Assembly (NCBI GenBank): GCA_964016885.1
Contig: OZ024744.1
Span: 47,554,001 to 47,618,000 of the forward strand
Length of the DNA stretch: 64,000 nucleotides
Direction: 5' to 3'
DNA from: Eledone cirrhosa
Taxonomy: Eukaryota
Part shown: positions 1 through 64,000 of the stretch, piece after piece
Layout of the letters: the number at the start of each line of letters is the position of its first letter
Numbering within the stretch: the first letter of the stretch is position 1
Program-made: the position numbers and the translations under genes
The notes under the pieces: model-generated
Told to the model about the DNA's origin: nothing
What the model saw: the letters and a program-made list of their open reading frames with translations, nothing else
Databases searched by the model: none

Positions 1-3000
1 TTTTTGCTGTGTCTTTCACACGTCCACTTTACAGTGTGGGCTTGGTGCTTTTTGCTGTGTCTTTCACATGTCCACTTTACAATGTGGGCCGGGTGCTTTT
101 TGCTGAGTCTTTCACATGTCCACTTTACAGTGTGGGCTGGGTGCTTGTTGCTGTGTCTTTCTCACGTCCACTTTACAGTGTGGGCTGGGTGCTTTTTGCT
201 GAGTCTTTCACATGTCCACTTTACAGTGTGGGCTGGGTGCTTTTTGCAGTGTCTTTCACACGTCCACTTTACAGTGTAGGCATGGTGCTTTTTGCTGTGT
301 CTTTCACATGTCCACTTTACAGTGTGGGCTAGGTGCTTTTTGCTGTGTCTTTCACTTGTCCACTTTACAGTGTGAGCTGTGTGCTTTTTGCTGTGTCTTT
401 CACATGTCCACTTTACAATGTGGGCTGGGTGCTTTTTGCTGTGCCTTTCACATGTCCACTTTACAGTGTGGGCTGGGTGGTTGTTGCTGTGTCTTTCTCA
501 CGTCCACTTTACAGTGTGGGCTGGGTGCTTTTTGCTGTGTCTTTCACACGTCCACTTTACAGTGTGGGCTGCGTGCTTTTTGCTGTGTCTTTCACATGTC
601 CACTTTACAGTGTGGGCTGGGTGCTTTTTGCAGTGTCTTTCACACGTCCACTTTACAGTGTGGGCTGCGTGCTTTTTGCTGTGTCTTTCACATGTCCACT
701 TTACAGTGCGGGCTGGGTGCTTTTTGCTGTGTCTTTCACATGTCCACTTTACAGTGTGGGCTGGGTGCTTTTTGCTGTGTCTTTCACACGTCCACTTTAC
801 AGTATGGGCTGGGTGCTTTTTGCTGTGTCTTTCACACGTCCACTTTAAAGTGTGGGCTGGGTGCTTTTTTCTGTGTCTTTCACATGTCCACTTTACAATG
901 TGGGCTGGGTGCTTTTTGCTGTGTCTTTCACATGTCCACTTTACAGTGTGGGCTGGGTGCTTGTTGCTGTGTCTTTCTCACGTCCACTTTACAGTTTGGG
1001 CTGGGTGCTTTTTGCTGTGTCTTTCACATGTCCACTTTACAGTGTGGGCTGGGTGCTTTTTGCAGTGTCTTTCACACGTCCACTTTACAGTGTGGGCTGG
1101 GTGTTTTTGCTGTGTCTTTCACATGTCCACTTTACAGTGTGGGCTGGGTGCTTTTTGCTGTGTCTTTCACATGTCCACTTTACAGTGTGGGCCGTGTGCT
1201 TTTTGCTGTGTGTTTCACATGTCCACTTTACAATGTGGGCTGGGTACTTTTTGCTGTGCCTTTCACATGTCCACTTTACAGTGTGGGCTGGGTGGTTGTT
1301 GCTGTGTCTTTCTCACGTCCACTTTACAGTGTGGGCTGGGTGCTTTTTGCTGTGTCTTTCACACGTCCACTTTACAGTGTGGGCTGCGTGCTTTTTGCTG
1401 TGTCTTTCACATGTCCACTTTACAGTGTGGGCTGGGTGCTTTTTGCAGTGTCTTTCACACGTCCACTTTACAGTGTGGGCTGCGTGCTTTTTGCTGTGTC
1501 TTTCACATGTCCACTTTACAGTGCGGGCTGGGTGCTTTTTGCTGTGTCTTTCACATGTCCACTTTACAGTGTGGGCTGGGTGCTTTTTGCTGTGTCTTTC
1601 ACACGTCCACTTTACAGTGTGGGCTGGGTGCTTTTTTCTGTGTCTTTCACATGTCCACTTTACAATGTGGGCTGGGTGCTTTTTGCTGTGTCTTTCACAT
1701 GTCCACTTTACAGTGTGGGCTAGGTGCTTGTTGCTGTGTCTTTCTCACGTCCACTTTACAGTTTGGGCTGGGTGCTTTTTGCTGTGTCTTTCACATGTCC
1801 ACTTTACAGTGTGGGCTGGGTGCTTTTTGCAGTGTCTTTCACACGTCCACTTTACAGTGTGGGCTGGGTGTTTTTGCTGTGTCTTTCACATGTCCACTTT
1901 ACAGTGTGGGCTGGGTGTTTTTGCTGTGTCTTTCACATGTCCACTTTACAGTGTGGGCTGGGTGCTTTTTGCTGTGTCCTTCACATGTCCACTTTACAGT
2001 GTGGGCCGTGTGCTTTTTGCTGTGTCTTTCACATGTCCACTTTACAATGTGGGCTGGGTGCTTTTTGCTGTGCCTTTCACATGTCCACTTTACAGTGTGG
2101 GCTGGGTGGTTGTTGCTGTGTCTTTCTCACGTCCAGTTTACAGTGTGGGCTGGGTGCTTTTTGCAGTGTCTTTCACACGTCCACTTTACAGTGTGGGCTG
2201 GGTACTTTTTGCTGTGTCTTTCACATATCCACTTTACAGTGTGGGCTGGGTGTTTTTTGCAGTGTCTTTCACACGTCCACTTTACAGTGTGGGCTGGGTG
2301 CTTTTTGCTGTGTCTTTAACATGTCCACTTTACAGTGTGGGCTAGGTGCTTTTTGCTGTGTCTTTCACTTGTCCACTTTACAGTGTGGGCTGTGTGCTTT
2401 TTGCTGTGTCTTTCACATGTCCACTTTACAATGTGGGCTGGGTGCTTTTTGCTGTGCCTTTCACATGTCCACTTTACAGTGTGGGCTGGGTGGTTGTTGC
2501 TGTGTCTTTCTCATGTCCACTTTACAGTGTGGGCTGGGTGCGTTTTGCTGTGTCTTTCACACGTCCACTTTATAGCGTGGGCTGCGTGCTTTTTGCTGTG
2601 TCTTTCACATGTCCACTTTACAGTGTGGGCTGGGTGCTTTTTGCAGTGTCTTTCACACGTCCACTTTACAGTGTGGGCTGCGTGCTTTTTGCTGTGTCTT
2701 TCACACGTCCACTTTACAGTGCGGGCTGGGTGCTTTTTGCTGTTTCTTTCACATGTCCACTTTACAGTGTGGGCTGGGTGCTTTTTGCTGTGTCTTTCAC
2801 ACGTCCACTTTACAGTATGGGCTGGGTGCTTTTTGCTGTGTCTTTCACACGTCCACTTTACAGTGTGGGCTTGGTGCTTTTTGCTGTGTCTTTCACATGT
2901 CCACTTTACAATGTGGGCTGGGTGCTTTTTGCTGAGTCTTTCACATGTCCACTTTACAGTGTGGGCTGGGTGCTTGTTGCTGTGTCTTTCTCACGTCCAC

Positions 3001-6000
3001 TTTACAGTGTGGGCTGGGTGCTTTTTGCTGAGTCTTTCACATGTCCACTTTACAGTGTGGGCTGGGTGCTTTTTGCAGTGTCTTTCACACGTCCACTTTA
3101 CAGTGTAGGCCTGGTGCTTTTTGCTGTGTCTTTCACATGTCCACTTTACAGTGTGGGCTAGGTGCTTTTTGCTGTGTCTTTCACTTGTCCACTTTACAGT
3201 GTGAGCTGTGTGATTTTGCTGTGTCTTTCACATGTCCACTTTACAATGTGGGCTGGGTGCTTTTTGCTGTGCCTTTCACATGTCCACTTTACAGTGTGGG
3301 CTGGGTGGTTGTTGCTGTGTCTTTCTCACGTCCACTTTACAGTGTGGGCTGGGTGCTTTTTGCTGTGTCTTTCACACGTCCACTTTACAGTGTGGGCTGC
3401 GTGCTTTTTGCTGTGTCTTTCACATGTCCACTTTACAGTGTGGGCTGGGTGCTTTTTGCAGTGTCTTTCACACGTCCACTTTACAGTGTGGGCTGCGTGC
3501 TTTTTGCTGTGTCTTTCACATGTCCACTTTACAGTGCGGGCTGGGTGCTTTTTGCTGTGTCTTTCACATGTCCACTTTACAGTGTGGGCTGGGTGCTTTT
3601 TGCTGTGTCTTTCACACGTCCACTTTACAGTATGGGCTGGGTGCTTTTTGCTGTGTCTTTCACACGTCCACTTTACAGTGTGGGCTGGGTGCTTTTTTCT
3701 GTGTCTTTCACATGTCCACTTTACAATGTGGGCTGGGTGCTTTTTGCTGTGTCTTTCACATGTCCACTTTACAGTGTGGGCTGGGTGCTTGTTGCTGTGT
3801 CTTTCTCACGTCCACTTTACAGTTTGGGCTGGGTGCTTTTTGCTGTGTCTTTCACATGTCCACTTTACAGTGTGGGCTGGGTGCTTTTTGCAGTGTCTTT
3901 CACACGTCCACTTTACAGTGTGGGCTGGGTGTTTTTGCTGTGTCTTTCACATGTCCACTTTACAGTGTGGGCTGGGTGCTTTTTGCTGTGTCTTTCACAT
4001 GTCCACTTTACAGTGTGGGCCGTGTGCTTTTTGCTGTGTGTTTCACATGTCCACTTTACAATGTGGGCTGGGTACTTTTTGCTGTGCCTTTCACATGTCC
4101 ACTTTACAGTGTGGACTGGGTGGTTGTTGCTGTGTCTTGCTCACGTCCACTTTACAGTGTGGGCTGGGTGCTTTTTGCTGTGTCTTTCACACGTCAACTT
4201 TACAGTGTGGTCTGGGTGCTTTTTGCTACGTCTTTCACATGTCCACTTTACAGTGTGGGCTGTGTGCTTTTTGCAGTGACTTTCACACGTCCACTTTACA
4301 GTGTGGGCTGGGTGCTTTTTGCTGTATCTTTCACACGTCCACTTTACAGTGTGGGCTGGGTGCTTTTTGCTGTGTCTTTCACACGTCCACTTTACAGTAT
4401 GGGCTGGGTGCTTTTTGCTGTGTCTTTCACACGTCCACTTTACAGTGTGGGCTTGGTGCTTTTTGCTGTGTCTTTCACATGTCCACTTTACAATGTGGGC
4501 TGGGTGCTTTTTGCTGAGTCTTTCACATGTCCACTTTACAGTGTGGGCTGGGTGCTTGTTGCTGTGTCTTTCTCACGTCCACTTTACAGTGTGGGCTGGG
4601 TGCTTTTTGCTGAGTCTTTCACATGTCCACTTTACAGTGTGGGCTGGGTGCTTTTTGCAGTGTCTTTCACACGTCCACTTTACAGTGTAGGCTTGGTGCT
4701 TTTTGCTGTGTCTTTCACATGTCCACTTTACAGTGTGGGCTAGGTGCTTTTTGCTGTGTCTTTCACTTGTCCACTTTACAGTGTGAGCTTTGTGCTTTTT
4801 GCTGTGTCTTTCACATGTCCACTTTACAATGTGGGCTGGGTGCTTTTTGCTGTGCCTTTTACATGTCCACTTTACAGTGTGGGCTGGGTGGTTGTTGCTG
4901 TGTCTTTCTCACGTCCACTTTACAGTGTGGGCTGGGTGCTTTTTGCTGTGTCTTTCACACGTCCACTTTACAGTGTGGGCTGCGTGCTTTTTGCTGTGTC
5001 TTTCACATGTCCACTTTACAGTGTGGGCTGGGTGCTTTTTGCAGTGTCTTTCACACGTCCACTTTACAGTGTGGGCTGCGTGCTTTTTGCTGTGTCTTTC
5101 ACATGTCCACTTTACAGTGCGGGCTGGGTGCTTTTTGCTGTGTCTTTCACATGTCCACTTTACAGTGTGGGCTGGGTGCTTTTTGCTGTGTCTTTCACAC
5201 GTCCACTTTACAGTATGGGCTGGGTGCTTTTTGCTGTGTCTTTCACACGTCCACTTTACAGTGTGGGCTGGGTGCTTTTTTCTGTGTCTTTCACATGTCC
5301 ACTTTACAATGTGGGCTGGGTGCTTTTTGCTGTGTCTTTCACATGTCCACTTTACAGTGTGGGCTGGGTGCTTGTTGCTGTGTCTTTCTCACGTCCACTT
5401 TACAGTTTGGGCTGGGTGCTTTTTGCTGTGTCTTTCACATGTCCACTTTACAGTGTGGGCTGGGTGCTTTTTGCAGTGTCTTTCACACGTCCACTTTACA
5501 GTGTGGGCTGGGTGTTTTTGCTGTGTCTTTCACATGTCCACTTTACAGTGTGGGCTGGGTGCTTTTTGCTGTGTCTTTCACATGTCCACTTTACAGTGTG
5601 GGCCGTGTGCTTTTTGCTGTGTGTTTCACATGTCCACTTTACAAAGTGGGCTGGGTACTTTTTGCTGTGCCTTTCACATTACCACTTTACAGTGTGGACT
5701 GGGTGGTTGTTGCTGTGTCTTGCTCACGTCCACTTTACAGTGTGGGCTGGGTGCTTTTTGCTACGTCTTTTACATGTCCACTTTACAGTGTGGGCTGTGT
5801 GCTTTTTGCAGTGTCTTTCACACGTCCACTTTACAGTGTGGGCTGGGTGCTTTTTGCTGTATCTTTCACACGTCCACTTTACAGTATGGGCTGGGTGCTT
5901 TTTGCTGTGTCTTTCACTTGTCCACTTTACAGTGTGAGCTGTGTGCTTTTTGCTGTGTCTTTCACACGTCCACTTTACAGTGTGGGCTGGGTGCTTTTTG

Positions 6001-9000
6001 CAGTGTCTTTCACACGTCCACTTTACAGTGTGGGCTGGGTGTTTTTGCTGTGTCTTTCACATGTGTACTTTACAGTGTGGGCTGTGTGCTTTTTGCAGTG
6101 TCTTTCACCCGTCCACTTTACAGTGTGGGCTGCGTGCTTTTTGCTGTGTCTTTCACATGTCCATTTTACAGTGTGGGCTGGGTGCTTTTTGCTGTGTCTT
6201 TCACATGTCCACTTAACTGTGTGGGCTGGGTGCTTTTTGCAGTGTCTTTCACAGGTCCACTTTACAGTATGGGCTGGGTGCTTTTTGCTGTGTCTTTCAC
6301 ACATCCACTTTACAGTGTGGGCTGGGTGCTTTTTGCTGTGTCTTTCACATGTCCACTTCATAGTGTGGGCTGGGTGCTTTTTGCAGTGTCTTTCACACGT
6401 CCACTTTACAGTGTGGGCTGGGTGCTTTTTGCTGTGTCTTTCACATGTCCACTTTACAGTGTGGGCTGGGTGCTTTTTGCTGTGTCTTTCACACGTCCAC
6501 TTTACAGTGTGGGCTGGGTGCTTTTTGCTGTGTCTTTCACATGTCTACTTTACAGTGTGGGCTGTGTGCTTTTTGCAGTGTCTTTCACCCGTCCACTTTA
6601 CAGTGTGGGCTGCGTGCTTTTTGCTGTGTCTTTCACATGTCCACTTTACAGTGTGGGCTGGGTGCTTTTTGCTGTGTCTTTCACATGTCCACTTCACTGT
6701 GTGGGCTGGGTGCTTTTTGCTGTGTCTTTCACAGGTCCACTTTACAGTATGGGCTGGGTGCTTTTTGCTGTGTCTTTCACACGTCCACTTTACAGTGTGG
6801 GCTGTGTGCTTTTTGCTGTCTTTCACATGTCCACTTTACAGTGTGCGGTGGGTGCTTTTTGCTGTGCCTTTCACATATCCACTTTACAGTGGGGGTTGGG
6901 TGCTTTTTGCAGTGTCTTTCACACGTCCACTTTACAGTGTGGGCTGGGTGCTTTTTGCAGTGTCTTTCACACGTCCACTTTACAGTGTGGGCTGGGTGCT
7001 TTTTGCTGTGTCTTTCACATGTCCACTTTACAGTGTGGGCTGGGTGCTTTTTGCTGTGTCTTTCACACGTCCACTTTACAGTGTGGGCTGGGTGCTTGTT
7101 GCTGTGTCTTTCTCACGTCCACTTTACAGTGTGGGCTGTGTGCTTTTTGCTGTGTGTTTCACATGTCCACTTTACAATGTGGGCTGGGTGCTTTTTGCTG
7201 TGCCTTTCACATGTCCACTTTACAGTGTGGGCTGGGTGCTTTTTGCTGAATCTTTCACACGTCCACTTTACAGTATGGGCTGGGTGCTTTTTGCTGTGTC
7301 TTTCAGACGTCCACTTTACAGTGTGGGCTGGGTGCTTTTTGCTGTGTCTTTCACACGTCCACTTTACAGTGTGGGGTGGATACTTTTTGCTGTGTCTTTC
7401 ACATATCCACTTTACAGTGTGGGTTGGGTGCTTTTTGCAGTGTCTTTCACACATCCACTTTACAGTGTGGGCTGGGTGCTTTTTGCTGTGTCTTTCACAT
7501 GTCCACTTTATAGTGTGGGCTGGGTGCTTTTTGCAGTGTCTTTCACACGTCCACTTTACAGTGTGGGCTGGGTGCTTTTTGCTGTGTCTTTCACATGTCC
7601 ACTTTACAGTGTGGGCTGGGTGCTTTTTGCTGTGTCTTTCACACGTCCACTTTACAGTGTGGGCTGGGTGCTTTTTGCTGTGTCTTTCACATGTGTACTT
7701 TACAGTGTGGGCTGTGTGCTTTTTGCAGTGTCTTTCACCCGTCCACTTTACAGTGTGGGCTGCGTGCTTTTTGCTGTGTCTTTCACATGTCCATTTTACA
7801 GTGTGGGCTGGGTGCTTTTTGCTGTGTCTTTCACATGTCCACTTAACTGTGTGGGCTGGGTGCTTTTTGCTGTGTCTTTCACAGGTCCACTTTACAGTAT
7901 GGGCTGGGTGCTTTTTGCTGTGTCTTTCACATATCCACTTTACAGTGTGGGCTGGGTGCTTTTTGCTGTGTCTTTCACATGTCCACTTTATAGTGTGGGC
8001 TGGGTGCTTTTTGCAGTGTCTTTCACACGTCCACTTTACTGTGTGGGCTGGGTGCTTTTTGCTGTGTCTTTCACATGTCCCCTTTACAGTGTGGGCTGGG
8101 TGCTTTTTGCTGTGTCTTTCACACGTCTACTTTACAGTGTGGGCTGGGTGCTTTTTGCTGTCTTTCACATGTCTACTTTACAGTGTGGGCTGTGTGCTTT
8201 TTGCAGTGTCTTTCACCCGTCCACTTTACAGTGTGGGCTGCGTGCTTTTTACTGTGTCTTTCACATGTCCACTTTACAGTGTGGGCTGGGTGCTTTTTGC
8301 TGTGTCTTTCACATGTCCACTTCACTGTGTGGGCTGGGTGCTTTTTGCTGTGTCTTTCACAGGTCCACTTTACAGTATGGGCTGTGTGCTTTTTCCTGTG
8401 TCTTTCACACGTCCACTTTACAGTGTGGGCTGTGTGCTTTTTGCTGTCTTTCACATGTCCACTTTACAGTGTGCGGTGGGTGCTTTTTGCTGTGCCTTTC
8501 ACATATCCACTTTACAGTGGGGGTTGGGTGCTTTTTGCAGTGTCTTTCACACGTCCACTTTACAGTGTGGGCTGGGTGCTTTTTGCAGTGTCTTTCACAC
8601 GTCCACTTTATAGTGTGGGCTGGGTGCTTTTTGCTGTGTCTTTCACATGTCCACTTTATAATGTGGGCTGGGTGCTTTTTGCAGTGTCTTTCACACGTCC
8701 ACTTTACAGTGTGGGCTGGGTGCTTTTTGCTGTGTCTTTCACATGTCCACTTTACAGTGTGGGCTGGGTGCTTTTTGCTGTGTCTTTCACACGTCCACTT
8801 TACAATGTGGGCTGGGTGCTTGTTGCTGTGTCTTTCTCAAGTCCACTTTACAGTGTGGGCTGTGTGCTTTTTGCTGTGTGTTTCACATGTCCACTTTACA
8901 ATGTGGGCTGGGTGCTTTTTGCTGTGCCTTTCACATGTCCACTTTACAGCGTGGGCTGGGTGGTTGTTGCTGTGTCTTTCTCACGTCCACTTTACAGTGT

Positions 9001-11836
9001 GGGCTGGGTGCTTTTTGCTGTGTCTTTCACACGTCAACTTTACAGTGTGGTCTGGGTGCTTTTTGCTACGTCTTTCACATGTCCACTTTACAGTGTGGGC
9101 TGTGTGCTTTTTGCAGTGTCTTTCACACGTCCACTTTACAGTGTGGGCTGGGTGCTTTTTGCTGTATCTTTCACACGTCCACTTTACAGTATGGGCTGGG
9201 TGCTTTTTGCTGTGTCTTTCACACGTCCACTTTACAGTGTGGGCTGGGTGCTTTTTGCTGTGTCTTTCACATGTCCACTTTACAGTGTGGGGTGGATACT
9301 TTTTGCTGTGTCTTTCACATATCCACTTTACAGTGTGGGTTGGGTGCTTTTTGCAGTGTCTTTCACACATCCACTTTACAATGTGGGCTGGGTGCTTTTT
9401 GCTGTGTCTTTCACATGTCTACTTTACAGTGTGGGCTGTGTGCTTTTTGCAGTGTCTTTCACCCGTCCACTTTACAGTGTGGGCTGCGTGCTTTTTGCTG
9501 TGTCTTTCACATGTCCTATTTACAGTGTGGGCTGGGAGCTTTTTGCTGTGTCTTTCACATGTCCACTTCACTGTGTGGCCTGGGTGCTTTTTGCTGTGTT
9601 TTTCACAGTTCCACTTCACAGTACGGGCTGGGTGCTTTTTGCTGTGTCTTTCACACGTCCACTTTACAGTGTGGGCTGTGTGCTTTTTGCTGTCTTTCAC
9701 ATGTCTACTTTACAGTGTGCGGTGGGTGCTTTTTGCTGTGCCTTTCACATATCCACTTTACAGTGGGGGTTGGGTGCTTTTTGCAGTGTCTTTCACACGT
9801 CCACTTTACAGTGTGGGCTGGGTGCTTTTTGCAGTGTCTTTCACACGTCCACTCTACAGTGTGGGCTGGGTGCTTTTTGCTGTGTCTTTCACATGTCCAT
9901 TTATAATGTGGGCTGGGTGCTTTTTGCAGTGTCTTTCACACGTCCACTTTACAGTGTGGGCTGGGTGCTTTTTGCTGTGTCTTTCACATGTCCACTTTAC
10001 AGTGTGGGCTGGGTGCTTTTTGCTGTGTCTTTCACACGTCCACTTTACAGTGTGGGCTGGGTGATTTTTGCTGTGTCTTTCACATGTCCACTCTACAGTG
10101 TGGGCTGGGTGCTTTTTGCAGTGTATTTCACACGTCCACTTTACAGTGTGGGCTGCGTGCTTTTTGATGTGTCTTTCACATGTCCACTTTACAGTGTGGG
10201 CTGGGTGCTTTTTGCTGTGTCTTTCAAATGTCTACTTTACAGTGTGGGCTGGGTGCTTGTTGCTGTGTCTTTCTCACATCCACTTTACAGTGTGGGCTTG
10301 GTGCTTTTTGCTGTGTCTTTCACACGGCCACTTTACAGTATGGGCTGGGTGCTTTTTGCTGTGTCTTTCACACGTCCACTTTACAGTGTGGGCTGGGTGC
10401 TTTTTGCTGTGTCTTTCACATGTCCACTTTACAATGTGGGCTGGGTGCTTTTTGCTGTGTCTTTCACATGTCCACTTTACAGTGTGGGCTGGGTGCTTGT
10501 TGCTGTGTCTTTCTCACGTCCACTTTACAGTGTGGGCTGGGTGCTTTTTGCTGTGTCTTTCACATGTCCACTTTACAGTTTGGGCTAGGTGCTTTTTGCT
10601 GTGTCTTTCACTTGTCCACTTTACAGTGTGGGCTGTGTGCTTTTTGCTGTGTCTTTCACATGTCCACTTTACAATGTGGGCTGGGTGCTTTTTGCTGTGT
10701 CTTTCACATGTCCAATTTACAGTTTGGGCTGGGTGCTTTTTGCTGTGACTTTCACATATCCACTTTAGAGTGTGGGCTGGGTGGTTGTTGCAGTGTCTTT
10801 CTCACGTCCACTTTACAGTGTGGGCTGGGTGCTTTTTGCTGTGTCTTTCACACGTCAACTTTACAGTGTGGGCTGGGTGCTTTTTGCTATGTCTTTCACA
10901 TGTCCACTTTACAGTGTTGGCTGTGTGCTTTTTGCAGTCTCTTTCACACGTCCACTTTACAGTGTTTTGCTGGGTGCTTTTTGCTGTGTCTTTAACATGT
11001 CCACTTTACAGTGTCGGGTGGGTGATTTTTGCTGTGTCTTTCACATGTCCACTTTACAGTGTGGGCTGGGTGCTTTTTGCTGTGTCTTTCACACGTCCAC
11101 TTTACAGTGTGGGCTGGGTGCTTTTTGCTGTATCTTTCACATGTCTACTCTACAGTGTGGGCTGGGTGCTTTTTGCAGTGTCTTTCACAAGTCCACTTTA
11201 CAGTGTGCGCTGGGTGCTTTTTGCTCTGTCTTTCACATGTCCACTTTACAGTGTGGGCTGGGTGCTTTTTGCTGTGTCTTTCACATGTCCACTTTATAGT
11301 GTGGGCTGGGTGCTTTTTGCTGTGTCTTTCACATGTCCACTTTACAATGTGGGCTGGGTGCTTTTTGCTGTGTCTTTCACATGTCCACTTTACAGTGTGG
11401 GCTGGGTGGTTGTTGCTGTGTCTTTCTCACGTCCACTTTACAGTGTGGGCTGGGTGCTTTTTGCCTTGTCTTTCACATGTCCACTTTACAATGTGGGCTG
11501 GGTGCTTTTTGCTGTGTCTTTCACATGTCCACTCTACAGTGTGGGCGGGGTGCTTTTTGCAGTGTCTTTCACACGTCCACTTTACAGTGTGGGCTGGGTG
11601 CTTTTTGCTGTGTCTTTCACATGTCTACTTTACAGTGTGGGCTGGGTGCTTTTTGCAGTGTCTTTCACACGTCCACTTTACAGTGTGGGCTGGGTGCTTT
11701 TTGCAGTGTCTTTCACACGTCCACTTTACAGTGTGGGCTGGGTGCTTTTTGCTGTGTCTTTTCATGTCCACTTTACAGTGTGGGCTGCGTGCTTTTTGCT
11801 GTGTCTTTCACATGTCCACTTTAGAGTGTGGGCTGT
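1..11836. repeat. 48-bp tandem minisatellite, ~246 units, runs off the left edge of the window
   Basis: Consensus GGCTGGGTGCTTTTTGCTGTGTCTTTCACA(T/C)GTCCACTTTACAGTGTG; 16-aa periodicity in all + frame ORFs; diagnostic variant units recur in blocks. Confidence 0.98.
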
Positions 11837-12665
11837 GAGAGGCGGGGTGCTGGGCATGCTGTACATATGCTTCAGCTTGTGATCCTGGGAAGTCGGGTCT
11901 TCTCTATTACTGCACATCTCCAGAGATCCCGGCCACGTGTCATTGCCTTTGAGGTCGGCTTGTATCACCTCACCTCAGATCTTCCAAGGTCTCCCCACTC
12001 CAAGGCTTCCAACAACTGAGCCCTCTGCACTTTTTTATGCAGCTGTCATCCTTCATACGCAACACATGTCCATACCAATGCAATCTCCTCTCCTGCACAC
12101 AGCATTTGATTTCTCTTATGCCAAGTTTCTCTCTCAGTTCATTTATGCTTCGACTTTTTCGCATCCATCGGATCACGCAGGCTTCATTTCTTTCCAATCT
12201 ACACAAGACTTCTGCATGCAGCACCCAAGTGTCACTACCATGTAACATTGCTGTACATACGGATACATCATACCATTCTGAGGGAGAAGCTTTTGTAGCC
12301 AGCAGTGGCAGTAGCTCCCTGAACTTCCTTCATCCCGTTCTTACTCTGGTTACTGTACTTTCAGCACACCCAACATTGCTGCTAATTCAGTCACCTAAGT
12401 AGCAGAAGCTATCTACTGTTTCTACAGAGCCCTCTTAGAATTTGGTAGCGCTTGTATCTTGCGATCGTTTGCTGCTTTCTGTTCCAGTGCATCTGCCACA
12501 CGTAAAGCCTACATTCTTAGCTATACTTACTGAGATCCCACTACATCTCTTGTGTACCTTTATTCTCCATATGGGGCAGAGGATGGAATGTCTACCAATG
12601 CCTTTCCTACATACTGGACAAGGCCATTTCCCTGAAGGATCTCGGTTCTGTTTTCTGGAATTCTA

Positions 12666-12668
<3 letters not shown>
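11837..12668 (-). mobile_element. RTE-clade LINE, 3' coding fragment (degenerate PHD finger, RT region 7/thumb, C-terminus) running into the 48-bp array
   Basis: ORF 11970..12248 LHGSDTW...LERNEAC...ERRLHWYGHVLRMKDD matches the RTE copies at 21256 and 54292; frameshifted. Confidence 0.9.

Positions 12669-12727
<59 letters not shown>
12669..12727. repeat. (TA)n microsatellite; many more at e.g. 26264, 26560, 27352, 29330, 37093, 38625, 42157, 42740, 43552, 56886, 62327
   Basis: Direct reading. Confidence 0.97.
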
Positions 12728-12733
<6 letters not shown>

Positions 12734-13261
12734 TATCCAAAGTGAGGTCAATAGCAGATATAACTTGCTGCCAGTGTCATCACAACTAATATATACCCTA
12801 TATACAGACGCGTGGCTGAGTGGTTATAGAATTGGATTCGCAATCCACCACTCTCAACAATGAAATGAGATTGTGTCTCTGTAATAGCCCCTAATGACAA
12901 ATAATATGTAGGGATACTTTCTACAGGGTGTATTTGTTAATTATAATACAAAACCTCTGAGAATGATTTCCAACATATTTCACAATATCAATATATATTA
13001 ATATTATTATTATTTTCTGCTAGCATGTGTAATGTGTATATTGATATCATACGCAGGTATATCTACATGTAGATATGATAGATCAAATAAAATCGTAATT
13101 TACAATATATAATACATAGAAATTGAACGAAGACTGTGTTACACTGTCTTATTTAATCAGTAACGTAATCCATGGTACATTAAAAAAGACGATATTATAT
13201 ATAAACTGCATTAGGAGAAAATTAGTGAGAGACAATTAGTATGTTTATTTAAGTGATTGCC

Positions 13262-13427
13262 ACCGGTAGTGTTGAGATCACACACTCTCTCTTTCTATAT
13301 ATATGGTAGTTGAAGTGGTGGTGGTGGTGGCAACGATATACCGGAAGTGTTGACATCACGCACTCTCTATTTCTATATATATGGTAGTTGAAGTGGTGGT
13401 GGTGGTGACAACGATATACCGGAAGTG
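13262..13427. repeat. 78-bp tandem duplication (2 copies)
   Basis: ATATGGTAGTTGAAGTGGTGG...CAACGATATACCGGAAGTG at 13301 and 13379. Confidence 0.85.
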
Positions 13428-13597
13428 CAACTTTGAAAAGAAGTCAATTTTAAATTATTTATTTTTACGAAATTTAGTAGATAAATTATGTAATATTCAT
13501 TCATTATTTATTCAAAGTAATCCAACTTATTTTACTAACGGGATAACAGATTATAAACCGTAGGCACTCCCGCAGACCTTCCTTTATTATAGTTTAG

Positions 13598-13703
13598 ATT
13601 GGTTGGTAACGCACGTTTCACTATTGATCAGCTCATGGTTTGATCTGTATCAATACAGATCGAACCTTGAGCTGATCAATAACGAAACATGTCACCAACC
13701 AAT
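13598..13703. repeat. Fold-back palindrome built from the 3' half of a hammerhead-like pLTR
   Basis: Arms ATTGGTTGGT...GATCTGTAT / ATACAGATC...ACCAACCAAT around a 2-nt centre; each arm ends GAAAC-(N2-4)-GTH-ACCAACC, with AATAAA after the right arm. Confidence 0.7.
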
Positions 13704-14157
13704 AAATGTAATGAAGGAGTAACCTTTTGTCCTTGTATTATTCTATTACACTCTGTCTAGCTCTACACTTCACTACAGACGTGAACCTAAAGATGGAGTG
13801 CTCACCCAGGTGAACCTACAGTAACTCCGTCTTACACTCCCTGGATATATACATATATATAATGTGGGTAATATTAAATATTATCCAATTACAAGTATGA
13901 GAATAGTTCAATATAAAACAACAAATATAATAAAGAGCCGAAATATCATTTTTAAAAAAATGTTTTGATAACATTTTTTGGATTAATTTTTTAATAAATT
14001 TTAATAATATTCAGCTTTTTACTCTACATTGATAAATTATTTTATTGTATTTGGTAATATATTATTGTAAAATTATTATTTAATAACTTTTAAAATAATT
14101 CTCTAGTTGTATAATCATTAGCCCTAATATTTATTATTGTTATTATTACACCTTGAC

Positions 14158-14335
14158 TAGCGCAGTGGATTGGTAGAGGGTCGCACACCATGCTTTGCAG
14201 CATAGAGTTACGGCCCTTTACGACCGGAGTTGAAATCATGCCGAGGATAACTTTGCCTTTGATAAAATAAAGTACCAGTAATGTACTTTATTTTATGTAA
14301 TTGCTGGCCTTGTGCCAAATGTAGAAACAATTATT
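14158..14335 (+). mobile_element. tRNA-derived SINE (same family as 63368 and 63802)
   Basis: B-box-like GAGTTGAAATC, ACTTTGCCTTT, GATAAAATAAAGTACCAGT, 3' GCTGGCCTTGTGCCAAATGTAGAAACAATT shared with other copies. Confidence 0.75.
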
Positions 14336-14476
14336 ACATTTGAAGTATAACAGATTATCTATATACTTAAGACTGAAAGATGTAGTTGAACTTTTTATTA
14401 TAAATATATTAAAAATATACTTTGAAGATGTATTTTTACATTCTTAAATTTATATTTGATCCATGCACTAGCTTTA

Positions 14477-16715
14477 GTCATCATCATCATCATCATTTTA
14501 CGTCCGCTTTTCTCTGCTTGCAAGGGTGGGACGGGTCCTATTCAGCACAGCATCACTCCACTTGTCACGGTCCTTCGTCATCTCCTCCGTGTGTTTCAGT
14601 GGTCTGAGGTCTGCGCTCACTACCTCCGCCCATGTTTTTCGTGGTCTTCCTCTACTGCGTCTTCTTTCTACTGGGATTTCTTGGCACTTCTTTACCCAGT
14701 GGTCATCCTCCATGTTCATCACATGTCCCTACCATCTCAGTCTTCTCTGTCGCACACCACAACTTATCCCTCTTATATCCAGTTTCTTTCTCAACTCGTC
14801 TATGCTTGGTCGTTCATGCATATTGACATTGCACATCCAACAGAGCATGCTTGCTTCATTTCTCTCCAACCGTCACATATCCTCTACAGTTGCTGCCCAT
14901 GTCTCATTACCATGCAGCATTGCGCATCTCACACAGGCATCATATAACCGGCCTTTCGTATGCAGGGAGAAACCCTTCTTTGTCAACAGAGGAAGCAGCT
15001 CCCTAAACTTCTTCCAACCCGTCCTTATTCTAGATACTATGGCCTCGGAACACCCTCCCCCCATGCTAATCTGATAACCTAGGTACTGGAAGCTATCAAC
15101 CACTTCTATAGAGCCACATGCATTGGAAAAATGTGTCTATCACTGTGATTACTACTGCCAACTTTCCCTGTACATCTACTGCATACATAATTTTCCATAC
15201 CTGTTAGTTTGCCTGCTATCCCACTACATCTCTTGTGTACGCAAGATCTGCATTACGTACATTTTATAGAATTTATGCCAGTTCCTTTTCTACATATCGA
15301 ACATGGCCATTTCCCTGATGGAATCAGAGTATTGTCCTCTCTTCTACTCATCAACACTTTTGTCTTAGCTAGATTCACTCTCAGTCCTCTTGCTTCCAAC
15401 TGCTGTTTCCATAGCCAGAATTTATTCTCTAGCTCCTCTAGTGATTCTACTATAAGAACCAGATCATCAGCATAGAGAAGTTCCCATGGGTATCAAGTCT
15501 TAAACTCCTCTGTTATGGCTTGGAGGACTATAATAAACAAGAGCGGGCTGAGGACCGAACACTGATGTACACCTACTTGTATTTGGAACTCCTCACTAGA
15601 TTCCATTCCTACTCTCACTTTACTGACAGCACCCCTGAACATAGCTTGCACTGTCCTAACATGCCATTTCTCTACACCTAGTTTCCTTAGGGACCACCAG
15701 ATGACAGATCGAGGTACCCTATCAAAGGCCTTCTCTAAGTCAACAAAAGCTAAGTATAGTGGCTTATTCTTCTCTAAGAACCTATCTTATAATTGTCTCA
15801 CTAAGAAGAGGGCATCTGTTTTACTTTTCTGAGGCACAAAACCAAACTGCATCTCATCTAATTTGACCCTTTCTCTAATCAGTTGCACTAATATTCTCTC
15901 TGCCACTTTCATAACCTGATCCATCAGCTTTATGCCCATATAATTGCTCCTCTCCAGAGCATCCCCTTTACCTTTGTACCAATTTATGAGAATGCTGCTA
16001 CAACAGGCTTTGGGTATGACACCACCATATATAGCTTGATTGATGATGCGTGCAACCAGTTTAGTGCCTACTTCTGATGCCTTCAGCATCTCAGCAACTA
16101 TCCCCTAGAGTTCACTAGCCTTGCCATTCTTCATTTCCTTAATTGCCTCTTGTACACTATATTCGCCAATCTCAATAGCTGGTCCCTCTGTCGTTTTTAC
16201 TAGGGATAGTTTCCCTCTCTCCCATTCATTCTCCACATTCATCAGCCTCTCATAATGACATTTCCAGGCCTCCTATTTTTGATAAGTCGTAACACTAAGT
16301 ACACCGGTATCATTCCGGACACATTTATCTCCAACAACATCTTGATTTACACTGACACACTGCCTTGCAATGCGGAACACCGCACGCCTCTGATCTTCCC
16401 GTCGCAGAACATTGGCAACCCTCCTACTCTCAGCCTCCCTGTGTGCTAAGTACACCTGACGTCTAGCTTCTCTCTTAGTGGCTGTATATCCTATTCTACT
16501 CCCACCATTTTTCCAAGCGTTCCATGCTAGTCTTTTGTCTCAAATGGCCTTATCTACCGTGTTGTTCCACCACCAGGTCATTCTCTGTCTGGTCGGAGCT
16601 CTGCTCCAGCCACAAGTTTCTTCAGTAGCCTGCAGTAAGTTGTCACGTAAGAAATTCCAGTTATCATCTATATCATACGACTCTAAAACGTCTTCTTTCT
16701 CGTCATACTCATCTT
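14477..16715 (-). mobile_element. RTE-clade LINE, 5'-truncated, decayed (RT with PHD insertion), short 3' UTR subfamily
   Basis: (CAT)n tail at 14477-14495; ORF fragments KGKGDALERSNY.GIKL, LDEMQFGF, FQYLG, GRPRKTW; LLYADDL codons at ~15457-15480. Confidence 0.93.
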
Positions 16716-17365
16716 GAAGGACTTAAGAGATTTAATATTCTTAAGATTTAGATGTTTAAACTAATTTTAGTCAATTAAATGTGTTGCTTGTTTTTCTTGT
16801 TTTCACTTCTTTAAAAACAAACATTTATGTGTAAATAAAAACAATTCTATAACTTTAATATTTGTTGGATGGTACTTTCATGACAGTTCAAATTATGACT
16901 TTTTAAAAATATAATTCACATTTGAAAATACTTTCTTCTCTTTTTCTTCAGCCATTCATTTCTGAGAGGATTGTAGGGGGTAGAGTCCTCACACCTCTTC
17001 TAGGTCCTATGTGTGTAAAATTTCCTCTTTACACTACACACACACAACAACACATCACTCTGCACACACACACCACATCAAAACACCACAATACACACCC
17101 CATCCCACACCACAGACACACATCATGCCACACCACACCACAACACATACCACACTAGGTAGGTATACCAACCCAGTATCTTGGTTTTAGTGATATTTTC
17201 GTAATAAATCTCAACATCCCAGACCTTAGCAAGTGGAGTGGAACCCATCAGATTGGACATTAAATGATGAGCTGTGACATCATTGGTGTCAACCTGTTTC
17301 AGCCATACATTTGGACAACAGTGTATAGATATATAGAAATCATATATATATATGTGTGTGTGTGT

Positions 17366-17990
17366 TCTAGAGACTAGGTGCAGGGGTAGGTCTGCTAGAT
17401 TCAATTTCGGTAAAAAAAGATGCTATAAACTTTTCTGGATGGGAAATGACAATGGGCTGGGTGGAGTAGGAATTATGTTAGCAGAGAAATGGGTAGATAA
17501 GGTAATTGCCATAAATAGAGTGAACGACAGAATAATTAAAATAAGACTAGTTATAAATAGAACAACTATGACAATAATATCTGCCTATGCACCCCAATCT
17601 GGCCTACTTGACGTTATAAAAGACAGGTTCTATGATTTTCTAATGCTCACTTCCTCCCAAATAACAGACAGTGACTGCATAATTATTGCTGGTGACCTAA
17701 ATGGTCACATTGGACAACGTTGTGATGGCTATGATGGAATCCATGGAGGCTATGGGTTTGGTACTAGAAATGAGGAAGGCTCCAGAATCCTGGAATTTTG
17801 TGACGCAAATAACCTAACTATCTGTAACACAAACTTCAAAAAACGAGACAATGACTTGATCACCTGTAGATCAGGGGAACACGCCAGCCAGATATACGAT
17901 ATCCTTACTAGGTGTGACAGTGTCTGTTGTAAACACTAAATCCCTCCCCTGTGAAAAATTCACCTCCCAACATAGCTTAGTAGTTAGTGA
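17366..17990 (+). pseudogene. Apurinic/apyrimidinic-like endonuclease domain of the RTE LINE
   Basis: ETR, GVGIML, IISAYAPQ, IIAGDLNGHIG, GFGTRNEEG, NTNFKK, QIYDIL, SQHSLV motifs. Confidence 0.9.
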
Positions 17991-20613
17991 CCTCACAGTC
18001 AGGACTAGACGTACTCGACGACAGAGGAGGACTACCTTGAGGAGAAGATGGAAGTTGAAGGACCTCATAGCCAGTGACAAATTGAAAAGCATATTAGTTA
18101 ATGCTTTTGACAGTAAAGAGGTGCAATTAGAGACATACAATATAGAGAAACAGTGGCAATTCTTGAAAGTTAACCTGCCGAAGGCGACAGATGAAATCTG
18201 TTGCTGGAGCAGACCTATAGGTAGGAGGAGAGTAACTTGGTGGTGGAACAGTAAGGTGGAGGAGTCAATCAAGGCCAAAAAGCAGGCTTGGAAAGTATGA
18301 CGGAAGTAGAGAACACTATCAAGTAGCCAGGAGAGAAGCTAGGAGACAAGTGTACCTTGCACGGAGGGAAGCAGAAGATAGGAAGTTCAAGCATATTCTA
18401 CAACGCGAGGACCAAAAACATGAGGTGTTCAGGATCGCAAAACAAAGTGTCAAGGAAAACCATCATTTTGTCAGGGAGAAGTGTGTCCGTAATGATGATG
18501 GTGTACTTTCCTCACTGATACTGATAAGAAGGTAGCTTGGAAGTGTCACGACGAGAGACTACTAAATGAGGAGAATAAATGGGAAAAAGATAGTCTGCCC
18601 CACATCGATCCAATAGAGGGACCAGCAGTGCAAGTTAATGGTAGTATAGTAAGTAAGGCAATCAAAGATATGAAGACAGCCAAGGCAGCTGGGCCTTCGG
18701 AGATAGTTGCTGAGATGTTGAAAGCATCTCGAATGGTGGGACATACTATGGACACCCAAATAGTAAACCAAATAATACAGAATGGGGTCATACCAGATGA
18801 CTGGCGTAGCAGCATCATTGTTAACTGCTACAAGGGTAAAGGAGATACCCTAGATAGGGGAAACTATAGAGGCATTAAATTAACCGACCAGGTCATGAAG
18901 GTCACAGAAAGAGTTATAGCACAACTAATCAGAGAACGAATTGATCTAGATGAAATGCAGTTTGGGTTCATGCCAGCTAAAAAGTACCACAGATGCTATT
19001 TTCCTTGTACAGCAACTATAGGAGAAGTACCCAGTTAAAAGTAAACCCCTCTACTTAGCTTTTGTTGACTTGGAGAAAGCCTTTGACAGAGTCCCCCGCT
19101 CCATTATCTGGTAGGCCCTTAGAAATGGAGGAATAGATGAATGGCTTGTGAGAGCTATACAAGCCATGTACAAAGAAACAGTCAGCAAGGTTAGAATTAA
19201 CAATGAATATAGTGAAGAATTTAGCGTAAAAGTAGGTGTTCAGCAAGGCCCCATCCTTAGCTTCCTCCTCTTTATTATTGCCCTTCAGGTTATAACAGAG
19301 GGGTTTAAGACCAGCTGCCCATGTGAACTTCTATATGCAGATGATCTAACTCTCCTAGCCTAATCTATGGCTGAACTAGAGAAGAAATTCCAAAATTGGA
19401 GGCATGGCTTTGAATCAAAAGACGCTAAAGTTAACTTGTCTAAGACTAAAGGTCTAGTATGTAGAAAAGAAAATAGGGCACTGGTGCCATGCTCAGTGTG
19501 TAGGAAAGGGGTAGGTAGAAATTCCATTCTATGTCCCAAATGCAAACTATGGGTACATAAAAGATGTAGTGAGATCACAGGTAAGCTATCTAAGAATGTA
19601 GATTTTATATGTGGCCGATGCTCATGAGAAATAAGCAACAAGTACCCACAGGATACTAGCACGTTCTACTGTCCAGATGGTTCTATAGAAATAGTGGACA
19701 CTTTCTGTTGATGGGTGACTAAATCAACAGTGGTGGAGGGTACTCTGAAAGTGTAGTAGCCAGAGTTAGAACGGGATGGAAAAAGCTCAGAGAGCTAATA
19801 CCGCTGCTAGACACAAAAGGTTTCTCTCTAAAAATGAAAGGCAGATTGTATGATGCGTGCATACGAAGAGCAATGTTAGATGGCAGTGAGACATGGGCAT
19901 TGTGTGCAGAGGACCTGCGCAGATTGGAAAGGAATGAAGCATACATGATCTGTTGGATGTGTAATACACGAATTGCAAAACATAAAGGAACTAAGTGAGA
20001 AATTAGGAGCAAGAGGGATCCGATACTGTTTACTTGAGCGAAGATTATGTTGGTATGGTCATGTGATGCGCATAAAGATGACAGTTTTATAAAAAAAAGT
20101 GCAGGGTGATCAAAATTGATGGAAGTTACGGAGTAGGTAGACCCAGAAAAACCTGGGACGACATAAAATCCAACCTTGCACACTCACACCTCTCTAAGAC
20201 AATGTCACTGGATCTATGGCACCACATAGTAACAGAGAAGAACTGCCTTCCCTACGTGCAAAGTTAACCTACAATCAGTAGGCCCCTCCTAACCAAATAT
20301 ACACCCCAACCCACACACCCTTACTCCATCCTCCCACTCCCACCAACACCACCCTGTCTCTGTAATGTTATGTTGGTACCACAACATCCAGTCCAAACTA
20401 AAGAGGTCGTGTAAGTGTCATCACGAAAAGCCTCCCAGTTCACACTGGAAATGTGGTTGGTGTTAGGAAGGGCATCCAACCATAGAAAACCTGCCAGATA
20501 CAGTCCTATACGAGCGAGACACTGTTACCCGATCAATCTTGCCTCAAGTGGGACAATTCCCATCTATACCATGCTAGCGTGGAAGATAGACATTAAATGA
20601 TAATTATGATGAT
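17366..20613 (+). mobile_element. RTE-clade LINE, near full-length ORF2 (APE-RT-PHD) with stops/frameshifts and long 3' UTR
   Basis: APE motifs, RT motifs (NYRGIKL, QFGF, FVDLEKAFD, GVQQG, LYADDL), GRPRKTW, tail GACATTAAATGAT...GATGAT. Confidence 0.95.
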
Positions 20614-20716
20614 TATATATAGTGTATATAATAGTTGTAAAGTCACTGGTGCCGATCTGTATCAGTCTTTCCCTTGGACAACATGACATATAGTCTATAT
20701 ATACTGGACAGTATTA

Positions 20717-23093
20717 TCATCATCATCATAATCATCGTTTAACGTCCATTTTCCACGCTAGCATGGGTTTGGACGGGAATTTTCCCACTTGAGGCAAGAT
20801 TGGTTGTCCTGCTCGTATAGGACTATCTGGCGGGTTTTCTACGGCTGGATGCCCTTCATAACACCAACCACGTTTACAGTGTGGACTGGGAGGTTTTTAC
20901 CGTGTTACCTACACGGCCACATTACAGGGTGGACTGTGTGTTTTTTTGTCGTGACACCTACACGACCTCATTTGTTTCGGACTGGATGTTGTGGTACCAA
21001 CATAACTTCACATTGAAGGGGGTGGTGTGGATGGGGTGGGGGTAGTGGGACAGGGGTGTATTTTTGTTAGAGGTGCCTACTGACTGTAGGTTTCGCTTTG
21101 TACTTAGGCAAGGCGGGTCTTCTGTATTACTGTGTAGCGCCAAAGATCTCTGTCCAGTGACATTGTCTTAGAGAGGTGCAAGTGTGTGAGGTCGGAATTT
21201 ATCAAGTCGTCCTAGGTTTTTCTGGGTCTGCCTACTCCGTGGCTACCGTCTATTTTTATCGCGCTGCACTTTTTTTTATACAGCTGTCGTCTTTCATGCG
21301 CATCACGTGACCATACCAACGTAGTCTTCTCTCAAATAAACAACATCTGATCCCTCTTATTCCTAATTTCTCCCTTAGTTCGTTTATGCTTTGCCGTTCA
21401 CCTACATTACTCTTACACATCCAGCGGAGCATGCAAGCTTCGTTCCTCTCCAGTCTTCTTATATCCTCTGCACACAATGCCCATGTCTCACTGCCATGTA
21501 AGATTGCTGTTCGTATGCAGGCATCATACAGCCTGCTTTTCATTTTTAGAGGGAACCCTTTAGCGGCCAATAGTGGTATAAGCTTTCTGAACTTTTTCCA
21601 TCCCGTTCTGACTCTAGCTACTGTACTTTCAGAGCACCCTCCCCCACTGCTGATTTTGTCACCCAGGTAACGGAAAGTGTCCACTATTTCTATAGAACCA
21701 TCTGTGCAATTGAATGAGCTAGTATTCTGTGGGCACTTGCTGCTACTTATTGCACCAGAGCACCGGCCACATATAAAATCTATATTCTTAGTTAGCTTAC
21801 CTGTGATCCCACTACATTTGGGACATAAAATGGAGTTTCTGCCTACTACTTTCCTACACACTGAGCATGGCCATTTCCCAGATGGGACCGGTGCCCTATT
21901 TTCCTTCCTACAAACTAGAACTTAAGTCTTAGACAAGTTAACTTTAAGGCCTTTTGATTCTAGGCCATGCTACCATGTTTGGAATTTCTTCTCTAGTTCA
22001 GCCATTGATTCAGCTATGAGCGTTAGATCATCTGCATATAGGAGTTCCCATGGGCAGCTGGTCTTGAACTCCTCTGTTATAACCTGAAGGGCAATAATAA
22101 ATAGTAGGGGGCTAAGAACGGAGCCCTGATGAACATCAACATTTACGCTAAACTCTTCACTATATTCGTTGTTAATTCTAACCTTGCTGACTGTTTCTTT
22201 ATACATGGCTTGTATAGCTCTCACAAGCCATTCATCAACACCTAGTTTTCTAAGCGCGCCCCAGATAATGGAGCGGGGGACTCTGTCAAAGGCTTTCTCC
22301 AAGTCAACAAAAGCTAAGTATAGGGGTTTACTTTTAGCTAGGTACTTCTCCTGTAGTTGTCGTACAATGACAAGAGCGTCTGTGGTACTTTTACCTGACA
22401 CAAACCCGAACTGCATTTCATCTAGATCAATTCGTTCTCTGATTAGTTACGCTATTACTTTTTCTGTGACCTTCATGACCTGGTCGATTAATTTAATGCC
22501 TCTATAGTTACCCCTATATGGGGCATCTCCTTTAGCCTAATGATGATGCTGCTACGCCAGTCCTTCGGTACGACCCCATTCTGTAGGACTTGGTTTGCTA
22601 TCCGGGTGACCATAGTGTGTCCCACCGTTCCAGATGCTTTCAGCATTTCAGAAACTATTTCCGAAAGGCCCTGTCGCCTTACCCGTCTTCATATCTTTGA
22701 TTGTCTTACTTATTATACTACCTTTAACTAGCACTGCTGGTCCCTCTATTGGATCGATGTGGGGGAGACTGTCTTTCTCCCAATTATTCTCCTCATTTAG
22801 TAGCCTTTCGTAGTGACATTTCCAAGCTACCTTCTTATCAGCGTCAGTGATGGCAAGTACACCATCATCATTAAGGACACACTCCTCCCCGACAATATCA
22901 CTGTTTTCCTTGACAATTGCCTAGCAATCCTGAACACCTCACGTTTTTCGTCCTCGCGTTGTAGAACAAGCTTGAACTTTCTTTCCTCTGCTTCCCTTCT
23001 TGCGAAGTACATTTGTCTCCTAGCTTCCCTCCTGGCCACTTGATAGTCTTCTTTACTTCCCCTATCCCGCCATACTTTCCAAGCCTGCTTTTT
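20717..23093 (-). mobile_element. RTE-clade LINE, 5'-truncated, tail-to-tail with the preceding copy
   Basis: (CAT)n tail at 20717; ORFs 21970..22416 (QFGF, FVDLEKAFD, HQGSVLSP, LYADDL) and 21256..21861 (FRYLG, HGSETW, RLRWYGHV). Confidence 0.95.
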
Positions 23094-23095
23094 TA

Positions 23096-24320
23096 CTACA
23101 AATTAATGCGTTCTTGTTCTTAAGAAGCAATTTCCATATTTAATATGGCATATAATGTACTATTTTATTTGAATTAAAATTTCTAGTCCTTGAGAAGCCA
23201 TTTCTGTATTAATTATTGCACATACATTACTATTTCCCTCAAATTAATGAGATTTAACCCTTTAGAAGCCATTTCCGTATTAAATATGGCATATAATCTA
23301 CTAATACCTTTCAAATTAAAGAGTTCTACTGCTTTATAAGCCATTTCTTTATTAAATATGACATATATACTACTATTTCCCCCAATTATATTAGTTTTAC
23401 TCCCTTAGAAGCCATTTCTTCATTAAATATTGCATATACTCTACTATCTCCTTCAAATTGAAGAGGTTTAGTTGTTTACCGACCATTTCTGTATTAAATA
23501 TTGCATATAATCTACTAATACCCTTCAAATTAATGAGTTTCAGCCCCGTTGAATCCATTTATGTATTAAATATTGCATATACACTACCATTTGATTTCAA
23601 TTAATGAGTTCTAGCAGTGTAGAAGCTATTTATATATTAAATATTGCATATAATCTACTAATACTCTTCAAATTAAAGTGATTTAGTCCTGTAGAAGCCA
23701 TTTCTGTATTAAATATTGCACACATACTACTATTTACTACGAATTAAATAGTTATTGTCCTTAAGAAGCCATTTCCATATTAAATATGGCATATAATGTA
23801 CTATTTCCTTCAAATTAAAAGTTGTAATCATTTAGAAACTTTTTCTGTATTAAATATGGCATATAATCTACTATTTCTCCTTTGAATCAGAGATTTATAG
23901 TCCCTTAGAAGCCATTTCTGTATTAAATATTGCATATAATGTACTATGTCCTTCGAATTAATGAGTTTTAGCCCTTTAGAAGCCATTTCTATATTAAATG
24001 TTGCATATTCTGTACTATTCCCTTCAAATTGAAGAGTTCTAGTCCTTTAGATGCTTTTAATGTATTAAATATTACACATTTACTACTATTTACTCCAAAT
24101 ATATTCGTTCTCGTCCTTTGACAGCCATTTCTGTATTAAATATTGCATAAAGACTACTATTTCCTTTGAATTAATGAGCTTTACTCCTTTAGAAGCCATT
24201 ACATGTGTCATATAATCTACTATTTCCTTCGAATTGAAGAGTTCTAGTCCTTTAGAGGCCATTTCTGTATTAAATGTAGCATATAATCTACTAATACCTT
24301 TCAAATTAATGAGTTTCAGT
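23096..24320. repeat. Degenerate ~71-72 bp AT-rich tandem array, ~17 units
   Basis: GAAGCCATTTCTGTATTAAATATTGCATA core recurring at 23194, 23265, 23337, 23408 and onward. Confidence 0.9.
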
Positions 24321-24339
24321 AACCTGGAACTAAGTAAAA

Positions 24340-25070
24340 AAAATTCTATTTAGGAAACCGAATGATTCTCGGCTTCAGAGTGTACGTGTCTCTATTTGCA
24401 TACCCATGGCGGGTGTTTCCGCGTATGCATGTGTATGTACGTATATGGAGGCCTGCAGCTATATAATTAATTATTTTTGATTTCAATAACCTCTGTAATT
24501 TATTTACATTATTCTTAACTCTGAAGCCGAGAATCATTCGGTTTCCTAAATATAATTTTAGTCTATGAGAATCATTCAGTTATACTATAGACGTGGTTTT
24601 GTCTTTGCGTGTAATTGTTCTCAACGATCCACATAATCACGTATTATCGCCGTTTTTTTCCGTTCATTGCCAGAGAACGTCTCCACGAACGACCTAATAG
24701 AATATTAGTCTAAGACTTCAGTTATACCATGAACGTAGTTTTGTCTTTGCGTGTAATTGTTTTCACCACTCGAAATAATGACGTATTATCTTTGTTTTTC
24801 CGTTCTTTGCCAGGGAACATCTCCACGAACCAAAGTATCGTCTTCCTGTCTTCCTTCTGTTGCAATGTTTTTCGAAATATTTACTTCTGTGTTCACAGAT
24901 TGATTTTTTTAGTTTCAGAAGATCCCATTAAGGGTGAAAGCAGTTATTCTTTGCTTAAACTTTAATCTGTTATTTTAATAAATATTTGCTCTACAGTTTT
25001 ATATATTTGATATATATTTATCCTTATCGAGCCCTCTTTGGATTTTAGTCTTCAAATTTATTATTATTAC
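24340..25070 (+). mobile_element. Solo pLTR of PLE family B with a short inverted 5' arm
   Basis: Homologous to 52300-52890; 24340..24381 is the reverse complement of 24518..24559; ends in (TA)n. Confidence 0.8.
24911..24961 (+). ncRNA. Type I hammerhead-like motif, family B (CAGAAGA core); also 45726..45776+, 52820..52870+, 44879..44929-, 48173..48223-, truncated 39744..39793-
   Basis: AGTTT-CAGAAGA-T CCC N5 GGG T-GAAAGCA N9 TGCTT-AAACT: helices I, II and III all pair. Confidence 0.65.
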
Positions 25071-25080
25071 TATATATATA

Positions 25081-25662
25081 TCATCATCATCATCAGGTGG
25101 AGCTTGCTCCGCATTTTTAGCTTTCAATAGCTGGATATACACTTGCGGTCGCTACTCCATACAAGTGAAAGCAGTACTCTGTGTTAGAGCAGTTGTGCCT
25201 CACCGAAACATCCAAACAATAGTTGATATGATCGCCTTGCCACTAGTAGTATGAACCAAATTCACAGTTACTTGATCATTGCCTTATCTACTGATCCGAC
25301 ACCCTTCTTACCAATGTCGTCGTTTAACCCAGTCAGGATTGGTTTGACAGATTGCCTATCAAGGCCAAAGAGCTTTGTCCGCCCCGGCTTTGAAATCAGA
25401 ATGGTCCCTCTCCTAAACAGATTGCTGACCAAGGCTACCAAATATACTCTATATACTCATTTACACAATTTTTGGATGGCCGTTGACTCTTATTAGTTCT
25501 TCCGCCCTTTGTCAGGTTTTATTTTTGTCCTGCTGGATGTCCTAAATCACCCTCCTCAACAAGTAAACTTGATGGGGTTGCCGGTTTAGTCGCCGACGAC
25601 CCGACTATGCGACAGGTTGTACTGGGTTACATGTTAACAGTAGCACTCGAGAGTGACTTGAC
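25081..25662 (-). mobile_element. Putative non-autonomous retroelement with RTE-type (GAT)n tail and hairpin-rich 5' end
   Basis: (CAT)n at 25081-25094, GC-richer body, bounded by TA runs; no ORF homology recognised. Confidence 0.4.
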
Positions 25663-26260
25663 ATATATATATACATATATAATTTTGGTATGTTTATATA
25701 CATTTTTTCTTCTAACTTTGATTTTATATCTGATTGTGTATGGTTGACGATATATTTAATCGATTCCCATGTGCTGTTGGAAATGCTGGGTAAATATTCT
25801 ATGGCTGTTTATCTATTATTTCTTCATAGATGTCTTTTAATCTTATAGCCTGGTTTAATTGTTTTTTTTGTGTGGTTAATTATGCTGATTGGGACAGGAA
25901 ATGGTGTATATATTTTATCAAATGATTCTATGGACATACTTTATTATATATATATTTATATAAAGTTTTTTTTCGATGTTTAGATAATCTGCGGTCGTGA
26001 GTTCAATTTTCACCTTGGATTTTCAGACGTTAAAATAATTTTAAAGTTTGTTTTTTTGTTATTACTTTAGTTGGTCAATCGACAAAGGCCATGCGGGGGC
26101 AACACATCCAATATATTATTTTGTTAATATCGGCCTCAGTACATTAAAGGATTTCTACTTTATATTAGTTTTACAAGACTCGGATTGTTTTTATATTAAA
26201 GGGGAACATAAACATATTTTAGATTGAGTAGGGGCATGGTGCAGAAAAGGTTGGGAACAA

Positions 26261-26372
<112 letters not shown>

Positions 26373-26408
26373 TATACGCTGGTGTGTATGATTGTGTATA
26401 GAAGATTA

Positions 26409-26562
26409 TATTAATAAAAGGAATTCCAACTTTGTCTAATTTGCTCGTTTTATTTACAATCCTTTAAAATTTATAATATTTCATTCTAATACCATTATAA
26501 ATGTTAAAGGATTGTAAATAAAACGTGTAAATCAGTCAAAGTTGGAATTCCTGTTATTAATA
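26409..26562. repeat. Fold-back inverted repeat (~68-bp arms) next to (TA)n
   Basis: TATTAATAAAAGGAATTCCAACTTTG...TTTATAAT versus ATTATAAA...CAAAGTTGGAATTCCTGTTATTAATA. Confidence 0.85.
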
Positions 26563-26577
26563 TATATATATATATAC

Positions 26578-26668
<91 letters not shown>

Positions 26669-27029
26669 ACATATATATATATATATAATATATATATATG
26701 CGTGCGTGTGTGGGCGCGCCTATATATATATATATATATACACAAACATGCACATATCCATAAATATAAATAGAAACGTGTGTGTCCTTTCTGCATCATG
26801 CCCCTCCTCAATCTAAAATATGTTTATGTTCCACTTTAATATAAAGACAAACTCCAAAATCTAAACAAACTTCTCGTAGGTGCTGCCAGATACACGATAA
26901 CATGTGTAGACGAAGTGTAACTGGAAGTTGGATAGTATTATATCACTTTTAAATTGACCCCTATTATATTCAAATTAACCCCAGTGGGGCGTGTACCCCA
27001 CGTTGGGAATCCCTGATATATAAATGTAT

Positions 27030-27350
27030 GTGAATATGTTGCTATGACTGCTATTTCTAGCATGTTTACCGCTGTCTTGTAGAAGCACCGCACAAACCGG
27101 AAGTGGCAGCCATTAAAAAACTTTGGCTTAAAATCAGTGAAAATATTTTAAACAATAGAAAATTAAATGTAATCAAACCAGGGTGTTTTTGCCAAGAAAG
27201 GTGACTATTGTCTTACTTAATCGCAAATATCGTGACAAAAATGTTGCGGGTGTGCAGTTGATTTGGTCCTGTTGTTGGTATTTGACTGCTATTTCTAGCA
27301 TGTATGGACACTTTAGAAATAGCGGCGACATACGAAAAGAAGGACACTCA

Positions 27351-27352
<2 letters not shown>
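27030..27352 (+). repeat. Dispersed ~320-bp block D, always adjacent to the MITE; copies 29010..29330+, 37605..37920+, 40985..41255-, 43245..43552+
   Basis: AAACCGGAAGTGGCAGCCATTAAAAAACTTTGG core; GACTGCTATTTCTAGCA repeated near both ends. Confidence 0.8.
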
Positions 27353-27411
<59 letters not shown>

Positions 27412-27415
<4 letters not shown>

Positions 27416-27835
27416 TATTTTGCACTACACTGTATGCTTAATTAAAAGCATTTCGAAGATCTTATGCTATTTTTTAGAGTAGTGACAGTCTCACTTACTT
27501 TAAACTTTCAGCAAACAGGGGAGATAAAGCTGACAGAGCTATGTTTCGTACTGATTGTTACTTATCAAAGCCAAGTACTCCACCTTTTTGCTGAAAATCA
27601 TGAATGTTTGATTCTTATATAAATTCTAGTAATAATCAGGAACTGATTATACAGAGCGGTTGCCGGTCAAGCAGAAATTGAAAATTAGAATTGGCGCTCT
27701 GAAATAGCGATATATATATGAATGTATATATATAGTGTATTTTGCAATACACTGTATGCTTAAGTAAAAGCATTTCGAAGACCTTATGCTATTTTTTAGA
27801 GTAGTGACAGTCTCACTTACTTTAAATTTTCAGCA
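27412..27835 (-). mobile_element. Small non-coding element with ~102-bp direct repeats (period 321 bp) and an internal hammerhead; second copy 31025..31448
   Basis: 27412..27513 repeated at 27733..27834; each repeat abuts a TA run. Confidence 0.75.
27528..27572 (-). ncRNA. Type I hammerhead with U3-A8 core (UUGAUAA), GUC cleavage triplet; identical copy 31143..31187
   Basis: Minus strand GGCT-TTGATAA-GTA ACAATCAG TAC-GAAACA TAGCTC TGTC-AGCT. Confidence 0.75.
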
Positions 27836-28545
27836 ATATTGTTATGCTTTGGGAGAGTCGTGTTGCCAATAAGAAACACACGCACCAGCTGCTTTCACTC
27901 CAATTTATTGTAAGTTAAATTTATAAATTTAAGAATTTATGAATTTCCGGTTGGTTGGTTTGTTCCACAACCGGACGGTTGTTCATATATTGTCAAAGTT
28001 CTTTCATCACACATTCTGTGAACTCTTCAGTGACTGGGGATTCTTTTCTTTGTTTTGTGCCTCTCCTTTGTTCTGTCCTACGCCATCTTGTTTTTGTGTG
28101 TGTGTTGTGTGCTTAGTTTGCGCATGTGTTCCATCCGGGCGTCTATGTGTGTTTTTTATAAAAATAAAAATAAAAACAAAAACACACTCAGACACCCGGA
28201 TGTAACACAAAAACAAGACACAACACACAAAAACAGGATGACGTAGGACAGAACAAAGGAGAGGCACATTAGACAGAAAAGAATCTCTAGTCACTGAAGA
28301 GGTCACATAATGTGTGACGAAAGAACTTTGCCAATATATGAACAACCGTCCAGTTGTGGAACAAACCAACCAACCGGAAATTTATAAATTCTTAAATTTA
28401 TAAATTTAACTTATAATAAATTGGGTGAAAGTAGCTGGTGCGTGTGTTTCTTATTGGCAACATGACCCTCCCAAAGCATAACAATATCGGGTTCAACACT
28501 CGTTTTCAGATAAAGAATCTTGCTAAACAAATTCAGAAACGAAAT
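27836..28545. mobile_element. Inverted pLTR pair of PLE family A (palindromic, no ORF); similar units 31449..32152 and 47351..48046, single arm 41600..41995
   Basis: Left part is the reverse complement of the right part; arms match the 3' region of the GIY-YIG element at 45817..46270. Confidence 0.88.
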
Positions 28546-28580
28546 ATATATATATATACATATAGCAGAGTATAACAATT

Positions 28581-28695
28581 TTAATGTAGATTAGGTTCTA
28601 CAGGTCTACAACTGTTTCATTCTTTAGAAATAATCAGGATTCCTGATGATATCTAATGAATGAAACAGTTCTAGTCCTGTAGAATCTCATCTATA

Positions 28696-28699
<4 letters not shown>
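28581..28699. ncRNA. Palindromic double hammerhead (one motif per strand); second copy 37213..37326
   Basis: Centre ATCAGGA-T-TCCTGAT at 28640; arm consensus CTGATGA-TTTCTAAAGAAT-GAAAC AGTT GTA-GTCCTG. Confidence 0.7.
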
Positions 28700-28738
<39 letters not shown>

Positions 28739-28745
28739 CACATAT

Positions 28746-28994
28746 CAGTGGTCCCCAACCTTTTCTGAACCATGCCCCTCCTCAATCTAAAATATGTTTA
28801 TGTCCCCCTTTATTATTAAAACAAACAGAGCGTGGTAAAAGTGTTATTACTGTAATATAAAGTAGAGATCCTTTAATTAAACAAAGCTAAGATGCAGCGA
28901 TGGTCAATACAAACGTATTATATCACTTTCAAATTGACCCGTATTATATTCGAATTAACCCCAGTCGGGCATGTACCCACGTTGGGAATCCCTG
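28746..28994 (+). mobile_element. hAT-like MITE; other copies 26786..27015, 37351..37585, 41269..41593(-), 43000..43226, partial at 26195-26263, 40780, 42000-42152, 42655-42728
   Basis: Imperfect TIRs CAGTGGTCCCCAAC / GTTGGGAATCCCTG resembling hAT (Charlie-type) termini; AT-rich flanks obscure any 8-bp TSD. Confidence 0.7.
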
Positions 28995-29327
28995 ATATAT
29001 AAATATATGTGAGTGTGTTGCTATGACTGCTATTTCTAGCAGGTTTACTGCTGTCCTGTAGAGACACAACGAAAACCGGAAGTGGCAGCTATTAAAAAAC
29101 TTTGGCTTAAAATCAGTGAAAATATTTTAAACAATAGAAAATTTAATGTAAACAAACCAGGGTGTTTTTGCCAAGAAAGGTAACTCTTGTTTTACTTAAT
29201 CGCAAAAATCGTGACAAAAATGTTGCGGGTGTGCAGTTGATTTGGTCCTGGTTGTTGGTATTTGACTGCTATTTCCAGCATGTATGGACACTTTAGCAAT
29301 AGCGGCGAAAAACGGAAAGGACACTCA

Positions 29328-29394
<67 letters not shown>

Positions 29395-29438
29395 AGAAGA
29401 AGTTTACGAAATGGAAATGCGGGTATATAGAATTTATT

Positions 29439-29555
29439 AGGTAACAATTGTTTCTATAGTGTATGGGTTACCTATACCTCGCTATTTGAATAATATACAA
29501 ATATTATCATAAGCCGAAGGTACACTGTAAGCAAACACACCATGTCTTCAGACCT
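29439..29555 (-). ncRNA. Type I hammerhead with ~90-nt helix II
   Basis: Minus strand AGGT-CTGAAGA-CATGGTGTG...TACACTATA-GAAAC AATT GTT-ACCT-AATAAA. Confidence 0.7.
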
Positions 29556-29965
29556 TTGTATTAGAATGATATGAAAATATTTTATACACTAGATAAAAGA
29601 TAAAGAAGGAGGTAGGAAGAGAAGGGGAAGAGGGAAGTGAGTAAGGTGGAGGGAGTCTTAGGATTTAAGACTGTCAGACTAGTAGAGATTGTGAGGAGAG
29701 AATGTTTTGGCAGCGGTTAGCTTAATGAGGCGTGCTAATGTTGGCGGGGAAGTAGATTCTTCTAGTGGTGTTGTTCGGACAAAATTTAGTTAAAGGGGTC
29801 AAAGTGGTACAGTGTCACAGACAAGTTATTAGGGCTATTATAGTAGCAGGTTATTTCTAAAGGGGTCCAGAAAAACAGTGTTTAGTACTATTATTATAGA
29901 AAGCCATATCTTGTGTATAAACATATAAGACAGAAGTTTGCAAACGGTGGTATAAAAAGGTAACA

Positions 29966-30682
29966 TTATATGCATTTAAAAAAAGAAAAAGTCGTTTTCA
30001 AACGATGGTTACAGTATAGAGAACGTTCAATTTTGCTGTTCAAAAGTTTGTTTACCGACGTTAAAATGCAGTACATCTCTAAATTGCATAACTTGCAGAA
30101 TCGATGATTTTGCTGATATGCAGGCGCAGCTGCAATAATTTGCCAATCAAGGGAGAACGCTTGATTGTTCCTCCGAAGCTGCCAGGCTTTATCGGCGAGG
30201 GTTGTTACGGAGCGCATTTTCTCGTGCCTGATCGAAGATCGATGTTGGTATAGGCGAGCCTTGAAAGAAGTTGCGGTACATCCGACGTAATACCATTTGT
30301 TGGTTCCGGAATTTATTGTACATCGGTAGACAATATTGCGTGCTAGGCACTGGTTATTCAGTGGGCATGTACCTGGTTTGGTGCAGTTACAATTATTTTT
30401 ATGTTTTGCAGTAGAATCCTGGATAGTTTGGTGGGGTTGTGGTTGCATGTTAGTGGGTTGTATGTTGCTATGCTGGTGCGTTGAGTCATTAGTGATGTAC
30501 TTATTCAGTATTGCTGAGTTGAGTTTTCTAATTAGTTGTTCTATGTTAGGTGCAGTGGAGTATGAGAGTCTAATGGTGCGCGAGTTGAAGATTTTATAGT
30601 ATTTATGTGAAGTTATAAAGTGTTTATTGATTAGTGTATAGAATTGTGAGATAATCTTAGTGCTAATAGAAGAATTGTACAC
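29966..30682 (-). CDS. PLE linker and GIY-YIG endonuclease (fragment of the single PLE ORF)
   Basis: CNC-x5-CPL..QCL..NIVY...YVG.T..SFKAR..QH...TTLA...W...CKLC..E; C-terminal C.H. Confidence 0.88.
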   Translation of the reverse strand: MYNSSISTKIISQFYTLINKHFITSHKYYKIFNSRTIRLSYSTAPNIEQLIRKLNSAILNKYITNDSTHQHSNIQPTNMQPQPHQTIQDSTAKHKNNCNCTKPGTCPLNNQCLARNIVYRCTINSGTNKWYYVGCTATSFKARLYQHRSSIRHEKMRSVTTLADKAWQLRRNNQAFSLDWQIIAAAPAYQQNHRFCKLCNLEMYCILTSVNKLLNSKIERSLYCNHRLKTTFSFFKCI

Positions 30683-32368
30683 GGGGTTATACCATATGTA
30701 CTCTCCACGTCTGACTCTATTTGCTGGTTTGCACCTATTAGTATGCCTATTGATGTGTGTGTGTGTGGTGCAATACTAGTTCGACTTACATGTGTTTTAT
30801 TCGTAGTACTTATGTGGTTATCGTCTAGATATTCAATTTTCTCGCAGTAACCAGCTTTTCTAAGTGCGTCATTATAATATTCAGCATGCTCGTTGAAGTC
30901 TGCAAATTAGACGACAGTCGGGAGATCCTTATGGATATATTTTTAGGGATAGATTTAATAATGGAATGAGGATGGTTCGATTTTACATTAACGTACTTAA
31001 GATTTTCATTAATATATATTATATATAGTGTATTTTGCAATACACTGTATGCTTAATTAAAAGCATTTCGAAGACCTTATGCTATTTTTTAGAGTAGTGA
31101 CAGTCTCACTTACTTTAAACTTTCAGCAAACAGGGGAGATAAAGCTGACAGAGCTATGTTTCGTACTGATTGTTACTTATCAAAGCCAAGTACTCCACCT
31201 TTTTGCTGAAAATCATGAATGTTTGATTCTTATATAAATTCTAGTAATAATCAGGAACTGATTATACAGAGCGGCTGCCGTTCAAGCAGAAATTGAAAAT
31301 TAGAATTGGCGCTCTGAAATAGCGATATATATATGAATGTATATATAGTGTATTTTGCAATACACTGTATGCTTAAGTAAAAGCATTTCGAAGACCTTAT
31401 GCTATTTTTTAGAGTAGTGACAGTCTCACTTACTTTAAATTTTCAGCAATATTGTTATGCTTTGGGAGGGTCATGTTGCCAATAAGAAACACACGCACCA
31501 GCTGCTTTCACTCCAATTTATTATAAGTTAAATTTATAAATTTAAGAATTTATGAATTTCCGGTTGGTTGGTTTGTTCCACAACCGGACGGTTGTTCATA
31601 TATTGTCAAAGTTCTTTCGTCACACATTCTGTGACCTCTTCAGTGACTGGGGATTCTTTTCTTTGTTTTGTGCCTCTCCTTTGTTCTGTCCTACGCCATC
31701 TTGTTTGTGTGTGTGTTGTGTGCTTAGTTTGCGCATGTGTTCCATCCGGGTGTCTGTGTGTGTGTTTATAAAAATAAAAATAAAAACACACACAGACACC
31801 CAGATGTAACACAAAAACAAGACACAACACACACACAAAAACAAGATGGCGTAGGACAGAACAAAGGAGAGGCACAAAACACAGAAAAGAATCCCCAGTC
31901 ACTGAAGAGGTCACAGAATGTGTGACGAAGAACTTTGCCAATATATGAATAACTGTCCGGTTGTGGAACAAACCAACGAACCGGAAATTTATAAATTCTT
32001 AAATTTATAAATTTAACTGATAATAAATTGGAGTGAAAGCAGCTGGCGCGTGTGTTTCATATTGGCAACATGACCCTCCCAAAGTATAACAATATCGGTT
32101 TCAACACTCGTTTTCAGATAAAGAATCTTGCTAAACAAATTCAGAAACGAAAAAAAATATATATATATATAGATAAATCTACCAAAAGTTTACGGTAGTG
32201 TCCAATCCGTATGAAGAACTCAATGTAATCCGGATATCATGAAAATATGAGATGCATTCAAAAATCACTTTCGGTGAAAGATAAACGGAATACAGAGTCA
32301 AGATAAAATATTAAAAAAATAATGAATATAACAAAGAAACAGTTCCTTATATTAAACAAAAAAAAGTT

Positions 32369-32507
32369 CATTATTTTACGATCGTTTCTAGGACATATAT
32401 GTTATAGAATTGGTATGCATATTCAAAAGATCTATGTACAAAATTATACAAACTATCAAGGAGATTATACATACCATCACATATATATGCTGTCTTCAGA
32501 AATAATG
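32369..32507 (-). ncRNA. Type I hammerhead with ~105-nt helix II (mirror of 36891..37029)
   Basis: Reverse complement of CATTATTT-CTGAAGA...GAAAC GATC GTA-AAATAATG. Confidence 0.78.
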
Positions 32508-33597
32508 ATGTATATTTATTGATAATAACAACAATTCAAAATTACAGGTCTGTTTGGGAACAGATTTTAAATAGACCAATGAAATACATAAAAACTCATC
32601 AAGAAAATACAGTTTGGTGTGTGTATATATGTAAGTAAATTCGCTCACAGATATGCATAAAAATATATGCCTATATGCATACGCATGTTGAAAAAGTGTA
32701 TGTAAACATAAAAATTAAAAAATTTAGGGCTAATGTATCTGTATGTTTACAATCTACAGACAAAATATACATATATATACATATATATATACACATATAT
32801 ATATACACACATATACACACATGCATACACACACACGTACACATACATAAACACACACATACATACGAACACACATATATACACACACACACATACGTAT
32901 ATATTATTATTATAACTATATGGATATTGAGGCGCTCACATAAACACGCCCACACACACTTACATTTAGATGCATAAGTAAAGGAGGTAAGGGAGTAAGT
33001 AATTAAAGGAAAGTGTCAAACTTGACATATTTATAAAAATGTATCTATAAAGTTAGAAATAAAAAAAAATTGTTATAGAAGGAAAAAACTTTAAAACGGG
33101 GGAACAAAAAATAATAAGGGGGGGTACGTACATACACAGACGCGAATGTCTCACAAAAGAAATATAAAAAAACATAAAAAAAACATAAAAGAGAGACATA
33201 AAATATACATGCTTATATACTTACGCACATTTACACATCCATACGTTCGATACATACATACGTACACACACACACATACACATACTTAACCTCACACATA
33301 TTAACCTGTTTGTATGCATATACATAAAAATAAGTAAAACATATACTCATACATATAAATACACACCGATATATATATATATATATACACATACGCACAA
33401 CACACATATATATACATATATATACACACACATATATATATATATATACATATACATACACATATATATATATACACACACATATACATACACACATATA
33501 TATATATATATATACATACACACACACATACCCATGTATATATACACAACCACACACACACACACACTCAGACATACATATATATAGAGACATACAT

Positions 33598-33636
<39 letters not shown>

Positions 33637-33715
33637 GTCAGACACATATGCACATATATACACATACATACACACATCTCTACAAATACATATACATACA
33701 CATACATACATACAC

Positions 33716-33767
<52 letters not shown>

Positions 33768-33959
33768 TCATACACGCATATTTACATGTGCACATATGTA
33801 TTTTTATACTCACATACAAATACACAAACATACATACACACTTACATACACATACATACATCCACGCTTACAAATACGAATAATTAATGGGGGGGAAGGG
33901 GGATTAAAATTATTAGTGGGAAATAGTAAATATATAGGTTTCAAGGAACATAGAATATT

Positions 33960-34960
33960 AATCTGCAGTTAAATCATAATATGTGTTTACATAGTTGTGT
34001 CAGTATTAGGAAATGGTATTTGTAAGAAAGAAGGCTAAATTATGTATTTTAATATAAGTAGACTATTAATTATAGGTTAATTAAAGTAAAAATAGTTAAT
34101 ATATTAATTTCTAAGGTGTATACTACTTAGGTTTATAATATTTAAAGCGGAATTTTGAAGTTAAACAGTAGTAGAGTATTAATTATAGCATAACAAAATT
34201 AAAAATAATTACATATATTAACATGATGGTATCAATTTTAGGAAATGAATTTTGTAATAGGGAAAGCCAAATTAAGTATTTCATCGGTAGTAGAATATTA
34301 ATTATAGGTTAACTAAATTAAAAATTATATATTAATTTCTATAGTATATGTTAATTAGGTTTATAATAATTAAAGCAAAATTTTGTATTTTATCTATAGT
34401 AGAATATAATAATAGGTTAACTAAATTAAAATTAATCTATATATTTATTTGTAAAGAGTATATTAATCAGGTATATATTTAAAAGTTTTTCTCAGTTTAT
34501 GATTACACGATAATCTTCAATCCATCTGTATTAGAATTTTAATTATAATCTAACTAAATTAAAATTATAGGTTAACTAAATTAAAATTTATTTATAAATT
34601 AATTTCTAAATTGTATATTAATTAGGTTTATAATATTAAAAAGTATTTCTCCGTTATTAATTACACGATATTTTGTTGTATTTCATCTGTAAAAGAATTA
34701 GAATAAAAGGTTAAATAAACTAAAATTAATCTATATATTAAATTCCAAAGTATATATTAATTATGTTAATAATATTTAAATGTTTTTCACAGTTTATGAT
34801 TATACGATATTTTTTAATTTCATCTGTAGTAGAATTTTAATTAAATTAAAATTATAGGTTAACTACATTAAAATTAATTTATATATTAATTTCTAAAATA
34901 TATATTATTAATTAGGTTTATAATATTTAAATGTTTTTCTCAATTTATGATTACACGATA
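33960..34960. repeat. Degenerate AT-rich tandem repeats that include copies of the last codons of the GIY-YIG ORF
   Basis: TTTTTCTCAATTTATGATTACACGATA-like motif at ~34485, 34645, 34782, 34932; ATTATAGGTTAACTAAATTAAAATT repeated. Confidence 0.7.
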
Positions 34961-36322
34961 TAATTAATTCCTGTCGCTTATTTAATAGGATATCCTTAGA
35001 TTTCATTATTTCAAATAGTTCTTGGGAACACAATCTACATTCATTTCTATTATTTTGATAAGGGGTGGCTCTTTTGAGCACACTCCAGGTCATATCATAT
35101 TCTATATTCTTATTTCTATAACTATTAATTTTTTCTGCTAGAGATGTTGTATTAGCCAGTGCGGCATTTTTAAAACTATGTTTGTGGGTATTAAACCTTA
35201 CCTTAAAATTGTTAGAAGTAGCTCCTATATATGAGCAAATAGAATCTTTAGTTTTAACTTTACATTTATAAACTATGTTGTTAACAAGACAATTTCCTTT
35301 TAATGGGCAGTTTGCTTTGTTTCTACAGTTACAACCTTTCGTTAATTCTGTATTTGAGGAGATATTATGGTTAGTTTGATGTATTGGTGGTATACTTATG
35401 GGTTTTTTTACATTTATATGCATTATAGGCACTTATATTTTGTTTTATATTTTTGGTTGTTGAGTATGAGAATTTAACTGTTGATCTATTTAAGATTTGA
35501 TTGTATTTGTGGTTTGGCGGGAAGTTTTTCTCTAGGATGTTAAAAAATTTTTTAGCAATATTATCCTTAATTTGTAAATTAAATGGAGCATTATACCAAG
35601 TAACTCGTCTATTACGGTTTCTATGTTGTTTATTGTTTTTATAGGATGCATCCTGATGTTTACTAGGAGGATTAATGTTAATGACCTCACCACGCACATT
35701 TTTAGTTAGATTTATTGATTTAGGTGTTTTAGCTTGTTTATTAGGAGTTTTATTATTAACATTTATTAGAGTTGTATGATGAGTAGTTTTTTGAGAGTTA
35801 CTATACTTTATATTAGAGGAGTTAGAGAAATTTGGTTTTATGTTGGTATTTTGGGGTATAGTGTGAGTGGCATTTAGGTGTGTACTTTTCATTTGGTGTT
35901 TGTTGGTAATATTAGGTTGTATGTTTATAGTGTTATTAGTAGAAGGTATATATTCCAATCTATTTTTGTGGCCACTTCTATCTAGAGCTTCGTTATAGAA
36001 GGTCGCATTTTTATCAAATACATCTTGGTTAGACGAAAGGTTAGAAATTCTAAGTGATATATTATATGCAAGGTTTTTAAGGATAGATTTAGGGTGATTA
36101 GATTGTGAGTGTATGTAGTGTAAGTTTTGGTTGGGTTTATGGCAAGGTTGGTAGATACCCGTAGCTAAGTCTAAAGTTATATCTAGAAAATTAACTACTT
36201 TACTTGTGTTTTCAAAAGTAATATCAAGACTATAATAGTCTTTAAGGAAAGTTCTAATAAGCTTTTTGTTTTTTTCTATTCCTGAGAGGCTAAGGTTGTT
36301 GGAAAGAAGAAGACAGTCATCA
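34908..36322 (-). pseudogene. PLE ORF fragment: RT from the catalytic DD onward, Asn-rich linker, GIY-YIG
   Basis: Manual translation DDCLLL...VVNFLDITLDL...SNHP; WYNAPF, KFSYST, CNCRNKANCPLKGNCL..NIVY, YIGAT, CRLC; frameshift near 35400. Confidence 0.9.
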
Positions 36323-36890
36323 TAAAAATTTTTTTATTTCTAACTTTATAGATACATTTTTATAAATATGTCAAGTTTAACACTTTCCTTTAATTACTTA
36401 CTCCCTTACCTCCTTTACTTATGCATCTAAATGTAAGTGTGTGTGGGCGTGTTTATGTGAGCGCCTCAATATCCATATAGTTATAATAATAATATATACG
36501 TATGTGTGTGTGTGTATATATATGTGTGTTCGTATGTATGTGTGTGTTTATGTATGTGTACGTGTGTGTGTATGCATGTGTGTATATGTGTGTATATATA
36601 TATGTGTATATATATATGTATATATATGTATATTTTGTCTGTAGATTGTAAACATACAGATACATTAGCCCTAAATTTTTAAATTTTTATATTTACATAC
36701 ACTTTTTCAACATGCGTATGCATATAGGCATATATTTTTATGCATATCTGTGAGCGAATTTACTTACATATATACACACACCTAACCGTATTTTCTTGAT
36801 GAGTTTTTATGTATTTCATTGGTCTATTTAAAATCTGTTCCCAAACAGACCTGTAATTTTGAATTGTTGTTATTATCAATAAATATACAT

Positions 36891-37029
36891 CATTATTTCT
36901 GAAGACAGCATATATATGTGATGGTATGTATATTCTCCTTGATAGTTTGTATAATTTTGTACATAGATCTTTTGAATATGCATAACAATTCTAACACATA
37001 TATGTCCTAGAAACGATCGTAAAATAATG
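36891..37029 (+). ncRNA. Type I hammerhead with 104-nt helix II, GUA cleavage triplet
   Basis: Perfect 8-bp helix I (CATTATTT/AAATAATG), CTGAAGA at 36899, GAAAC at 37010, palindromic helix III ACGATCGT. Confidence 0.8.
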
Positions 37030-37085
37030 AACTTTTTTTGTTTAATATAAGGAACTGTTTCTTTGTTTTATTCATTAATTTTTTA

Positions 37086-37145
<60 letters not shown>

Positions 37146-37947
37146 ATTCCAGGTTGAATCGGAGGTAACCACAGTAAGTAATGTACTCAATATATAGCAG
37201 ATTATAAAAATTTTAATGTAGTTTCTACAGGACTACAACTGTTTCATTCTTTAGAAATCATCAGGATTTCTGATGATTTCTAAAGAATGAATCAGTTCTA
37301 GTCCTGTAGAATCTCATCTATATTAATATATATATATATTATACACATATCAGTGGTCCCCAACCTATTCTGCACCATGCCCCTCCTCAATCTAAAATAT
37401 GTTTATGTCCCCCTTTATTATTAAAACAAACAGAACGTTGTAAAAGTGTTATTACTGTAATATAAAGAAGAGATCCTTTAATTAAACAAAGCTAAGCTGC
37501 AGCGATGGTCAATACAAACGTATTATATCACTTTCAAATTGACCCGTATTATATTGGGGCGTGTACCCCTCGTTGGGAATCCCTGATATATAAATATATG
37601 TGAGTGTGTTGCTGTGACTGCTATTTCTAGCAGGTTTACTGCTGTCCTGTAGAGGCACAACATAAACCGGAAGTGGCAGCCATTAAAAAACTTTGGGTTA
37701 AAATCAGTGAAAATATTTTAAACAATAGAAAATTTAATGTAAACAAACCAGGGTGTTTTTGCCAAGAAAGGTAACTCTTGTCTTACTTAATCGCAAAAAT
37801 CGAGACAAAAGTTTTGCAGGTGTGCAGTTGGTTTGGTCCTGGTTGTTGGTATTTGACTGCTATTTATAGCATGTATGGACACTTTAGAAATAGCAGCGAT
37901 AAAAACAAAAAGAAGGACACACACACACACACTTATATATATACATA

Positions 37948-37980
<33 letters not shown>

Positions 37981-37981
37981 G

Positions 37982-38605
37982 TAGGAGGTGAGTTTTATTG
38001 TAACACAATAAAGCAATGCAAATATCGGATAAGTAGCACTCAACAATTTATAGGACTGGAGTATAAATAATATAAGATCAAAAGATGGTTAAAAGAGTTC
38101 CATGTATTTTATTATGCGTATTTCAAAAACAAATATCGTCATGTGATGATATTTGCGTTCTCATCAGATAAACCAGGGGGACATGATATGTTTTTTTTTT
38201 AAATTATGTATTATCTTACAACGGTTTTTTTAAATATTCTCTGTGAGACAGTGTTTCTCAGTATTAAAGGCTATCTCTCTCTCTCTCACTCATTTCTCCT
38301 CCTCTCTCATCCTTCCTTCTTATACTCCTCCCCGTCATCCTTTATTTTCTTTCTTCCTCTTCCTTACCTTTTACTTCCCTCTTCCTCCTTTTTTCCCAAT
38401 CTCATATATCCAACTTACTTTATTTTTCATATGTTGATTTAACACTTCACTGCTCGCAAGTGTTTTTTAAGCTTCATATCATGTCTCCCTATTTTATCTG
38501 ATGAGAACGCAAATATCTTCCCATGATGATATTAGTTTTTGAAATGTGCATAATAAATACATGGAACTCTTTTAACCATCTTTTGATCTTATATTATATA
38601 TATAT
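37982..38605. mobile_element. Inverted pLTR pair (arms ~38066..38191 and 38475..38600) of a further PLE family, no ORF
   Basis: Reverse-complement arms, each with a hammerhead; (TA)n flanks. Confidence 0.8.
38493..38557 (+). ncRNA. Type I hammerhead, ~36-nt helix II, AUA triplet; mirror copy 38108..38172(-)
   Basis: TTTAT-CTGATGA-GAACGCAAATATC...GATATT(A/T)GTTTTT-GAAAT GTGC ATA-ATAAA. Confidence 0.75.
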
Positions 38606-38621
38606 ATATATATGCATATAT

Positions 38622-38697
<76 letters not shown>

Positions 38698-38700
<3 letters not shown>

Positions 38701-39345
38701 CTATACTTGGGGAAGGTGATATTTGTGTAATATTGCCAGAATTAATAACAGAACACACTCGCTGTATGGTTGGTTTTCGCTTCTGTGTCTTTTATATCGG
38801 TAACCTAATTTATTCGGTCCTCGATGTTGCCATTGACTGACCGACGGTCAAAAATAATACAGATACAATATAGACACAAACACATATATATAGTTTATCA
38901 TAAATCTTTCGTTGCACATCTGCAACATCGTCAGTGGTGCTATTGTTTCCTCCCGTTGCATTGTATGTCTACGCCATTTTTATTTAGTCTGTCTATATAT
39001 TTATTTATTTATTTGCTTGTTTGTTTATTTTATTTTGTCTTCTTTGCGCATGCGTTTGCGTGTGTGTATTGTGTTTTGTTTGATGTCTGTTCGTGATTGG
39101 GTGACTAGTGTGTGTTTATATGTTTGTTGTTATTGTGCTTGTGTATGTATTTATTCATTTATTTATCTATTTATTTATACTTCTCTTAGGTCAGTGTTGT
39201 ATGTTTGGATGTTGTTGTTATTCCATTCATTCTTTCTGTTTAGTCTTGGCCTTCTAAGTTCTATTTCACTGGCCTCTCTGATTTGCCTATCTGCAGGGTC
39301 ATTTCTATGTTTAGATATTATTCTAATTTCTATGTTGTCTATGTT
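38698..39345 (-). mobile_element. 3' fragment of a PLE related to family A (GIY-YIG C-terminus, 3' UTR, pLTR)
   Basis: Manual translation of 39210-39345(-): IDNIEIRIISKHRNDPADRQIREASEIELRRPRLNRKNEWNN, homologous to ORF 46271..46540; not in the ORF track. Confidence 0.8.
38897..38938 (-). ncRNA. Minimal type I hammerhead with extra nucleotide after A9
   Basis: Minus strand ACCA-CTGACGA-T-GTTGCA GATG TGCAAC-GAAAG AT TTA-TGAT. Confidence 0.65.
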
Positions 39346-39374
39346 ACCGTCGTGTTGTTGTCTGGCATGTTCGT

Positions 39375-39450
39375 ATAGTACTGGTACTTTATTTTATCGA
39401 ACAGGTAAGGATGAAAGGCAAAGTTAACCTTGGCGGGATTTGAACTCAAT
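39375..39450 (-). mobile_element. tRNA-SINE internal fragment; related fragments 53135..53260(+), 55455..55510(+)
   Basis: ACTGGTACTTTATTTTATCG...GGATGAAAGGCAAAGT...GGATTTGAACTC. Confidence 0.75.
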
Positions 39451-39483
39451 TCTAATAAAATAAAAAGAAGGATTTGTTGTCTA

Positions 39484-39560
39484 CAGTGGTCCCCAACCTT
39501 TTCTGCTTCAAATTGGCCCCTATTATATACAAATTGCTCCCTGTGGGGCGTATATCCCTG
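39484..39560 (+). mobile_element. 77-bp internally deleted derivative of the hAT-like MITE; copies 44613..44687(-), 53029..53105(-), 55098..55174(+)
   Basis: CAGTGGTCCCCAACC...TATCCCTG, joins the two ends of the longer MITE. Confidence 0.7.
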
Positions 39561-39682
39561 ATATATATATAATTGTGTGTGTGTGTGCGTACGTGCATAC
39601 ATACACACACACCTATTTTACATATATGTGCGTGTGTGTACATATATGCGTGTGTGTGTTTGGATGTTATATATACATATAT

Positions 39683-39719
<37 letters not shown>

Positions 39720-39925
39720 AATATATTTATTAAAATAACAGATTACTGTTAAAGCAAAGAATCGCTGCTTTCACCCTTAACGGGATCTTCTGATTCTTTG
39801 CTTAAACTTTAATCTGTTATTTTCAAATAAATATTTGCTCTAGCGTTCTTATATATTTGATATATATTTATCCTTATCGAGCCCTCTTTGGATTTTAGTC
39901 TTCAAATTTATTATTATTACTATAT
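39720..39925. mobile_element. Fold-back of family B pLTR 3' ends
   Basis: 39724..39793 minus orientation switches to plus orientation at TCTTCTGA|TTCTTTGC. Confidence 0.75.
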
Positions 39926-39931
39926 ATATAT

Positions 39932-40672
39932 ATAATCTTTGTGTGTTGGTATTTTAACGATAGTTATAGCTCTGATTTATCTGAATTATTGAGCCCTCTG
40001 CCACTCATGTCGGATTTGTTTATCGTAAACTCGTGAGCTGATTTTCCGATACTCGATTATTCTATTATATTTAGCTCTAGACTTAGCTATTGACCAGTTA
40101 ATTTTATTGTTCATTTTTTGTCGATTCTATTGAATGATGAATAGCTCCTGTTTATTATAACATGTCTATCGAGCACTCTTAATCGATATGTGGTTTCCCA
40201 CATTACCGAAATTTTTTTGCGGATATAGAGGTTATCTCCCTTGCTGGACTCCATGTGCGTCCCAGCTAAAGTTAGCTTCTTTATTCGTTTGGACATGACC
40301 CGTTGATAAAGTGTTCAGGTCCATCCGCTCTCTAGAAGTCTTATATATTTTTATGTGGGCTGATAGGGGGCGGATTAAGGAATTGCAGAAACCCAAGAAG
40401 CTAGATTTACCATCTTTCTAGTGGGTCCGGGTAAGTTTTTACACTCATATGAATTATTGATTTATTGATATTTTATCTGAGTGACCCGAATCTTCCTGGT
40501 CGTTATTATTCGGCTGCATGGGTGATTTTAGGCATAATCTTTGTGTGTTGGTATTTTAACGATAGTTATAGCTCTGATTTATCTGAATTATTGAGCCCTC
40601 TGCCACTCATGTCGGATTTGTTTATCGTAAACTCGTGAGCTGATTTTCCGATACTCGATTATTCTATTATAT
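39932..40672. mobile_element. Unclassified non-coding element with ~139-bp identical direct terminal repeats (period 602 bp)
   Basis: 39932..40070 repeated at 40534..40672; TA runs on both sides. Confidence 0.65.
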
Positions 40673-42151
40673 ATATATATATAAAGTAGGACACGCACAT
40701 GTATATATACATGTTTGTATGTTTGGGTGCTTTCTTACCCTCTATCTCTCCCTCTATATATATATATATCTATATATATCAGTGGTCCCCAACCTTTTCT
40801 GCTACATGTCCCTCCTCAATCTAAAATATCTTTATGTTCCCTTTTAATATAAACACAAACTGAGACTTGTAAAACTAATATAAACTAGAAATCCTTTAAT
40901 GTACTGGGGCCGGTATTAACAAGATAATATATTGGAAGTGTTGCCCCAGCATGGCCTTGGACGAATGAGCAACTAAAATAATAAAATGCTAGAAATAGCA
41001 GTCAAATACCAACAACCAGGACCACATCAACTGCCCGCCCGCAAAATTTTTGTCTCGATTTTTGCGATTAAGTAAGACAAGAGTTATCTTTCTTGGCAAA
41101 AACACTCTGGTTTGTCTACATTAAATTTTCGATTGTTTAAAATATTTTCACCGATTTTAAGCCAAAGTTTTTTAATGGCTGCCACTTCCGGTTTGTGTTG
41201 TGCCTCTACAGGAGAGCAGTAAACCTGCTAGAAATAGCAGTCACAGCAACACACATATATTTATATATCAGGGATTCCCAACGTGGGGTACACGCCCCAC
41301 TGGGGTTAATTTGAATATAATAGGGGTCAATATGAAAGTGATACGACCCAACTTCCAGTTACACTTCGTCTACACATGTTATCGTGTATCTGGCAGCACC
41401 TACGAGAAGTTTGTTTACATTTTGGAGTTTATTTTGATCATCGCTGCATCGTAGCTTTGTTTAATTAAAGGGTTTCTGCTTTATATTAGAGTAATAACAC
41501 GTTTACAAGACTCTTTGTTTTAATAATAAAGGGGGACATAAACATATTTTAGATTGAGGAGGGGCATGGTGCAGATATGATGGGGGACCACTGATATGTA
41601 TTATATATTTATTTCGTTTCTGAATTTGTTTAGCAAGATTCTTTATCTGAAAACGTGTGTTGAAACCGATATTGTTATACTTTGTTATACATGTTGCCAA
41701 TAAGAAACACACGCACCAGTTGCTTTCACTCCAATTTATTATAAATTAAAAAATTTATAAATTTCCGGTTGGTTGGTTCCACAACCGGACGGTTGTTCAT
41801 ATATTGTCAAAGTTCTTTCGTCACACATTCTGTGACCTCTTCAGTGACTGGGGATTCTTTTTTTTGTTTTGTGTCTCTCCTTTGTTCTGTCCTACGCCAT
41901 CTTGTTTTTTGTGTGTGTTGTGGACTTAGTTTGCGCATGTGTAACATCCGGGTGTCTGTGTGTGTTTTTATTTTTATCAAAAACAAGATGGCGTTTTGAC
42001 CATCGCTGCATCGTAGCGTTGTTTAATTAAAGGGTTTCTACTTCATATTACAGTAATAACACTTTTACAAGGCTCTGTTTTAATAATAAAGGGGGACATA
42101 AACATATTTTAGATTGAGGAGGGGCATGGTGGAGAAATGGTTGGGGACCAC

Positions 42152-42249
<98 letters not shown>

Positions 42250-42735
42250 AGAGAGGGGGGGGGAGAAAGAGAGAGCGAGTGAGTGGGATAGAGAGCACCC
42301 AAACACACACATGTTTACACACACGCACACACAGATAATTATATATATGTGTCTTCTCCGTCTGTGATAATGGCTGCTATATATATATATATATAAATAT
42401 ATATATACATACATATATATATATATAAGTTTTTTTCTATTCCCAGATAATCTGTGGTCGTGAGTTCAATGTTCACCTCGGCTTTTGAGACGTTAAAATA
42501 ATTTTAAAGTATTTTTTTTTTTGTTATTGCTTTAGTTGCTAAATCGACTAATGCCATGCTGGGGCAACACATCCAATATATTATCTTGTTAATATCGGCC
42601 CCAGTATATTAAAGGATTTCTACTTTATATTAGTTTTACAAGACTTGGATGGTTTTTATATTAAAGGGGAACATAAACATATTTTAGATTGTGGAGGGGA
42701 ATGGTGCAGAAAAGGTTGGGGACCACTGATATATA

Positions 42736-42811
<76 letters not shown>

Positions 42812-42831
42812 ACATAACATATATATATATA

Positions 42832-42894
<63 letters not shown>

Positions 42895-42922
42895 TGTGTG
42901 CGTGCGCGCGTGTATATAGGTG

Positions 42923-42956
<34 letters not shown>

Positions 42957-43549
42957 ATCATGCACATATCCATAAATATATATATATACGTGTGTGTCCT
43001 TTCTGCGCCATGCCCCTCCTCAATCTAAAATATGTTTATGTCCCCCTTTAATATAAAAACAAACCCCAAAATCTAAACAAACTTCTCGTAGGTGCTGCCA
43101 GATACACGATAACATGTGTAGACGAAGTGTAACTGGAAGTTGGGTCGTATTATATCATTTTCAATTTGACCGCTATTATATTCAAATTGCTCCTTGTGGG
43201 GCGTGTACGCCACGTTGGGAATCCCTTATATATCAATATATGTGAGTGTGTTGCTATGACTGCTATTTCTAGCAGGTTTACTGCTCTCCTGTAGAGGCAC
43301 AACACAAACCGGAAGTGGCAGCCATTAAAAAACTTTGGCTTAAAATCAGTGAAAATATTTTAAACAATAAAAAATTTAATGTAAACAAACCAGGGTGTTT
43401 TTGCCAAGAAAGATAACTCTTGTCATACTTAATCGGGTGTGCAGTTGGTTTGCAGTTGGTTTGGTCCTGGTTGTTGGTATTTGACTGCTATTTTTAGCAT
43501 GTATGACTGCTTTAGAAATAGCACCGAAAAATGGAAAGAAGGACACACA

Positions 43550-43685
<136 letters not shown>

Positions 43686-43689
43686 ATAT

Positions 43690-44095
43690 TAATGTGAGTA
43701 TAAATATATATATATATATACAATATATTAATAAATGGAAACTATATTTATAAAACCATATTTATTTTATTATACATATTTCAAGGGCAACCACGGCAAA
43801 TTATGGTGCGCTTTCTTTTCCACTGTCCAGGGAACCTCAACCGTTAAGGTTGTCTTTTTCCGGGTATGTCAATATTTATTTATAAAACAAATCTGTATTT
43901 CATCTGACAAAAGCGCACCATAATTTGCCTTGGTTGCCCATGAAATATATATAATAAAGTAATTATGGTTTTATAAATATAGTTTCCATCTATTAGTATA
44001 CTGAATATTTACTCCACTAAACTGTTGAGTGTTTTATATCAGTTATAAAATTTTTAAGCTTGTTGAATCCCAACAAATTGAATATAACCTCTAAA
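43690..44095. mobile_element. Inverted pLTR pair with decayed hammerhead at 43899..43958(+)
   Basis: Arms ~43690..43814 and 43909..44020; CTGACAA-AAGCGCACC...GGTTGCCC(A/T)T-GAAAT ATAT ATA-ATAAA. Confidence 0.65.
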
Positions 44096-44767
44096 TATAT
44101 ATATATATATATATAGTATAAAAAAATGAAAAATCATTGATACATCTGGACTCAGTTTATTGCTTGTTACAATTGTTTCGCCGGCAGATAGCTCGAGACA
44201 TGATCACTGTATGGAACTGGCTGATTCTACGGCTGCAGGTTCCTTCGGACACAGGCAATTCTTTCGGAGCAAATTTTCTCACTGGGGTGTCCTCATCAAA
44301 AAATACCTTCAAAAAACATCTTCCACTCTTGTCATGCCATTTGTCTGTTTTTTTTCTACGTCATCATAAATTCTGGTCACTATTTACTGCTACACTGGTC
44401 ATCAGCCATTTTCCGTCCGACACACTTCAATGGAGCCATGCTGGGTTTGGTATCTCACACACACAAATACACACACGTAAATATATATATATATACACAG
44501 ATATGTATATATAACATCCATACACATACACACATATATGTAATATAGGTGTGTGTCTGTGTGTGTATGTATGCACGTACACACACACACACACACAAGT
44601 ATATATATATATCAGGGATATACGCCCCACGGAGCAATTTATATATAATAGGGGTTAATTTGAAGCAGAAAATATTGGGGACCACTGAGAGTGCTTTATA
44701 TCAGTTATAAACAATTTTAAGCTTGTTGAATCCCAACAAATTAAATATAACCTCTGCATATATATAT

Positions 44768-45787
44768 AGTAATAATAATAAATTTTAAGACTAAAATCCA
44801 AAGAGGGCTCGATAAGGATAAATATATATCAAATATATAAGAACCGTAGAGCAAATATTTATTAAAATAACAGATTAAAGTTTAAGCAAAGAGTCGCTGC
44901 TTTCACCCTTAACGGGATCTTCTGAAACTAACAAAGTCAATCTGTAAACGCAGAACTGGATATTTCAAAAAACGTTGCAACCGGAGGAAGACAGGAAGAC
45001 AATACTTTGGTTCGTGGAAACGTTCCCTGGCAAAGAACGGGAAAAAATGAATATAATACGTCATTAATAGGAGCGGTAAGAAAACAATTACGCGCAAAGA
45101 CAGAACCACGTTGTGTGCGCTTGTTATATATTTGTTTATTTATATACGTTAATTTAATTATTTATTTATTTGTATACACGCATAAACACACACACATATT
45201 TATATGTGCGTGGTTTTGTATACCTATGGTAAGTGTTTTCGCGTATGCTTGTGTATGTACGTATTTGTATGCGTGTATGTAGTTATTTAATTTCTATTAC
45301 TTCTGTATTGTATTTATTTACTTTATTCTTAACTCTGAAGCGGAAATTCATTCGGTCTCCTAGTTAGAATTTTAGTCTACGACTTCTGCTATACCATTTA
45401 CGTGGTTTTGTCTTTGTCTTTGGGTGCAATTGTTCTCCACGCTCCACATATGACGTATTATCTTCGTTTTTTTCGTTCATTGCCAGAGAACGTCTCTATG
45501 AACCACCTAAGAGAACATTAGTCTACGCCCTCTTTTATACCATAAACGTGGTTCTGCCTTTGCGCGTAATTGTTTTTCACCGCTCCTATTAATAACGTAT
45601 TATATTCATTTTTTCCCGTTCTTTGCCAGAGAACGTTTCACGAACCAAAGTATCGTCTTCCTGCCTTCCTCCGGTCGCAACGTTTTTTGAAATGTCCACT
45701 TCTGCGTTTACAGATTGACTTTGTTAGTTTCAGAAGATCCTGTTAAGGGTGAAAGCAGCGATTCTTTGCTTAAACTTTAATCTGTTA

Positions 45788-45795
<8 letters not shown>
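44768..45795. mobile_element. Inverted pLTR pair of family B (minus arm 44768..45110, plus arm 45111..45795)
   Basis: Both arms match 52205-52890; (TA)n flanks. Confidence 0.85.
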
Positions 45796-45816
<21 letters not shown>

Positions 45817-45818
<2 letters not shown>

Positions 45819-47172
45819 TTCGTTTCTGAATTTGCTTAGCAAGATTCTTTATCTGAAATCGTGTGTTGAAACCGATATTGTTATACTTTGGGAGGGTCAT
45901 GTTGCCAATAAGAAACACACGCACCAGTTGCTTTCACTTCAATTTATTATTAAAATAAATTTATAATAGATTTATAAATTTATAAATTTCTTTTTGGTTC
46001 CACAACCAGATAGTTGTTTATATATTGTCATAGTTCTTTCGTCACACACTCTGTGACCTCTTCAGTGACTGGGGATTCCTTTCTTTGTTTCTGTGCCTCT
46101 CCTTTGTTCTGTCCTACGCCATTTTGTTTCTGTGTGTGTGTTGTGTGCTCAGTCTGCGCATGCGCCACATCCGGGTGTCTGTGTGTGTTTATGTTCATTT
46201 ATTTATTTGTTTATTTACATGTTACTGGTTGGTTGTTTGTTCTATGTGCGTGTGTGTTTTCATTTTGTCCTTAATTGTAAGTTGTGATGTTGCTGTTCCA
46301 CTCATATTTTCTATTTAATTTTGGTTGTAATTCTTTTATGTTTATTGCCTCTGTGATTTGTCTAAACATTGCGTCTTTTCTGTGTGTAGATTCTATTTTT
46401 ATTTCTATGTTCTCTAAATTACCCTTGTGTTCTATCTTAGCATGTTGGTAGAGTACAGATGATTCTTTACTATCTTGAAGGTCTCGCCAGTGTTCATTTA
46501 TCCGTTCCCCTACACTACGAGCTGTCTCACCTATGTACACTATATATATATATTTTTTTGTCTCTACATTGTCCTTCAGTACATCTCATGCTATACACTA
46601 CATTTCTAGTTTCACAGTTAATATGGGGGCTTACTTTACAGGTTATACATTTCTTATCTATACATGAGGGTCTTTGAAAAGGGTATGTCTTGCTAATAAG
46701 TGTTTTTACGGAGGTACCTGGTCTTTCTGTATCTTAATATTGAGTTTATGTTTATTTAGGGCCCTTCTAAATTTGTAAGCTAATTCACCTCTAGGGGTTG
46801 TATCGATGAACATTACACTCTGGTATTTATTGCTATCATACCATGAGTTTATTCTATTAGCCTTGTTCCTAGTTCTTTCTATTCTATTCCAAAATTTGCT
46901 CCTATACAAGGGGCTGGTCCCATTTATGTCATTATTTACCATTTTTTCCCATTTGGTTCTGGCTCCTCTATACACTCTGCTTATATCTCTCTGATTGTAG
47001 CCAGAGAACTGCATACGGTGGATGAAGTGTTGTATGTGTCTCTCTAGTTCTTCGGGTTGCACATGCGGGACACGTTTCTCATCACATATTATAAATTTAT
47101 TATAATAATAAATTGAAGTGAAAGCAACTGGTGCGTGTGTTTCTTATTGGCAACATGACCCTCCCAAAGTAT

Positions 47173-47178
<6 letters not shown>
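45817..47178 (-). mobile_element. 5'-truncated PLE (Neptune/Nematis-type EN), parent of pLTR family A, with short inverted arm 47086..47178
   Basis: RT thumb fragment, Cys-rich linker, GIY-YIG, pLTR at 45817..46270. Confidence 0.88.
46271..47065 (-). pseudogene. PLE RT thumb, Zn-finger linker and GIY-YIG fragment
   Basis: RMQFSGY, SVMFIDTTPRGEL; manual translation CIDKKCITCKVSPHINCETRNVVYSMRC.EGQC, frameshift in a TA run, then YIGETARS..ERINEH...H...H...RQITEA..I...LNRK.EW. Confidence 0.85.
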
Positions 47179-47230
<52 letters not shown>

Positions 47231-47320
47231 CAGGCAATCTCACACACGGACACACACATATATATAGATGGCTATGTGTGCGTGTGTGTAAAAATGTGTG
47301 TGTTTGGGTGCTCCCTTTCC

Positions 47321-47353
<33 letters not shown>

Positions 47354-47803
47354 ATTATACTTTGAGAGCGTCATGTTGCCAATAAGAAACACACGCACCA
47401 GTGCTTTCACTCCAATTTATTATAAATTAAAAACATTTTTTCTAAAAATTCATAAATTTCCGGTTGGTTGGTTTGTTCCGCAACCGGACGGTTGTTCATA
47501 TATTGTCAAAGTTCTTTCGTCACACATTCTGTGACCTCTTCAGTGACTGGGGATTCTTTTCTTTGTTTTGTGCCTCTCCTTTGTTCTGTCCTACGACATC
47601 TTGTTTTTGTGTGTGTTATGTGCTTAGTTTGCGTATGTGTTACATCCGGGTGTCTGTGTGTGTTTTTATGAAAATAAAAATAAAAACACACACAGACACC
47701 CGGATGTAACACATGCACAAACTAAGCACACAACACACACAAAAAAATAAGATGGCGTAGGACAGAACAAAGGAGAAACATAAAACAAAGAAAAGAATCC
47801 CCA

Positions 47804-47846
47804 GTCACTGAAGAGGTCACAGAATGTGTGACGAAAGAACTTTGAC
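47804..47846 (+). ncRNA. Minimal type I hammerhead, family A; also 27992..28034-, 28290..28332+, 31605..31647-, 31898..31940+, 41806..41848-, 46027..46069-, 47505..47547-
   Basis: GTCA-CTGAAGA-G-GTCACA GAATG TGTGAC-GAAAG AA CTT-TGAC. Confidence 0.72.
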
Positions 47847-48062
47847 AATATATGAACAACCGTCCGGTTGTGGAACCAACCAACCAACCGGAAATTTATA
47901 ATTTTTTTAATTTATAATAAATTGGAGTGAAAGCAACTGGTGCGTGTGTTTCTTATTGCCAACATCACCCTCCCAAAGCATAACAATATCGGTTTCAACA
48001 CACGTTTTCAGATAAAGAATCTTGCTAAACAAATTCAGAAACGAAATATATATATATATAAT

Positions 48063-51000
48063 GGTAATAATAATAAATTTGAAGACTAAAATCCAAAGAG
48101 GGCTCGATAAGGATAAATATATATCAAATATATAATAACCGTAGAGCAAATATTTATTAAAATAACAGATTAAATTTAAGCAAAGAATCACTGCTTTCAC
48201 CCTTAACGGGATCTTCTGAAACTAACAAAAGTCAATATGTAAACGCAGAAGTGGATATTTCAAAAAACGTTGCAACTGGAGGAAGACAGGAAGATGATAC
48301 TTTGGTTCGTGGAAACGTTCTCTGGCAAAGAACGGGAAAAAACGAATATAATACGTCATTAATAGGAGCGGTGAAAAACAATTACACGCAAAGACAGAAC
48401 CACGTTTAGGGTATAAAAGAAGTCGTAGACTAATGTTCTCTTAGGTGGTTCATAGAGACGTTCTCTGGCAATGAACGAAAAAAACGAAGATAATACGTCA
48501 TATGTGGAGCGTGGAGAACAATTGCACGCAAAGACAAAACCACGTAAATGGTATAGTTGAAGTCGTAGACTAAAATTCTAACTAGGAAACCGAATGATTC
48601 TCCGCTTCAGAGTAAAGAATAAATAAATAAAATACAATACAGAGATAATTGAAATAAAATAAATACATACCCGAATCCAAATACGTACATACACAAGCAT
48701 ACGAGAAAACTCTCGCCACAGGTATACAAAACGACGCACATATAAATGTGTGTGTGTGTGTGTGCGTGTATACAAATAAATATGTAATTAAATAAACGTA
48801 TATAAATAAATAAATACGTATATAACAAGCGCACGCACATACCTACATGTAAATCCACAAATGTTCGGAGACGAACGTCAACCAAAGCATGAAGTACACA
48901 TATACACGCATCCAACATGCGTGTGAACCCGCATACTCACACAGACGCAAAACTCCCGTAAACACATAACCAAAAGCATATGTACCAGAATATAGAAAAA
49001 TATACGCCCTAACATATACAATCAAATATACGTACGAGAAAGTATACGTACCTTCATAAAACATACAGATAATATATACTTACCTATGCAAATAAGTAAT
49101 GGTATAAACACAACATATACTTAGCTACCACATCAAGACGTAAAATATCCACGTATAGATCGTACTATCCGTTAGGGTATAATGTGGGGCTGTAATACAG
49201 GAAAGTTTTGAGCAATTTATATTTACAAGCCGAAATTGCCTCAGATTTTTTGTTTAAGATGTGGTCTGTGGCGTAGAGCGTTTCCAGGGCCTCAGCGGCG
49301 CAGAGATCACATGGTTTTTTATTTCCGTTATACGATCTAGCCCTAGCTAGGATCTCCCAGTGTAACTTATATTGGGTGTGGTTGTCTTTTAGACGTGTAT
49401 GTACGTATTTGGATTCGGGTATATATTTATTTAATTGCAATTACCTCTGTATTGTATTTTATTTACTTTATTCTTTACTCTTGAGCGGAGAATCAATGAA
49501 TCAATCGGCTTGTTAGAATTTTAGTCTACGACTTCAGCTATACCATTTACGTGGTTTTGTCTTTGCGTGCAATTGTTCTCCACGCTCCACATATGACGTA
49601 TTATCTTCGTTTTTTCCGTTCATTGCCAGAGAACGTCTCTATGAACCACCTAAGAGAACATTAGTCTACGACTTCTTTTATACCCTAAACGTGGTTCTGT
49701 CTTTGCGTGTAATTGTTTTTCACCGCTCCTATTAATGACGTATTATATTCGTTTTTTTCCCGTTCTTTGCCAGGGAACGTTTCCACGAACCAAAGTATCG
49801 TCTTCCTGTCTTCCTCCGGTTGCAACGTTTTTTGAAATATCCACATACCTAAAATTTCTGATACAGAAAACAGACGCGTTCATTAAAAGGTTGCGTTGGC
49901 GTGCCTTTTATTTCGATAATTCGCGAAAAGCTGACAACAAACAGGATAAATTTGCGTTTAAAACCTATAACCCTCCGTGTAACCCAGCATTGCTACCCTT
50001 TGAAAATGATGTCTTGCACTCATACGGAGTATCAAATTTCGGAATAGGAGCAATTCCTTCCAGCAGGACGTGAAGAATAGAATTCGTTCTATTAAGGATT
50101 CTAATGCCGTACACGTCCATTCCGACAAAACTGGCAACCTATATCAAGTGGAGCGCAGTACTTACCATCAACTCCTACATAATGTTGTAACTAAGGATTA
50201 CCGTAAAACTAATCGGTGCGTCATCAATAAAATCAACGATGCTGGGTTTAAAATCACCTCCGATCTCAACATCCTGGACCGGACCGAACCTTTGGACCCT
50301 ATTTCTCCCCACTTTACACTGAAGAATCACAAATCCGATTTTCCGAACAACCCCTCTATTCGGCTTATTAACCCTACGAAGTCCGACTTAGTAAAAGGAT
50401 TCTTGATAGAATTATACCTGTAATTAGAAGTGTGGCCCCTCTTGCACTGTGGAACAATTCTTTTGCGGTGATTGATTGGTTCAACGGCATATGCAACAAT
50501 GAACATTGCCGTTTTATCCAATTCGACATCAATAATTACTACTCCTCCATCACTTTACCACTTCTACTTAGAGCTATCAATTTCGCTAAAACACTCACAG
50601 TGGTTAAGGATTTCGAAGTTGATGTCATCCTCAATGCCCTTAAGTCGGTGATTAATATCGAGGACTCTATTTGGATTAAAAAGTCCAATAGTACCCCTTT
50701 CGACGTGAGTATGGGCGCAGCGATTCTGCGGAGGTTACTGATCTTATCGGCCTTTTCCTTTTTTCTCCGTCAAGGACGAATTCCCCAACGAGGGCGGTGG
50801 TTTGTACCGTGACGATGGTCTTTTGACCATGACCAAGTGCGACCCTCGTGCTTGCGACAGGTTCAGAAAAGAACTCACAGCCTTCTTTAAAGGCTTCAAC
50901 CTCTCTATACAGGTTGAGGCCAACCTCTCGGTCGTTAATTACCTCGACGTTACCCTCAATTTATCGAATGGCTTCTATTACCCGTATAGAAAGCCGAATG

Positions 51001-52892
51001 ATACGCTTAATTACATTAGTAAGCATTCCAACCAACCTGCCAGCATAACCATGAACCTGGTAAGAAACGTTTCGTTGAGGCTTTCCCGTCTATCTACTAA
51101 CGAGCATATTTTCAACGACCATTCCACTTATTACAATGAAGCTCGGAGTGGATTTGTCGATAAGGTAGCATATACAGAGTACGAGAATAGACCTAGAAGA
51201 AATAGATCCCGTCGCATTATATGGTATAACCCACCGTATAATATGGAGGTGGCCACACCATTAGCTAAGATCTTTCTATCCCTTATTACGAAGCATTTTC
51301 CCCCTACACATAAATATAGTAACATTTTTAATAGAAATACTATTAAAATTTCTTCCTCTACGACTCCTAACATTGCACATAACATCACAGCTTCAAATTT
51401 AGCTAAACTACCTAGCCGTAGGAACACGTGCCACCCTGTGGTTAGTATAAACTGTAATTGTAGGAATCGGGTTGATTGCCCGATATCCGGGAAATGCCTA
51501 TCTAGTAACATTGTCTACAAATATAAGGTTGAAACACCTACATAGGGTTAACCGCCAATAGATTCAAGCAGCGTCTTTACATGCATACCCATTCTTTTCG
51601 TTACCCTCTAAGAAGGAATATGACGTCACTTTCAGCTTATATCTGGAGTCTAAAAGACAACCACACCCAATATAAGTTACACTGGGAGATCCTAGCTAGG
51701 GCTAGATCGTATAACGGAAATAAAAGACCATGTGACCTCTGCGCCGCTGAGGCCCTGGAAATACTCTACGCCACAGACCACATCTTAAACAAAAAATCTG
51801 AGGCAATTTCGGCTTGTAAACATAAATTGCACAAAACTTTCCTGTATTACAGCCCCACATTATACCCTAACGGATAGTACGATCTATACGTGGATTTTTT
51901 ACGTCTTGATGTGGTAGCTAAGTATATGTTGTGTTTATACCATTACTTATTTGCATAGGTAAGTATATATTATCTGTATGTTTTGTGAAGGTACGCATAC
52001 TTTCTCGTACGTATATTTGATTGTATATGTTAGGGCGTATATTTTTCTATATTCTGGTACATATGCTTTTGGTTATGTGTTTACGGGAGTTTTGCGTCTG
52101 TGTGAGTATGCGGGTTCGTACGCATGTTGGGTGCGTGTATATGTGTACTTCATGTTTTGGTTGACGTTCGTCTCTGAATATTTCTGTATATACATGTAGG
52201 TATGTGCGTGCGCTTGTTATATACGTATTTATTTATTTATATACGTTTATTTAATTACTTATTTATTTGTATACACGCACACACACACACACACACATAT
52301 TTATATGTGTGTGGTTTTGTATACCTATGGCGAGTGTTTTCGCGTATGCTTGTGTATGTACGTATTTGGATTCGGGTGTGTATTTATTTATTTCTATTAC
52401 TTCTGTATTGTATTTATTTATTTTGTTCTTAACTCTGTAGCGGAGATTCATTCGGTCTCCTAGTTAGAATTTAGTCTACAACTTCTGCTATACCATTTAC
52501 GTGGTTTTGTCTTTGCGTGCTATTGTTCTCCACGCTCCACATATGACGTATTATCTTCGTTTTTTTTCGTTCATTGCCAGAGAACGTCTCTATGGACCAC
52601 CTAAGAGAACATTAGTCTACGACTTCTTTTATACCATGAACGTGATTCTGTCTTTGCATGTAATTGTTTTTCACCGCTCCTATTAATGACGTATTATATT
52701 CGTTTTTTCCCGTTTTTGCCAGGGAACGTTTCAACGAACCAAAGTATCGTCTTCCTGTCTTCCTCCGGTTGCAACGTTTTTTGAAATATCCACTTCTGCG
52801 TTTACAGATTGACTTTGTTAGTTTCAGAAGATCCCGTTAAGGGTGAAAGCAGCGATTCTTTGCTTTAACTTTAATCTGTTATTTTAATAAAT
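48063..52892 (+). mobile_element. Near full-length Penelope-like element (Hydra-clade-like, family B): inverted 3' copy, partial direct pLTR, ORF, pLTR
   Basis: 48150..49394 is the reverse complement of 51648..52892; 49395..49843 is a direct partial pLTR; ORF 49844..51877. Confidence 0.93.
49844..51877 (+). pseudogene. PLE RT + GIY-YIG ORF with several frameshifts
   Basis: FIKRLRWRA, SDKTGNLY, IRLINP.KSD, FIQFDINNYYSSI, FDVSMG, LYRDDGL, VNYLDVTLNL, WYNPPY, CNCRNRVDCP, TSLSAYIW, CDLC..E, LNKKSE..SAC.H. Confidence 0.93.
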
Positions 52893-53280
52893 ATATATGT
52901 ATATATATAAAGACACATATGTATGTATAAGATCCAAACACACACACATATATGTACACACACGCACATATATGTAATATAGATGTGTGTATGTATGGAC
53001 GTACGCACACACACAAGTATAAATATATCAGGGATATACGCCCCACAGGGAGCAATTTGTATATAATAGGGGCCAATTAGAAGCAGAAAAGTTTGGGGAC
53101 CACTGAAGACAACAAATCGTTCTTTTTATTTTATTACAATTGAGTTCAAATCCCGCCAAGGAAAACTTTGCCTTTCATCCTTACGGGGTCGATAAAATAA
53201 AGTACCAGTAATACACTGAGTAATTGCTGGCCTTGTGCCAAATGTAGAAACAATTATTATTATCATATATATATATATAT

Positions 53281-55062
53281 GACGCTGATAAAAAGGAAGC
53301 TTGGTAGTGTCACTACGAAAGGCGTCTAAATGAGGAGAATAAATGGGAGAAAGACAGTCTTCCCCACATCAATAGTCTTCCCCACATCAATCCAATAGAG
53401 GGAACAGCAGTGCAAGTTGAGGGTAGTATAATAAGAAAGGCAATCAAAGAAATGAAGACGGGTAAGGCGGCTGGGCCTTCGGAAATAGTTGCTGAAATGC
53501 TGAAATCATCTGGAACGGTGGGACACACTATGGTCACCCGGATAGTAAACCAAGTCATACAGAATGGGGCCGTTCCGAAGGACTGGCGTAGCAGCATCAT
53601 CATTAACTGCTACAAGGGTAAAGGAGATGCCCTAGATATGGGAAACTATAGAGGCATTAAATTAATCGACCAGGTCATGAAGGTCACAGAAAAAGTAATA
53701 GCGCAACTAATCAGAGAACGAATTGATCTAGATGAAATGCAGTTCGGGTTTGTGTCAGGTAAAAGTAAACCAGACGTTCTTTTCATTGTACGACAACTAC
53801 AGGAGAAGTACCTAGCTAAAAGTAAACCCCTATACTTAGCTTTTGTTGACTTGGAGAAAGCCTTTGACAGAGTCCCCCGCTCCATTATCTGGTGGGCTGT
53901 TAGAAAACTAGGTGTTCATGAAATGGCTTGTGAGAGCTATACAAGACATGTATAAAGAAACAGTCAGCAAGGTTAGAATTAACAACGAATATAGTGAAGA
54001 GTTTAGCGTAAAAGTTGGTGTTCATCAGGGCTCCGTTCTTAACCCCCTACTATTTATTATTGCCCTTCAGGCTATAACAGAGGAGTTCAAGACCGGATGC
54101 CCATGGGAAGTCTATATGCAGATGATCTAATGTTCATAGCTGAATCAATGGCTGAATTAGAGAAGAAATTCTAAACATGGAAGCATGGCCTAGATTCAAA
54201 AGGCCTTAAAGTTAACTTGTTTTAGACTAAAGTTCTAGTTTGTAGGAAGGAAAATAGGGCACCGGTCCCATCTGGGAAATGGCCATGCTCAGTGTGTAGG
54301 AAAGGAGTAGGCAGAAACTTGATTTTATGTCCCAAATGCAAAGTATGGGTGCATAAAAGATGTAGTGGGATCACAGGTGAGCTAACTAAGAATGTAGATT
54401 TTATATGTGGCCGGTGCTCTGGTGCAATAAGTAGCAGCAAGTGCCCACAGAATACTAGCTCATTCCATTGCACAGATGGTTCTATAGAAATAGTGGACAC
54501 CTTTCGTTACCTGAGTGACAAAATCAGCAGTGGGGGAGGGTGCCCTGAAAGTACAGTAGCTAGAGTCAGAACAGGATGGAAAAAGTTCAGAGAGCTTATA
54601 CCACTATTGGCCGCTAAAGGCTTCTCTCTAAAAATGAAAGGCAGGCTGTATGATGCCTGCATACGAACAGCAATGTTACATGGTAGTGAGACCTGGGCCT
54701 TGTGTGCAGAGGATCTACGCAGACTGGAGAGGAACGAAGCTTGCATGCTCCGCTGGATGTGTAATAGTAATTAATATACGTGAACGGCAAAGCATAAACG
54801 ACCTAAGGGAGAAATTAGGAATAAGAGGGATCAGATGTTGTTTACTCGAGAGAAGACTACGTTGCTACGGTCACGTGATGCGCATGAAAGACGACAGCTG
54901 TATAAAAAAAGTGCAGGGCGATAAAAATAGACGGTAGCCACGGAGTAGGCAGACCCAGAAAAACATGGGACGACTTGATAAATTCCGACCTCACACACTT
55001 ACACCTCTCCAAGACAATGACACTGGACCGAGATCTTTGGCGCTACACAGTAATAGAGAAAA
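53281..55062 (+). mobile_element. RTE-clade LINE fragment (RT with intact PHD finger)
   Basis: ORFs 53410..53955, 53912..54130, 54292..54774, 54650..54937; very similar to the 20717..23093 copy. Confidence 0.94.
54286..54417 (+). other. C4HC3 PHD-type zinc finger inside the RT; also 19489..19622+, ~15170..15305-, ~12490..12620-, partly deleted ~21760..21866-
   Basis: CSVC-x10-CPKC-KVWV-HKRC-x14-CGRC, between the KTK motif and FRYL(G/S). Confidence 0.85.
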
Positions 55063-55289
55063 CCCGAATGTGTGTGTGTGTCCTTCTTTCTGTTTTTCAG
55101 TGTTCCCCAATATTCTCTGCTTCAAATTAACCCCTATTATATACAAATTGCTCCCTGTGGGACGTATATCCCTGATATATATATAATTGTGTGTGTGTGT
55201 GTGTGTGCACGTGCATTCACACACACTTATTTTACATTTATGTGCGTGTGTGTACATATATTTGTGTGTTTGGATGTTATATATACGTA

Positions 55290-55338
<49 letters not shown>

Positions 55339-55381
55339 ATGTCTGTGTGTGGGGTCCTCCTTTCAGTTTTTCGCTGCTATT

Positions 55382-55423
<42 letters not shown>

Positions 55424-55924
55424 ACTTCAAAATATTAATAAATATAGACATTCATGTGATCAACTTTGCCTTTCATACATTCAAGGTTGATAACAAAAAG
55501 TACCAGTCTACCACAGGGGTCTGTTCTTCCTCTTTATATTTCTTTCTCATTTCCTCTCTCTCCTTCTCTGGAAGAAATCACCTGTTCCAACCTGGTGAGT
55601 GAAGGGCTCCACCAAGTTTCAAATGTCCACAGTGACACCCCTATGATTCCATCAATGCAAGAAAAACAAAACAAGATTGATGTGTTTATATGTGTTATTT
55701 TACAAACACTAACTGGTTTATATTTATATTTGTGACAAAATATCCACATTTACGTGTAAATAAAAACAATTTTATAACTTTAATATTTGTTGATGGTACT
55801 TTCATGACAGTTCAAATTATGACTTTTGTTTAGAAATAATTCACATTTGAAAATACTTTACAATTTTCTTCTCTTGTCAAACAAAGGTTTGGTAGGACCC
55901 TTCAGTTCTATCAAAGACATGACA

Positions 55925-56070
55925 ACATCTTTAGTACTGGTGCCACAATAAAATACACTCAGTAGAATGTGGGACCATATGTAAGAGAGATGTGGTCTCG
56001 CACTGCACCCTGGTTTTTAAAGACCTGTCCCACCCTTGCTAGCAGGGAAAATAGACATTAAATGATGATC
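55925..56070 (+). mobile_element. RTE 3'-end fragment
   Basis: GACCTGTCCCACCCTTGCTAGCAGGGAAAATAGACATTAAATGATGAT, like the 3' end of the 14477 copy. Confidence 0.65.
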
Positions 56071-56256
56071 TATGATGTCATTGGTGCCAAGCTGTTTCAG
56101 CTATTCCCTTGGACAACATTATATATAATGTGTATATATTGTGTTTATGTAGCATGTACTCTATATATGCAGTATTTATATATAGTCTATATATTGTGTA
56201 TATGTGCTACATACACTATATACATATTATTTATTATATAGTGTATATTTTGTGTA

Positions 56257-56870
56257 TCATCATTATATCTACGTTTCCATGCTTACATGGGTTGGACGGC
56301 TCCTTCTTAGCACGACATCTCTCCACATGATGCATTCCTTCGTCACCTCCTCTTCCAGTCTTCACGATTTGAATTAAGCTCTCACAACATTTGCTTTCTT
56401 GGTCATCCTCTACTGCGGCTTCCTTCCACTAGGATTTCCTCAGTTGGTCCAAGCTCTGTATTTCTCTAACATATCCGTTGCAGATCCAACAAAACATGGT
56501 TGCTTCATTTTAATCCAGCCTAATCGTATCATCTGCAGTCACAGCCCATGTTTCTCTACCATGCAGTATTGTGCACTTCACACAGGCTTTATATACCCTT
56601 CCTTTTGTGTGTAGGGAGAAACCTTATTTTATCAGCAGTAGTAGTTCACTAAACTTCCATCCTATCCTTATTCAAGCCATCATACTCTTGGTACATTGTC
56701 CTCTGCTGGTGATTAGGTCACATATATAGCAGAAGCTATTAACCACATCTATAGATTCTTCCTGTGACTGGAAACAGTTTATAACAGTAGCACACTTCCT
56801 CTCAAGTTCTGCTGTGCCTCGTCTACATGCAAAGTTCTCCCTTCCTGTTAGACTACTCATTACATCTTTT
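56257..56870 (-). mobile_element. Old RTE 3' fragment
   Basis: TCATCATT tail; SIDVVNSFCYICDLI..GQC; HGRETW-like codons at ~56545-56565. Confidence 0.75.
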
Positions 56871-56882
56871 GTGTACTATATA

Positions 56883-56936
<54 letters not shown>

Positions 56937-58806
56937 ATTAAAATACTGGAGCGTGTTGGAGCTAAACACCCTCTTCGTATTATAGAAATGACAGTAAAAG
57001 GTATAGCTCAATGTAATTAAACAGAGCCGATGAATTATGAAAGTAAAACAAAGAAGCCTTCAATACATCAAAAGTCTTTATTAGCCAACAATGTTTCGTC
57101 CTATTAAGGACTCATCTGGACAATTAAAACAACAAGAAGTATTATCGGCCAATACAAGCCGAAAACTCCGAAGAATATGGAGTGTACATACACTAAAGTA
57201 TTGCAAGATTATGGGTAAAAATATATAATAGAAATATATAATAAAAATCACTAAGGAGGTGTATAACATTTAGAACCATATTACAAATATAGTCCAAAGC
57301 AAAAAAAACCTCGAGCTAAACAAAGGTGGTTATATAGAGCGGGAATTATATATCATACCATATAAAATAATATAATATACTTGTAACAATATTAAAATTA
57401 CAATAAAAATTAAAAGGTACAATATATATATGTATATATGTACGCACACGTACGCACACATACACATACATCAATACACATATCCATCTTCAACAGCACA
57501 AATTAAACCTTATTAAGTGTTTAAATATAAATAAGCATGATAGGAATAAAAATAATAATAATAATAATAATACGTATATCTAATATACATGAGGTAATAA
57601 TATGATATGATTATAAGCAGCACATATAATATATAATAAACTATACAATTATATACCATATAATATAATATAATATAATAGATAATCACCGGTTAATTTA
57701 CGCAAACAATATAGATGTCACAATAATACTATAATAATAATATAATAACATATATAATACATAACATATAATGGCATGCAAGTTAACAAATCAATTCATA
57801 TAGAGTTACAGAGTAGGTGAGAAAAAATATAAATTATACAATACACAAAATTATGATGGTACAAAAATATAAACCTCTTACATGATATATAAAGTTCAAC
57901 ATATCGTAATGGTACAATATAATCAACGGTAAGTAATAAGGATCGATAGTACAATAACAAATATAATATAAAATAATTAACATAATATAATATATAATTA
58001 CTTATAATTACAAGGTAGGTAAACAGACATATATGTGGATGAGTGAGTAAGGGCCAGACAGTAAATAGAATGCACAGTAGTATTAATAAATAAATAAATA
58101 AATAAATAGAATCAACCGGAAATTAAAAAACAAGAACAAAAGTATATACTTAGGTCTCACATACAGTTAAGTAAAAACTTAGGAAACAACCCCAGTAAAT
58201 GACTCGAAAACCCTATTTGATAAATTAATATTAAAAATATTTAAAATATCTAATAAGGCAATACAATATTAGCTATGGTTTAAGTAATCAAAATTTATAA
58301 ACGTTAGTATTTAACTACAAATATATATATAAGGAATGAAATTTTCTACTATCATTTACATAACGATATCTAAAAAACTGACCTAAGCAGAATTATGGTA
58401 GGCTAATAGGGACAGAAAAAAAGAAATGTATGGAGCATACAAAGGAGCATAAAATCAGCCAATATACTATATTAAATAATAGAAAGGAGCGTAAAAGAGG
58501 GGGGGGGATTAAATATAATCATAATCTATTTGAAGGGGTTGACAATAAGTTTAGTACGTATGGGGGGGGGTATCCAAGAAGAATCCAAGTAAAATAAAAT
58601 AAAATAAAATGAAATAAAATAAAATAATGTAAAATATATAATCAGATATATACTCATAATGCGTAAGAAGATAGATATGGTATAGTAGCCAAAAGATTAT
58701 GAGAGCTAGAATAAAGAGTTGTCAAAAACCAATGATAATAATGATGATAATAATGGTGGTAAACAAAAAGAACCTAAACTAAAAAATAAGTAATGGAATA
58801 TATCAG

Positions 58807-59090
58807 CTAATGGATACAATTTATACTACTAGAACCATTGGGTTTATAATAAAAGTAAGAATTAGAAATAGCGTGGGGGCAAGAAGAAAATATCTCAGAC
58901 TTTCTATTAAGTAAGGATTCGCTAGAGAAAATTATAGAGTGTGTCTCGAGGATACAGAGATTACAAAATTTAGTATGTGTAGAAAGGTTATTAGAGCGTG
59001 CTACTAAACGCCAATTAAGGCTATATGGTATATTAGCCCCCTTAAGATCCCAGATATAGTGTGCTAAAGAAGTAGAATTCTTAAACGTAA
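58807..59090 (-). pseudogene. C-terminal half of a GIY-YIG endonuclease in the inverted arm
   Basis: KNSTSLAHYIWDLK...LNW.LVARS...CNLCILE..SI...LLNRKSEIFSSCPH. Confidence 0.85.
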
Positions 59091-60300
59091 CATGTTTACT
59101 AGCAGCCCGTAGAACTATTATTAAATTTGAGGACACATTTTGGACCCGTAAAAACACGCCCAACAATTTCGACGTTACAATGGGTTCGAGTGATTCGGCC
59201 CCGGTAACTGATCTTGTTGGGTTGTTCCTCCTAAATGAACTATATGTTACTTTTCCGCACTTTAAAGGCGGACTATATCGTGATGATGCATTGTTTCTAA
59301 TTAACTCTAGCACCAACAATGTCGAGCATAATAAGAAGCTTTATAAGTTTTTTAAAAGCTATAACCTTTCGATCACAATAGATAGAAACGATAGAGCGGT
59401 CAACTTTTTAGATGTGACTTTGGACTTGGTCACTAATAGTTTTAAACCCTTCCTTAAGCCTAATGAAATAATTTCTTATTTTAGTCCCTATTCTAACCAC
59501 CCCAAATCTATGATAAGCTCTATAATTAAGGGTGTATCTAATAGGATTTCCACACTTTCTAAGGACGTAGGAACATTTAATGAACATGCGGAGTACTATA
59601 ATAATGCCCTAGCAAATTCCGGTTACTCTAGTAAAATACATTATAATAATAGTAACCTTAGAAAGTCTCCGCTTACTTATAATAATAATAACATAATATC
59701 ACATAACATGGCCATGAATGGGAGTAGGAAATATAATAACCGTAAAAATTACATAGGTGTATCTGAACCCATCCATAAGTTAACCCACGGGACTCGTAAT
59801 AGGGAATATAATACCTCTAGGAAACAAGTCGAACCCTCTGAGCGCTCACTCATTGGTGATAATTTTGCTAGATCTAATTCTAATATTGTTGCTTCTACTG
59901 ATCCTATTATTGGCCCTAATCCTTTTGATGGGATTCCAGACGACAGCAGATCTACTGGAGGTAGAAACAGTAAGAGACTTAATGGAATGTTGGCTGATTC
60001 TAATAATGCGGTTTTAACTAATCCTTGTAGTAACCCTAGTCTTAATGGTGGGATATTAGATAATGGTAGAATCGGTAAGGATAAAAATAGAAGGAGACTA
60101 AATACTTATTTTAACCCGCCATATAATCAGGAAGTATTAACTAATATCCCTAGGTCTTTCTTTTCTATCTTAGAGAAAAATTTCCCCGCTTCTCATAAAT
60201 ACCATAGTATTTTTAATAAAAATGTTATTAAACTTTCATTCTCTACCACCCGTAATATTACTTCTCATTTAGCTAGCACTAACAATAGGAAAATTAGGGA
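59091..60300 (+). CDS. PLE RT fragment (palm, thumb, long Asn/Ser-rich linker), EN absent
   Basis: FDVTMGSSDSA.VTDLVGL, GGLYRDD, VNFLDVTLDL, SNHP, YFNPPY, KLSFST; open frame then joins the 3' UTR. Confidence 0.9.
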
Positions 60301-61846
60301 TGGATTCTCCTCTCTACATACTACTATATATCTGATTATATATTTTACATTATTTTATTTTATTTCATTTTATTTTATTTTATTTTACTTGGATAACCCC
60401 CCCCCCCCCCCATGCGTACATAAACTTATTGTCAACCCCTTCAAATAGATTATGATTATATTTAATCCCCTCCTCTTTTACGCTCCTTTCTATTATTTAA
60501 TATAGTATATTGACTGATTTTATGCTCCTTTGTATCCTCCATACATTTCTTTTTTTCTGTCACTATTAGCCTACCATAATTCTGCTTAGGTCAGTTTTTT
60601 AGATATCGTTATGTAAATGATAGTAGAAAATTTCATTCCTTATATATATATTTGTAGTTAAATACTAACGTTTATAAATTTTGATTACTTAAACCATAGC
60701 TAATATTGTATTGCCTTATTAGATATTTTAAATATTTTTAATATTAATTTATCAAATAGGGTTTTCGAGTCATTTACCGGGGTTGTTTCCTAAGTTTTTA
60801 CTTAACTGTATGTGAGACCTAAGTATATACTTTTGTTCTTGTTTTTTTAATTTCCGGTTGATTCTATTTATTTATTTATTTATTTATTAATACTACTGTG
60901 CATTCTATTTACTGTCTGGCCCTTACTCACTCATCCACATATATGTCTGTTTACCTACCTTGTAATTATAAGTAATTATATATTATATTATGTTAATTAT
61001 TTTATATTATATTTGTTATTGTACTATCGATCCTTATTACTTACCGTTGATTATATTGTACCATTACGATATGTTGAACTTTATATATCATGTAAGAGGT
61101 TTATATTTTTGTACCATCATAATTTTGGGTATTGTACAATTTATATTTTTTCTCACCTACTCTGTAACTCTATATGAATTGATTTGTTAACTTGCATGCC
61201 ATTATATGTTATGTATTATATATGTTATTATATTATTATTATAGTATTATTGTGACATCTATATTGTTTGCGTAAATTAACCGGTAATTATCTATTATAT
61301 TATATTATATGGTATATAATTGTATAGTTTATTATATATTATATGTGCTGCTTATAATCATATCATATTATTACCTCATGTATATTAGATATACGTATTA
61401 TTATTATTATTATTATTATTTTTATTCCTATCATGCTTATTTATATTTAAACACTTAATAAGGTTTAATTTGTGCTGTTGAAGATGGATGTGTGTATTGA
61501 TGTATGTGTATGTCTGCGTACGTGTGCGTACATATATACATATGTATATTGTACCTTTTAATTTTTATTGTAATTTTAATATTGTTACAAGTTTATTATA
61601 TTCTATTATATGGTATTATATATAATTCCCGCTCTATATAACCACCTTTGTTTAGCTCTAGTTTTTTTTTGCTTTGGACTATATTTGTATTATGGTTCTA
61701 AATGTTATACACCTCCTTAGTGATTTTTATTATATATTTCTATTATATATTTTTACCCATAATCTTGCAATACTTTAGTATATGTACACTCCATATTCTT
61801 CGGAGTTTTCGGCTTGTATTGGCCGATAATACTTCTTGTTGTTTTA

Positions 61847-61890
61847 ATTGCCCTGATGAGTCCTTAATAGGACGAAACATTGTTGGCTAA
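61847..61890 (+). ncRNA. Canonical minimal type I hammerhead; mirror copy 57082..57124(-) has CAGATGA
   Basis: GCC-CTGATGA-GTCCT TAAT AGGAC-GAAAC ATT GTT-GGC-T-AATAAA. Confidence 0.85.
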
Positions 61891-62323
61891 TAAAGACTTT
61901 TGATGTATTGAAGGCTTCTTTGTTTTACTTTCATAATATATATATATATATATATATATGCAAATGAGTAGCGAAATCTATCTACACGTTGATCCCTGGG
62001 TCACATTTAATGGTCATTTTCTGTGTGAACTCCCTTTGGGCATCAACAGGCCTGAGATTGGGCGACCTCAAGCCTTGGAGACAGAGGACGTGACATAGAT
62101 AAACAGCCCGCCTTAGATCAGGCCAAGCAGTTTGGAGCATTTCTTTATAGAGTAAACATGTAAACTATTGCTTTCCACAGACGCCTTTGGTCTCAGTGAC
62201 TCTTACTCTCTCTTTCACCCAATCTCTCTCTCTTGGTCTCTCTCTCCACCCAGCCAGTGAAGTTCATGAAGTTTTTTTGATAAATACCATTTTAACTCTA
62301 CTTTGAAAGAAACAAGTAATAAA

Positions 62324-62386
<63 letters not shown>

Positions 62387-62387
62387 A

Positions 62388-62803
62388 AGACCTTACTTCC
62401 CTACGTACAAAGCTAACCTACACTCAGTAGGCACCTCTTAACCAAATATACACCCGAACACACTACCCCTACTCCATTCTCCCACTCCCACCAACACCAC
62501 CCTTTCTCTGTAAAGCTATGTTGGTACCAGAACATCCCATCCAAACTAAAGTGGTCATGCAGGTGTCATGACAAAATAATACCCAGTCCACACTGTAAAG
62601 TGGTCATGTAGGATACACAGTAAAAAGCTTCCCAGTCAATAGTGTAAATGTGGTTGGTGTAGGGAAGGGCATCCAGCCATAGAAAATCTGCCAGATACAG
62701 TCCTATACAAGCGAGACACGTTCACCCAATCAATCTTGCCACAAGTGGGACAAATCCCCTCTAACCCTTCCTAGCATGGAAGCTAGACGTTAAATGATGA
62801 TGA
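62388..62803 (+). mobile_element. RTE 3' UTR fragment
   Basis: Matches 20240-20613; tail GACGTTAAATGATGATGAT; contains two satellite-like units. Confidence 0.88.
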
Positions 62804-62914
62804 TATGTATATATATATATAGAGAGAGAGAGATATAGATATGCATATGTACTCACACACATATTTATAAATGTGTATAAAAACGCATATATATATATAT
62901 AGGGAAGTCATACA

Positions 62915-63020
62915 TCCTATTATGTGTTCAATTCTCAGCTAGGGAGGTACATTGTGTCCTTAAGCAAAACACATCATTCCACATGTCTCTAATCTCCACA
63001 GCTGAAAAAGACAAGTAGCA
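62915..63020 (+). mobile_element. Degenerate SINE fragment (second family)
   Basis: GTTCAATTCTC B-box-like motif followed by TTGTGTCCTTAAGCAAAACAC...CAGCTG. Confidence 0.45.
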
Positions 63021-63367
63021 GCTTTATTTGGAGGTTTAGCATGGGTTGGATCATTCTCTGCCTCCAACATTTTCCCTGCAGCCACAAACCCAGGTTTTAC
63101 TACCTGCAATAGAGAGAAGAGGGAGATAGTTAAATACCGGGGCCTGACAAACCACTTCCTTTTGTCCTCACACTGCTGATTTCCTTCTCAAAATTAGAAA
63201 GACAGCAGCCCACTTGAGGAAGTAGTCTCATGAGGTGGAGTGGATGTTGCAGTGGGTGTCTATGGCTATTCTCTGTCGTAACACCTTTACCATTTTGTCT
63301 GTAGGGTGGGGCTGAAAAACAGACAGACTGAAATATAAAGTCTGTCCCTCTCCCGTTATTTTCGTTG

Positions 63368-63547
63368 GATTGGCAGTATCCGTAGAGCGTTGGACGCCAT
63401 GCTTTGACATATAGAGTTATCCCCCTTCATGATCTGAGTTCAAATCCCACCAGGGTTAACTTTACCTTTCATCCTTACGAGGTCGATAAAATAAAGTACC
63501 AGTAATACACTGGATAATTGCTGGCCTTGTGCCAAAAGTAAAAACAA
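63368..63547 (+). mobile_element. tRNA-derived SINE with 12-bp TSD
   Basis: TTATTTTCGTTG at 63356..63367 and 63548..63559; GAGTTCAAATCCC B box. Confidence 0.88.
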
Positions 63548-63801
63548 TTATTTTCGTTGTTTGATTCGTTTTTTTTTTTTCCATTACTTAAATATTTTAT
63601 TACCTTTAATAATGTGTTTTGGTTTAATATGAACAGTTATATAACATTAATAATGTTATTTATTAAAATCTGAATAAAGTACTAGCATATCTATTGAACG
63701 TATGAATCTAAACTATAATAAAAGGAGGAGCGCGGGACTGCGTACTGTTTATAATTTTTTATCCCATTAGTAACATAAGTTGGATTACTTTGAATAAATA
63801 A

Positions 63802-63986
63802 TTGTTTCTACTTTAGGCACAAGGCCAGCAATTACCCAGCGCATTACTGGTACTTTATTTTATCGACCCCGTAAGGATGAAAGGCAAAGTCAACCTCGGT
63901 GGGATTTGAACTCAAATCGTAAAGGGACGTAACTATGCTGGAAAGCATGGCGTCCGACCCTCTACTGATACTGCCAATTCACCACC
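63802..63986 (-). mobile_element. Full-length tRNA-derived SINE with >=14-bp TSD
   Basis: CTTTGAATAAATAA at 63788..63801 and 63987..64000. Confidence 0.9.
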
Positions 63987-64000
63987 CTTTGAATAAATAA

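Follow-up and report, generated by a model that had tools for sequence, protein, structure and literature searches.

Hammerheads described in Penelope-like elements

The closest described systems are the hammerhead ribozymes of Hydra-clade Penelope-like retrotransposons (PLEs). In the parts of the survey accessible to us (Craig et al. 2021, PMC8557442), these are type I motifs at the 3' end of the element with a short palindromic helix III, the elements target (TA)n and leave inverted 5'-truncated copies, and helix II can carry a mismatch at its base, U.U in 14 of the 25 listed families. The motifs reported here resemble them in each of these respects. They come from a 64,000-nt window of Eledone cirrhosa, the whole stretch of DNA that was analysed (assembly GCA_964016885.1, contig OZ024744.1, positions 47,554,001 to 47,618,000), and from the genome around it. 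However, helix II of the listed families measures at most ~26 nt (23 nt in the one octopus family), whereas it spans 46-166 nt here, with C.A and A.A as common closings and a conserved internal loop. Three kinds of case in the accessible supplement come nearer in single traits: PLE-X1_cBra from Chara closes its short helix II with C.A, in PLE-X1_sMoe and sTam from the spike-moss Selaginella the core boxes are separated by ~50-55 nt, and in the Naiad 'HHR_half_core' cases, of which two come from cephalopods, the core halves lie 35-50 nt apart. Unlike the host motifs, the PLE-X1 and Naiad cases belong to other clades, are about half as long, stand isolated and are marked as deviating, and that supplement reports no module shared among them.

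The minimal metazoan PLE hammerheads (Cervera and De la Pena 2014, PMC4209133, as far as available) share the pLTR site and a palindromic helix III that implies dimers, and were described with a helix II 'larger than usual' and low expected activity; their helix II has 6-8 bp, a bulged base and a conserved G10.1-C11.1, compared with 25-40 bp and a symmetric mismatch here. A mismatch at the base is also shared by natural U10.1.U11.1 hammerheads (Perreault 2011, PMC3088659; axolotl HHR_Amex2, PMC7229834), U.U being reported as the mispair tolerated best, but their stems are short, and the accessible portions of these papers do not mention C.A or A.A. Large arm insertions are compatible with function in the discontinuous Clec2 hammerhead (150-1500 nt), although that ribozyme is type III with the insertion in helix I, and the minus-strand hammerhead of CChMVd has an 'unusually long helix II'; both are single cases in the available text (PMC6155905, PMC3705267) and not a retrotransposon radiation. 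Finally, the Anolis Poseidon element PAc (Frangieh 2024, PMC11167929, in its accessible part) likewise has a 'tail' from two reverse-transcription starts and uncut RNA as the main template. It belongs to the Poseidon clade and its short helix II overlaps the start codon, while here the tail is ~115-135 nt and the ORF starts 200-360 nt past the cut. The literature searched, with partial coverage, yielded no report of a 60-166-nt helix II in PLEs, nor did the available text of bioRxiv 10.64898/2026.07.22.740005, PMC13725137 and PMC6765202 describe a long-helix-II form. The 46-166-nt length of helix II together with the conserved internal loop therefore appears to be new; the base mismatch has already been published for Hydra PLEs.

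Three long-armed hammerhead motifs in the window

Two families, designated A and C, contribute three sites to the window, and all three are type I hammerhead motifs with an intact core, a palindromic helix III and a closed helix II of 90 or 104 nt. In family A, on the forward strand, the 5' strand of helix I (36890..36898) pairs with 37022-37030 over 9 bp including the terminal pair; a preliminary description of the locus had given a perfect 8-bp helix, one pair fewer. The core box CUGAAGA (C3-A9; CTGAAGA in DNA) at 36899..36905 was retained in 82 of the 85 sampled copies of the family, the remaining three reading CUGAGGA. The 104-nt helix II (36906..37009) starts with CA and ends with TA, giving C10.1.A11.1, A-U, G-C and C.C, then long interrupted stems. 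It is followed at 37010..37021 by the GAAA box, the palindromic helix III (ACGAUCGU) and the GUA triplet, with the cut predicted after A37021, and at 37022..37093 by the helix I 3' strand and a short 3' end (~+72 nt) joined to (TA)n, an end point identical in many genomic copies. The layout of core, insert and GAAAC-GATC-GTA proposed for 36891-37029 was borne out. So was that of the family C motif on the reverse strand (29439..29555), which has a 90-nt helix II (29455-29544), a 4-bp helix I with AATAAA after it and a predicted cut after U29443. The proposed mirror copy of family A is also present, in the sense pLTR on the reverse strand (32368..32508, predicted cut after A32377). The two family A copies flank a truncated ORF as the arms of a single inverted structure. 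The mirror copy therefore does not count separately, and the window holds two independent examples rather than three.

The long-insert hammerhead pattern was matched three times in the window and not once in 100 shuffles. As the preliminary description had proposed from the CA and TA ends and their complementarity, the inserts fold as closed hairpins beginning with C.A and then A-U, at -29.6 (36906-37009), -28.7 (mirror copy) and -26.1 kcal/mol (90-nt insert) and z of -4.1, -4.1 and -2.7, respectively; 4 of 200 shuffles equalled the 90-nt insert. The constrained folding suggested there placed the hammerhead merely 1.6-1.7 kcal/mol above the minimum-energy fold, and constrained folds and closed inserts together allow helices I, II and III all to form around the core. 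The type I order of CUGANGA, GAAA and NUH with an open helix I is present at all three sites. The family A palindrome ACGAUCGU forms an 8-bp self-duplex (-10 kcal/mol), and ACAAUUGU likewise forms a self-duplex. The canonical closing pair G10.1-C11.1 is absent from both families, with C.A in its place; it is likewise absent from the majority of published Hydra motifs. Within the A group, 5 of 38 predicted insert pairs change on both sides (14 copies), with a covariation term of -0.8, a modest sign that pairing in the arm is under selection. An E-value scan with Rfam, whose model has 45 positions, gave no Hammerhead_1 match at the three long-arm sites among the 150 of 178 matches listed; the same scan did pick up the two short hammerheads of the window. 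Self-cleavage of the long-armed motifs is likely.

The elements carrying the motifs

Families A and C are Hydra-clade PLEs in a 3.0-Gb genome that is rich in TA repeats. The family A insertion consists of an inverted 5'-truncated pLTR arm on the forward strand (36329..37093), recognized by inverted repeats I2 and I10, and of a reverse-strand portion. The latter comprises a 5'-truncated ORF remnant with the reverse transcriptase (RT) thumb, CxCX5C linker and GIY-YIG endonuclease (34908..36333, frameshift near 35410), a long, microsatellite-rich 3' UTR (32509..34907; 2.4-2.75 kb in full-length copies) and, delimited by copy ends, a 'tail' of ~135 nt (32171..32305) between the two alternative 3' ends of the family. 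The 5'-truncated Hydra-clade ORF remnant of family C (29966..31010, reverse strand) ends ~417 nt before its hammerhead, a spacing that is alike in other copies.

An intact 817-aa family A ORF was found in locus L156. It carries RWR (37), DKT (115), DITMG, YRDD, CxCX5C (CNCRNKANC, 677), Y...YIG (698), CxxC (CRLC, 775) and CxH (CNH, 803), and no CCHH; these RT and endonuclease features are those given for the Hydra clade in the accessible section 11 of PMC8557442. Inspection of families A, C, J and L showed no conserved Cys pair between GIY and YIG, and Pfam returned no match above cut-off for these ORFs.

At their 3' side, copies stop in (TA)n at either of two fixed positions. Measured from the predicted cut, these are ~+72 and ~+205 for family A and, for family C, ~+50 and ~+165. 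Such a two-ended PLE tail has been explained by two reverse-transcription starts (PMC11167929, accessible part). Tandem copies carry a hammerhead on both sides of the ORF (L151-L155; families J, L, M and C), and the distance from the upstream hammerhead to the ATG is 360-362 nt in five A copies and roughly 200-300 nt in C, J, L and M. The lengths of UTR and helix are uncoupled: a 12-nt helix lies ~1.7 kb past its ORF and a 90-nt helix 417 nt past its own. AAUAAA stands ~4-12 nt past the cut site in families C, L, J, E, G, N and P, and directly before helix I in family A. Five divergent families share an acceptor-like site (pyrimidines, AG, then TTGAGC or TCGAG) 30-45 nt before the ATG, seen in L151, L128 and L139 (A), L250 (C), L219 (J), L221 (L) and L224 (M), which might mark where a 5' UTR intron ends, as in Penelope.

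Abundance and length of helix II across the genome

Whole-genome searches gave ~30,000 long-helix-II pattern matches in 3 Gb, compared with ~820 in controls made from reversed patterns. By class, these were 3,453 CA...TA inserts of 74-104 nt (control 48), 2,049 C...A inserts of 42-88 nt (control 98; this pattern overlaps slightly with the preceding one), 7,563 non-C...A inserts of 62-112 nt (control 40) and 17,246 inserts of 46-126 nt without terminal A, i.e. without A11.1 (control 633). Short inserts of 8-44 nt with an equal helix III type numbered 12,076 (control 986). A sample of 120 long matches was checked, made up of the leading 30 from every search and lying entirely on contig C1; both helix I and a closed insert were found in 86 of them. 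Taken together, the pattern counts and sample checks make the long helix II the commoner form among hammerheads with this type of helix III.

Standard searches admit only short spacers: the core-only one in PMC8557442 (accessible part) takes 7-17 nt, and the Rfam model has 45 positions. They would therefore miss roughly 20,000 motifs in this genome (~30,000 raw matches x 86/120 passing). Some PLEs scored as lacking a hammerhead may carry long-armed ones.

Long forms in the host range from 46 to 166 nt, within a continuum from 11 to 166 nt overall. The longest copies, 156 and 166 nt (L502 and L501), were picked from the matches above 126 nt, among which they alone look genuine, and none of the first 20 matches above that length passed both the helix I and the closed-insert checks. 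One step of growth is visible in a 114-115-nt subfamily, which differs by a 10-nt tandem duplication at the helix II tip. Family consensus inserts mostly fold at z of -2 to -7, with weaker values in sparsely sampled families, and the base closes less well in some copies of G, K, M, O and P. Contigs X1 and X4 added family variation only, X4 having coverage too thin for covariation. One copy of family L (L467:1500-1710) has a ~100-nt foreign repeat in the helix II tip and a helix base that is still closed.

Several apparent cases were discarded. Inserts of 180-220 nt proved to be 62- and 96-nt helices with variant cores, and the 65-nt 'family F' to be a helix II of 20 nt preceded by an extra core box. 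The tie of the 62-nt family E' to an endonuclease was withdrawn, as that endonuclease has its own U3-A8 hammerhead; a link made for an 83-nt motif in L250, which is a separate insertion, was withdrawn as well.

Base closure and relationships among families

A mismatch at 10.1.11.1 weakens the hammerhead core. C.A is the majority state among distinct copies in both families of the window, as anticipated in the preliminary description (80 of 85 in A and 21 of 22 in C, part of the first sample having been gathered with a search pattern that itself demands C.A). As the mark of a subtype it failed. C.A makes up less than one fifth of the raw long-helix matches, and the 241 distinct motifs, grouped in 43 clusters, close with C.A, A.A, U.U, U-A, G-C, G-U, A.C and others; the second pair of helix II is A-U, G-C, C-G, U-A or G-U depending on the family, with exceptions in G, K and M. 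Short helices use C.A too, including the 21-nt helix of locus L317. Among metagenome loci encoding relatives, 57 of 78 have a hammerhead, and 49 of 51 distinct inserts are 10-25 nt long, the other two reading as coding; their closings are U.U (20), G-C (16), G-U (5), C.A (2) and others. From this spread, with C.A in short helices and other closings in long ones, the mismatch is an old, tolerated trait of the Hydra clade and not a signal, and it is the length that stands out. No report on the activity of C.A or A.A at this position was found in the literature searched. The families form a natural series on the mismatch and length that helix II tolerates.

The core boxes and the palindrome recur in ORF-linked families that share only ~32-60% identity in the endonuclease region and have dissimilar-looking inserts, and the letters of helix III vary by family (CGAUCG, CAAUUG, CACGUG or CAUAUG). 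The endonuclease regions of A and C are ~33% identical. We built a quick tree without bootstrap on 40 rows, covering 16 host families plus 24 of the 56 ORFs from metagenomes (60% identity filter), with half or fewer of the columns filled in eight rows. Clusters of the E types, N, O, P, Q and U were left out, as no ORF could be linked to them. A/H/M (support 100) and C/L/J/K/G (99) join at SH-aLRT 83, inside a branch of 15 host families (98). Hence, by sequence, A and C are relatives that share one branch of eight long-helix families, and the earlier view of family C as an unrelated element was not upheld. The suggestion of a long-helix-II subtype of Hydra-like PLEs stood in part: the elements are Hydra-clade and the long closed helix II is family-wide, but one clean subtype found no support, two further long-helix families, T and V, lying outside the branch and short-helix families being interspersed. 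Eight of the ten long-helix families thus fall on one branch; the tree needs two changes, of which the starred branches, in this quick tree with gappy rows, force only one, so that the long helix II may have one origin or more.

A conserved internal loop in the arm

An internal loop, 5'-A(G/A/U)U / (U/C/G)AG-3', adjoining two pairs was first spotted by eye. In family A of the window its sides are AGU (36944..36946) and UAG (36964..36966) on the forward strand, and in family C AGU (29524-29526) and UAG (29472-29474) on the reverse strand, all assigned by motif tests across families. These tests used 29 of the 43 clusters, after removal of two with a nested short core, three judged to be chance, six below 59 nt and three near-duplicates. 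In a loose test the exact module form was the top motif, in 16 of the 29 (null mean 3.3-3.9); the best of any motif in structure-preserving shuffles averaged 10-11 with maxima of 15 and 16, the observed 16 being reached at least once in 200. In a fold-aware test the module occurred 20 times in 15 of the 29 representatives against a structure-preserving null of 2.4 (maximum 6); across 40 shuffles, no three-letter motif appeared in more than 11 families.

The pairs flanking the module change by family in a compensating way (AC/GU, GU/AC, GC/GC, AU/AU, UG/CA and CG/CG), and both sides are kept in 82 of 93 A/H/M copies. Families J, L, N and G' carry two modules ~10-12 nt apart. Its distance from the core ranges from 12 to 43 nt by family, being 38-43 nt in A, H and M and 12-19 nt for the first module in C, L, J, E, G, N and P. 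Because the families are kin, the module counts are not independent and indicate conservation by descent amid divergent sequence, not independent origins. The module is absent from 14 of the 29 representatives and from equally abundant short-helix families, and thus is not required for transposition. Readings as a K-turn, SECIS core, bulged-G or UAA/GAN motif were rejected for misfit of orientation, on comparison by eye. The loop module likely binds a protein. The idea in the preliminary description that the insert could be a protein- or RT-recognition domain thereby gains some indirect support, from a loop that went unremarked there.

Proposed mechanism and alternatives

We consider it reasonably probable that these are type I PLE hammerheads in which helix II, predicted to be paired, was lengthened in host lineages and holds a loop that likely docks the element's RT-endonuclease. 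By analogy with known PLE hammerheads, two copies in a tandem transcript would pair through the helix III palindrome, as put forward for dimer cutting in PLE hammerheads (PMC4209133, accessible part), and the dimer would cut after GUH slowly, probably with protein help, to yield unit-length RNA. A protein at the loop module, which is often present twice about one helical turn apart, would favour the active fold, the step with the least support, and the naming of the element's own RT-endonuclease as that partner is the least certain part of it. In the accessible part of PMC11167929, the Anolis PLE hammerhead cleaved only in the presence of its protein. Counting against the proposed docking, that protein was hypothesised to bind somewhere within the first 172 nt of its ORF, a stretch including the short stem II of the hammerhead, with no finer mapping given there. 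Carried further, the arm would make a natural protein-gated hammerhead, with helix II as an aptamer arm whose one or two A.G/N.A/U.Y loops, spaced by one helical turn, bind a telomerase-like RT-endonuclease and switch cleavage on or off in tens of thousands of copies invisible to short-helix descriptors; we put this extension forward tentatively. A separable conserved module on a long arm would offer a direct handle on RNA recognition by a telomerase-related RT and on the help it gives to a ribozyme.

Cutting would come in as a side or late step and not the one that defines the template's 5' terminus. Among 30 full-length A copies, no 5' end fell within 10 nt of the cut, one lay at +13, one at +121 and five at +183 to +197, and 23 ran through, several of these from one tandem cluster. 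Most integrated copies thus derive from uncut RNA, in agreement with Anolis, where such RNA is the main template. The five copies starting at +183 to +197 (among L437-L466) adjoin the second 3' end at +205, and are therefore almost exactly one unit long.

The same 5' ends, which ignore the cut site, would also suit a motif that no longer cuts and whose fold is kept for another RNP job, e.g. as a structure near the reverse-transcription starts. In the accessible part of PMC11167929, hammerhead mutants of Anolis inserted normally in vitro and the cut site coincided with no RNA read end, and two related families here have the core variants CUGAAGGA and CCGAUGA in several copies. However, the catalytic positions, GUH and the palindromic helix III are all kept across divergent families, for which a non-catalytic role has no need, and we regard loss of catalysis as improbable. 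Neutral growth on an active hammerhead is a possible account, though we lean against it: helix II would extend by slippage or duplication under selection only for the closure that lets the core fold, and the loop would be an inherited relic without a partner. Insert lengths are continuous from 11 to 166 nt, a tandem duplication was seen, long helices arise in at least two places in the tree, host 3' UTRs are likewise long and microsatellite-rich, and ~12,000 short-helix matches coexist. Against it, the loop letters stay fixed amid two-sided changes in the adjoining pairs and divergence elsewhere in the insert, and UTR length does not follow helix length.

The loop might instead pack against RNA, docking helix I, the A-rich strand after helix I or the dimer partner and replacing the absent contact between loop I and loop II. 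Peripheral contacts are common in natural hammerheads (PMC3088659, as far as available), and in C, L, J, E, G, N and P the AAUAAA lies close past helix I and the first module sits a comparable 12-19 nt away from the core. In A, H and M, however, the module at 38-43 nt reaches far past a helix I of 4-9 bp, and no covarying partner was found, which leaves such packing rather unlikely; the variable distance of 12-43 nt suits a free-standing binding site more than it would a fixed helix I contact. Very improbable, in our judgement, is that the conserved letters are splice signals, with A11.1-G12 or the YAG of the module as a 3' splice site and the insert within a PLE intron. YAG does precede AAAC in A, C, J, L, H and N, GT and TAG bracket ~46 nt of the insert in several families, and the intron end of D. 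virilis Penelope overlaps its hammerhead (PMC4209133, accessible part); yet AC...GU in C, L and J against GU...AC elsewhere is a base-pair swap, fatal to a donor site, and 17,246 long-helix matches lack A11.1. A paired long arm with a protein-docking loop remains the reading we prefer.

Other elements and variants nearby

A Hydra-type family with a U3-A8 core (L207:1211, L228, L043 and L055) has a G-C-closed helix II of 54-57 nt and, as helix III, a long hairpin; for the latter reason it is possibly active as a monomer. The two families with the core variants CUGAAGGA and CCGAUGA (L473, L487, L495 and L489-L492, L505) have an intact core box 120-155 nt further upstream, without a matching helix I. 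In L159, L167, L181 and L407-L411, a 20-nt helix II is accompanied 45 nt upstream by a second core box and a similar helix I strand, so that a single GAAA can fold in either of two ways.

Elsewhere in the window, a Hydra-type element with inverted arms (48742-52300) had no linked hammerhead within 1.8 kb past the ORF in the 15 of 15 loci examined. Positions 1-12000 hold a strongly AT-skewed satellite in which a 48-bp unit is repeated in tandem ~250 times, and non-LTR retrotransposon fragments with endonuclease and RT motifs, some inverted, which we take to be RTE-like, lie at 14400-22500 and 53300-54800. Another Hydra-type element (~57034-61937) bears in its inverted arms short canonical hammerheads with a 12-nt insert and G-C closing (57080-57124, reverse strand; 61847-61891, forward strand). 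Short palindromic repeats with an 18-nt-insert hammerhead (GGUCAC...GUGAC), present in many copies (27900-28424, 31500-32000 and 47500-47900), are likely truncated or non-autonomous PLE ends.

Follow-up and report, generated by a model that had tools for sequence, protein, structure and literature searches.

A Hydra-clade Penelope-like retroelement of Eledone cirrhosa whose terminal hammerhead motif carries A at core position 4

We analysed a window of 64,000 nucleotides from the genome of Eledone cirrhosa (contig OZ024744.1, positions 47,554,001 to 47,618,000, forward strand), in which copies of a hammerhead-like motif, called here family B, had been predicted. Sequence comparison identifies all six window copies as ends of a Hydra-clade Penelope-like retroelement (PLE). 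Positions within the motif are numbered from the predicted cleavage site 3′ of U17, with +1 for the base that follows and −41 for C3; others are window positions unless a locus is named. The features are as follows.

52820..52870, plus strand: hammerhead-like motif of type I, the element's 3′ copy (descriptor, alignment, covariance model); helix I 5′ strand 52820-52824, 3′ strand 52866-52870 with its first base privately mutated to T; core CAGAAGA 52825-52831, A4 at 52826; helix II with U·U base 52832-52844; GAAA 52845-52848; helix III 52848-52864; U17 52865
52804..52879, plus strand: outer helix I extension with a 7-nt U-rich bulge (52813-52819), predicted in four of four family B folds
52818..52824, plus strand: TTAGTTT, an initiator-like motif by its presumed resemblance to Inr (junction pile-up, extra G)
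49843..52894, plus strand: Hydra-clade Penelope-like element, truncated at its 5′ side, which matches positions 186-3260 of the unit of tandem locus L041 at 92.8% identity
49843-51874, plus strand: remnant of the reverse transcriptase/endonuclease ORF, broken by frameshifts
49395..49843, plus strand: incomplete copy of the 3′ untranslated region, repeated upstream and ending before the hammerhead
48065..49394, minus strand: inverted 5′-truncated partner; hammerhead at 48170-48226, end of the longer +114 type
44770..45800, both strands: back-to-back element ends; 44770-45112 (minus) with motif 44876-44932 and +114 end, 45112-45800 (plus) with motif 45723-45779 and +29 end
39723..39919: stub insertion, a minus-strand motif from position −42 joined to an inverted piece
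24395..25069, plus strand: older-subfamily end, ∼82% identical, with the same A4 core and motif 24908-24964
57034..61937: insertion of an unrelated Hydra-type family, family C, used as a control; motif 61845-61892 (plus) canonical, motif 57079-57126 (minus) privately mutated

As predicted, all six window copies follow the consensus CAGAAGA-T-CC(C/T)-N5-GGG-T-GAAAGCA...TGCTT (C3 at +24916, −39792, −44924, +45731, −48218 and +52825). A helix I of AGTTT/AAACT had been claimed for all of them as well; we saw it intact in just three. In copy 52820-52870 the 3′ strand reads TAACT, through an A-to-T change at +1 private to this copy; one base of the helix is missing from the 48218 copy; in the 39792 copy the 5′ strand is absent owing to the inversion junction. 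An outer extension of helix I, overlooked in the original prediction, adds 9 bp (52804-52812 with 52871-52879) around the 7-nt bulge. The motif has the architecture of a type I hammerhead, with complementarity for three helices around the core and helix I open; helix III has 5 bp and is not of the dimer type. With A at position 4 the motif departs from the canonical core (CUGANGA...GAAA...UH); all other core bases are canonical.

The heptamer CAGAAGA alone occurs in the window at chance level (8 matches versus 6.8 expected). The full descriptor, which allows any base at position 4, has one match in the 3.26-kb element, 25 bases from its 3′ end; shuffled versions of the element produced any match in 3 of 1000 cases and an equally good match in 0 of 1000. 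A covariance model built from 24 hand-picked unrelated Hydra-type hammerheads of related elements, with covarying helices, recovers all six window copies at rough E values of 0.00085-0.3, scoring the family B sequence at 19.4 bits and a natural U4 copy at 26.9 bits. The Rfam search did not recognise the family B motif, and within the family B helices we saw no compensatory changes.

Locus L041 carries a tandem unit of 3,259 bases, which runs from a 3′ end with the motif through a 5′ leader, the ORF and a 3′ region to the second motif and (TA)n. The single ORF encodes a reverse transcriptase (RT) together with a GIY-YIG-like endonuclease at its C terminus; its 708-aa translation contains RWR, DKT, YRDD, a CxCx5C linker (CNCRNRADC) and a C-terminal IVY...YIG. 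An RWK-like motif, DKT and a CxCx5C linker mark the Hydra clade (PMC8557442), and we found all three (with DKT replacing DKG), along with (TA)n insertion and the tandem and inverted terminal arrangement of that clade. The clade assignment follows from protein motifs and arrangement; a Pfam search of the ORF returned no family, and the domain names follow from the motifs and from comparison by eye with the alignment of PMC8557442. Among 69 scored ORF matches 48 had no internal stop, mostly frames of ∼713 codons, 95-97% identical to the query; open frames at such identity indicate that family B is young. A non-LTR retrozyme, that is, a small non-coding tandem unit, was ruled out, the unit being a 3.26-kb ORF-bearing element. 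Low-depth contigs of two other organisms, covering parts of the element, were left out of the analysis.

The original prediction had named a genome-wide CTGAAGA consensus as the outcome that would speak against a fixed U4A, the change of U4 to A. This is not what the 3.0-Gb genome contains: the pattern with position 4 free had 23,175 matches, with A4 in 22,921 (98.9%). Among 100 listed of the 254 other matches, position 4 was T in 42, G in 37 and C in 21, a mixture that looks like the one expected from mutation after insertion. A4 is present in both old and young subfamilies; for loci with a near-intact ORF, motifs were found at 28 of 30, and all 52 motifs had A4. A CAGATGA copy (C3 at −57118) had been offered as a second case of U4A, and here the prediction failed. 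This copy belongs to family C, with 2,506 matches; since no CAGA occurred among the 100 listed (97 CTGA, 2 CCGA, 1 CGGA), it is a one-off private mutation. A candidate second A4 family (132 matches versus 84 in the reversed control, at one spacing only) was rejected, as no large family was seen. Candidates for a U4 sister family, two protein matches at 73-75% identity, turned out to be frameshifted family B copies; other families seen in the protein comparison were mostly 33-58% identical, over short stretches.

Relatives of the element retain U4. Scanning related metagenome loci with position 4 free, we detected motifs at 57 of the 79; U4 was present in 49 of the 51 distinct motifs and C4 in one, the remaining one being a likely chance match inside an ORF. 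Other hammerhead families met in the genome have U4, except for one C4 copy. U4A in family B is thus derived and, as judged from these sequences, rare. The other peculiarity pointed out originally, the U·U pair at 10.1/11.1, is present but ordinary for the clade, as it occurs in 14 of 25 published Hydra families; U·U is the best-tolerated mismatch at these positions (PMC3088659). C4 hammerhead-like motifs are at L098/L154 (one genomic place) and at L338 near 2668, and U3-A8 core variants at L053, L192, L163 and L202 in this genome and at L333 and L355 in the related metagenome loci.

With the Hydra-clade PLEs of Craig et al. 2021 (PMC8557442) family B shares RWR, DKT, YRDD, CxCx5C, the C-terminal IVY-YIG, (TA)n insertion, tandem and inverted ends, a hammerhead close to the 3′ end, the U·U and U17 (10 of 25 families). 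It differs in having CAGA where all 25 families have CUGA (the descriptor used there demanded CUGA), in a longer and non-palindromic helix III, and in a unit of 3.26 kb where the clade usually has <3 kb; the family B motif was not found in the searched text of the supplement. With the metazoan PLE hammerheads of Cervera and de la Pena 2014 (PMC4209133) it shares the position in terminal repeats, thousands of dispersed truncated copies, an expected low activity and occasional U3-A8 variants; the text consulted mentions no change of U4, and the 5-bp helix III of family B is not of the dimer type. Position-4 change with reduced activity has a precedent in Perreault et al. 2011 (PMC3088659), who describe a viroid U4C, a phage A6C and U10.1·U11.1; family B carries U4A rather than U4C, fixed in an autonomous retroelement family of >20,000 copies. 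In the literature searched we found no report of a natural U4A hammerhead, nor were U4A data present in the portions consulted of PMC11014351, PMC13725137, PMC7229834, PMC5614642, PMC4176186, PMC6765202 and bioRxiv 10.64898/2026.07.22.740005. From these comparisons, the U·U pair and U17 appear to be known features of Hydra-clade hammerheads; a type I hammerhead with U4A fixed in a PLE, PLE-like by position and structure, appears to be new in its non-canonical core.

Sites where copies begin and end give an indication of the RNA from which they were made. The 3′ ends concentrated at +24 to +33 (50 of 86) and at +105 to +116 (24 of 86); 85 of the 86 copies ran past the cut site and none ended at it. 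For instance, the element at 49843..52894 extends 29 bases beyond the cut site and terminates in (TA)n. Among 93 5′ junctions 22 fell at −40 to −49, as compared with 2, 8, 4 and 6 in the four bins on the side of the cut and 3, 1, 0 and 1 in the four on the far side; the −40 to −49 bin is inflated by six junctions at −43, mostly inversion junctions with palindromic microhomology. Eight junctions were at −46, and in seven of these the preceding base was G in place of the element's T. Genome-wide, G at −47 gave 1,532 matches versus 1,202 for A plus C, and all 30 G-preceded loci fetched were true junctions, some of them arranged head to head in pairs, a single base separating the two Gs. In 17 of these 30 loci the adjoining inverted partner does not provide the extra G; microhomology could explain 8, and 5 had no partner. 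In L1 and SVA an untemplated G is the accepted sign of a capped template (PMC4859970), and the extra G at the 5′ edge of the motif is likely to be a copied cap. We infer that capped transcripts begin with the first base of helix I, the A at 52820 being the position where they would start in upstream repeats. With this start the 5′ copy of the motif lacks the outer helix, whose formation is restricted to the 3′ copy in the RNA. Copies with the extra G must have had RNA templates that were uncut, or rejoined with the cap; family B copies are likely made from uncut RNA.

We observed GCTC...GAGC motifs just after both 3′ end points, at L041 2081-2117 (+114) and 1997-2062 (+29); the one after +114 was predicted as a 4-bp hairpin, and the one after +29 folded in another register. 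Also, seven copies of the sequence that follows the cut site in the element, each beginning at the cut site or adjoining it, were seen at G000:C2:61196562-61197525, six of them in tandem ∼150 bases apart.

To see whether the motif is constrained, we used copies picked solely by the +1 to +24 anchor (93 of 100 listed were analysable, 29 of them long enough) and compared 8 old with 15 young copies, 23 in all. The consensus sequences of the two subfamilies differed at 0 of 46 motif positions, 0 of 9 positions of the outer helix strand, 2 of 7 bulge positions and 19 of 138 upstream positions; by our calculation, 0 of 55 differences at a rate of 13% has a chance of ∼0.0005. Besides the bulge, a change fell at −63, just beyond the predicted 9-bp outer helix. 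Columns polymorphic in >8% of copies were 0 of 69 in the motif plus outer helix versus 24 of 153 upstream, in a sample partly chosen by motif patterns. The hammerhead fold thus looks constrained between subfamilies, as judged from the sequence. Loop bases of the motif were as frozen as core bases, and this conservation is invariance with no compensatory changes; hence a promoter or a protein-binding site could produce the same pattern.

Does the motif cut? Junction matches at the cut site numbered 523 versus 604 at a context-matched control position, with no spike; mutated intact copies may have made up ∼1/10 of the listed matched-control matches, and they were 6 of 30 cut-site loci inspected. 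An apparent six-fold enrichment (523 versus 84) was rejected, since its control lacked the TT|AA context. In the canonical family C we found no junction at +1 among 72 anchors examined out of 100 listed, the 72 including every anchor with no exact core match. As a canonical family is likewise free of cut-site junctions, genomic junctions as a proxy do not separate active from dead motifs. Family C did have a weak cluster of junctions at −79 to −83 (4 of 72: L198, L210, L292, L312), at an AGTTTT ∼80 bases before the cut site that is like the start motif of family B and could be a transcription start.

In a type III hammerhead the single and double mutants of the CUGA turn have low activity, except for the C3-G8 swap (PMC9901934), and PLE hammerheads are often weak (PMC4209133); the viroid U4C variant, although weak in vitro, is viable (PMC3088659). 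The literature searched contained no measured rate for U4A in a full-length type I context. The combination of U4A, U17 and an A-U-rich helix I may leave the motif effectively dead. Fold prediction gave the hammerhead state a probability of ∼0.0015 in the short 3′ form and ∼0.0001 in the 5′ form, with strong dependence on context; the hammerhead is not the predicted lowest-energy fold of family B, and the canonical family C motif misfolds too in the same model. Pairing of A4 with the helix III strand, considered as an off-state, was rejected at a predicted probability of ∼0. An A4-dependent pairing of CAGA with +10 to +13 was predicted at 0.5-0.7 in short 5′ transcripts up to +30, falling to 0 at +60, a weak hint, from modelling, of an off-state of the 5′ copy. 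One could speculate about a two-state design, possible on these predictions, with a silent 5′ copy (no outer helix, A4 pairing with the free downstream strand) and a 3′ copy that alone folds.

The family is, then, the host of a terminal hammerhead in a young high-copy Hydra-clade PLE with U4A fixed, and the explanation that we favour, though at about even chances, is that this hammerhead is a slowed but still folded ribozyme. The RNA would begin with one copy of the motif, with no outer helix, and carry a second copy, with the outer helix, near its 3′ end. The enzyme of the element would prime at (TA)n sites 29 or 114 bases beyond the cut site, and copying would proceed through the cut site, sometimes as far as the cap. 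Since efficient cutting of the 5′ copy would take off the cap, and that of the 3′ copy the priming sites, a slow core would cost little and may help: weak cutting would leave the capped RNA whole for translation and copying, while a little cleavage may persist, most probably in the 3′ copy. Copies that span the cut site arise in canonical family C as well, and hence a slow core is no prerequisite for them.

The original prediction had set a functional variant against a dead fold; it was right about the fixed U4A and had recognised neither the host element nor an RNA start at the edge of the motif. A catalytically dead motif kept for a non-catalytic job, as an internal core promoter or an RNA shape recognised by protein, is possible, though we doubt it on balance. 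Such a promoter would overlap the first 50 transcribed bases, with the inferred start at the first base of the motif, and in Penelope an internal promoter lies downstream of the start (PMC2377424). A signal of this kind would be in keeping with loop bases frozen like core bases, with the lack of both excess junctions and copy ends at the cut site, with U4 back-mutants (∼0.5% of matches) that never founded a subfamily, and with the weakness of U-turn mutants (PMC9901934). However, although the outer helix strand is situated upstream of the start and can pair in no RNA copy but the 3′ one, it is unchanged, whereas the bulge and the first unpaired base beside that helix do change; every other catalytic base is retained, and the junction test is negative in the canonical family as well.

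An improbable alternative is a neutral dead relic carried by a successful master element, in which A4 became fixed by founder effect and is unconstrained. All subfamilies seen descend from one A4 ancestor, with no U4 sister family found, and Naiad elements are reported to spread with no canonical hammerheads (PMC8557442); the 0 of 55 consensus differences versus 19 of 138 upstream, however, lead us to disfavour lack of constraint. A fully active non-canonical ribozyme, in which long helix III, outer helix and a bulge-to-loop contact compensate U4A and copies come from religated or circular RNA, is very unlikely. In its favour, the extended helix I with its bulge presumably resembles full-length hammerheads. 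Although helix III is long enough for a monomer and tertiary contacts have been proposed to offset core changes (PMC3088659), copies with the extra G needed RNA with an intact 5′ motif, A4 was absent among the 51 related motifs save one likely chance match, and the predicted fold is weak.

Family B would amount either to a newly recognised tolerated core variant or to a hammerhead fold kept with no cutting. We hold it conceivable, and put it forward tentatively, that a hammerhead has turned here into a largely non-cutting structure at a capped RNA start, in a family that ranks among the most abundant hammerhead carriers met in the genome. Were the non-cutting reading true, self-cleavage would be dispensable for Penelope-type transposition and the fold would act as a signal that overlaps the promoter or binds protein. 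Why PLEs carry hammerheads is stated as open in PMC8557442 and PMC4209133, and family B makes a natural experiment: a young autonomous family with one nearly invariant core base changed, an RNA start that can be deduced from the copies, and built-in controls in the natural U4 back-mutant copies and in the canonical families of the same genome. Descriptor searches that require CUGANGA would miss families such as B entirely.

Some other elements of the window deserve mention. The 3′ untranslated region of the element contains a duplicated unit of ∼135-140 bases, ∼80% identical, at 52471-52741, present too at 49515-49792, 48303-48579, 45366-45647 and 24549-24832. A third Hydra-type hammerhead family, with a canonical core, forms back-to-back stubs at 28605-28689 and 37220-37316, which adjoin Penelope ORF remnants at 34908-36333 and 29966-31040. 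Remnants of non-LTR retrotransposons, with endonuclease and RT matches, lie at 17337-23093 and 53280-55067, with a big inverted pair at 18277-23093. Fold-back elements of ∼650 bases occupy 27836-28487, 31449-32095 and 47349-47989, with related pieces at 41594-41977 and 45798-46214; these elements account for the sub-threshold Rfam microRNA matches in the window. Positions 1-11837 are a long tandem array with a 48-base period and units ∼92% identical.
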